Source: Paragordius varius (Eukaryota; Animalia; Nematomorpha). From it: a DNA stretch of 64,000 nt. The DNA is taken from the NCBI GenBank assembly GCA_964247055.1, contig OZ176056.1, forward strand, positions 5,146,001 through 5,210,000, given 5' to 3'. A program made the translations under genes and the position numbers. Numbering within the stretch: the stretch's first letter is position 1; each line of letters starts with the position of its first letter. Positions 1 to 64,000 of this stretch are shown in pieces. The notes beneath the pieces are model-generated. The model was not told the origin of the DNA. It saw only the letters and a list, made by a program, of their open reading frames with translations, and did not search any database.

Positions 1-520
1 TTCCAATGATTATATATGTAGTCATAAGTTTGTACCGGTAAATAACATGTAATTTGGAAATGAAATCGATATAATTTATCAAAATATTGTGTATCGTCTT
101 CTACACCTTTTCCCATCTCCAGGTATTATATGGAAGCCGTGCAAAAAAAACTGATTGTCTTTTGCCGCAAACTATGAGACAAGCCATATTACAACATCTT
201 CAAAATAATTAATATGATTCTCTGCAAGGATGTGTCCTATTAATGCAAAATTGTATTTGTCAAATGATCAGTAGATGCTAACGAAAAAATTTGCCATCGA
301 AGCGATTCTAATGTATTTCAGCTGGTTTTGCTAATGAGACAGAGTATTATTATGAAAAAACACGCCATATCTTCTGGCTAAATTATATGGTTTAAAATAA
401 TCATTTGTTGGTGAAAGCGTTGTACCTCCTCAACCCGATTTAAAAAGTTTTAAATAACAATATCGCTCTAGTCCACAGACACAGAACGAGACGTTTGCCA
501 TTGGTGTTGAGAAACCGCTG
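1..520. mobile_element. Possible end fragment of a hAT-family DNA transposon
   Basis: GTTGAGAAACCGCTG at 506-520 is the reverse complement of a CAGCGGTTTCTCAAC hAT-type terminal repeat; the partner end would lie outside the window; no clean ORF. Confidence 0.35.
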
Positions 521-1139
521 GCATGAAAGCCATGATTACCGATTTAATTTGCAAAGTAAAGCGATGTCATATCATATATTAATTCGATAAGTGATCTTTG
601 TCAACGTAAAAGCTTCACAAGTCGCTTTGAAATTTTCGATTTGGAATTCGTAATTTTGTGAAACCTCCAGTAATCTTTTCTATTACTCGTAAACATTTAT
701 TAATTCTTTTTTTTATACATGTAGTGGTTCTGTTTATTAATCATCAATCACTTGCACATAATTGTCTTCGCAACTGTGTGATCTAACAAAGCGCTAACGC
801 TTTTTCACATTGAAATAAGAACTTTTAATATCAAAAATCAATGTTTCACAGGTGTTTATCGATAGATTATGTTCGCCAAATTTTCTGCCACAACCGATAA
901 TTTAAAGCAATGCGTAGAAGAAATGTTTTTTGACATGATTACTATATGCTAAACATAACTAGTTTTTGGTGATAGCTTGTGCGAGTTTAATGTTGTTCCA
1001 TTAATAAAATTAAATACTCAATATTTTTTTTAATATGGAGAAGATTTTTTATATTGTTAAATTTCTCGGTGGTGTCACATACATGCACATATTATATGTA
1101 TATATATATATATATGTCCCTTTTTGGTATACATATATG

Positions 1140-1498
1140 GGAGTATGATAGGTATACAGTGTATGCAGTAAAAGATTGTTAGTGCAAAATAATTTTAATG
1201 AACACAAAACAGGGGGATATTATGGATATGTTTATAAAGAGGGCTGAATGATAATTAATATATAAAAATTGACCCCCTGTTTTGTGTTCATTAAGATTAT
1301 TTTGCACTAACAATCTATTACTGCATACGCTACTGTACAATAAAAACTCATTAATTATTGCCAAATAGCAATGCAACAAAGAAATCATTATTGGCTAATT
1401 GGTAAACATGAAAAAAATAATAAGCCAATAATACTGACCTTTGTGTACATGCTATTTGGCAATAATAACTTTCTATTAATATAAAATTACTCATACTG
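1140..1498. mobile_element. Tc1/mariner-type MITE (family I), interrupted by MITE J
   Basis: Right end TTACTCATACTG|TA at 1487-1500; internal sequence (attattggc...agccaataa...ctatttggca) matches the intact copy at 47712-47882; left end degenerate (agtatga at ~1142). Confidence 0.5.
1157..1335. mobile_element. Tc1-like MITE (family J) with ~60-bp terminal inverted repeats
   Basis: Left arm CAGT-GTATGCAGTAAAAGATTGTTAGTGCAAAATAATTTTAATGAACACAAAACAGGGG mirrors the right arm ending ...CTGCATACGCTACTG; flanked by TA at 1155-1156 and 1336-1337. Confidence 0.75.
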
Positions 1499-1689
1499 TA
1501 AGAACATAAAAATATGTCCCTTCTCGCTAAATATTTTATTGAAGAATTGGTAACATTGCATATGTGTGCATATTTTGATAATTAATTTTTAAGTTTGATA
1601 TATATTTCATAAAAATAATATACAAGGCAAAATTTAAAATTATTTAATCTATATGTGGGCATTACAAGGCACAATATGTATAGTTTTTT

Positions 1690-1950
1690 AAAAAAGGAAG
1701 CTATGATGATCTGATTTAGGCAATTTTCTTAAAGATGCCAGCAAAGTGTAACCGGATGTTTATATTGTGATAGATAACGCCCCAATACACCATGCAAAAT
1801 CTGCAAAATCTATTGAAGACAATTTACTATTTATTCATTATAATATCCAATTAAATCTAAGTGAAAACTTCTTTGCCACAATTAAAAAAGACAGAGATAA
1901 TGTAAAACAATTAAATTATAGAACAATTGTTATTAGATGGCAATGGTGAC
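1690..1950 (+). pseudogene. IS630/Tc1-family (DDE) transposase remnant
   Basis: ORF 1767-1949 and upstream codons give YIVIDNAPIHHAK ... LNLSENFFATIKK, resembling the DNAxxH and NPIENxF motifs of IS630/Tc1 transposases; fragmentary. Confidence 0.5.
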
Positions 1951-3050
1951 ATATAATGATTTCAACAAAAAGTAAGCAAAATAGAAACAATATCTAGATT
2001 TGTATATTTTTATCACAAGACATTTATAGAGTTCAAAGGCAACTACGGTAATTTTATTGATTATATCTTTACAATATGTCCTTTCTCGATATATATTTTA
2101 TAATATATTTGACATTATATACAAATATATATGTGCATGTAGTTATTTATATACCGATGCAACTTTTAAAATAAATAAAAAATGTCATACATATTTAAAA
2201 AATTATACAATAATAATTTTATTATTTACTGTTAATAAAATTGGGGTCGGTATCAAAATGGTCTGTCTATTAACTGACGACTCCTTTTAGTTAACCGGTA
2301 ATGACTTATGACTACACGTGGTATATAGTTCCAGTATTTTAATATATATTTTGTTGTTGTTTTTTTCTGATTTGTCAAACAACTGGTACAGTCGTATGCC
2401 ATAATTTGAATAATGGTGATATGTTTTTAGTCTTTTAATATTGTACGAACAATGCATAGGCTACAATTAATACATTTTAAGGGTTATGACTGCGGCGCAT
2501 TTTAACAAGTTGTTATAACAATATATCATAAAACGAGTAAAACATTACACACATACACCTTACAATCTATATCTTACTAATTACTTGGTTAGTTAGTTTC
2601 TTATTTGTTGTTCATATTAATGTATAAATTACATTTATATAAATTTAGAGTGATCTGTTTGTTTTAACAAAATATTATTATTTTATTATGTAATTAGAAT
2701 GTTGATAACGCCAGTGATTAATTTTAATAGGTTCTGAATCTTAGTAATTTCAAAAATTTATGCATATTTTTTACAACTATATCCAAAATTAAATAGATTT
2801 TTATTTATTTTAAAAAATTAGAATCAAGTATGGTTGTAGGTATAAACGAGTCTAAATAATCACTTAATGAATTTTTATATATATTACGTATAAAGCGCAT
2901 AGTTATATGTATTATTAAAATAAAAAATGGCGTTTTTATAACATAAAAAATGATTGAAACATTAAATAATAGCCCAGAGAGAAAAGGAAAAAAGTGATTG
3001 CATTAAAATCGATAATAAGGTAGTCGTAGAAAAAAAAAATAAAATATTAC

Positions 3051-3475
3051 AATACTGATTTGTCAGGCAGGTATTGAGATGGTATGAAAATGTCATCGAA
3101 AAATCCGAGGGTGACTAAAATTAAAATTTAAGTAACCAATGATTCCATCGGGGGTGTACGATTTGATTTTACCCAAAATTATCTCATCAATAAATGGTGA
3201 AAAAACAACATATCTAAAGTGAACTAAATTATAATAAACATGATACCTCTCGTATATATGTTTGAATCATCTTGTAAAATATGCGAGTCTTCGATTCTCG
3301 ACATATCCCATAAACTGATACCCAAACCTAGGTTTAACATTACCTAAATAAAAGCGCAAAATACTTTATTTGCATATTTTTGATTGATCGCATCTTTTAA
3401 TGTTTCTACAAAGTTATCACCCAGTTTATTAGGAGGGAGCGTGGTTATATCTTTTATGGAGCTCAAAATAAACAT
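3051..3475 (-). CDS. POLR3H: RNA polymerase III subunit RPC8 (C25), coding exons 1-4, 3' partial
   Basis: Exons 3475-3365 (111 nt), 3343-3247 (97), 3223-3137 (87), 3114-3051 (64), joined by GT-AG introns of 21, 23 and 22 nt, give [120 protein letters not shown]. This is recognisably RPC8 (xANKV, VHFRxVVFxPFxDEI, LGFFDDIxIP). A fourth donor (TT|gtaata) follows at 3050; downstream exons were not found in the window. Confidence 0.88.
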
Positions 3476-3689
3476 GCATACATTATACCATATTACACAT
3501 ACCACGTGTATTCATAAGTTTTAAATTAAATTTGTAAGGAAATCAATATTTATTCATAATTTTGTCCACCGTCTAACACACATTTCTCCCATTTTTCAGG
3601 TAATATATGAAGGCCATTCTAAAAAAATTGGCTCTCTTCTGCGGATAGCCACTCATCCAGCCATTATGTCAAAATTTTTCCAGTGCTGA

Positions 3690-4262
3690 CACTTGGATAC
3701 AACACACTCATTTTAGTCCTTCGATTTAAATTGGGGTAGTTGGATACCCCAGACCTGCTTAAAATCAAATAGTTTAAAAGTATGGAAGAAATCGAAACCA
3801 TGGCAAATTTTTGCACTTATATAACATTAATAAACTGAATTATATAAAAAATTTTATTTAAAAATACTTGATATTACTTAGTTTAAGCTAAAACCTAAAG
3901 GTAAAAATTTCGTCAACGTGACATGTGTGAAATGTAAAATTAAAAATAATAGAAAATAAACCGCTTTTTCTATTTCTATCCATGCTAAATGTAATTTATA
4001 TTAAAAATTAGCCTAAGTGTTACCCTTAAAATTAAATGAAGACGATATTTTGCAAAAATTTTGTAAAATAAAAATGGCGTCGAAGTAGTTTAAGATGGAA
4101 CTTTTTTTTCAAAACAAAATTTTATCAAGATATTTTGGCATATATATATAATTTTTATCAGGATAGAAGCAAATTTTAAATAGGAACCGTTTCCCTCAGT
4201 AGTTTTTTAGAAATAATTTAAATTTAGTTTGAGGTATTTAAATACCCCAATTAGCGAAGTAT
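3690..4262. repeat. Dispersed repeat/MITE family G, copy 1
   Basis: Reverse-complement match to ~35975-36550 (e.g. ttcgatttaaattggggtagttggatacccca); partial third copy at ~49250-49560; the two ends share an inverted AATTGGGGTA..ATACC motif. Confidence 0.7.
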
Positions 4263-6946
4263 TAATGTGCTTAAAAATGATTTGTATTAGTCAGATGGTA
4301 TGCGGATGGGAAACTTCCCATCGAAGCGATTTTTGATTTGACGTTCATTCAATTTTTGTGCTACCAAGTTTAATGATTATTTTTAAATGCTTAAATACAA
4401 TTCATTCTTTTTCTGATACATATGATCATTGAATTAGATCATCTTCCTATAACTCTACCAATTGATCGATACAGTTATACTGATTGCGTCTACTGTCTAT
4501 CATATGTAACCAATTTTTATTAATAAAACATGGTTAGTGTTAATTGATAGGGTGTACTCATTGTTTCTGTCAGCAATCGATGCCTTTCAACAATGTGATG
4601 GCACACCGCAAATTCGACAAGATTACCGAATGATAAAAAAAACACTAGTTTATGGAAATCATCTTGTGCTGTTTCCTGTTTAATGGATGAACAAAATCGG
4701 ATTGTATATTATTATACACTATACTTTTGACTGATGTCTTTTTTTAGAAAACCGGTAAATGATAGATTTACTATTTAATTTTATTCGAGATTTACAAAAA
4801 TGTATGCGCTAAATCAGTACTTCGAAATTTTGCGATTATATATAAATCGCAGCTGAGTACCTTCTGTGCCAAAAAATAAAATAAACTTGATTGCCAACAT
4901 TTTTTAACAAAGTTATTATAATAACCTTCCTATTTTTACTTGTTTTTAACATATGATAATTTTAAATATGCCGCCATCCTTGTAAAAGCTCAGGGGAAAA
5001 CACTAAAAATAACTTAAGGACCTTTTATACTTTCATATTTAGCACATCTGGACTATTTTCTTTTACGATTTATCTTTGAGTACCCTTTTAAATAGAAAAA
5101 CTTTTAAAAATCGGTAAAATTTTAAAAATATGGATGATCACTGAGTTGCACAGGCTTTTGACGTTAGTTATTTGAAAACTAGCTGATTTTAGGAGCAAAA
5201 AATTGGGACTTTCGCCCATATCTGAAAACATTTTTAAAAATTTTGCTTTTATTAATAGTTGAGATATATTTTTGGCTATTAAAATGAAACATTTAGCCTT
5301 CACCAAATAAATTTTATTTAAAAAATGATTACATTTATATCTGATATGGGGTATTTACCACAAAATGGTAAATAACTTTATTAAATCTGTCGTAAAGGCC
5401 AAAACTAAAAGCACCATGACTATACTGATACATTTCTTTATCTAAATCTATATATATTTAAATATGGAAAATTCTGGCTTTGTGATCGCGGTAGACCCAT
5501 AAAAATCTAAATGTCGAAAAAATATAATTATTAATGAATGCTCCGACAATAGCTTCGCCCTTTTTGGATTAGGTCTACATTTCGGGCCCATCCGTGTAAA
5601 AAAACGTTTTTTTTGAAAATACAAGTCCACAAAAATCATGTCTTTGAGATATTTTTCCGGAAAAAGTGGTAGACCATTCGATTTAAAATATGATTTTATT
5701 TTACTTATTTTTGATTGCGCCGAACATAGTCGGGCTTTTTTAATTTGGGCCCTCATTTTACCCGCTTCCTCCGTAAAGTGCCACTTTTTTAAAAAAATTA
5801 AGCCCACAAAAATAATTTTATGAATCTATTTTTTGCCCAAAGTATGAGACTGTAAAACTTCATTAATGATTCCAGTTTCCCTTTTAAGTCAAAAGGGTAA
5901 ACAGGTACTCGCCAAAAACTGCCCCTTCATATCAAAATAGCGTGCCTTTGGAGCTAAATTTTAAAAAACCTATCAGGGCATATAAGTTGAATAGGTGAAG
6001 AATATCCGAAACAAGACGAAAATAGGATCGTGCGGTTTTTTAGAATTAGCCGTTAATTAGGCCCATAATACCCTGAAAAATGCGCCGCCATTGAATGACT
6101 TTTCAGTTTTGGTGCAATTTGGTCAAAAATTAATGACAGATGGAAATAATAGGTATTCTCCGTAAAAAGGCAAAAATTTTAATCAAGCGATTTTTTTATC
6201 AACCTCTGGGTATGGAGCTACCCGCCTAAATATGCGTCCATATCGAATGGTTGTTAAGGAGTTAATTTTCAGAAAACTTATCAGGCCACATAAGTATAAT
6301 AAGAGCCTGAAATATTAGCCGTAAAAGGGCGAAAACTTAAGCCGAGCCGTTAATTTTAAAAATAGCCGTTAATTAGGCCTTTTAAGCTCTAAAAAATGGG
6401 ATGTCATTGAACTATTATTTAATTTTCATTTCCAAAAGCTATTAGGCACATATTGAAAGATGTTTTCAGGTATTCCCCTAGAAAGGCAAAAATTTCTATC
6501 GATCGTCTTTTTTATATTAACCTCTGAGTAGCGGTCGCCTACAACTGCGTCCCATATCGATACCGCGTGACTTTGGAGCTAAATTTTAGAAAACCTATCA
6601 CATACAAGTTCAATAAGGGCTTTAAATACCCGTAAAAAGGCAATAATTTAAGTAGAGCGGTTTTAAATTACCCCTTAATTAAGCCCTTACACTGAAGCGC
6701 CACCATAGAATTACTTTTTGGGTAGAAGGAATTTTTCGTAAATCCCGAGAGATATGGAATTAATCATGATTGCAGGCATTACCTGAATTAAGGCAAAAAC
6801 TTTAATCGAGCGTTTTTTGTTTCGCCCATGTTTAGGGGCGACCACCATAAAACTGCATCACCATATCAGCATGTCTTTGGAGCCAAAATTCAGAAAACCT
6901 ATGAGTCCAATAGAAACATATCGAATCCATAATTATTACAGATATT

Positions 6947-9080
6947 AAAATAATAATTTGTATTCTTGTAAAATTTATTGAATTCAAACTATATCCAAAA
7001 TTTTTGATACATGAGAGTATCTTTTTCAATGGATTAACTAAAATAAAAGAAAATAATAATAAGATTAATTTAAACAAAATTTGAAAAATATAATTATAAA
7101 GATAACAAAAAAAAATTCAAAGTGATGTGCATGTGTTATTGTTTTTTCCTTGGCATGGTAAATATTTTGAAGTAATCTGTTTCTTTTAGGAAGTCTTTTG
7201 TGACTTTGTTAAGATCTTTCCTCTCTTCTCTCTGTTGATGAGGTGTATACTGTTTGAATGGATAAAACAGGCCTCCAAAATCAACCTATCGGATAATTTG
7301 TCGGCTTGTGCTACAATGGATGCTGGGCCGAAGGTGTGACCTGTATTGTTGCAATGGTCGTAGATGGCCGAACCTTTTCTGTTGTGTTCTTTTTCTCTAA
7401 TATATATAGGACGTTTAGATTGTCCAATATAGTGCGCTGGACAATCATTACTTCTTTTGTGGCAGACTGGACATTCGTTTTTTGGTTCTCGGCGTGGTCT
7501 TTACAAACTTAATAGATTCTTTGGTGGTTTGTAATAAACACGTACATCCTTTTTTGTAATAATATTGTTAACTTTTTTGGATGTATTGTTATAAGTCAGG
7601 CATATACATTTTTCGGGCGGATTTTGCTTTTCTCTTGGGTTTAATATATTGTTTATTGAATCTCAATGCTTTTTATAACCTTGATCAAGTAATATAAATG
7701 ATTATCATGTTAAAGATATTGATATGTTTTGTTCGTTAGATGTAATCTCTTTATATACAAATATACGAATTGAATTAGCGTTTCAGGCGTTAAAAAAACA
7801 ATAAATGATAACATAGATTATTTTAACAGCCATATCCATCGAAGTGCGCTTTAATCACTAATAAATATTGCGCTGTATAATACTTATTTTATGTTTAATG
7901 ATAGTTTCTATAAGCGAATTCGCGGGACTCCAATGGGTTCACCATTTAGTTCAATCATTGGTGAAATTTGCATGAGACTAATTGAGCAACAGGCTTTTGA
8001 AAAATTTTGTTCAAACCTCTATACCCGTTATGTGGATGATAATTTAATCATCGACACCATTGACAATATAAAAGTTTTTCAAAACATTATCAACAAAATA
8101 TCCGAGTTAAAATTAACAATAGCGGAAGAAAAAAACAACAGTATCAACTTTTTAGACCTCAATCTTACCCGTAGAATCAATAGTATATCCATACAAGTCC
8201 ATTATAAAGACCTTTTCTCTTACCAATTCTTACCCATTACGTCAAACCATCCAGTAGCTACTTATAAAGCCATAAGTAACGCGTTTCTAAAAAGAACGCT
8301 TAGATTACATGACATAAAGATACGAACATCTCAAACATCAGAAATCGTAACCATATTACTTGATCAAGGTTATAAAAAGCATTGGATAACAGATTCAATA
8401 AACAATATATTAAACCCAAGAGAAAAGCATAATCCGCCCGAAAAATGTATTTGCCTGACTTATAACATTACATCCAAAAAAGTTAACATTATTATTACAA
8501 AAAAGGATGTACGTGTTTATTACAAACCACCAAAAAATTTATTAAGTTTGTTATTACCACGCCGAGAACCAAAAAACGAATGTACAGTCTACCACAAAAG
8601 ATGTAATGATTGTCCAGCGCACTATATTGGACAATTTAAACGTCCTATAGATATTAGAGAAAAAGGACACAACAGAAAAGGTTCGGCCATCTACGATAAT
8701 TGCAACAATACAGGTCACACCTTCGGCCCAGCATCCATTGTAGCACAAGCCGACAAATTATCCGATAGGTTGATTTTGGAGGCTTGTTTTATCCATTCAA
8801 GCAGTGTACACCTCATCAACAGAAGAGAAGAGAGGAAAGATTATAACAAAGTCACAAAAGACTTTCTAAAAGAAACAGATTACTTCAAAATATTTACCAC
8901 GCCAAGGAAAAAACAATAACACATGCACATTTTGCATTTTTTTGTTATCATAATTTATAATTATATTTTTCAAATTTTGTTTTAATTAATCTTATTATTA
9001 TTTTCTTTTATTTTAGTTAATCCATTGAAAAAGATAGTCTCATGTATCAAAAATTTGGATATAGTTTGAATTCAATAAAT
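6947..9080 (+). mobile_element. Penelope-like retroelement (5'-truncated, with inverted 3' duplication)
   Basis: Forward copy ~7696-9080; 6973-7695 is an inverted duplicate of 8353-9080; target-site duplication TATTACAGATATT at 6934-6946 and 9080-9092. Confidence 0.9.
7696..8919 (+). pseudogene. Penelope reverse transcriptase + GIY-YIG endonuclease (truncated, frameshifted upstream of 7891)
   Basis: Motifs SLDVISLYTNI (upstream frame), GTPMGSPFSS and RYVDD (RT); VYHKRCNDCPAHYIGQ and RLILEACFI (GIY-YIG-type EN); 342-aa ORF 7891-8919. Confidence 0.9.
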
Positions 9081-11235
9081 ATTACAGATATTCCCTGCAT
9101 GCAAAAATTTTGCCCAACTTTTTCTTATACCTGCCCATGGTACGGAGCCACCCGCCAACTGCGTACTATATAGAAATTGCATCGTTTTGGAGCTAATTTA
9201 CAGAAAATTTATATAGCCATATAAGCTCATTACGAAATATTACCTGTAACTGGGTAAAAAAAGTCAGGCGTTTTTTTATTAGCCGTTAATTTTGGGCCTT
9301 TATGCCCTAAAAATACGCCATCCTATAACGATTATTTATTGTTGAGTATTTTTTCAAATAATCCAGGAGACGATGGTATTAAAGATGTAACATTTACATA
9401 TAAAGGCAAAGAATTTACCTCAGCGCCTTTTCCATATAGATCTAATGGTAGGAGTTTACCGGTTTAAATTGACACGCCATACAATGGCGTGTTTTTGGAG
9501 CTATTTTTTAAAAAACTAAATAAGCCATGTGAGTTCAGTTAAACATATATCTGGGAAATTTGTATAATATCATTATTTTTTCCTTTAAAAATGGACAAAA
9601 AGGGACCACAATTTTTTTATATCCCTTGATCCCAACTGTGTGAACACAATTGGAAAATAAAACTTATAACCATGATTTCGTGAGATAAAAATCTTAAAAT
9701 AAATCTAATGATACAATCTTCTTTAATAAGGGACAGTTTAAATAGGTCAATTTGGAGTAAACAATATTTGAGCCTATGCAAAACCCGTAAAAGAACAATT
9801 TGACATTATTTTTATTAAATATGTTTTTTATTATTTTTTTATCTCCATTACCTCTATTTATTGCAAATTATAAAGAATAATTATCGGTGAAACCACGTCA
9901 CAGCGAAGCGATACATGACCAGCTAATATATATATATATATATATATAAACATATATTAATTCTCAGAATATTTTTTTGTGGATTTCATACATAATTTTT
10001 TACAGAAAATGTGTGAAAATTTTACCAATGTTATTAAGGTTGCAATATCTAATTTATATCATTAATAATTTATATCTGATTTAACTGGGTCAATATTTGC
10101 CCTATATATATTAAACTTAATCGTATTAACAAACAGTGTTATAAATTTATATAAATGTCTTGCAAAGGGGATATTTGTTGTTTATACATAGGTTGACCTT
10201 GGTAATAGCCGAAGCCCTTTTGTTTTATATTTAGTTGTATTAGGAGGTATCTCCTTGTCGTTATGATTGTTTACTCTTTTATAACCTTCTTTACATTGAT
10301 CAAAACTAATTCAACCCAAAAATACATGGACTATACTATTTAAATTTCGTTTATATTTTTAAAGGATTATATGTATGCCAGATTAAATTTCGCAAGACAC
10401 ATATCCTAATTAATAAACCGAAAATATATTTATATGTCAAATAATTTATTATTCAATTTAAATCATATAATCGTATCTCGGATTTACAATCCGTTTTAAA
10501 TCTATTACAAATATGTTATTGATTGAACTAAACTCTTTTAAGAAATGTTTATGTTATCATCAATAAAATTTCAACCCAACCGAATATGGCTTATAAAACG
10601 TTACATAAATGCGATGCTATTATTTATTATTCTGATTATGACAGGTAATTAATTATTTGAAAATATAATATCATTTAGTAGACAAAGGCTTTTAAGTCAA
10701 ATTAAAGGAGGGTCTCATAGCCTGAAATACATTTACGGTAATAAGCAGTTTTCCAACCAGGTAATAAAACAAAACATTTACCTAACAAATTATTTTAGTG
10801 TTAATAAGTATAAATCAATTACAAAAATCAGATATTTAATTTAATGTTATATTTTGCATCAAATATTAAATTCAATAACATTATTTTAAATTAATTTTAG
10901 GCACGTGATAGTTGTTGTTTTAGCTGGCTTTATAAATGGTCATGGTCACTGTCATTATTTAATAAGATTGAACGCTACTCATGACTAAAGAGTTTGTTCA
11001 AATGTTACGTGCGAAAATATTTTAACAAGTGTTATCTTAATTATAATTAATTAATATTAATGCGATTATTTAATATAACAGAAATTTTATTTGAGATATT
11101 TCAGTACAAATTGATTAGGTCTTAAACATTTATCGTTTTCTAAAATAATGAATAGAAAAAAGTAAGGAATATATGGGAGCGCTTAATCCCTTTTTGTGTG
11201 TCCAAAAATATAAAATATACATACTAATTAAAGTA

Positions 11236-11237
<2 letters not shown>

Positions 11238-11273
<36 letters not shown>
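11238..11273. repeat. (TA)n microsatellite
   Basis: Perfect dinucleotide run; similar runs occur at ~9927-9948, 13146-13175, 18195-18220, 26090-26112, 27628-27660, 34622-34640, 35082-35103 and 50475-50510. Confidence 0.95.
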
Positions 11274-11277
<4 letters not shown>

Positions 11278-11815
11278 CTAATAATATATATTGTATAATA
11301 GATAAAAAGTTTTTATTTGCTACTAGAAATAAAATCTTGATTGGAACAACATATCTAAAAATAGTTGACAATTCTCAAAAATATCTAATTAGTTATATAA
11401 GTGTACATATAATCTAATATATAACTAAAAAAATTTGAAAATAAATTTTAAGAGGGCATATTGTTTTTCAAAATATAAAAGTGTCAATCTTAGCAATCCT
11501 GTATATAGTTTGAAAACTAAATAGTCATTGATATATATTTTTAAATTCAACACTTTTTACAAAGAAACATGCAATATTGTTTTATTTGATATTAAATTAA
11601 ATTTTAATTGGCGCTCATTTTGTGGCATGGCTAAAATTACAATATCAATTTATAATATGATTTCCAATTGAGAAATTTTAATTTATAATTGATGTTTGTA
11701 TGTATTTAAGTAAAAAGTTGAGGCAATATTTCTTATAAATAACAAGTAGTAGCTAACAAATAATGTTTTTGTGAAAAATTTTAAACATTAATGTAACATT
11801 TATGCTTTTATTTAT

Positions 11816-12441
11816 AAGAGCTTTGAACCGGAATGGAAAAAGTAGATTAAAACAGGCATACCTTGTTGCTGGACGGTTGCCCGTGGCCCCTAAGAATAAA
11901 AATGAGACCTAAACGATTTTTATTATTTTAGAACTGGAACTGGGATCATGGTTTAAAAAATTTAACAGTTCCGTAACCGCTTTTATCATGTGAAATCGGT
12001 TCCATTTTGGTTCCTCATTTTTTATAAAATGATTTTTGCAATTTTATTATAAATAAATATTAAAGTACAAGTGTGTTTGTATTAATTATTGTATTTCTGG
12101 AGGAATTTTTACATAATTTTATATATCGTTTATGGTTTTTTACCAGCGGTTTATTTAATTAATTACATATTTTTAAATCTAAATGTATGTCTGAGGTGTC
12201 AAGTTTTAAATATATTATTTTCGACACGAGGGTATAAAAATATGCACATTTAAACACTTGTTAAATAATAAATAGAAAAAACGAGGCTATTCAGACTAAA
12301 TTTGTCAAAATGGTAATTCTATTGCAATCAATTACTAAAAAATTGTTATCACATAATCAAGTTAATGAATGACTTTAAAAAAGCAGGACCAGAATTGAGG
12401 GAACAAAATCGTCTCATCCATGGTTCCGGCTTGAAGCCCTA
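11816..12441. mobile_element. Probable hAT-type MITE
   Basis: Imperfect TIRs AAGAGCTTTGAACCGGAA / TTCCGGCTTGAAGCCCTA with subterminal GGAAC(C/T)G motifs; no clean TSD. Confidence 0.45.
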
Positions 12442-12800
12442 ATTTTTAGTGTTGCTCTTTTTCCATCATTTTTCCCTTATGGCGTTTCGTATTTGTTTTA
12501 CCACTATAAACTTTATATAAAAAATATCCCTACCAAAAAGAAAATTGCGATATATGACACATTTTCTTAAAAAATAAGTGTTAATTACATGTTTTGATAG
12601 TATATTATTTTGCAACCATATTTTAAACATTAAAGGATGTTTTTTATTATATGTACTGTTTTATTTATAGTTTTGGACCTTATACCAGCTTGTCGAATAC
12701 AAAATAAATTTTTACCAATCGTTATAACAGATGCTCATTTATATAAAGATGTTCAATTTTCGCAAAGTAATTTGCATATTATTATTTTTCATAGTTAATA

Positions 12801-13118
12801 TACCATTTATAGTTCAAATTTTCCCTTAAACAATTCAAATTCACCCTCGAACAATTCAAATTCACCCTATTAATTATGTGTTTTTTATGACTAAAAATTA
12901 CCTTTATTTTTTAATATTTTTAAAATATGAAATTCTATGTATAACTAAAAACTAATATAATGCTGAAAAAATTAAAAACTATGTCGTAAAAATATATTTC
13001 ATATTAATGATGAGTTATGTTAGATTGAAAATACATAATATATTTTTAGGGTGAATAAGAATTGTTCAAGGGTGAATTTGAATTGTTGGAGGATAAATTT
13101 CAATTAGGTGAATGTATA
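12801..13118. mobile_element. TA-flanked MITE family D, copy 1
   Basis: Begins TA|TACCATTT; inverted arrays of the 21-bp unit TTGAACAATTCAAATTCACCC at both ends; homologous to 38311-38676 and 46459-46761. Confidence 0.75.
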
Positions 13119-13142
13119 ATATATTATTATAGGTTATTAAAT

Positions 13143-13179
<37 letters not shown>

Positions 13180-13222
13180 CGCATAGTGTCAAAAATTAAA
13201 TACCTTTTAATAAAATTTTATA

Positions 13223-13766
13223 TACCATTTGCACTTCAGTGTTCTTTAACAAGTTATTCCTTGATCTTTTTTGTATTTAACTTTCAATCAAATCGTGTAT
13301 CATTCATCCTATTTTATCATTTTTAACTTGTTTCAATAATAAACACAAATTGAATCATAAACTCTTAATTATTCAGTCTATCTTTATTAATTTTTTTAAA
13401 TGTCATTTTAATATTTATAAATTTTAACACTTATAAGTTTACTGGGTTATTATTATTAACAATTTTAAAAAACTATAAATAAATTTTGTTAAAAATTACT
13501 TTAAAACAAAAAAGTAATTTTGAATTAAAAATTTTATTAAATAGATACATATATAATAAATAGAAAAAATTAGGTTAAAAAATAATAAAATTAAAAATAT
13601 ATCCAAAAATTATGGTTAAATCAAAATCTAAAAATTTTAAGGACTAACTTGACGTGTTCAAGGACCAACTTAAAATGGTCAACGACCAATTTTAAATGTT
13701 CAAGGACCAATTTGAAGTGTTCAAGGACCAACTTGAAGTGTTAAATGACTCTCTTAAAGTGCAAAT
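13223..13766. mobile_element. TA-flanked MITE family E, copy 1
   Basis: Begins TA|TACCATTTGCACTT, ends ...AAGTGCAAAT; about five tandem 21-bp units AAGGACCAACTTGAAGTGTTC near the right end; homologous to ~39947-40448. Confidence 0.75.
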
Positions 13767-13838
13767 ATATATTAAACCACAGTTGGCCTGGCTATTACGA
13801 TAACAGTCGTTTGTTTTTTTAAATATTTATGTAGTATC

Positions 13839-14535
13839 TAGGGTTGTGCATTTGACTGCTTTTTCAAAAAAGTCCGGTCAGATCCGTTCTGACCATGGTC
13901 ATGACCACGGTCCGATCATTTTATTTATTTAAATACCATGCGATATTGGATTGTGAAAATAATCTAACGACACTTGCGTTTCACTGTCATGTTTTTTCTT
14001 AAAAATTTATATAATACATTTTTTTATAATTATAATATTCTCAATCCAATTTCTAGAATATTGTAAAATATATTTTGTCACATTCTTGTGGCCTACTGAA
14101 TCTTCAAATTTATAGATTTTAATATTGGATATTTCAAATGATATTATTAATTTGTTTTACAGTTTCTTTGATCATTTAATATTATCCAATTATAATGTTT
14201 TTAAATTTTATTAGTTCATATATATATATATAGAAAATTCGCATATTTTGCAAAATGCTTGATTGTTTTTCGAAATAACTGGTGCTAAAATGTTATAAGG
14301 ATGCATATTTAACAATTTTATATTGTTAAATAAGCATATGTAAATATTAAATTATATTTTTTAAAAAGTAAATTAAAAAGCGAAGTCTTTTTATTTCTCT
14401 TCCAAAAAAATATACCAGCAATTTTTTAAAAAAACAGCTATTTTTTTAAATGACCATGGTCAAAAAAATTATAGTCACTGACCTGGTCATGACCGGGTCA
14501 ATTGACCAGGTCATAACTTGGTCAGCACAGCCCTA
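13839..14535 (+). mobile_element. hAT MITE family F, copy 1
   Basis: TIRs TAGGGTTGTGC / GCACAGCCCTA; perfect 8-bp TSD GTAGTATC at 13831-13838 and 14536-14543; subterminal TGACC/GGTCA repeats. Confidence 0.9.
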
Positions 14536-14609
14536 GTAGTATCTAATAAATGGCTGACAATTTGAAAGTTTGACAATTTATGGGATGTATGTTTAATTAG
14601 CTTTAATAG

Positions 14610-14935
14610 GCAATAACGGAGTGCGCGAAATCGGGCCTTAAAAATATTCTGATACACTAAGATATATTCTGATAGAAAAACATATCAGGAAAATTAAGGT
14701 ACTTTAGGTTTTGGGCTTTACGAGTTATCAAAGAAAGACCCTTTTTGTTGACACCATATCGCAAAAGAGAAAATGCGCATATTATATCAGATAAAATTAT
14801 TTGATGAAAGCTAACTCTAAATGTTTCAATAAGAAAAATTCAATATCAATAATTAGAGTTGGGTCCCCAACTCACATTTTGGCCCCCTGGGCTTGTTATA
14901 AAATAAACGCAAAAATAAAGAAATTACATAAAAAA
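14610..14935. repeat. Dispersed degenerate repeat (family H)
   Basis: Similar to ~48745-49030 (ggtttagggccttacgagttat; gcatattatat; ataaataaacgcaaaaa); boundaries approximate. Confidence 0.4.
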
Positions 14936-14958
14936 TCATAAAACATGCTAGATTATAA

Positions 14959-17445
14959 CAGGGTGTCCAACACAAATGGCTTGAAGAGCCACCTTTTCTA
15001 CCTCAAAATTCCAAAGAGCCACTTTTTATTTATATATATATAAATCAAGACATTGGTAACAATGCTAATTTCTATATCAAAAAGAAAATAAACAGTATAA
15101 ATATAATAATGCTTTGCTAATTAAATTGTATCAATGTAAAATAAAGAAAAAAAATACATGGATATGGTAAACTTATTGCAATTCGATTGTATGACTGAGT
15201 AGACTGTGGCGAATTTAATATCCAAAATGTAACCTTATTTATTCAGTCAGCGAGTTTATCATGAGATGCATACATGAAATGATATGTATTTTAATTATTT
15301 CGCGTACAAGATCAGAATGAATCAAGCAATGTACCTTCAAAAGAAAGTACATAAAAGCATATATATTAGCATCTTCAATTGATGGTCCCTACAAAAGAAA
15401 GGTTACCTTCTTAAAGGTAGTTGATAATCATGCAATTTAAAATGTATTGAGTTAAATATGAGCGTGTCTTGTTTGATAAAGATTGGTGCCCATCCCCGAT
15501 GGGAAAAAACAAGGATAGAAACCGATGCCATAAATATGATCAAATATATATAATGCATTGACACGGTAAAAATCTCTGTGCACATGATTGTTGTCGTGTC
15601 TAATAAAGTTTTTTCATCTAATAAAAATAAAAGAAGTAAATTTTTTTCATTGCATAATTAATTTTTTAATGGGATATTTGTTTTGTAATTTTTTTGCTTA
15701 ATTTATTCAGATCTGCATCAATATTTGATACAGCACATCAAATCATTCTCTAAGTTTTCATCAGTTAATAAAGAACTTGAAAGAGTTTTGTGTATTCATT
15801 TTATAAAAAAACTTTCATGGACCCAAAAGCTCAAATTAATCTTTGTACAAAAATTCTTAAATTAGGAAATTTATCAAACGTTATATATTTTTTAAAAAAT
15901 TCAATTGCCCAAATAATAATTTTAATTCATTATTGCAAATCTAGTAATTCCATTTGTAAATTAATAGGAGCGTTGATAGCTTCAACATAGAATGGACGAC
16001 AAAATAAATGAAATATTTTTTCATATTTTGTCATATCACCGTATCGATTATTAAATTTTGATAATATGTTAATTTGATCTGCATATTTTATAAAATCGTT
16101 AGTTTTACCAGCTTTAAATCTATTATTCTGGATGTTCAGCTATTTTTTTAAATGGCATTCAAATAACGTCAATTTTTTGCAAAACGCTTTAATATGGTTA
16201 TTCGCATCAACAATTAAATTATCTTGCTTTTGCAAGGATTCATTTAATTGATTTAGTTTTTCGGTAATATCTGCGGAAAAGCTTAAATCTGACAACCAAT
16301 CTTCATTGGTTAATTCCTCTACCAAATAATTATTCTGCAATAGAAAAATATTTACTTTTAATAAATAATAAAACCTTTTAAGACATTTCCCTCGACTAAG
16401 CCACCTTACATTTGAAAAAAATATAAGATCCATATTCTGAATGATTTAATAAACTACTATCTATGCTTCAAAGCATGAGATTTTATAAAATTAATTACTT
16501 TAATAACAACGGTATGTCCATTGTCAGAGCATGTGCGAAGAGATTTTCGCGGTGAATCATGTAATGCTATAGCTGGTATACCATCTGTTGTCAAACAAGA
16601 TAGCGCCCTCATATTTAATTTATTGTCCACAAATTGGATGAAACATATCATCTCCCTTAGTTGTATTTTTCATCGGAAGTAAGCCTAACATATCTTCTGT
16701 TATATTTAAAAAATTCATCTATCCCTCGAATAAAGACTACCAATTGTTATATGTTCCTTATATCTGTGCTATCATCAAATGACAAGGAAAACGCCACAAA
16801 ATATTAAATTCTTTCTTCTAGGGAAAGTTGAATTTTTTCTGCGATGTCTGTAATTCGTCGACACATAGTGTTGCGCGAAAGACTTATACTGGATATTAAT
16901 TCAACTTTATTAAACAAAACACTACTATCGGATAGAATTGCGTAAATGAAATTGTTGGTTATAGATTATTAATATTTTTTAAAGATTCTAATTTTATTAT
17001 TTTTATTTCTGTAGTCATATTAATAAAATCCAAATGCATGGTATTGGCATGTCTTTTTAAATTATATTCATGAAACCCGTTTGTCATAAATTTGCAAATA
17101 AGGCACTCCGCTTTGTTAAAATATGAGTAAACCCATATTTCAATTACCAGTCGGGTTTGTACTAGTTTCTTTTTTAGATTTATGCATATAGAAAGCTAAA
17201 TAAATTATTTTAAATACCTATTTTTTGCAAGTATCTCAATGTTTCAATGGACCTTATAAGTCCCAGTATTGGTATGAAAGCTAAATTAATTATTTTAAAT
17301 ACCTAATTTTTGAAAGTAATTTAATGTTATTATTTAATGTGAAAGTTATCATCTTGAAGTTGGAAATAACATGCAGGAAAAAATGTGTTTTTTTAAAATT
17401 TTCAATGACACTAGTGGCTCGCGAGTACCCTGTTGGACACCCCTG
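14959..17445 (-). mobile_element. Decayed hAT (Buster/Charlie-like) DNA transposon
   Basis: TIRs CAGGGTGTCCAAC / GTTGGACACCCCTG; transposase remnants on the minus strand (TTDGIPA; [13 protein letters not shown]; NVRWLSRGKCLKRF; WLSDLSFSADITEKLNQLNESLQ) with stops and frameshifts; flanks fit nnnTAnnn but are not identical. Confidence 0.85.
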
Positions 17446-18185
17446 TTATAACATGAAAAAAAGATTTATTTAAAAATGTAGTACTTTAAAATTGCTAAAA
17501 TTTTCTTGATGGTTTATGGTACTTTGCATGGGGCATAAAAACGATATAAGATATAAAAACGCTTATTTATTTAATTTAATCATACTTAACATTTTTATAA
17601 ACTTACATATAATTAAAGTAGTTTTTTTTCGGATTGGGTTAAATTTAATAAAAATTACAATTCAAAACTTAAAGTGGCACAAATTAAATTTAAATTCGGT
17701 TATATAAAATCAGCTTCATCCTATACAATAGTCTTTTATAAAACAAACCTATTATACCGTTTCCACCATGCCTCAAATTACCGTACGCTTCAAAAATATC
17801 CTCCCAAAATCTAAAAAAATTGAAATTTTAAAGCAGCGTATGCTTTTTTTAATAATTTTCTATTTCGATGTCATAATCTGGCATATATAAGATTGCAATC
17901 ACAGCATTTTTGCGTTTGTTAAAAGGCATCCCCCTTTCAGAGGGATGTGAGAAAAACCGATTTTCACGTACTATATCAAAAATTAAATAAATATTGTTTT
18001 CCATTATAAATATAGTTTATATATATTAATAATATTTTTCGTAATGAAGCATCGAAGGTTCACCAAAAAACATTTATTTGTTATAAAGTTTGCGCCTATT
18101 TCGATAAACAACCATTACAATAAAAAATAACTATGTTTTACAAAGCCTAGACTTCAAATACAACCGTGGCACATTCTCCATCAGA

Positions 18186-18223
<38 letters not shown>

Positions 18224-18365
18224 TAATTAGGATATTTTATATGCATTGTGCATTTTTTTTGGAATAATCAGAAAACCTTCTAAAATAATAATAGCGTCAT
18301 AAGAGTTCATGATGGTACATCTTTCAAGTTATCATGTTTTTAAATTTATATAAGCAAAACAAATT

Positions 18366-19529
18366 ATGAATAGGATAAAATTTACCATAAATTTTGGGGA
18401 AAAAAATATTATTTCCTTTTCATATAATGAAGGTTATTTTTTTTACCAGAATTTTACAAAGACACCCCTGCAGTATTAACAGTTATTGATTGCGATATAG
18501 AAATAGAAATACAAAAGTTTACCCGATTCGATTCGGACATTAGTAAAATATTTATTTATTGAATATGTTTAAAAGATAATTAACTCATGCACAAATCAAA
18601 AATATATATACATATCAAACTCTTTCTTTTTAGGATTTATTCCAGAAAATCCCAGGTTAAGATCACTATGGGTTAGTTGCATCACAGCTGATCAGGGTAA
18701 AAAATCGATAGATTTTGTTTCCTTCTTTAACCCCTTTAGGGGCTTACCCGTAAACGAAACAGTTACAGACAAGGTTTATGTTCACACGAAACAAACCCCA
18801 GTAATTATTGTTGACGAAGAATCAACCAAAACAGGTTTATTGCAAATATGGTATTTTCTTATATGATATTTTACTTTTACGCGGTTAATAAAGTAAAAAA
18901 TAAACTGTCTTTACATAATCATTTTTTATGAATTCTATTGTTAAAATATACGGCTAACTACGGGGCAAGTGACGACTAGAAAAATTAACCGGCTCACTAT
19001 CCTATTTCTCCACGGTTTCCAAATTAATGTACAAATATTACTAATTTTAAGGTTTCATACAATTCTTTTCCTAAAGTCATAGTTGTCATTTCACCCGTAA
19101 CACATAATCCTATTATCTATAATTTATTTGACACTTTTATTTGTTTTTTCAGGGATATTGGGAAGTGGGACCAAACCCCCAATTAGAACAACAACTCAAC
19201 CAACTACTATAGCTACAACAAAAATTCAAACCACTCCAAAAATAGTAATTCCAAATTATGGTCACGTTATTATAAATTCTATGCATGAAAATATACGAGA
19301 ACACATGTACTATCGTGGATACATTAAGAATAATCAAGGCAGTCCTATTGGTCCAGTTCACGTAGATGTAATTAAACGTTTTTAATTTTATTAAAATTTT
19401 TTATAATTTTTTATCCATTTGATATATTATATACAAATATAATTTTTGTAATTTTAGATAACTCTTGAAAAGCCTGGGCACGTTTCATTCATAATCAAAA
19501 AGCGACAAAGACCAATATACATTACTTAA
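18366..19529 (+). CDS. Uncharacterised protein with Thr/Pro-rich segment (5' end uncertain)
   Basis: Phase-compatible GT-AG exons 18450-18542, 18634-18834, 19153-19367 and 19458-19529 (TAA) give ...FYKDTPAVLTVIDCDIEIEIQKFTRFDSDIRFIPENPRLRSLWVSC...TKPPIRTTTQPTTIATTKIQTTPK...KPGHVSFIIKKRQRPIYIT*. Candidate upstream segment 18366-18432 (MNRIKFTINFGEKNIISFSYNE). No family recognised. Confidence 0.6.
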
Positions 19530-20480
19530 ATTTGTTTACCTAAATAATATGTTAGCCATGTAAAATGTTTTTATTGGATTACAAACATTCTTATATATTA
19601 TAAAACAACTTAATTTTGTAAAAAACATTATATAAAGTTATCATTTAATTATTTATCTAAAAATTTAATGTTAGTGCCATCTATATAAATAACAATTCAA
19701 CCTGAGTAATATTAATTTAGTCATTGATGGTCATAATCAGTTGATTAATCCCTTAATTGGATATAGGTGTTGTTGTAAATTACAAATTAAAAGCAGCCAA
19801 CAAAACTTTCGAATTCATTTAAATTTTATATATTTTGTATGTATTCAGCACCTATAATAACATATGATAAGTATATTTTGTTTTAGTAAATTTTTTAAAA
19901 ACGGTCATAGTTACGATATCAATTATTTCTCAGATTCCATACAAAATTTTTTGCTTAGCTCTATCTATATATTAGGGAAAAATATTTAAATCTTAAATTT
20001 AATTAGGGCGCGATTACTATTTAAAATTTTTAAGGTTATCCCAAGTTTTTTTCCCAAATTTTTATAAATGCGAGTTATAATAGATTTATTATGACTATAA
20101 TAATGAATGAATTACATTTAAATAAAATTATTATATAAATGATACCAATTAATAATTTATGAATATCACATATTTTATATAATTAATCAATGTAAATTGG
20201 ATCACACTTTAGTAACCATAAATAATAAATATTTTATATTATTATTAAAACTAGATAAAAGGGTCCTCTAAACCGATAAATACGATAATAAGTTATGAAA
20301 AATATTCATACAGAATTAAAATTGTATTTAGTCTTAAAATGCATTGCACTAAAATAATCAAGTAAAGAGTATTTTACATTTACTAAAAAAATTATTATTT
20401 TGGACCCATTAGGGTTTTTTTAAAAACTCACTGAGCAGTTTAACATGACGCAGAAATCATACCTTACATCAAATAAGAAA

Positions 20481-20593
20481 TTAAGTTTTTCGGAAAAAAT
20501 GCCACTGTGTGATTGGTTTCCCAGGATTTAGTAACATATCTTTCCAATGCTTCATTTCCATAGGCGAACTACGAGACGCCAAATGAAACGTTC
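20481..20593 (-). CDS. SYT7: Syt7-like exon 13 (C2B end, stop)
   Basis: tatag|GA ACG...; [37 protein letters not shown]; TAA at 20483-20481. Confidence 0.9.
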
Positions 20594-23500
20594 CTATATT
20601 TAATAATTGGAAAATTAAAAATAAAAGATAATTTTTTGCCATTATTTAGGTGTTCGAATATCGAGCGCATTTTAACCAATTGTTTTAAACCATAATTTTA
20701 TAATCGGTTAATGAAGTATGCAGACAACATATATGGTGTTTCCGATGGATCTCTAGTATTTATAAACCTTTTTTTACATAATAATGTTTTATTGCTAAAA
20801 TCTCTCTATTTTTGGATAATAAATTTATCATTAAATATTTAATGACTTATGTTTAACATATATCTATATGGTGTGGTTTATCTATGTACCTAAAGTGTCG
20901 TTTCTTGTATATTTATCATAATCTTTTGCCGTGACCAGCAAAGATGTATGCCTAATTTTTTCGGTTGGAATTAAGAAGGTAAATGTTTCATTGTAAGTTG
21001 GTTCAAGTGTATTGAATAGTATTTTTGTTTTAAATTTTTGCACCTTTTTTCCATTTTCCAATAGCCATAACGTAATATACGGATCTAAATAACATTAAAA
21101 CACGTAAAAATATAATCCAAGATTATAAAAGATTGTTTCTTGCCTAATAGTGTTTTGTTTGTATAAAATATTTTCCTACCGTTTATTATTGAATGTTATT
21201 TTATAACAAAATTATTTATGGTTTTTAATTAAATATACCTGATGAACCCATGACGTCAGCTGCTTTTAGATTTTTACATTTGATAATATCAACATTGAGT
21301 TTTCCAGGACCGGGAAAATAGGTTAAAGTTATCAAAATTTCACCAGTTTTCTATATAAAATATAATATTTAATAATAACTTCATGAATTTTAATTTTAAA
21401 AATAATTAATCTAAAAAGTATAAGGTTCTTTTTCGGTAAAGATTCCTGCCAAATTTAAGTCAGAAGTCTATACATCTGCTCATAATTAATAACTATAGAA
21501 ATTTGTGTTAATATGAAATGATTATATAATGAAAAGAAAATGATTTTTTTATAAAAAGTGTCTTGGGTAAAATACTGATTCTCATTGGCGGTTGATTAAA
21601 AAAAGTCATTTGGATTGAGTGGTCAGTACGCGGCCCGAAACATTAAACATTGGAAATCAATAATTAAAAATATGCTTACATAATCATAATTAAATTGATA
21701 TTTGTCAAACAAACTTTCTCAATCAATCCATCCAATTGGCAAACTAGAAAAAATTCTTTTGTAATGTTTGCATACAGTCATATGTTCAAAATCTAATGAT
21801 TATTATGAGCTATATTTCAAATGTGATCCGCTGGTTTTTTAGGGTCATAAATGCGGTAAAAGCTAATGTTAAACACCCCTAGGTTAAATGGTATGCAAAA
21901 CCATAAGTTGAATAAGCTTATTCTTAATTACGTATATTTCTATGGAATGACCTATATTTTTGTTTGAGATCATAAAACACACTTTCTAAAGCATTGGTAA
22001 TATATGTAAAACTTTGTTAAAATAGATAACATCAGTTTAAGAAACACAGGCCTAAGCGTTTTATATACGTAGATTTTAATTTACTTACACAAATCCTTAT
22101 CAGAAATGCGGAATTTAAAAGAAAAATTTTGCATTTGCTTAGAGCTGGAATTAATTATTTGGTAAAAATCCTGGTTTAAAAAATTACAAAACCGACATTA
22201 GAATTAGGAAAAGCGGCAGCTGCTAATTTAGCCTTTTGCATACATTCGCTGTTTGAAAGAACAAATGGATCTTGTGGAAATATACCAGACTTTAATTAGA
22301 TCAGATCGAAACAAAATCGAATAACCAGGGGGCCAGATACGGTGAACTCAAACCTATTTCAACTTCTTCGAGAACCAAACAAAGTTTTTGGTTTTTAATT
22401 TATTAACGATCGGGTTATTGAAAAGGATACCTTATCAAAAATTAAAGCTTACATGTTACCGGAAAATATAATTTGAACGCGGCCTCAAGAATAGAAATTA
22501 GATTGAAAACTCTTTCCAAGAAGAAACGGTCCCGATATAAAATAGAATTTCGCTTAAATCGGTTTGACATTTATAAATGCCCGTTCCAAATTCTCATTCC
22601 CCTCGTTTCCCGTTCCCTACTGTTTTGCCACTAATTCCTTAATTATTATATACTAAATCTATATTAATATATAAAACGGTGCATTATTAAAATAATGAAT
22701 CTCTTAATGTTCCACACTGATAGCCTTTACAAAATATAATTTTATTTAAATTGTATTTACTGATTGGACTAGACAAGGGGTGCTCAACACGCGGTCCTAC
22801 AAATTATTATTTTAGGCGAGAAATTTATACAAAATTTAGAAAATAGAATTAAAAATGATTTTCTCAAACAAATTTCTGAATAAGTCTTATCAAATTGGGG
22901 CAATGAACCAGAATTGTAAACTAAACAGTCGTTTTGAAAGGCTATGTTTCGTCTAATATAAAATGTGTTCATTTCGATACATTTTGTGAATGCGGCCCCT
23001 AAAGCAATTTGTTTTGGACACCCCTGGTCTAGACATTGAATAATAGTTATGCATACCGAACATTTATCCATAGGCAACAATTGTTTCCAACAGTGTGGAA
23101 ATTGAGATAAGTCAACTTCATTTAAAGGCACAAATATTTCACCGATTGGGTCATCCTTGCTGAACCGATCATAATCATAAACCTGTAAATTTAGGATCCG
23201 GTTTTGCAATTTGTGGTAAGGAAATCCTGTTAAAAGAGATTTTGTATTTTAAAGTTATTATTGAACATTTTTATAATCAAAATTTATTTTTTAGAATAAA
23301 GTTTGAGAAATCAAAATTTGGTCAAAATCTTTTAACTATTTCCACGAATTAGATTTGTTTATTTTAATTTATGCTAATTTATATATTATATATTTGACAC
23401 GAAAGAGATAATTGTTTTTAACCAATTAAGGTAAAAAATATTTTATTTATAACCCCACATCCAGCCCAAAAATATATCATAATGTGATTATATGTAAAAT

Positions 23501-26500
23501 TATCCAAATTTTGCTGGTATTATGTTAAATTTTTGGATGTTCCGCTTTTGTAAATATATAACATTATAATTATGTATTTTTAATTCAAAAAGTCTAATAC
23601 GATAGAATTCGCCCCTTTCCAATAAGCCAAGATCGATGATGCAAACTATAGAGACCCGGTGTGAAATAATTGTTTGAATACGCTTAGAGCGTGTTTATAT
23701 TCATTTTAAATTATATTATAAATTATAATGCATCATATGGGATATAACAAAATATGTCTATACGCAATTAAGTTTTCGGGATATTTGGATACCGCTGTAT
23801 ATATTTACCCTTTTTGATTTAATAAATATTAAATCTATTGTATAAATAAATAAATGCTAATAAAAGATTCAGCGAATAGTGTGAAAGTTGTTCTATGACA
23901 TTTAGATTTGTTTTTACAATTTCCCATATGTCGCATTATAACCCACCAAATCTTTCATTTTTTCAATTCATATGCAATTTTAACGTTTTCGAATAAAACT
24001 AAGTTTTATTGCACTATTGCGGTTTCTTGTTTAATAACCAGAGGTAGACATTTTTGAAGGTTGGTTTTAGGGAGCCGACAAAATTATATTTATTTAAATA
24101 ATTGAATCTGGTTTAAAACATTAACTTTTTCCAAAAATTTATTTAACCTAATGTGCGCGAAATTAAGAATATTTTGGCAAATAAATATACCATAAATATT
24201 ATCAACTCACTGCTTATATACAAATCAAGGGTGTCCAACACACAGCCCGCGGTACCCATGCAGCCTTCTAAAATATTTCTGCAGCCGGGGAGAAATTAAA
24301 AATTTTACGAAATCGATTTTTTTTAAAAAAATATAAATCTTTGCGAATTTGGCGATTGACTAGCGATAAATGTTAAAATAAATAATATTTTTTACCGTCC
24401 TTTGTTTAAAATCTAAGATAAAATATGACATATATTTTTCTAATGTGACCCGTCAGATTTGTTAATCCGAAAATGCGGTCCGCGACGCCATTTGTGTTGG
24501 AAACTCCTGATGATCAATCTTAAAGCCCGCATTTTGACTTCCATTATGTAGTATAGATAATGTTCATTTGCCTTATAAGAACAATATGGCTCAGCAAATT
24601 TGAATATATTATTATCGAATAAGTAATAAATCGAGAGGTTATATTTTAAGTAGGGATGAGTTTAATAATCAAATATGCTGATTCGAAGCATAATTCAAAT
24701 TGAAACCGTTTCTTTTAGTAGAAATATCAACTAATATATGGTCTGGGGTCACTATATACCGCAATTCGTAACGAAGTGTTAAATTTATATTAAAACTGCA
24801 ACATAGTAGGCTTAAATGTTAGCTATGAAATAATTAAATTTTTATATAAATTAAAAGTTAGACAAAAGGTTTTACCTTCATATAAAAATGTTTCATTCCA
24901 TATGGGATTGAGATTTTTCTTCTTCACTCTCGTTTCCAATTTACTTTTTCTATCAGGCAAGAGGTATAATTTTACATATGGATCGCTTGTACCAGTAATA
25001 TCTTTTGCGGGTAAATTTTTAGCTTGTATAACCTTTTCATATAAAAATTGAGAATGTGAGTTGAATTACAACATATACAACTTAAATTTAATATGAAAAG
25101 ATTCTTAATTTACTTTAACGACCAAGTTCTGATTTTGAAAATCATAGGTAAGGCCGAAATGAATTGTGCCCAACGAAGCATTTTCTTCCTCTTCGCCTGC
25201 CCCAGATGCGTACAAATCTGCCAATTTTTTGCTATCCTCTTTAAATTTGGCCTAAAATAATATGTTAGATAATCGTTTTAGAAAGTTATGTAATATAAGA
25301 CTCATTTTTATGTATTAAAATTTAATGCAGGCTCACTCTTTACCCACTTAATAATATAATTCAACAAAAATTTAACAAAACTGATCACGTTAATTCGGAA
25401 TTTTTATGATTTACCTATATTTTATAACTAGCAGACAAACATTAACACATTAAATTAAAGGGAAAGGGGTCGATATATTTCTAGCCAAAGTGATGCACAA
25501 TAACACAATATTTATTATCATTGATTATATTAACTATGGTCAACGTTGTTTTTTTGGCCAAGAGCCTTTTTCCATTAAAAGAGGTCTGAGTGAACTTTGC
25601 AAAAAATATTTATAGAGATTATTAATTTTGATAAGATACAGAGTATCGATCCGTTATTTGTTTACTGACTTTTAGATTTATTATTATATTAAGGGGATAA
25701 CGAAAAAGAAGTTTTTGATGGTGAAAGGCGTGTGCTTCGCACTTTTATAATACAAAAATGAGTGTATATCGAATTTCGTTTTCACTAAAACTATTTTTAT
25801 GTTTAAGTCTTTTGGAAAAACAAAAAACACATTTAAGTTTCGTATGTCTATGAATCGCATTTTAGATTATCTCTAATCGAGATTTTACAAAAACAATATA
25901 AAATAATATATATGGTAACCTGATTGTAATGTGATGTGGGTGTTGAATTAGTGTTATTGCCTATGTTATTGTTGGAACCATATGAACGTGTATTTTTAAG
26001 TTTGGTCGGAGATAATAAGGCTGAAGAATTTTGTCGCATGGTTGCAGAGTTTGAAGAAAATTTTGGGGTCCCTTGCTGGCTGCCTAATCTATATATATAT
26101 ATATATATATTATAACATTACACCAAAATCCTCAATAAAATTACCTATAAACAATACAAATTCACCCTTAATTTAAAATTCACTCTCAAAATAATATGTT
26201 TTTTTCCCAATTAACTCATTACTAATGTCATATATTTCTTAGCATAGCTATTATCTTTCTATATTATGTTAAGTTAAATTAAAATAATATTTTATTTTAT
26301 AAAATATAAGTAGTTTTATTCAAAAACACAAAATTTCATTTAGGATGTTAAAATGTCTAAGGGTAAATTGGAATTGATCGAAGGTAAATATGAGATGCAA
26401 TGGCATATATGCATAATGACATATAAATACAAAATATCTGCTTGCTTAATGCTTTAGCAGTTTTAAGTATCATGAACGAAGCTATATAAGTCTATAGATG

Positions 26501-27628
26501 TCTTGATTATATCGTAATTGTATATATGCTAATCAATAGAGACTTGAAATATTTTTCTAGAAAATCACTGCAGCAACTCAAAAGCCACTACTTAGCTCAA
26601 AATCACATAGCCCTATATCATATTCTGATTGTGCCTTCTTAATACAATGTAATAATGATGTACGCCATATGTTGGTTTTAAATTTATTTTTTTGGCAAAT
26701 TTATTTTTAAAAAGCTTATTTTATATTAATTCAGTTGTGAAGAAAAATTTATGATTTGAACCGATAATCTAAATAAAAAATAAATTAAAGAAATTTTTGT
26801 ATTTCAAATGACTAATATTTTAGCTGAACTTATAATAATATTCAGTTTTTAAAGAACTAATATATCTATAAAAAAACATAAAATTGCTAAGAGTTTTATC
26901 AATTAATAATTAAAAACGCAATTCCCTAGCTAAATATTATGCCAAAAAATTACCGAATTCAAGGTTAGAAATGAATATCTATTACCGTTTAGAAAACTTG
27001 AAATTAATAAAAAACATGATTTTATATTTATTATTTTTTTATCTTTAAATAATACTTTTTTAAGAGCATCATTTTATAACAATAAAAAAGTAAAAAGCCT
27101 TTTATCATGACGAAACTATAAAAATTTTATTAACTGGATAAATATTAATTTTTGTCTAATGTGGTAAGGATGTAATAATTTTTGCTTGGTGCTCAAATAC
27201 CAATATGATAAGTCATTTATATTAAATTAATTTTTTAAAAGTCTTTAGATACAATTTAAGAAAAAAAATAAAGTCTGAAGGAATAAACTGAGATATTGTT
27301 TTTATGTGCACAATTTAAATAACGCAAAAACATAAAGGCTGTCCTGTGATTTAGGGGTTATGATGATATATAGAATTAATTTTTTTCGGCCAATTAAGTA
27401 TTAAAATTTTTGGATTATCGAAGCAAAGGCAACAAATAAATTAAAGCCTCGGGTGTTAGAGGAAGAGGTTAAAAATGGGGATTTTTTAATGTAGAGCTCT
27501 TTACAGATATATTTAAATTTGGCAAAATTTCATTTTTTTGGGTTCTGCACCAAAGATTGTAAGTTATCGCAAAAATGTTATATATCAGTCTCAAAAAAGG
27601 GTTCAAATATATATGCTTAAAATTTATA

Positions 27629-27660
<32 letters not shown>

Positions 27661-28652
27661 CATCTAAAATATAAATTTCATCATCACATATGTTAATTTA
27701 CGAAAAATAGATCCAAATACACAAAAATATTTGACATTTGACATATACCAGATAAAATTTAAAAAAAATAAATATAGAGTAGACAATAAAAATAATAAAA
27801 TCGAATAATGGTATACGGAATAATTGTTTGAGTATAATTATGTATTAAAAGATATATTATTTTATAAGGGCTCAACATTTTGAACCCCTTTGAGGTAGTT
27901 TATTACCTCAAAGTGAACCAAAATTTTATATTTCAAAAATATTTGACATTGAGCCATATAGCATTCTATGGCCTTTTAACACAATATCATATTAAAAAAT
28001 GTATTTTTAAAAAACATTTTAACTTTTTGCGGCCGAATATTTTGACTAAATCGCTAAAAATAGACGGAATTATTACTAATGTGTTTTATTTATTTGTTAT
28101 TTTTTAAATTTAGGAATATAGAAGTTGCATTGGGTAAATATCATATAATGCATTACTAGATTTTAGGTCTATGAATTAAAAAAAATATTTAAAATAAAAT
28201 TTTAAAGTCTCATCTCAACTTTTGTTCCGCCATTTTTTTATTTGAATAAATCGCTAATTACAACAGACAGAAAATATAGAGAAAATTTGTAAATAAACAA
28301 TAAAAAAAACCTTTTAAATTATATTTTAACAGCAATGATATTTATTATTTCAAAATTAGCTGTATGTTTCTATTGTTACAATTTCGGACCTTAATATTTA
28401 AAAGTGTCAAAATAAGCTTTTAAATTTGATATTTGAAAGTTTAAAAAAAAGTAGTTAATAATTTTAAGCGCTGGTTCACAAAAATATTACAAAATTTAAT
28501 CGCTACAAAATAATAAAAAGGGAATGAAGTGCTAAGTGTCTGGATTAAACACCACATGAATATTCTCTATCAAAATTTAGAAGGGAGAATAAATATATGT
28601 GTTATATACCTGTCGCCAAACAAAGATGTTGCTAACTTCATCATACTTTATA

Positions 28653-28701
<49 letters not shown>

Positions 28702-31700
28702 TATTATTATTATTATGAACGTTATTTTGAAAAATTATAATTAATTTTATGGGTAAGTATGGATATAAAATGAACTTTCAACAAAATTTCATAATAAAAT
28801 ATTAAAAATAAGCTATATATATATATATATGAATATATAATATAATCCATAAAAATACGGATAATCTTAGATTGATTGGTTAGTCAAATGTTTAATACGG
28901 AAATTATCAATCTCAAAATATAATGCATTTTTTAATCAGTTAGCCAAATATCAATATGAACTCCATTAAAAGATGGAATGATAACGGGAAAATGTATTTG
29001 TCATTCTTTCATATAAGAAGAGATTTTAAAAAAATTAATTAAAACGTGTGTGGGCTAATTAAAAAAACTGTGTTGATAAATAATATAAAATATAGTTGCG
29101 GAACAAATTATTAAAATATAATAGCAATTTTTTATAAGAAAAACACAGAAAAAAATATGTTATTTTATTATTAAATATCTATTATATTAAAATATTGATA
29201 ATGTTGAAATATATTATTACAATTACTTTACAATAAAATTATCGATTTATAGAGTAAAATTGGATATATTCTTAATTATTAAGTATATTTTGTCATTCTG
29301 CCTTTTTAGATCATTTTTTATAAAAAAAAATATGTACTCATGCATTGAAAAATAGCAAAAAACCATCATATATTTGGCTAATAAATATCTTAATACATAT
29401 TTTGCCAATCCTAATTAAAAATTAACTATAAAATCTAATTAACTTAAAACATACAAAATGCGGCTTTTTTTTATTTGCCAAATACTTTTAATGGGATGGA
29501 ATAGAATTAAAGTCAAATTTTGACCTTAAATGTATCAGTTAATAATTTTCTAAAACTTCCGTTCCGGAAAATTCTTGTTAACACCACTAAAATCCTTTAT
29601 AAATTATTTATCCGAAATATAAGATTTATTTTTACCCAATATATTAAGGATGTTAGTTAGCTACTACAGGTTTCCTTAATCAGAGGTGATTCAGCATTAA
29701 CTAAATATGTGTTTATCAATAACCCAGAAAATAACTGTAATATAATTATTATTATATCTTTTGAAACATAGGTCGATAATCTCATCTATAATTAATATGA
29801 TAGGGTATGCTAAATCATTCATAGATTAAAATATATGCTGTATTTATTTTAGTTATCATGGAAACACTAATCTTATAAATAAAAAGGGTATTTATTGCCA
29901 AAAACTCAATAGATCCAAAAAAATTATGTGGCACATTAATTATTTATAAAAAATATTTGATTCAATGAATGATATAGTATATTTGATGATTAGTTTATTT
30001 AAAAATATGTACAACGCACGACGCATCTTTTATTTAAAGTAACATATATTTACAATTATAAAAATATCACAAAAAATATAAAATTTATACTATATTCCTT
30101 TTAAAAATAAACAAATTTTCGTAATATATTAAAAATGATACTAAAATACTTTAATATTTTTTTTGCAGACTACATTTGGGGGGGGGGGGGGGTGGGTATT
30201 CCACCCCGGCATTTAAAATATGTTGGTAAAAAATTAATTATCAAACCATCTTCTAGTTTAGATAAAATTTTTCCTATTTTTTTAAAGGCGAATTCGAATA
30301 GCTCAAATTCGATAAATGCACACTGCGGATTAAAAATTTGTTGTAAAATAATCTAAATGCTATCAAAGGTTTACATTTTACCATAACATACACTTATTAG
30401 TTTTTATAAATATTTAAAGGAAAAAAAGCGGCATTGGCTACGAGTTTTTTAAAATTTTTGCGTTTTTTGTTAAAAATTCAAATCATGCCCATAAGACTAA
30501 AGCAAGGATAGTATTATAAATAAATTTAAGATATATAAATTTTAGGGGCTCTTATATTCCAACCCCCAAAAGTATTAAAGTGTAAAGGAATATATTATAA
30601 ATGGGATGGGGGTTTATATTGTCATTTTCAATAAATTTCACCAAATTAAAGTAATAGAAGCAAAACACCAAAACTCAAACAGCTGATTATCCTTTTCTGA
30701 ATTTTAATTTTCGATTACGTTCAAAATTGGTAACTTTTATTAATTTCGCTTAAGGTGCTCATGACCAGGTCAGTGACTATTTATTTTTTGATCAAGGCCA
30801 ATTAAAAAACAGCTATTTTTTGGAAACTGCTAATTTTTTTGGAAGAGAAATAGTAAGATTTAATTGTTTTTAATATATTTTTTTAAAAATATAAATTAAC
30901 TATTTAAATATGCTTATTTAACAATATAAAGTTGTTAAACATGCATCGTTATAACGTTAGCATTTAAGCACATCCAGTTATTTCAAAAACAAAACAATCA
31001 AGCGCTTTGCAAAATATGCTTTTATATATGTGAACCAATAAAATGAAAAAACATTTTTATAATTGGATATTACAATGATGAAAGAAAGTGTAAAACAAAC
31101 TAATTTTATTTGAAATATCCATTATTAAAAGCTATGTATTTGAAGATTCAGAAGGCCGCAAAGATGTGGCAAAATTTAGTTGAAAACAAAATATTATTAA
31201 ATATAATATTTTGAGAAAAAACATGACATTATTAGTGAAAGGCAAGTGTCGTAGGAACATTATTTTCACAATTAAAATCGTATGATATTTACTTAAATAA
31301 AAAGTGGTCATGACCGTGGTCATGACCATGGTCTGACTGGGTCTGACCGGACTTTTTTGAAAAAGCAGTCAAATCAACTCTATTTTTGCTTCATTTTAAA
31401 ATGTTATAATTATTTTGAAGTGGTGGTTTAATAGTTTTTTTAATGGATCTAATATAGAAAATATATATCATTTAATTAATCATTACCCTATATAAGAAAA
31501 AATAATGCCAAAATATGATAGAAGGCAAACAGATGACTATCACTGGATAATCTTTTAAATACAGTTTTTTTGATGGCATATTAAATTTACCTTGTATTAT
31601 TGTACTAGCATTTTATGAAAGGTATAAGCTCACACAATGATTTGCCTTTTTAGTATGTATTGGCTATATATAAATGTTTTTAGAAAGCTTTAGAAATTAA

Positions 31701-34700
31701 ATGTTAAAAATTTCAAAACCACAATATCTAATTTAACATAGATTTATTGGGTGTTTTGAATTATTTAAACGTGTGCTAAAAGATTTTTACCTAATTTGAC
31801 CAAAGCTTTTGTTTTAACTTGTATTCCTTGATAAAATTTTTGAAACTATAAGAAATTATCTCACCACATTAATTATTTTATAGTTAAGAGTTCCAAAATT
31901 TTAACAGTAATACTTATAATCAGGTGTTTAATCATTATTTTTGTAATCAACTTAAATTCTTATCGCTTTACCCTCAAATTGTTTTTTCGGAGTTCATCAT
32001 CAACTTAACATATAAGAAAACTTAATATAGTGTGCCAAATTTAGGGTCAAATGTAATTTACTAATAATATTTTAATATTCATTAGCTTTCAGAATTCAAT
32101 AAAAATTTCCGGCGTCACTTTTACACGATAACAAACTAATATACTTATTTTTAACGGTCAGCTGTTTTTATGGAAATTTCCTTATAACAATTTTTTATTA
32201 AACAAAATGGCTATAATTTTATGTATCATTATTACAGTCCAAAAAGAGATTAAAAATATTCATGAGTTATAACCAGCAAATTCATTGCTCCTACATTAAT
32301 ATTTGTTGCGACCTATTTTTTAAACTTTATACCTATTTAATGATTGTCGACAGTCATAAAATAAGGTTAAACAATGATTTTTCAAAATAAAATTTTAAGC
32401 AACTCACATATTTTCTTAATAAGGTCTTAATGGTGATTTTAAATTAATTAGTTAAAGTTCGTCATTAATGCAAAATTGCCCTCTATTAATTTAATTTTAA
32501 AACATTTAAGTATCACGTCAGTATCTTAATAGAAAAAAATATAAGTTTTTGTGATTATATTTTAAATTTTATGATTACCATTACACATAAAAAAACTTGA
32601 TAAATTAATCTAATGATTAAAAAGCATATAATTTTCCTTTTTAAACCTCAGCAATTTAATCATTCTTTTCAATACAATAAAAACAACTTTATTAAATTTT
32701 ACAAAATTAAATGCTTTTATTTTAATTAAAATTATTTTTGCATTTTAGACATATGTAAATGTGGAACTTTAACTTATAAACATATATTTTATAATTTTTG
32801 CAAAGTTTGGCCATTTTAATTAAAAATAAATTTTATTAAAATTTAAAATAACTAAATACGTTAATGCTACTTGATCCCCAAATTTATTTGGATATTAAAG
32901 CTGACAAATACACAAAAATTGAAAATACATTATACCACACTATCATAGTATGTCACATTGTACATTTTATGACCCTCATCTTTTAGATAAAGATTGGCTC
33001 CCATAATCCGAAACGAATTCGGGAATCAATCGACATAAAAGAGAAATAAACCAAAAAACGTGAAATAAAAGACACATCTTTCTATTTTTTAATTACGTAA
33101 AGCGATTTTATATTTACCATAGTTTTTAATTATAAAGAGGTTGAAGTAAACCTCAAAAATTATTAAGCCGTTTTTATAGTTTCGTTTATTTATGATGTGT
33201 TATATTTTTAAAAAATTAGGATAATATTTTACAACGAATTTTAACAATTAAACTTTTTTATTTTTAAATTTTTTAAGAATATAATTTAATCTAATAGCGT
33301 CATTTTTTTGTGAAGTTATGAATATTAAAATTTGAACAATGCATTATATTCTACGGTTATCAAATAAAATTTTTCATAATGATTAAATATATATATAGTG
33401 TGCAAAAAAGAGGGTAATTTTTTTTAACAAAAATTTTTTTTTCATGAGAAATTATGATCAGCGTATTCATTTGCCGCAAAAATTTTTATTTGTTGACGAC
33501 CTAGTTTTTGAAATATTAAGAGAAACCAAAATCAGGCAAAGAGTGAAAATTAAGGATAATAAAAAAATAATGACAAAATTTGAGATATTATGGTTTATTA
33601 TCATTTTAGAAGATATCTTTAACATATAAATAGCCTAAAATCATATAGTTAAGGTTTCTATAAAATCTCAGCTCAAAATACGCCGTTTTTTAACACACTT
33701 AAAAGGCAAATTTTTTTATAAAACTATATTAAAATATTTTTTTTTAATTATTTACTAGCTAACTCACTATAAAATTTTAACATTCATGGTTTATTAAGTA
33801 AAAAAAACTTATGTATCAAAATAAAACCAAAAAATATAGTTTTTTATATTTTCATTTTTTTATAATCTGGTTTATGAGTGTATAAAAAATTTAAATTGTT
33901 TTAATTTGGAATCTTACATAAGGAGTTAATATATAATTAATGCAAATAGGAATTAACAATGGAATACCAACCAACAATCCTTATAAATCTCTGTAACAAA
34001 TCTGTTTTACGACAAATTAATAATTTAATTGGGATTTTTACGGATTATTGGTTGATGTTCCACTATTTTTGAAACCTATTTTACATAAATTATATACTTC
34101 ATGATTCCCACTCATGTAAGATTCCAAAAAACACCATAAATTTTTATACACTCATTAAAACAGATGAAAAATGAACAATTAAAAAACAATATTTTTTGGT
34201 TTTATTTTGATACATAAGTTTTTTTACTGAATTAAATATGAATGTTAAGATTTTAATAGTGAGTTTAGCTAGTAAATTATTAAAAAAAATATTTTAATCT
34301 ATTCTCATAAAAAAAATTTTGTCTTTTAAGTGTACTAAAAGAAAAACGCCATCTTTTGAGTTGAGATTTTATAGAAACCCTAACTATATAATTTAGGCTA
34401 TTTATATACTAAAAATATCTTCCATGATAATAAATTATCGTATCTCATATTTTATCATTATTTTTGAATTATCCTTAAATATTCTTAATTTTCACTTGTT
34501 GAAATATTCGATATACTCTTAATATTTCAAAAACTAAGTGGTTGACAAATTAAAATTTTTGCGGCAAAATGCGCTGGTCATAGGCTATCTCATGCAAAAA
34601 AAATTGCACGTAGTTTAAATGTATATATATATATATATATTTAGTCTCTCTTTTTCTTTTTTTAAAGGCAAGGGCTTAAATTGCATTAAGATTTGTGAAA

Positions 34701-37700
34701 GCTTTATCACTCACCTACCCAGGGCTGTTTGAGAGTAACGATGGAAAAATTGCGCAGTGTCTTAAATGATATGGTACGCAACTAGTGTAAGAGGCGTCCT
34801 ATCTAAATAACATCATGCTTTCATGTATTTCATAATAAACCGATTTTAAATTGTAATATTTATTTATTATTATTGACGTATCTTAAAATAAATTAATTTT
34901 AACACAGGAGTTATATTTAATTTAATCTAAATTTTTAAACAATTTTAACATCTTAAATTAAGTAAAACTACAAAAACGGTTAGATTTTTCAATCTACCCT
35001 AAGATTGCTTTTTTAATGTTTATTTTTATGATTATCAAAAATTCAGTGTCTTGTATTTCAGCTAAATTGATATTGGCATATTATATATATATATATATAT
35101 ATGAATATATTTAACAGGATTAATTGTGTACACTGTCTATATTTGATTACAATTTTCGGGCATATATATATTATAGTTTCCATAAGAGTACCTCCTTCTT
35201 TTAAATATGCCAACAAAAAAATAGTATGGGATATTTACGCTAAATAGTTAAATCGAACTCTTTTTAACATAATTCAAAACAAATAGGATTGTTTCATATA
35301 TTTCCAACAATAGTAAACACATTAAATTAATTTGAAACGTCTTCTAGGTTTTTGATGTTAATTATGTTAATAATAAGAAAAAAAATCTATTATTTTTAGG
35401 TCATATATATCCTAGGTCGGATGTTAAGGCCATTAACTTGAATTTTAGAGCAAATGATCAATCCCTAAAAAGTCATCACCTTGAATATAAGTCCTTAATC
35501 ATTTCGAAAAACGTGCAAGTCAGTCCGTATTTTAACTTTAAATCGTCCAAATAATTTCTTTATAAAAGCGTATTCAAGTTTCTTGGATTTGCTGATTTTT
35601 TCATTTTCATATGTATTTTTTAAATAAATAGTAAAAGCTAGTGTCTTCACAGCAATTATTGAGAAAAAGTGTGTGGGTTTTTTTGGCTTCTATTTATTAA
35701 AAGCCAGAATGAAATTTTATTAACGCTTGGTAAAAATGCTAGTTCATTTAAAATAAAAACAACCGAGATTTCGCAATAAAAATCTTAAATATACGCTAAA
35801 TTTTAATTCTGAGGCAATAGCTAAAAATAAAAATGTTGCGGATATCTGATAAAACGAACCATATATTGGTGCAAGGGAAAAGCCAAAAGTTTAAATCAAA
35901 TGCATCACATAATTCTTTTTGGATGTAATTATCTGAATGGCTAATTCTATAACATCCTAAATTGTTTTGATTAACACTTCGATTCAAATTGGGTTATCTA
36001 AATACCCCATACAAAATTTAAAATAATATTTTTAAAATAATCCTGAAGGAAACTGTCCCATTTTAAATTTATGCTTCTGCTTCTATCCTAATAAAAATTT
36101 TATAAAAAAAACAAATTATCTAAATAAAATTTCGTTTTGAAAAATAAGTTCCATGTCACACTACTTGGACGCCATTTTTTTTTCCAAAATTTTTATACGC
36201 CTTCATTTAATTTTAAAGGTATAATTAAAGCTAATTTTTTAATTAAATCGCATTTAACAACTATAGAAATAGAAAAAGTGGTTTATTTTTTATTATTTTT
36301 GCATTTAGCTAATGCACATATGTTACGTTGACTAAATTTTTGCCTTTAGGTTTTACATTAAAATAAGTAATCTCAAGTATTTTGAATAAATATTTCGGTT
36401 TATTAATGTTATATAAATGCAAACTTTTGCCAAGGTTTCGATTCCTTCCATATTTTATAAAGTATTTAATTTCAAACAGGCTTGGGGTATCCAACTACCC
36501 CAATTTAAATCGAAGTACTTAAATCGATATGTTTTATCCAAGTGTTAAATAAACAGTTCTAGAACATCATTGAATCCAGTTAACTTAACCGAAACTTTAA
36601 TGCGAAAGACTAAGCTCGGTTTTTAGGTAATAAATTAGTTGTAATTTTAGAAAAACTATGGTTTATGTAAACAAAAAATTAAATAAAATGTTGCTTACAA
36701 GAATTCTTCTTGACTTGTGGACGGATATCTAAATTAAATAAAAAATATGATAAATATTATGTTTACAAATTTTGGATTTCAACATAACAGTTATTATTTA
36801 TATTATTAAAATTATAAACCATTACAACTAATAGAGTTAATAAAATTCATAGCTAAAGGGTTATACATTTGACCTTTAAAAATATATACAATAATATTAA
36901 TGTATTTTATAATATTTTTAAATCTTAAGCGATGACATGTATGTCAGAAATTAATAATTAGTCCGTTTTAAAATTGTTGTTAATACAATTACGTTTGAAA
37001 ATATATAGCAAGTTAAAATTATAAAACAATATATCCTGTATATAAAATTTTTATCTTTATCATTTGTTCGAGCATAAAAAATTCTCTAAAAATTATTTTA
37101 TAAGTTATCATTTAAATGTAATAATTTTTAATAATCTAGTGTACGAAAATCGGATAACTGTATCGATTCACAAGATTCTAGTGTTTTTGTTCTAGGAATT
37201 CTTATGGGCCGTATTGAAATATTATTTATTTGTATACAGTATTACGCACTCTATCTTATTTTTTGGAATATTGCATGCTTTATATATAAATTCATATTTT
37301 TAAAAAACGTGCCATGCCAAATTCAGGAATAAAAAGGTAATTTTAAAATATGGAAATTTACCAGCTTTCATAATCTGGGAAAAATTGTGTCATTTAAAAA
37401 ATACTTTTTTTACTTATAATCCTAATATTTGGCAGACGAAATTAAATAAGGTTTTTTAGTAGGCATAAATAAGCTTATTGATTTATAAATTAACAAGGAT
37501 AAATATATACAATGTGTGCAAAAAAACTATAATAATTTTTTTTTCACAGATAGCTTATGAGCGAATTGATCCGTAAAAATTATTATCTGTTTACGACCTA
37601 GTTTTTGAAATATTGTGAGAAAATCGAAATCGGGCAAAAGTGAAAAAGGATGATAAAGGATAATAATTCAAAAAATAATGATAAAAGTTGAGATATTATG

Positions 37701-40700
37701 GTATATTATCATTTTCTGAGATATTTTAATATATAAATATTCTAAAATCATATAGTTAGGGTATGTATAAAATCTCAGCTCAAAAGATGCGTTTTTCTTT
37801 TAACTCACTTAAAAAAAGATATTTTAATGAAACTATACTAAAATAATATTTTTATATTATTTACTAACTAAACTCACCATATCCCAATAGTAATATTAAA
37901 TTGTGAAACAAACCTGTTACAGGAATTATAAGGATTGTTGGTTGATATTCCACTACTTTTAAATCCTATGTTGCATAATTATATACTTTTAATTACTCAT
38001 GTATTCCAAAATAAAACAGTATATATTAGTTTTATTTTGATAATTTTTTTTTACTGAATAAAATATGAATGTTATTTTAATAGTGAGTTTAGCTAATAAA
38101 TGATGAAAATTATTAATAATTGTATCTTTTAAGTGAGAGAAAAAATCCAACTTTTAAACTGAGATTTTATAGAAACCTTGACTATATTTTAAGAATGAAT
38201 ATCTCCTAAAATGATAACGAACTATAATATCTCAACTTTTATCATTAATTTTATTATACTTAATTATCCTTAATTTTCACTTTTTACCCGATTTCGATTT
38301 TCTCTTAATATACCATTTACAGTTCAAATTTACCCTTGAACGATTCAAACTCACCCTTGAACAATTCAAATTCACCCTTGAACAATTCAAATTCACCTTT
38401 AAACAATTCAAATTCACCCTAAAAATAAATTATGTGTTTTCGAACTAATATAACTCATTATTAATATAAAATATATGTTTATGGTATAGTTTATTATTTT
38501 TTCAGTATTATTTTAATTTAGAACAAAATTATTTTAAAAAAATATATAAAATATACGTAATTTTTGATCTTAAAAAACATATATTTTATTTGAGGGTGAA
38601 TTTGAATTGTTCAAGGGGGAATTTGAATTTTTAAGAATTTGAATTGTTTGAGGGTGAATTTGAATTGTAAATGGTATATTTCAAAAACTAGGCAGTCAAC
38701 AAATTAATATTTTTGCGGCAAATGAATTCGCTGGTCATAAGCTATCTCGTGAAAAAAATCGTAAAAAAAATTAACCCACTTTTTTGCAAAAAATTGTTTT
38801 TTTCATGAGATAGCTTATGATCAGGAATTCAATTGCCGCAAAAATAATTTGTTGCCGACCTAGTTTTTAAAATATTAAGTCAAAATTAAGGATAATTAAA
38901 GATAATTCAAAAAATAATGATTAAAGTTGAAATATTATGATTTATTATCATATAAGGAGATATTTTTTATATATAAATAGCCTATAAACATATAGTTAGG
39001 GTTTTATAAAATCTCAGTTCAAAAGATGGCGTTTTTATAGCATACTTTAAAGACAAATTTTGATGAAACTATATTAAAATTTTAAAATTATTTATTCTAA
39101 ACTCACTATTAAAATATTAAAATTCATAATATAGAAAAACCTTTTATATCAAAATAATACTAAAGATTATTGTTATTTATTTTTTGTCATCTGGTAAAGG
39201 TATAATAAATTTGTTTTATTTTTTGAATTTACATGAGCGGGAATCATAAAGTATATAAATTAATACAAAATAAAATTTACAAGTAATGAAGATCACCCCA
39301 AAACCCTACATATCCCAATAAAAATATTAATTTGTGCTAAAATTGTGTTACAGGGATTTGTAATGTTGGTTTATCCACTACTTTTAAATCCTTTGCATAA
39401 ATTATATTCTTTCTAATTCTCACTCATGACAAAATAAAGCAGTATAAATTTTTTATACGCCAAACCAAATGACAAAAAGAAAAATTAAATACATTTTTTA
39501 GTTTTATTTTGATATATATAAGCTTTTTACTGAATAAATATGAATTTAAGATTTAAATAGTGAGTTTAGCTAACAATAATTTAAATTTTTTTTATAGTTT
39601 TATAAAAAAAATTTTTTTAGTATGTTAAAAAACGCCATCTTTCGAACTGAGATATACAGACCCTAACTATATGATTTTAGGCTATTATATAAAAAATATC
39701 TCTTTAAATAATAATTCATAATATATCAAAATCATTATTTTGAATTACTCTTATATATCTTTAATTTTCACTTTTAAACCATAATTTTTTCTCAATATTT
39801 CAATAACTAGGTGGTCAACAAAATAAATTATTTTGCGACAAATGAATTCGCTGTCATAAGCTATCTTAGGGAAAAAAATTTTGTTAAAGAAAATAATCCG
39901 CTTTTTTATACACAGTTTTTTATATTATATAAATATATATTATATCTACCATTTGCACTTCCCTAGTGTCCTTGAACACTTTAAGTTTGTCGTTGATGTT
40001 AATCCTTTGACTTTTTTGGTTTGTTTTTAATTTTTATCAATCAAATCGTATATCCTTCAGTTATTTTATCGTTTTTACATATTTTCTATTATTTTACATA
40101 TGTTATAAAACGATATCAATTTTTTAATCAATCAGCGTATATCTTTATTAATTTTTAAAAATTATTTTAGATATTTTTAAAATTTTAATACGTAATTAAA
40201 AAATAAATAGGTTTTCTGGGTTATTATTAATAATTTTTCATTGTTTTGTTAAATTGGAAAAAAATATGTTTGAAACAAAAATCTGGTTTATTAATCAAAA
40301 TTTTAATATTTGAAAATAATAAATAAAGAACTTAAGCTTATAAATAATAAAATAAAAAATAAATGCAAAAATTATGGTAAATTCAAAATTTAAAAATTTT
40401 AAGGACCAACTTGAAGTGTTTAAGGACACTCTTAAAGTGCAAATGGTATATATAATATAGATCAGTGGTACTCACCAAAAAAATTTGACGGGCCAAATTA
40501 AATATATTTTTTTTTCGAGGGCCATGAACTTTATACTGGCAAATATCATATAGCTATTTGACACATATGCACATATACTTTAAATCAGCACAATGATTTT
40601 TTGCGGATGTAATCCAGCTAAAAACTCGTTTTTCACCATTTATATCAGATTAAAATATTTTGATAACAACATTTATTTTGATATAACCAATAATTTTTGA

Positions 40701-43700
40701 CAAATTTGGTTTAGCCTCATGACAGGCCAATCTTAATACGTCGCCCATATGATCATCGGTTAAGCGATTTCTATGTATTCTTGACATACTTCATCTTTGA
40801 ATATGCCGTCTCAAACGTGTAAGGGTAGGGAAAAACAGTTGGATAACTTGAGCACATTTATATTTTCATATTTATTTGGCATAAAAACTCTACAAATATA
40901 ATTTACAATTCTCCTTGAATATAGCCTCCATATTGGAATCATAAAATCTACGAATTTTTCAATGATAGCACCTGATCAAAGCCGAAATGCTTAGGTTGCT
41001 TAATATTGGATATATCCATATGCCAGGGATTTTCAACGAATTTTAAGCAATTTTTATTTCTTAATTCCTGAAATCTAAATTTCATCTCATTAGATAAAAT
41101 GAAATAATTGTATGTCACAAAGGTAGGCTAATATAACCCACCATTTGTCACTATTAATTTCCTCGTCAAACTTTCTGTTATCATTTATACATGCCTTAAA
41201 ACAAAAAATCTTTATAATACTTTGCTAAGGCTTAACCATCTAACAATGGTATACAAAAGAGTATCATCAAACTCACGTGGATATCTTTTAAATGGTTTTT
41301 GAATTTACGGCACAATTCTCTGCCCCTGTAGTTTAATATATCCACAACCCTTTTAAATTACTGAATTGAGTATTCATTTTTACACTCGAAACCAGGTTTT
41401 GCTGATGAATAAAGCAGTGAAATGATCAAATATTTAGCAAATTATATTTGTTTTTTAAAAGAGGAATAAATCCTTTGTTTTCAATCATAGAGGGACAGCC
41501 ATCTGTGCAGATCGAAACCATTTTATCAATAGTATTATTATTATCGAAAAAAGTGCTAATTATTCGAGAAAATCACTCTTTTTCGTGGTATTATATATTG
41601 GTAAAAATAATAAATATTCCCCGTTGATTATGTTGTCGTTGCAAAATCTTACAAGAGCGCACACTGAGGAGCTGAACTAATATCAGTGCTCAATCAATAG
41701 CAATTCTAAAATATTTATAGTTTTTCAGAGCCAATAAATATATTTAAATAATGCGTCGATCGCATGTTGAATCAGAAAGTTGAAGTTTTTTAATTTGGCT
41801 CATGATTTGATCCTTATTAATAAATTTATCAAATAAAAAACTGCAACCATTTATTAGACATTCTTCTATTAGTTGGCAATCAGTAAACGGCTTCATATTT
41901 TTTCCTAAAATATAGCAAATTTCATACGAAGCTAATGTTACAGCTTTTTCCTGGAAGAAAGCCATGGACATAAAAGATTTTTCTTCCTGGTATAATTCCT
42001 TAATCTTTTAATATTTTTCGTTTCTCAATATTGTATAATTAGGTTACCCTTACATATAAGGCAGGTGACATTTTTATTTAAAACGACAAAGAATTTTTCT
42101 TCCCATTCTCTTTTTAAAAGGAGCGATTTTCATCGGTTAATTTACGTTTTTTAGCATTAGATGTCATCCTTTGAATTTATGTTTAAATATTTTGTAAATT
42201 TTTTCAAAAAAATGGGAATATCATTTGAATTATGCAATAAAAAAAACAGATTAAAATTTAATGATGTGAGTTATATAAAATGATGCAGGATAGCAATGAA
42301 AAGAATAAGTATAGGCATTGGGTGAAAGGATTGCTAAAATGCAAAAAAAGAATGCTATAATTTTAAAATAGAAAAGAAAATAGAATGCAGAAACAAAAAC
42401 AACGTGTTCCAAAATTTTGAAATCATTTTAATGTAGGGAAATTTTTCTACGTTTCAAATTGGGTAAACATAAAAATTACCAAAATTAATCTAAATAAAAT
42501 ATATTAATATTAAAATAAGCGAAAATCCGATTATGTGTATTTTAAAATTTCATCAATAAAAAAAATAATTTTAGTATCAATATGGTCATAGGGCAATTTT
42601 AAAACACTCTTAGGGCCGCATGCGGCCCGCGGGCCGCGGTTTGAGTATCACTGATATAGATAGATATATATATATATATATGTATATGTTTCTTTCTCAA
42701 GCAATCGATGGGTTTATCACATTTCTCTAGTTAAGTAAGTGATAATACTGTATAATCCAAAACTGATATTCTACTATAAAAAAGTTTACACTTTTGCTTT
42801 TATATAAGGAAATTCGGTTTTAATAGATTAGTCGCTTTGCGAATATAAACTAATAAATTTATGTATTATACTATTATCAGGTAAGCCATTTTTCATACAT
42901 AAATATTTTATCCGAATTCCAAAAAAAGCTTGAAAATCATATACTGTATTGTGTCTACCAAATTTTACGAATTAAGTCAGTTCATTCAGGAAATATAATT
43001 CAGAAAAAATATATTTTTGATTTTGGCATACGTTTTTTATATACCCTTTGCCATTTAAACACATTTTGAACTATCCTAACTTCTCCATTAAACTCTACAT
43101 ATATCCAATTAAATGGACACTCTTTCGAACTTAATTATTTTTAAACAACTTGACTTTGTGTAGTTTAAGAAACCAGAAGCACCATAATTTAATTAATTAT
43201 AATATTTTCAAATTTGTTTTTAGTAGTATAATTAAAACTAATCTAATATAAATATGACTATCAATTATATATAAAATAATAAGAAAACTCCAAGATTTTG
43301 TGATTATAATGCTTAAGTTAATATTTTCTAATAAAGTTTGGACATTTAAAATAAATCTTTAGTATTCAGGCTGAAATTAGCATAATTAAAAAAGTGCTGA
43401 GTTACGATATAATGTTCATTTGGAAAGATAAAAACAGGTTTATGAGCATATTTTAGAACACGGGTGTCCAACACAGCTTCATCGGCCGCATATTTGGTTT
43501 AAAATATCCGACAGGCCGCATTCAGATATATTGGTATTATCAAATATTTTATTAGATTTTAGATTTAACACTTAACAGCTATAGATTTTGACATTATTGC
43601 TAGTTTATTGCCGAAAAATATTTATAAAATTTGTAAAAAAATTAATTTTTTACGTATTTGTTATTTGAAATTTCACGCGGACCGCAGAAATATTTTGTAC

Positions 43701-46700
43701 GGTTGCACCCCTTGAATAAAAATTTGCTTCAAATTTTATATTACGCGATTATAATAAAGTCATTTAAAAATATGCTCAAAAAAGTATTAACAATATATAT
43801 CATTTCTTCATATATTATTCGTTTTTAGATACAAAATTTAAATTTAGTCTTTTCATTTACTAAAAATGAAATCATAATTCGAAAATTTATTAGTATCACA
43901 TCCTGAATAATGCAGTAAAATACTGAATTATAAACTATTTAAATTTTTGGAAATTATAAAGCATGGTTGATTATCCTATTAAATATTAATTAATATTTTT
44001 GGCGCTCTAATTTTCACAAATAAGGTATTTAACCAAAACAATTAATTAGATATATTGGATGCATACCCTACATTTGGGGTTTATATTTAAAACAACAGTA
44101 GATAATTAATTTAAAATTGATCAAAGGCCATACATATAAATCAATAATTTACAAGGGAAAGAATAGATAAAATAGCGAGCGCACAGTTGAATAAACAACA
44201 TTCTAAAGATATTTTTAGGGTTAATGTATAAAGAAATTTCTCCTTATATAATAAATTAAAACTATTGATTGCAATGAGTTGGTCTAAAGGTTTAAATATT
44301 TTCAAAAAATTAGATAATGATAAAGGTAAGTATAGATTTAATAAAAGGTTTATTATAAAACGTGTTCAAAATTGGTGTTTAAATTTTAATTATGTTATTG
44401 ATTACCCTAAAATTAGGAGTCCAGAACCACTTCTATTGATACAGTTTTTTTATACGAAATTTTTGGTTGTTTAAAGCTTTTATATCTTACAGTTTATCAA
44501 AACAATTTAGATATGTTTCTGAAGGAGGTATAAAACAATTAAATATCATGTAATATACTTAAAAAACGGGCTTCCAGATAACATGGTTCCTATTAAAGAT
44601 TTCTTAGGCTGCATTTGAATCTTAGCTAAGGATTTTGGACTATCTACTTCTATAATACTTGCATTATGATTTCGATTTGAAACTGAATATAAATTTTTTT
44701 TCCCAAAATTTTCTTTAAATGATGTAAATGAGGAAACACCATTAATTTTCGAATTATTTAATCCTGAACTTAAGCTACTGTTAATGGATTCTAGAGAGGG
44801 ATCAATTTTAACTTTTTGATTTGTGCTAGAATTTTTATCACGCCTTACTATGCTTTGAATCCGACTAAATTTGGGTGAAATGGTAGAACTTTTATTTGAG
44901 ATTTTGTCAAGCGATAACGATTTTCTATACAATTGCAAATTATTTATTTGGTTGAGAGAGCCATTTCTCAAAACTTCCTCAGGAATTCTTGGAATTGCAC
45001 TTTTATCTTCATTAGGTACCGTTTCTCTATTACCGTTTACATTGAAAGCGCTCAAAGTAGAGAGTATGCTTTGTGCTATACTGTTGAGAAGTCTTTTCTT
45101 GGGTAATATATTATTTTTTTCACCATATTCACTTAGTTCGGATTCTACAATGCTTGCTTTAAGTAAATCGTTTCTTAAATTATGATGATATTGTATATAA
45201 TCTTTCGATTTTTTGCCATGTAGAGTTTTCTTCGATGATGTTTTAAACTCATTACTGTGATAATAATCGGGAATGGCATTGCTTTCGGAATCGCCTTCAA
45301 GGGGAGAACTTTCTTCTCCCTTTTTATTTAATAATTTTAAGGGTATATGAGATTCACACCAGGGTATACAACCACAACATGTGGAAAAATATTTTGTAAA
45401 CTTATCACTCATGTTCATTAGGACGTGGGGATTAAAATGTGTGAATAAAATAAATCAAATATGGAGTAAAAATAATGAATTTGGATACATGGACAAAAAT
45501 AATAATAATAATAATTATATAGAGGTTTTTTTTACCTTAAAAACCAATAAGTACATAGCAAAACAATTGGTTTAATTATTACATATACAACCAAAAATAA
45601 TTATCTTTGTTTTTAACAATATTTAGGTACAATTAATCGGAAATTCATTTAACCTATCAATTGGCTTATAGTAACATATATATAAGATAAACTCTAAAGT
45701 TTGCAAAACGTTTCAATATTTCCCACTTCCTGAAGAATTATATAAAATACATTTTTATCATCTCGTGTATGCGAAAAGTATGTCCATAATGATTATTAAT
45801 ATTTTTATTTTTGTGAAAATGTCGTTTTTAGTTTGTGTACATAAACCACATTCGCCTTTAGTTTTATATCTGGCTGCTAGAAAGTGCTATAAATATTGAA
45901 CAATATCTTATGGCTTAAACACAGTACTATGATTAATGCATAATTTTATATTTGTGTCTCAATGGTGACAAAGAAATATCAGCAGCATTGCAGGCACTCT
46001 AAAATTTTTGCATAATTTTTAAACTCTATCCCTAAATCATTCATTAATCTATTCCTCAAAAAGTTTCATTGGTTTTTTACTATATATGAAGACCTAAAAC
46101 ACAGAATTATGGATAAATGTTCTATATGAATAAATTATTTCTAAATTGCTAATAAGTATTAGATTACAAAGTGTAAAACTTGAATGATTAGATATGACGT
46201 ATAAGGCTAATAATTTATGTTAATTAGCCACACAAAAAAACAGTTAAATATATCAAGGTCAAATCTATTGACTGCTCTTCTTTCAATGCAATAACTATTT
46301 GCACTATTTTATCAAAATCTTATAAATAATTGGGAGATCAAATTTCTTGTATGAAATATTTTTTTATCTGTAAGATACCATCATTCTTGGGCAACAATAT
46401 GGTTAACTAAATATCGTCGGATTGTATAGAAATATGATTACATGTCTTATTCAAAATATACCATTTACACTTCAAATTCACCCTGGAACAATTCAAAATT
46501 TAAATGCACTCTCGAACAATTTAAACTCACCCTAAAAATAAATGTGTTTTCCGGCAAATATCTCATCATTAATATGAATTATTTTTTATGGCATAGTTTA
46601 TTTTTTTCAGCATTATGTTAATATTAAACAATCATTTTTCAAAAATAAAAAATATAGGCAGTTTTTTATATTCAAAATCATATAGTTCATTCTAAAAAAA

Positions 46701-49700
46701 TTTTGAATTGTTCGGGAATGACTTTGGAATGTTGTAGGGTTAATTTACGCTGTAAATGGTATAAATTGTTTGAGCGTTAAGATATATATATAAACATACA
46801 TTAAATATTCATCAATATAATCTAATAGTTTTGTTGGAAGTTTTATTTTTAATTAACCTTTCTCTAAAACGGTATCTTCTGAAGGCAAAGTTAAATTTTA
46901 CCAGTTAATAATTGAAGACGGTGTTTGTAAAATTTAAACTTCGTATGTCTAAAAGTTTAATTCAATTTAATGTTAATGAAATACAACATAAACTAATGGG
47001 AATAAATTACATCATACATGACAAGAACAAACACTAAAATACATAACACAGCACAAAATAGATAATGTAAAAATATATTAATGAAATATATTCTTATAGA
47101 TAAATTCAAGTATTCTTGGTTTAGGGGCTTTTTAATAATTTAAACATAATAATTTTTATGGTAATTATTTCATATCAAAAAAACGCAAAATTAGCGCACA
47201 TTATGCACTTTTTTTCATGAAAGCTAAATAAATTTTAATTTTAATGGCTTAATGCTGAAATTACTCATATGTTTTTAGGCTAGATTATGATAACCAAAAA
47301 ATATTTGAAAATGCATTAATTACTGCAGAAATTTGCTGAAGCGTCATTTAAAGCATAGTGGTAATATAATATATACTCTTGTTTTACATAATTCGGATTC
47401 AGAAATCTCTCACCTAAAAAATCACGTTTGTTCGTCTTCAAATTTAAAGAGATACTTTGTGAAACACATTTTTCGCAAGTTGGAAATTTGAAATGTAATT
47501 AAACTTAACCAAATATGTAATTATAAAAAATAATTTTTTTGATTTTATTATAATATAGCAAATATACTAAAAATTGTAATTGCGCTACTGGCATTTTCGC
47601 GTTTATGTTAAGTAAAACGGCGTCGCATGATAGAGCTGTCCAAAAATTTTAAATATCCGGAGCTCTATTTAAAAATTAAAAGTCACCAAATATTGCTTTC
47701 TTTTTAATATACAGTATGAGTAAGTATATATTGCTAGAAAATTATTAATTATCAAATAGTAAATACAAAGGGCAGGATTATTGGCATAATAGCAAAAAGT
47801 GAAAAAAAATAACTATAAGCCAATAAAACTGCCCTCTGTTATTTACTATTTGGCAGTATAACTTTCTTACTTACTCATACTGTATATTAATTATAAACTA
47901 AATGATTTCTATTATTATTGCTTTCTTTGGTTTTATGGCCCCAAAATTTAACAAACAGTATTTAAATATCTTATATTATTTACTAACTAGTTGCACTGAT
48001 AAATAGTGGTTGTTCCCTAAAATAATTTCATTTTTTTTCGTTTAACGGATACTAAAATTTAATGAACATTTTTAACTCTTGTTTTTATTGAAATTAAATT
48101 TATTATCATGTCCTATGAATTGTATCATTTATTGTATTTATATTCTGCCTAGCCAAAAATACATTATGTTTATAATGGGGATAAAAGAGTTTGTTACAAA
48201 CTTCAATTTTTTTAAAAGGGTAATATACTTTGAATCTCTCTTAAGCCTAATTTGATTTCCAAAATTTGTAACAAACTGAAATTTCATAAATCATTCATGT
48301 TATAATATTTTTTCACATTTTTTCGAATTTTTATGAAAAATAATTAATCTATATTTCACTGAATATATTTCTTACCTTTTAGTGTCAACTGCTTTGCCTT
48401 GTAATTCCGTGTAATCATTTTGATTCAAGAACGGTTTTAGAGTGGAAGATATTTTCTTGAAACTTGTGGTTAAGGCCGATTTTAATTTAGGGGTCGATGG
48501 AATACCAAAATTATCAGCACTGTTGCCATTAATTTCTCCTATGATTTTTTGACCAGTTTTTGAATTTCCTTCATTATCATTTTTCATAATTTTATTTGGG
48601 TTATTGTTGTTTTCACTAGATAAACTTTTGGTATCAATCCGCGATCTGCCATATTTTCTTCTGATACCTTCGATGTCATCATGGATTTCTTAAATGTCAA
48701 TTATTAAGAAAATATAAAGTCTTATGTATAAATTAATGTATCGGGATTCTTATGGTGCTTTTGGTTTAGGGCCTTACGAGTTATGGAAATTTTTTCTACT
48801 TTTGTAGTTGATGCAAAATTTGAGCATATTATATTAATAAATCTTGTTGGAAGCATAATGCTTCATTCCAAAAAATATCGTTAATATATTATAATATTTT
48901 AAAAAAGCAAAAAATATTTATATAATTGTTTTTAGATGGGGGCTCTAAAAGTCTCAGATATTTGATGGGCTTTATAAATAAACGCAAAAAAGCCGTTTTT
49001 CAATTTAATTTTTAATTATGTGATAAATTATGACATTAAATATTAAAAAAATCGAAACGATTCATCAAAACCTTAAATTTTGCTAAACGTATTTTGTGTT
49101 ATTTCGGAGTATTGTGAAAACGGTATAAAAACAGTTTATTTTTTAGTACAATTTTTCAATATATAATAAATTCGATGATGATGTTTCTATCACCTCAAAA
49201 TATTGAATAAAGATTGTTCGCCAAAATATGCAAAATCATCATAAAAACTTGATTTTACATATTTTTTATATAAATTCGTAAAAATCTAGCCAGCATGACA
49301 TGTGTGCAGCTAAAATAAAAAATGCAAATAAATTACTTTTTTTATTGATTTTAATGTTAGATGCGATTTTAATAAAAAAATAACTTAGCGTTAAAATAAA
49401 AACACACTATTTTGCAAAAGTCATAAAGATTGGTTTCAAAGCAGTTTGATATAAAGTTTTTTTTTCAAAACTAAATTTCATCTAGATATTTTGGCTATTT
49501 ATAGATTTAAATTGGAACCGTCTTCTCCATTATTATTGGGTCATTGGTTTCCCCAATTTTAATAAAAATGTCAATTAAAGGTGATAGAAATGTTTAGAGT
49601 TGATGAAGTATAGAGCGAAATGTATTTGTAATACTTTAAAGTGTCGTTTTTACCAAGCTCACACGACCGGTTCATCAATTTTTGCTAAAATTTTTTTTAT

Positions 49701-50470
49701 CAAAGTGTAGACACTTTAAAAAATATTTTTTGATACCACAAATTAAATAATCATTCGGGTTTTTTGCGTTTATTAATAAAAAAAGTCCCTTTTGGCTCAA
49801 AAATTTAAGACTTTGGTAGCACAAAAGTTAAAATTTTTTAAAAATACTGTTTTATGTATATAGAGTATTATATATATATATTCACTGTGTGCAAAAAAGA
49901 GGGTTAATTTTTTAACGAAATTATTTTTATTTCATGAGATAGCTTATGACCAGCGTATTCATTTGCAGGAAAAATTTTTATACGACCTAGCTTTTGAAAT
50001 AATTTTTTATAAACTCATAAACCAGATGACAAAAAATACAAAAAATAAAAAACAATATTTTTTGGTTTTATTTTGGTATATAAGTTTTTTATTAAATAAA
50101 ATATGAATGTTAAGAATATAATAGTGAGTTTAGCTAGTAAGTAATTAAAAAAATTATTTTATTATAGTTTCATAAAAAAATGAAAAATGCCATCTTTTGG
50201 CCTGGGATTTTATAGAAACCCTACTATATGATTATAGGCTTTTTATATATTAAAAATATCTCCTAAAATGATATTAAAGCATAATATCTCAAATTTTATC
50301 ATTATTTTTTGAATCCTTAATTACCCTTAATTTTCACTTTTTGCTCGATTTCGATTTTCTCTCAATATAAACTAGGTTGACAACAAATAAAAAGTTTTAC
50401 GGCAAATGAATACGCTGGTCATAAGCTATCTCATAATAAAAAAATTATTTGGTTTTTTTTGCTTACAGTG

Positions 50471-50514
<44 letters not shown>

Positions 50515-53500
50515 CTAGCTGGCCCTGTAACGCTTCGCTGTGACGTAGTCTCACCGATAATTATTCTTAATATTTTCCAATAAATTGAGGAAATATAAAA
50601 AAAATAATAAAAAGCATATATAGAATGTCTTTAACTATACTTTTACGGGTTTTTGCATAGGCTCAAATATGTTTTACTAGAAAATGACCATATTTAAAGG
50701 TTAAGTTAATATTTAACTATCCTGGATATATTTTAAGATTTTCGTTTTATGAAAATATGGTTAAAAGTTTTATAAATTGTCACACAGCTGGGATCAAGGT
50801 ATATAAAAAGTAAATCATTTGTGGTCCCTATTATTCAAATTTCTCAGATGTGTGTTTAACTGAACTCGTATGGCTTCTTAAGTTTTTTGAAAATTAGAAA
50901 CTACGCCATTTTTGTACGGCGTCTCAGTTTTAAACCGGTAGACTTATACCCATAGACCATGGAAAAAGTGTTGAGTTAAATTCGTTGTCTTTATAGGGCA
51001 AATATTTGGAAATATATTTGATACCATCGTCTCTTGGGTTATTCGAAAAAATACTCAACACTAAATAATCGTTATAAGATGGCGTATATTTAGGGCATAA
51101 AGGCCCCAAATTAATGGCTAATAAAAAACGTGACCTTATTTACCTAGCGGGTGATATTTCAAGTTTTTAATGAGCTCATTTAGCTTCATAATTTCTGTAA
51201 ATTTGCTCCAAAACAACGCAAATTCTATATAGTGGCGCAGTTTTTGGGGGGCTCCTTACTCAGGGGCAGGTATTAAAAATATCGTTGGGCAAAGTTTTTG
51301 CCTTTATATGGGAATATCTGAAATCATCATGGATTCCATATGTTCCTATTAGTATCATAGATATTCTGAAATTTGGCGCCAAAGGCATTTATCGATATGA
51401 TGACGCAGATTTACACGGGTGGCCCCCCAACCAGAGGCGAAACCAAAAACGCTCGATTAAAATTTTTGTCATTCGGGTAATATGTGGAATCATGATTGAT
51501 TCTATCTCGTGTGATTTTCGAAAATTGACTCAAAACCAATAAGTCATTCTATGATGGCGCCTTTCCAGTGCAAGGGCTTAATTAAGGGGTTTAATAATGC
51601 CGCTCTACTCAAATTTTTGCCTTTTTACGGGTAATGTTTCAATCCCTTATTGAACTCATATGGCCTATAGTTTTCTAAAATTTGCCTCCAAAGTGACGCT
51701 GTATCGAGATGGTGACGCAGTTATAGGCGGGTAGCCCCTACCCAGAAAAAGCGCTTGATTAAAATTTTTGTTACGGAGAATATCTGGAATTACCATTCAT
51801 TCCTTATGTTCTTAATAGTTTTTGGTAGAATGGCTACAAAACTAAATAATAGTTTAATGATAGCGCATTTTTTAGGGCGTAAAAGACCTAATTAACGGTT
51901 TATTTAAAAAACGACTCGACTTAAATTGCCTTTTTACGGGTAATATTTCGGCTCTTATTAAACTTATGTGGCCTGATATGTTTTCTGAAAATTAACTCAT
52001 AAACAACGCAGTTTCGATATGGTGGCGCAGTTTTAGGAGGGTAGCTCCCTATCCAAGGCTCAAAAAAGCCCTTGATTAAAATTGTTGCCTTTTTACGGAG
52101 AATACCTGGAATCATGATTGATTCCATATGCTCTCATTAGTTTTTGGGAAAGTCTCAAAAATGATAAATAATTCTATGATGGCGCATTTTTCAAGGCGTG
52201 AAGTGCCTAATTGAGGGCTAATTTTTAAAAAACCGCACGATCTAAATTTTTGCCTTGCGGGTAATATTTTAAGCAGCTATTAAGCTCTTATGGCCTGATA
52301 GGTTTTCTGAATTTTAGCCCCAAAGGCACGGTATTTCGATATGACTGGTCAGTTTTTAGCGGATATCTCCTTACCCGGCAACCAATATAAAAGACACGCT
52401 CGACTCAAATTTTTGCCTTTTAACAGGCAATACCTGGAATCCTTATTGAATTTTTACGGTCTCATACTTTGGGCGAAAAATAGTTTTAAAAATTATTTTT
52501 GTGGACTTAATTTTTTTGAAAAAATGGCATTTTACGTGGGAGTGGGTAAAAAGAGGGCATAAATTAAAAAAGCGACGACTATGTTGGGCGCAATCGAAAA
52601 AAAGTAAAAATTATATTTAACATCGAATGGTCCAACACGTTTTCCGGAAAATTGTCTCAAAGACACTATTTTTGTGGACTACTGTTTTCAAAAAATTCTT
52701 TTTTACACGGGGTGGGCCTGAACTGGTGGCCTAATTAAAAAAATGGGCGAAGCAATTGTGGGGGCATTCGTTAATGATTATATTTTTTCGAGATTTGGAT
52801 TTGAATGGGTCTACCGGTTTTCCGGAAACAGATCACAAAGCCACCACTTTCCATTTTTATAAATATACTAGGGTAAATCTCGTGCTGCTACGCAGCCCGA
52901 GGAAGTCCTTCGGACTTCTGGGGAAGGAGGGTTATTTGAAAAAAAGGACAATAAAATGATCCACATATGTGGATTATTTCGAAACATTGTTTAACTATGA
53001 TCTCATAGGAATTATAAAACGGTGCATTCATACATCGATTGTTTGAAAATATAGATTTAAAAAAATATTTATACATATGATACAAACCCCTTACTCAGCA
53101 AATATCATCAAAGAAACGCTTAACTAAAATTTTTGCCTTTTAACAGGGAATACATGGAATCCTTATTGAATTTTTACAGTCTCATACCTTGGGCAAAAAA
53201 ATACAATCAAAAAATTATTTTTGTGGACTTTGTTTTTTTTGAAAAAAATGGCATTTTAAGGGGGTAGCGGGTAAAAAGAGGGCCTAAATCAAAAAAGTGA
53301 GTTGACTATGTTCAGTACGATCAAAAATAAGTAACCAAAAATCATATTTGAAATTGAATGGTCCAATATGTTCTCCAAAAAATTGACTTAACCCATTTTT
53401 CACACGGGGTAGGCCCGAACTGGGGACCTAATTCCATAAAAGGGCGAAGCGATTGTCGGGGCATTCATTAATGATTATATCTTTTCGATATGTGGATTTG

Positions 53501-56500
53501 ATTGCGTTCACTGGTTTTCCGGAAACAGATCACAAAGTTACATGAGAAATCAGTTTTTAGCGGGTAGCTCCTTACCCAGCAGCTATCATCAAAGAAACGC
53601 CTGACTAAAATTTTTGCCTTTCAACAGGGAATACGTGTAATCCATATAAAATTTTTACTGTCTCATACCTAGGGCGAAAAATAGATTTAAAAAATTATTT
53701 TTGTGGACTTTGTTTTTTGAAAAAAATGGCATTCTAAATCAAAAAAGTGACTCGACTATGTTCGGCGCAATCGAAAATAAGTAAACAGAAATCATATTTG
53801 AAATTGAATGGTCCAACACGTTCTCCGGAAAATTGTCTCAAAGACACGATTTTTGTGGACTTCTGTTTTCAAAAAAAACCGTTTTTCACACGGGGTGGGC
53901 CCGAAATGGGGGCCTAATTCAAAAAAAGGACGAAGCTATTGTCGGGGCATTCATTAATGATTATATTTTCGAAGTTTGGATTTGAATGGGTCTACCGGTT
54001 TTCCGGTACCAGATCACAAAGCCAGCATTTTCCATTATAAATATATAGATATATAATGATATTTTTTAAAATGAAACACATAGCTTTCACTAAGAATATT
54101 TAGTATGATCTGCCAAATTTCCGTTTTTTTCATATGGAAATTATTATTACAAGAGTGTAATTTTATTGTATCACTCCTAAGGCCCAAAAAGCAGCATGAG
54201 CATTTTAATATTTACCTATCAATATATATATATATATATATATTGATCAGGATATTTTTTGTGTGTAGTGTGTATATAATATTTCAAAAGTATAATTAAC
54301 ATTTTTTAATCATATGGTTTATACGGATAAATTTTTATACACATTAATTTTTTCATGATTAAACATCACATCACAAACTGATAATACATAGTTTCTTTCA
54401 TTTTAAAATACCTTTTTTATGATATTTAATTTAATGTTTTAAGTTCAAAAGTATTTACCCTTCTCTTTTGGATTATCTGCAAAAGAGGACACAGTTGAAC
54501 CTAGGGATTCTTTAGAGGTTGAATATTCACCACGCTTTTCAAAGGCCCTTCCCATAGCAATCAACACTCCACCCAAAATTTTTAAAGTTGGTTTAACTAT
54601 TGTGTCTCCCCTGTTGTTGGACGAGATGGTATTGAGATCAAGTTTTTTATCCATGGTAACGACGTTATTATTCGCTAAAGTTTTTAATATACTTTCTTTG
54701 TTTTTACCTGATTGCTGATGTATCGGACTTATATGTTCGGCTATAGAGGTAAGGGATGAAAAGGGTTTATTTAATGCCCTCAAATTATTGTTGTTGTTTT
54801 TGGCCCCGTTAGCATTTAAATTGCTGCGATTCCGACCTAGATCATTTTCAATTGTAAAGGCATTTAATTTTGGACACACATTTTGACTATCAGTACCATA
54901 TGTTTCATGACTATAGTTATCATTAACTGTGTTTGCCCGTTGAAATTTACTTCGTCGTACATTAACTGCTACATATTAATAGAGAAAATCTGTATGATCA
55001 AAAAATTATACAGGAATTATAAAGGTTTTACTTTTAGCCAATTTAGATTCATATGGTTTCTCCAATGGATTACGAAACTCTTGTAATCTATTTTCCGCCA
55101 AAACCATTTTATCTATGTCTTCATTTAAGGACGAATGATATATGGGTTTATCTAATTTAATATGATATTAAAGATAAAATATGTATTAATCATGTAAACA
55201 CTTGGCTAATATATCTATAGCTCTGTTTATAAATTATGTTTAGCTACATTGACCTTTGTTGAAATATTGAGAGAAATCATTTAAATTATAGTATAAAATT
55301 TAACAAAATAATTAAAAACCACCTAGGCTTGTTATCGAAAGAAAAATGAAGACTTTGGGAAGAAAATGTTTTGCAGAACATAATGCATATGGTTTAAATT
55401 GAAAATTGTACCATTTTAAATGGTATAATGAATAGAATAGGTATTATAAATACAAAATCGTAAACAGTTAATATATCCGAATCTGTTACCATATATATGT
55501 CAACATTATAAAATTCGATCAAAATATTAAGTCCTGCGGATTTATAATGTATATTTTTTGGTATTTGTCGTTAAACTGTTTTTCAGTTTAAAGGGGTGAG
55601 AATCAGAGGCATGGACGCATTCTTAACCTTTGAAACTCCATACAAACAAAATAATGATATATGACATTCATATAGAATATTGTCAAATAATTTTAATAAC
55701 TTGAAATAAACGCAAGAAAATTGATTGGCTATACGACTCAAAAATCTCTTATTATTAGATTGGAATAAAAGAACATCGCCGCTTAGAATATAAATATAAA
55801 AAATAACTTTTTTCTCTTGTACGGCTAGTTAGAGGCATGGAATTTACATAAATCGGATTAATTGAACCGTAAGAGCTATTGGAAGATATACTGTGCTTGT
55901 ATAAATCACCATTTTTTTGACAGCCATAACCATGTTTAATCGTTTCATTTTGGTTTTTGTTTGAGAAAGTGGAATCTATGCTAGTCCTCTCATATTTATA
56001 CCAATCATCATCAATATTGTAGTGTGGAAAAATGTTACGAATAGCTTGAATCAATCTTCCCCATATCCTATTACTGCATGAAGTGTTTGACTTGGAATCA
56101 TGATGAAATGCGCTCATAGAATTCGATCTTGGCCGTTCCTCTATGTTTTTGGGCAAACCAACATTTTTCAATTTATACGATTTCTCTTGTTGTTGTGTTT
56201 TATCATTATTATTGCTGATGGTATGTAAATGGTATTCGCCCAGTTTCCAATCTGTTTTAAGCAAGTTAGGATTGTGAATATGTTTATGTTCATGGTGAGA
56301 TTGACCTTTCCGATGAAAAAATCCAGGAGTCAAAATCATATGGGAAGTAGTGCCTGTAAACAATATATTTTATGTGTAGTAACATCCTGAAAAGTTATTT
56401 TGATTAAAAAAAATGTCATCTCAAGGGGTTACGATTCTCACATAACTGTATTCCCGGAAATAATCATATTTTCTAATGACATATGTTTACTGATAACATT

Positions 56501-59500
56501 CCACCAAATAATAAATTATTTTAATGCCTACTTTTATTAGATTTCTGACGAAACTTTTCTACATCTTACATTTATAATTCATGGATAAAATTTTTGCTAA
56601 TAAAAATATCAACCGTAATGATTTTAAATATTATTAAAACACTTGTTTAAATTCTCTCTTTAAATTTAGAGGTCATTTGTGTTTAAAAAATCCATAAAAC
56701 TGATTTTCAGCAACCTATGAGATTAGTATTATAAACTTATTTTATTTAATGTGTATGTAAAGCAAATCGTTAAATAATACATATATGATTATGGTATATA
56801 TATAAGTAGGTCCAAAATGCGAAAATGGGTTTAGATTATATTTTTATGCATAATGATGGCAAAAACATTCAAATAAACCACCTTTTTTAATTAATTAGAT
56901 TTAGTATAATTAGCATAACCGAAATAAACATTATTTTTAAAATGATGAATATTCACCATTTGATGAATTCATATTTGCACGAATGTTTTAAAATACTCAA
57001 TTAAATATAGGCATCTATACCAAAAAAATAGTATATATTTTTATACCCAAGTGATCTAATGATGTAAATTCGAGTTATATTAAAAAGGGTATACTTAAAA
57101 GATTCATTTAAATAATAAATTTATTTATATGCCTAACTTATTAAGTTTTAAAACTTATTTTTTTATATATATTTGACTCTTTTAGATCAAATTTTCCCAA
57201 ATCGAAATTTCAATATTATTTAAACTACATTATGAACCAACATATATCACACATAATTTAATTATATCAAATCGATTATAATTAAAAATATAAATAAAAG
57301 GATTTTTTGGCCAATAATCGAAAAATTACCTATTTTAAGAATGATACGTATGCAATCTATGTAGAATATGATGAGTTCAAAAAACGTTATCTAGGTGTTT
57401 TATTTTTAATTAGGAAATCAATAATTACTAGCTTTGTATTTGAATTGTCATATCAATTGTGCATGACAATATGTAATTTTACATGTAAAGCATAGAAATC
57501 AAGTGTACAAAAAATATTTGTTTAAAAAGTCTTAATTTCTAAAAAAAATATTTTAAAAACACAGAATATCCTAGTTCTGGCTTATGAAAATAATCATCTA
57601 GATCCGGACCCTTGATTAAATTAATTCCAAAGGGATTTCTTAATTATGCTCATTAAAAATTTACTACGCTACATACCGGGTAATTAATCCAAACTCCGTC
57701 GGTAAAAATAAGCATATTCAGAAGTAAAACTGTTTCTTCTCAATGATAAAATAACCTATACATATTTGTTAAATTATAGTCATAATTGCTTTATAGAGAA
57801 AACATTCCGATTCCGATTTTAAATGACATTAAGGTACTAATACCATGTATACCAACTTTACTACGAGATAACGTCCACTACGAGGACGATTTTGATACGA
57901 ACCCCATTTTGTTCATCTGACATACTACAAATTTACACATTTTTCTTTTTTTTCATTCAGTAACCATGTTATTGGTCTTGAAAGAATTTGCGATGCTTTT
58001 AATATTTCATCAGAAAAAGGCGGTTAGCGTCATGCTGGTAAAAACGCATGAAAACATGCTCCAATGTAAAACATGTTTTGAAAAGTTTTGAAATGTCCTT
58101 AATATGAAATAGAGTAGGTACTCCGGTAGAACATAGCGGCCAAGATTATATCAAACATTGTATGATAAAACAACTCACGCCAACTGGCAAGAACACATCA
58201 CAAAAAACAACAGAAGATTTTTAAGCACATCAAAGACCAATCAACTCGATAAATGGGTCTTACACAATTTAAATAGATTAAGCCAAAATCGGAAATACGT
58301 ACTGCTTCAACGTAACGAAAGAAACATATCTTCGAATTAGACAGTAGATAGGAAGTGGATTTATTTTGTAAATTCAAAAAATTATGGCTTAGGGATTAAA
58401 CGCTTCGGAAAAAGACCATGCTTTGTGTCTGATTCCAGAGCGGTATTGATATTATCAAGCTTTGAAACCCGAAAATGTTAATACACGCTATCGCCATTAA
58501 GCGATTAAATAAACCGTGAATTTATGCACAAATGATGGGAATAAGCCAGTCATGGCAAAGTTAATTTACTACATACCAATGCTCCGTCTCACACAGCCAA
58601 ATCAGTAAAAACCATGATGGGAAATTCTTACACAAATACTCCGTATTCTCCTGGCCTGCATCAATGGACATCCTCGCAGAGCAGCAGTTCAATTATTTTA
58701 AAGAGGTTGAAAAATGTCTTGACAAAAAGTTTGCCGCAAATGAAAATCGGCTTTTCTAACATGGCATTCATAATCTATTTGACGCAAAAACAGTTTTTGA
58801 TCTTTAAGCATCTAAATCATAGCGTAAGGGAAATTCTTTTTATATAATAAATTGCTAGATTTTTATCTAATGTCAATAAGATACCATATACCAATAATCC
58901 ATTTTTTATAAATAATACGAACAATCTAATAAATAAAAACACACAAGTTCGGTTAGACTCACATTAAATAATTTGATTTATTTTGATTGTTATTAATTGT
59001 TTAGGTAGGACGGAAGTCTCTTGGGTGTATATGCTGGAGTTCGAAGCCCGAAAGAGCAATTTTAGCATAATCGCTGTCTGCCCAAGATGGATGAATTAAG
59101 CTTTCACTGGTCCTGATATAACTTAAGCCAGGGCTTCTTAAACTTTTGTGAGTTGCGACCCCATTTATGATCGCAAATTTCATGGCGACCCCAATAAATA
59201 TAAAAGAAAAATAAATTAATATTTTTTGATTATATATTTATAAACAATATACATATGCATATGAAAATATATAAATTTAGAATTCGATTTGAAACATAAA
59301 AAATCATAAATTAAAATTTGCACAAATATTCCGATTATTATAATATATTGTATAAATTTATTATGAATCAGAGATGTTATAGAAATATAAAAAATGTAGA
59401 TTTATTTTTGTCAATTTCTTGAAATCGAAATAACCCTGATAATATTATCAACAAAATTTCTAAGTGTTATTTGAAAGAAACTATATAAACATTTTGATTT

Positions 59501-61328
59501 ATTTAGCCATTGTATGATTGTGAATAAGTGCATGTTTTTCCGAATTAGTCAGTTTAAAATTTTTTTCTACAAAATACTCGTATATTGGATCTACCACCAG
59601 CCAGTTAAATAAATTTATTTATATATGGGTGAAAGTATTAGTGTTAATAAAATACAAGTTGCCAATGCATTTAACGATTTTTTATTTTAATGGAAAAATA
59701 TCTGTGGAATATGCACAGATGGTGCAAGGGCGTTAACGGGCAAAAATATTGGTTTTAAATTATTTTTTCAAGTGCTCATTGTGATCATATGACTTTTACT
59801 CATTGCCTTATTCACCGAGAAGCTCGAATGGAAAAAAATAGCCCCAGAATCGAACGATGTGATTCGGGATGCTGTTAAAGTTATAAATTTTATTAAGAGC
59901 CATGCCCTTAACAGTCGCTTATTTTCAAATATCTGTAAGGAACGGATTCCATCTACACATCTTGGTTATTAAATGGAGAAGTAAGATGGTTGTCAAGAGG
60001 TCAAAGTTGAAGATTGTTTTTAAAGAACGAGATCAAAATATTCTTAACTGAACGAAAATTATTTGCTGCTTTTTTCCAAAATTAGTTGTGATCAGATATT
60101 TTTGCGATGTTAAACGATCTTAACTTGTTTTTTCAAGGAAAAAATTGCGATATATTTACTTCAAACAAATTCAAAGTTTTATTGAAAAGTTGGAAAAGTA
60201 GGGTCGAAAAAAATTCGTTCGAAATGTTTTCCGGTGTCGACAATTTTTTGCAGATTATTTTGATTATTAATTACCGAATAAAAAGAAAACTAAAATCTTG
60301 TTACAGAGGGCACTGACAAATTAAAACTAGAAGAGCAAATATAATTGTTTTTTCACAAAAGACGTTCCCAAAGACAATCTTTTCTTCAATCTTCATTAAA
60401 ACAAGTGAAAAGCTATGTTCGGAAGAGGAATGCTGGTATAAACAGTTTTTAGGAACCAGATGATAAAAATATATATACGATAATTGGTATTTTTTTATAA
60501 CAATAATTTTACGAGTTAAAAAACATTTTTTGTTAAATTGTATTTTTATCACTCGCGACCCCATTTTGCTACGCGACCCCAAATGGGGTCACGACCTATA
60601 GTTTAAGAACCCCTGATTTAAGCCCTTACCATTTTCTATAAAAGCAAAAAAAGGACACAAAACTGTCTATTTTTGAAATATAGAAAAATTAAGACCATCA
60701 ACCGTTTTTAGACCCAGTTTTCATCACAATTTAAAAAGGCTAAGAGGATAAGCTTCTGTATTATTCGTTTTTTATTACCGTAATTGTTAAATAAAATGAT
60801 TTAAACAGATTATACATTAAGATTAATCATTATACTTTAGGATTAGCCTAAATACCGCTATGTTTGATTTATTTTTACGCTTCGTTTTATTTCTTAGCTG
60901 AAAGCTATTAAATATATATATATATATATCAACTTTATAAAACAAGTAGCTCAACTTTAAACTATTTTTATTTAATTTAATATGGGTATTTATGACCTTA
61001 ATATATTTTTAAATGAATAATTAAATATAAGATTTTTACTTTCGTTATTGGAGGTGTTATGTCTAGAATATGGGCTTCGTTTTCGCCATCTGTTGATTAG
61101 GATAACTACCATGTACCCAATCAAAACTAATAAAAGTACGGACAGTATTATTGTGAACGATAGTAGCCAATAGAATTGCTTACCTCTACTCCCCACCGAG
61201 GATTTTGATACAAAATTATGTTCAAATCTTTTATATGGTATTGGTTTGGGTAGATATAAATTCATGTGGCTAGGATTTATTTTTGCTTTCAAAGGTCCAG
61301 TTTTAGGATATAAGAGAATTTTATCCAT
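20481..61328 (-). CDS. SYT7: Synaptotagmin-7-like protein (gene span, 13-exon model, ~1,220 aa)
   Basis: N-terminal TM ([27 protein letters not shown] followed by RWRKR), long linker, C2A ([23 protein letters not shown]...[16 protein letters not shown]) and C2B ([16 protein letters not shown]...[13 protein letters not shown]...[17 protein letters not shown]), matching the Syt7 pattern. All junctions are GT-AG and phase-compatible. C2 exons are high confidence, linker exons moderate. Confidence 0.85.
20890..21084 (-). CDS. SYT7: Syt7-like exon 12 (C2B)
   Basis: [66 protein letters not shown]; AG/GT boundaries, 195 nt. Confidence 0.92.
21239..21350 (-). CDS. SYT7: Syt7-like exon 11 (C2B start)
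   Basis: [37 protein letters not shown]; 112 nt. Confidence 0.92.
22060..22620 (-). pseudogene. Possible highly decayed mariner transposase remnant (intronic)
   Basis: Minus-strand fragments RDRFFLERV and SPYLAPWLF resemble the mariner FLxRI and YSPDLAP regions; weak. Confidence 0.3.
22775..23026. mobile_element. hAT MITE in a Syt7 intron
   Basis: Ends AAGGGGTGCTCAACAC / TTTTGGACACCCCTG; TSD GACTAGAC (22767-22774) vs GTCTAGAC (23027-23034), 7/8 identical. Confidence 0.75.
23057..23226 (-). CDS. SYT7: Syt7-like exon 10 (C2A end)
   Basis: [57 protein letters not shown]; acag|GA ... TCG|gtatgc. Confidence 0.93.
24226..24509. mobile_element. hAT MITE (CAGGGGTGTCCAAC-type ends)
   Basis: CAAGGGTGTCCAACAC ... 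GTGTTGGAAACTCCTG with GCGGCC/GCCCGC-like subterminal motifs; no clean TSD. Confidence 0.6.
24876..25032 (-). CDS. SYT7: Syt7-like exon 9 (C2A)
   Basis: [53 protein letters not shown]; 157 nt. Confidence 0.93.
25114..25251 (-). CDS. SYT7: Syt7-like exon 8 (linker end/C2A start)
   Basis: [46 protein letters not shown]; 138 nt, phase 0-0; 81-nt intron to exon 9. Confidence 0.9.
25920..26088 (-). CDS. SYT7: Syt7-like exon 7 (linker)
   Basis: tatag|A TTA GGC...CAG|gttacc; [56 protein letters not shown]; phase 2-0. Confidence 0.75.
26115..26410. mobile_element. MITE family D, degenerate copy
   Basis: Contains caaattcaccc and agggtaaattggaattg inverted motifs and ends aatggcatata. Confidence 0.45.
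28654..28716. repeat. (TTA)n microsatellite
   Basis: About 20 TTA units with one interruption. Confidence 0.95.
30178..30192. repeat. G15 homopolymer
   Basis: 15 consecutive G in AT-rich context. Confidence 0.9.
30750..31382 (-). mobile_element. hAT MITE family F, copy 2 (inverted, eroded ends)
   Basis: Reverse-complement match to 13839-14535 (gtggtcatgaccgtggtcatgaccatggtc...ggacttttttgaaaaagcagtcaaat). Confidence 0.8.
31900..33060 (+). pseudogene. Possible highly decayed Penelope remnant
   Basis: Ordered fragments resembling FTNxI, xxFNGQLF and [16 protein letters not shown] (GIY-YIG C-terminal RxIxESIxI); no continuous frame. Confidence 0.35.
33396..34615. mobile_element. Fold-back Tc1/mariner-type MITE family C, copy 1
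   Basis: Begins (C/T)AGTGTGCAAAAAAGAGGGT after a TA run; arms of roughly 500 bp are reverse complements; homologous to 37510-39916 and 49883-50470. Confidence 0.8.
35975..36550. repeat. Dispersed repeat/MITE family G, copy 2 (inverted)
   Basis: Reverse complement of ~3690-4262. Confidence 0.7.
37510..39916. mobile_element. Two fused family-C fold-back MITEs (junction at TTTTTTGCAAAAAA ~38780-38793)
   Basis: C2 (37510-~38789) and C3 (~38785-39916) each show left and right arms; C2 carries MITE D2. Confidence 0.75.
38311..38676. mobile_element. MITE family D, copy 2, nested in family C
   Basis: TA|TACCATTT...AAATGGTA|TA; the uninterrupted family-C site (ctcaaTAtttca at ~39791) shows a TA duplication. 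Confidence 0.85.
39947..40448. mobile_element. MITE family E, copy 2
   Basis: TACCATTTGCACTT ... AAGTGCAAATGGTA|TA; colinear with 13223-13766. Confidence 0.8.
40463..42653 (-). mobile_element. Decayed hAT (Buster/Charlie-like) DNA transposon
   Basis: TIRs CAGTGGTACTCA / TGAGTATCACTG; perfect 8-bp TSD ATATAGAT (40455-40462, 42654-42661); remnants [48 protein letters not shown]. Confidence 0.92.
43459..43714. mobile_element. hAT MITE
   Basis: CACGGGTGTCCAACAC ... GGTTGCACCCCTTG with GCGGCC-type subterminal motifs. Confidence 0.55.
44559..45407 (-). CDS. SYT7: Syt7-like exon 6 (linker, 849 nt)
   Basis: Within the 290-aa ORF 44546-45418; acceptor catgag|T GAT AAG and donor TTT AA|gtatat, phase 2-2, compatible with exons 5 and 7. 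The GAG acceptor is weak. Confidence 0.65.
46459..46761. mobile_element. MITE family D, copy 3
   Basis: TA|TACCATTTACAC...GTAAATGGTA|TA with 21-bp subterminal units. Confidence 0.8.
47712..47882. mobile_element. Tc1-type MITE family I (intact)
   Basis: TA|CAGTATGAGTAAG...CTTACTCATACTG|TA, imperfect fold-back. Confidence 0.8.
48376..48688 (-). CDS. SYT7: Syt7-like exon 5 (linker)
   Basis: ttaag|AA ATC CAT...AAA AG|gtaaga; 313 nt open, phase 1-2; [20 protein letters not shown]...GKAVDTK. Confidence 0.7.
49883..50470. mobile_element. Family-C MITE, internally deleted copy
   Basis: CACTGTGTGCAAAAAAG ... TTTTTTGCTTACAGTG|TA. Confidence 0.8.
50515..52867 (-). mobile_element. Non-autonomous Helitron B1
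   Basis: 3' end CTAG|T on the minus strand (plus 50515-50518) with a GCGAAGC hairpin; colinear with copy A but lacking the Penelope insertion. Confidence 0.75.
52868..54049 (-). mobile_element. Non-autonomous Helitron B2 (duplicated 5' module, different 3' end)
   Basis: 5' A|TCTATATATTTATAATGG at 54049; 3' CTAG at 52868-52871 with hairpins GCTGC-GTA-GCAGC and GAAGTCC-GAA-GGACTTC; directly abuts B1. Confidence 0.7.
54459..54968 (-). CDS. SYT7: Syt7-like exon 4 (linker)
   Basis: tag|CA GTT (or cag|TT)...AAG G|gtaaat; 510/507 nt open, phase 1-1; includes ORF 54445-54879. Confidence 0.7.
55032..55151 (-). CDS. SYT7: Syt7-like exon 3 (linker)
   Basis: ttag|AT AAA CCC...AAA A|gtaaaa; [39 protein letters not shown]; 120 nt, phase 1-1; 63-nt intron to exon 4. 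Confidence 0.65.
55808..56353 (-). CDS. SYT7: Syt7-like exon 2 (linker)
   Basis: tttacag|GC ACT; within the 202-aa ORF 55755-56363; two candidate phase-1 donors (exon end 55823 or 55808). Confidence 0.65.
57960..58860 (+). pseudogene. Decayed mariner (Mos1-like) transposase
   Basis: Ordered remnants [35 protein letters not shown] and TPYSPGL, matching mariner TGDEKW, KxMLCVW, LLHDNA and PYSPDL motifs; many frameshifts. Confidence 0.75.
59129..60615 (+). mobile_element. Internally deleted hAT (Buster/Charlie-like) transposon
   Basis: TIRs CAGGGCTTCTTAAAC / GTTTAAGAACCCCTG; TSD ACTTAAGC vs ATTTAAGC (7/8); remnants [46 protein letters not shown]. Confidence 0.9.
61040..61328 (-). CDS. SYT7: Syt7-like exon 1 (luminal N-terminus + TM)
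   Basis: ATG at 61328; hydrophobic TM followed by RWRKR; donor GAA A|gtaaaa (phase 1). The true 5' end may extend upstream. Confidence 0.75.
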
Positions 61329-64000
61329 TTTAAATTACTGTTAGTTATTAAATAGTGATGGTATCTCTCTAAACTTTCAATTGATGCACAAGCAACGGAA
61401 TTTATGAAATGGTTTTTTGCAGTTCCCTCTGGAGACACATAAAAGCTATCAAAGTTAAAATGCTCACATGGGATAAACTATAATTAGTGTCAAAAACAGC
61501 ATATAACAACTTGGTAAAAATCCCCAACAACTATACTACACAAATTATATGCGTGTTTTGTTGTGTTTCAATTAAATATTAATTAGAAGCAGGTATTTTC
61601 CATGACTCATTATCAAGCTCAATATTTTTTGTAGCAAGTAGCCAATTAGTTCAATAAATTATGGTATTAAAATATATTTTGCGACAATCTCAATAAGTTA
61701 ATATAATTTTGCAAAAAAACATGACGCAATGATAAGAAATTTCAACTATTGAGTTAGAGTATATGTATGACATAATTCGATAGATCTCGAAAGATTAATT
61801 TATCATTTGCAATAATATAATATATCCAAGAAATAGTTTATTTTGTTATTATGGTTAAATATTGAAAATAAGTGTAATCTTTTTTGGAGGTAGGCGATCG
61901 ATAAAGTAATGAATTTTTTATTACTTTTTCAAAAAACTGATATGTATGCTATTAGACATTCAATTTTAAAATTAAAACTAACTATATAATTATAGCGAAT
62001 TAAGAATTTTTTCTAAGTAAATTGAAGATATAAAATTATATTTTTTAAATTTATATAAAATATTAAATAAATTACAATATAAATTAATATTTTATACAAA
62101 ATTTTTATATGTTATATTTTCAGAATGAATATTGGCCAAAAAATGTTTATAAATAAAAAGCGATTTTCGTAAAATACACTACAAGTGGTTGGCTTTTTCA
62201 TCATGATAATTTTTTATATAAGAATAGTGGATTATGAGATTAACGGAACAGGCTAATCACCACACTTATATATGCATACCAAAATAAAAAAATAAAAAAA
62301 ATAATTTTCCAAAAATTTGTTTGAGCCAAATGTGTTAGGACAGATTTTTTGTGATTTATTCCACCAATAAAATCCTATTTAATTGAAAAAATATTTTCTC
62401 TGTGAAAATTATTAATTCTGTAAGCAAATATAGATTATTAATTGATTTTATAAATATAAATAAGATTTTTTAAATTATATTTTTGTAATTTTAAAGTTAT
62501 TGTCTTATAGTCTAACGATCAATATTTTTTTAAATTCGGCAACCTGACCATCATATAATTATATCTTTAAAAGCAAGATCCAAAAAATTAGAAATCCAGA
62601 TTAAAAAGTAAAATAGTTGGATATTTTAAAACTTAAATTTTACACTATGACTTATTTTGCATGGTTAAAATTAATAAAAAAATGTAATGTTGTATAGATT
62701 TCATTACATATCAAGATAAAACCAAGTTGGTTGGCAACAAAGACCTTGAAATTAACTACGTATACTACTAAAATATATGTGCTCAATTATTTTATTGGAA
62801 AAATGACAAATCATATTTTTTGGTAAAGTTTTTTTAGTTGATGATACTGTTATCAGACCTTCCATCATAAGATTGAGCGAAAAATGTTATCTCATATAAT
62901 AATATTATAGAGGTTAATACAGTTTAGGTATACAAGATAACAAGCAGCACATTGATTATGGACATTAGTGAACATCACGTTTTAAGTCAATTATAGAATT
63001 TCAACACTACTTTCTTATACTAATTCAGTTTATGAAAAAGGAATGAATATAAAACTACTATAATCTGTTATTAAATTAAGTAGAAGATCAAATAGTATCC
63101 AATTTTACTTTTCTAACTCACAGTTTAAGTAATGAACAAAATACTGGCTTGAAAGTTGTTTTGGTTGACAAACCCTCTTCTCTATATTAATAAAATTTCC
63201 TAATTTTTCCCTTTTTGACCTCTGAAATCCCAAATTCAGATTGCTTCAGAATAAAAACGAACAGCTAAAATCAATTTTATAAAATTTGCTGTACACATTT
63301 ATATACCCGTATTTATTTAAAAAATTAATAGGAATAAGCGGCGTAAATGTAGGAGATTACGATACTATACATTTTAAATGTATCATGCGCCTAGTATAAG
63401 GAAAGCAATTAAAATTGGTCCAATGCTATAAATATATTTTAAAAATATTATTTTAAATATCTTCTAAATCATGAAGTGTTAATGTATAGAAAAATTGGAT
63501 TCTGGTATGCAAGAATTTTTTACATACCATGAATAAAAAAATATTTTTAAAATGATTCGTTTGTTTTGCAATATATGAATATAGCAACCAACATTGGCGG
63601 TGTCAGAAATTTTAAACACTAATAATGTGGCCCCATAAAAGGAATTTTAAGTCAATTTATCCAAGATATAAATTTAAATTTTTTTATGTGAATGTACTTT
63701 AAATGAATTTATCAATAATTTAAATGCGCGGCATAAATATTATCACCTTGTTCAGAAATTATTAAATCACCGTTTAAATTATCGTAAAATATTGATTATG
63801 CATTTTTTTATACTATGGTAAATTGCTTCAACCTATTTTAAATTTATTAAAAACAAAACTTATCAATAAGAGTATCGGTAATATCAAAATATTTGCATCA
63901 AATCTTTGAACTGAATATTATGAATTACAAACTGAATGTATTACTAACAATGACAAAAAAAGCCTCGCGTCTCAGTCTAAACTGTAATTATATTTTTGAT

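Follow-up and report, generated by a model that had tools for sequence, protein, structure and literature searches.

What sets the lower size limit of spliceosomal introns is an open question, and it is posed by a minus-strand locus near the start of the window, the 64,000-nt stretch of Paragordius varius DNA analysed here. In this locus the coding sequence of an apparent RPC8 (POLR3H/Rpc25) gene, which specifies an essential polymerase subunit, is interrupted by three segments of only 21 to 23 nt. The issue is whether these segments are genuine introns of a working animal gene.

The gene model comprises four exons on the minus strand, exon 1 at 3365-3475 (111 nt, with the ATG at 3475, residues 1-37), exon 2 at 3247-3343 (97 nt), exon 3 at 3137-3223 (87 nt) and exon 4 at 3051-3114 (64 nt, ending in phase 2), which display a GC content of 31-40%. 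They are separated by intron 1 at 3344-3364 (21 nt, phase 0, GTA...TTTAG), intron 2 at 3224-3246 (23 nt, phase 1, GTA...TTTAG), whose donor end reads GTATCATG, and intron 3 at 3115-3136 (22 nt, phase 1, GTT...TTTTAG), exactly as originally predicted in coordinates, lengths and sequences (3364-3344, 3246-3224 and 3136-3115, minus strand). The AT content of the three segments is 71-86%. All three begin with GT and end with AG, a joint outcome with a chance probability of ~2e-9 given local dinucleotide frequencies and fixed gaps, and no alternative GT or AG adjacent to the junctions preserves both the frame and the exon lengths of the orthologs. Once the segments are removed, the frame that opens with the ATG at 3475 runs without a stop to 3051, a length of 119 codons and 2 nt; the continuous RPC8 frame proposed earlier is thus restored, but it covers only the N-terminal 119 of ~200-230 residues. 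When a single intron is kept, translation ends after 43, 76 or 112 amino acids for introns 1, 2 and 3, respectively. The original prediction correctly described an in-frame TAG in intron 1 and a frameshift in intron 3, which is followed by a stop, but it also assigned a frameshift to intron 2, where retention likewise ends at an in-frame TAG; in both introns 1 and 2 this TAG constitutes the last three bases of the intron itself. Adenosines are confined in intron 1 to positions +3, -6 and -2, and those preceding the acceptor are located at -6 and -7 in intron 2 and at -7 and -8 in intron 3. The A at -6/-7 is therefore a candidate branch site in all three introns, although three introns are too few for a branch consensus and an A at this position in AT-rich DNA is weak evidence on its own. 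A count of GT...AG segments by length over the whole window, which holds too few genes for such a count, revealed no peak at 21-26 nt. Two other intron classes were rejected for these segments: U12-type introns (RTATCCTT donor, CCTTAAC branch site), whose donor is found in none of the three, and IRE1-type (HAC1/XBP1) introns, whose CNG|CNG hairpin loops occur at no junction.

The RPC8 model was searched exon by exon, and the joined frame was used only for the frame, retention and decay-simulation checks. Scores against per-exon RPC8 profiles were 38.6, 40.8, 53.2 and 27.8 bits for exons 1 to 4, compared with a background of at most 8 bits. Exon 1 matches the Pfam family SHS2_Rpb7-N (E=0.0019) and its best PDB matches are residues 1-37 of yeast RPC8/Rpc25, while exon 3 alone, searched with phmmer against 1.84 billion representatives, matched RPC8 proteins, with the top identity (82%) to a protein of the hairworm Gordionus sp. 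m RMFG-2023 (P0009), whose cluster partner P0078 is named RPC8-like. Identity to Gordionus RPC8 in the remaining exons is 21/37 (exon 1), 21/32 (exon 2) and 11/20 (exon 4), and the total for all four is 75 of 117 (64%), compared with at most 58/117 for any other fetched homolog. The exons align gap-free, residue for residue, with residues 1-119 of Gordionus RPC8, and the two share 11 rare residues, while no other homolog shares more than three. Together these comparisons identify the RPC8 of Gordionus as the closest protein found for the gene in the window, which encodes the N-terminal SHS2 domain and the start of the Rpc25 OB domain. The RPC8 identity originally proposed is confirmed by this alignment to orthologs, with which the profile, Pfam, PDB and Gordionus matches agree; as also noted there, the gene is absent from the listing of open reading frames (70 aa).

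Orthologous RPC8 proteins were mapped exactly onto the genomic loci of Gordionus (hairworm), Capitella (annelid), Stegodyphus (spider), Aplochiton (fish) and Actinostola (sea anemone). In all five genes introns follow coding nucleotides 111, 208, 295 and 359, in phases 0, 1, 1 and 2, and the three segments of the window together with a fourth donor sit exactly on these four sites. The correspondence of the 111/97/87/64 exon pattern with vertebrate POLR3H, put forward in the original prediction, thus holds for the fish and extends to the annelid, the spider, the sea anemone and Gordionus. Intron sizes differ widely. Gordionus RPC8 (GCA_954871325.2, locus L001) comprises exons of 111, 97, 87, 64, 129, 160 and 45 nt separated by introns of 37, 46, 44, 141, 6,960 and 221 nt, while introns 1 to 4 measure 51, 85, 347 and 557 nt in Capitella, 131, 738, 162 and 253 nt in Actinostola, 121, 328, 143 and 239 nt in Aplochiton, and 82, 6,611, 5,677 and 5,118 nt in Stegodyphus; introns 1-3 of the annelid, spider, fish and sea anemone genes therefore span 51-6,611 nt. 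Since the positions are common to five orthologs, the introns of the window are best regarded as ancestral, spliceosomal and shrunk to less than 25 nt. The sites and phases indicate that these positions are older than the cnidarian-bilaterian split and that the small size is derived, which gives good support to the proposed shrinkage at ancestral positions, and the last step, from ~40 to ~22 nt, is most simply placed within the hairworms. The annotation of Gordionus RPC8 contains two acceptors for intron 1 (L001 10112-10160), giving introns of 37 or 49 nt and isoforms of 231 and 227 amino acids, respectively.

Intron 4 displays a distinct history. Its donor is GTATCCT, of the U12 type, in the annelid, spider, fish and sea anemone, several of which also carry a branch-like CCTTAA near the 3' end, while it starts with GTAAT in both hairworms. 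This suggests a U12-to-U2 conversion of RPC8 intron 4 in Nematomorpha. The introns compared are located at L001 10487-10627, L002 1143-1699, L003 1691-1943, L004 1252-1490 and L006 13030-18147.

Between the window and Gordionus, the RPC8 exons present a pN of 0.22 and a pS of 0.69 (dN 0.26, dS about 1.9), with 30, 19 and 61 mismatches at codon positions 1, 2 and 3, a pattern indicating that purifying selection has acted on them relative to Gordionus. Of 38 near-invariant RPC8 columns the window preserves 28 and Gordionus 29, and the mean identity to non-hairworm RPC8 is 43% and 44%, respectively; by both measures there is no sign of relaxed selection. Searches for the spliced product that used Gordionus RPC8, whole or cut to residues 1-119, found no second hairworm in the protein collection, and a search with the exon-1 open reading frame found no candidate protein from the same species, blanks that say little.

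The 3' half of the gene raises a separate difficulty. The fourth donor, GTAATATT, lies at 3050, exactly at the ancestral site, and opens putative intron 4 (1-3050, minus strand), which starts GTAATATTTT, compared with GTAATTT for the 141-nt intron 4 of Gordionus. Motif searches, tblastn and per-exon HMMs detected no signal of exons 5-7 on either strand of the window. A complete gene would thus require an intron 4 of more than 3,050 nt; otherwise the locus is a partial copy comprising the 5' end. Inside putative intron 4 lies a degraded mariner-like relic (17-2324, minus strand) with ~26-nt inverted ends and nested insertions. On the other side of the exons, a second degraded mariner relic extends over 3499-4790 on the minus strand, its far end being approximate, with a MITE (3689-4266) nested within it; the segment 3618-3553 matches the C-terminus of the Mos1 transposase (E=7e-4), and the terminal repeat stops 23 nt short of the RPC8 ATG, on its upstream side. 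The two relics share the same orientation and are 72% identical over 118 nt. With the mariner end so close to the ATG, the RPC8 promoter or start site would be in or right beside transposon DNA. Elsewhere in the window a third mariner-like piece is observed near 58545-58844, the 580-nt MITE occurs a second time (35970-36545, 79% identical to 3689-4266), and two small palindromic MITE-like elements (1158-1331 and 1354-1466) lie inside putative intron 4. The Gordionus RPC8 locus (28 kb) displays no repeat family in common with the window. Protein affinity places the source of the window in a nematomorph or a near relative rather than a dicyemid or myxozoan, and the absence of common repeats together with the dS of about 1.9 indicates that this source is probably a different animal from Gordionus.

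This arrangement lends some substance to the view that the locus is a non-functional 5' partial copy, produced by segmental duplication or by transport between two mariner elements, with the working gene located elsewhere. The 3,050 nt downstream contain none of exons 5-7, the fragment is enclosed by same-orientation relics with near-identical terminal repeats on both sides, and the 23 nt separating one of these from the ATG leave scant room for a native promoter and 5' UTR. The relics, however, are 28% apart and full of stops, whereas no exon and none of the seven splice dinucleotides is damaged. When neutral decay was simulated, the share of runs in which the piece escaped damage was 5% at a divergence of 5% and 0.3% at 10%, and at 14% it escaped in none of 3,000. 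This makes a capture long ago unlikely and leaves room only for a recent copy. Long introns are normal for RPC8, intron 5 of Gordionus extending over 6,960 nt. We thus consider a partial copy unlikely, though it is the most serious of the alternatives. Even such a copy would owe its tiny introns to a working parent gene, because decay does not shorten three introns yet spare their ends.

The remaining alternatives concern the removal of the segments and the source of the DNA. The introns could be genuine by descent yet so short that they are spliced inefficiently, with most transcripts retaining them and a minority yielding RPC8, as in microsporidia, where the median splicing efficiency of tiny introns is ~25% according to work cited in PMC13644364; human introns similarly fail when the distance from donor to branch falls below ~50 nt (PMC11291888). 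Nevertheless, RPC8, being essential, requires all three introns to be removed at once, and the micro-introns of myxobolids are supported by long reads (PMC13644364), making inefficient splicing very improbable. Hardly credible, finally, is removal by a non-spliceosomal route of the IRE1/HAC1-XBP1 type, or derivation of the DNA from a contaminating ciliate or another protist with tiny introns. These two readings share with the data a similar length range only (IRE1/HAC1-XBP1-type introns measure 20-26 nt), while the segments bear GT-AG ends at ancestral spliceosomal positions and the protein is closest to that of a hairworm by a wide margin (75/117 versus at most 58/117). In addition, TAA and TAG are stops in the intact open reading frames of the window, unlike in most ciliates.

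On these grounds we regard the locus as very probably the 5' half of a working nematomorph RPC8 gene whose introns 1-3 are U2-type, occupy ancestral positions and have been cut to 21-23 nt. In the explanation proposed here, the RPC8 introns would already have been short in hairworm ancestors, as the 37-46 nt of Gordionus suggest, and further small deletions in the lineage of the window would have reduced them to their present size. The major spliceosome would then recognise each micro-intron as one unit, by intron definition. The signals used would be GT(A/T) at the donor, a branch region rich in U whose branch A lies 6-7 nt from the 3' end, and TTTAG at the acceptor, with hardly any distinct pyrimidine tract. 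The predicted lariat loop would measure ~15-18 nt, and 16 nt in intron 1, where branching at -6 would be all but forced since this is the only usable A, if branching uses an A. Unspliced RPC8 RNA would expose early stops and be directed to nonsense-mediated decay. A single spliceosome would handle both classes of intron, the tiny introns 1-3 and the transposon-filled intron 4 of more than 3 kb, and would have become adapted to micro-introns. It is likely, although less so than the identity of the locus itself, that after diverging from Gordionus this hairworm lineage acquired a spliceosome able to excise both introns of 21-23 nt, in which the branch A lies only 6-7 nt from the 3' end, and multi-kb transposon-filled introns of the same gene.

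Ultra-short introns of this kind are known from few organisms. Among the 51 animal genomes surveyed in a 2026 study, introns below 30 nt were confined to myxobolid myxozoans and Dicyema japonicum; the study associated them with parasitism and with reduced genomes, and predicted that more cases would emerge (PMC13644364). The original prediction had named ciliates, nucleomorphs and dicyemids as lineages with introns of ~20-26 nt, a list to which the myxobolids must be added (PMC13644364). Median intron lengths in myxobolids are 27 nt in Henneguya and 22 nt in Thelohanellus and Myxobolus rasmusseni, and the micro-introns of both myxobolids and Dicyema contain weakly conserved A residues near the 3' AG (PMC13644364). 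The introns of the window resemble those of the myxobolids in size (21-23 nt), in their GT(A)...AG form, in their ancestral positions and clustering, in the A shortly before the 3' AG and in their occurrence in a parasitic animal. Myxobolids, in contrast, belong to Cnidaria rather than Nematomorpha (Ecdysozoa), and myxozoan genomes are compact and transposon-poor, whereas the window is 26% self-repeated and contains introns of 81 nt, 1.6 kb and probably more than 3 kb. Moreover, myxobolid splice-site motifs are reported to be reduced, while the TTTAG acceptor is kept in all three micro-introns of the window. Dicyema japonicum presents the same size class and a reduced GTa donor, and is likewise a parasitic bilaterian (PMC13644364), but it is a spiralian mesozoan with a simplified body, and the 37-46-nt introns at the same sites in the hairworm Gordionus argue for an origin independent of Dicyema. 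In Stentor the branch A is located at position 10 of 15 or 11 of 16, which corresponds to -6, so that the U-rich body and the candidate branch A six bases from the 3' end are shared with heterotrichs (PMC9505925). These are ciliates whose introns measure 15-16 nt throughout, whereas the hairworm genome mixes tiny and long introns, probably within one gene. The closest comparison remains Gordionus RPC8, which shares the 111/97/87/64 exons, the phases, the GTA/GTA/GTT/GTAAT donors, an AT-rich genome and a combination of short and multi-kb introns, and differs in the sizes of introns 1-3 (37, 46 and 44 nt) and intron 4 (141 nt). Intron 1 of Gordionus also contains a branch-like ACTAAT with its A at -12, compared with the candidate A at -6 in the window.

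No report of tiny introns in hairworms was found in the literature searched; hairworms are unmentioned in the main text of the 51-genome survey (PMC13644364), and the word "intron" is absent from both the Gordionus genome paper and the Nematomorpha comparative paper. As far as that literature shows, the kind of intron is already known, but neither its presence in the hairworm lineage nor its coexistence with long introns in a bulky genome has been published. The present case, if true, would represent a third independent animal origin of introns below 30 nt, with no precedent in Ecdysozoa or in a bulky, repeat-rich genome. The myxobolid and Dicyema cases are both explained by genome compaction (PMC13644364), but sequenced hairworm genomes are transposon-rich and measure 200-300 Mb (Gordionus genome paper, Nematomorpha comparative paper). 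Compaction alone would be insufficient here, because the tiny introns lie beside long ones in a repeat-rich genome. Gordionus, with introns of 37-46 nt at the same sites, would then provide a ready control for finding spliceosome changes, making the step from ~40 to ~22 nt directly comparable with respect to branch position, U2 snRNA, SF3B/U2AF and branching factors. Gene finders with a minimum intron length above ~25 nt miss or break such genes, and genes missed in this way may inflate apparent gene loss in hairworm genomes.

Other features of the window include an unannotated multi-exon gene candidate at 18366-19385 (plus strand) with exons at about 18450-18542, 18634-18834 and 19153-19385 and a Thr-rich stretch, for which no Pfam or Atlas match was found. 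The frame opened by the ATG at 18366 joins this candidate if a 17-nt GT...AG segment (18433-18449) is removed, a segment that may represent an even shorter intron or simply contain the acceptor of a long intron. A reverse-transcriptase open reading frame at 7891-8919 (plus strand) belongs to a Penelope-like or LINE element in the region 7189-8919; at about 7189-7695 its 3' part recurs as an incomplete copy in inverted orientation. A synaptotagmin-like C2 gene at 25260-23057 (minus strand) contains introns of 81 nt (25113-25033) and 1,649 nt (24875-23227), read from the frame continuity of the C2 domain, revealing that long and tiny introns share this genome. The gene probably extends to about 61334, and the minus-strand open reading frames at 44546-45418, 48372-48689, 54445-54975, 55755-56369 and 60990-61334 may constitute its upstream exons.
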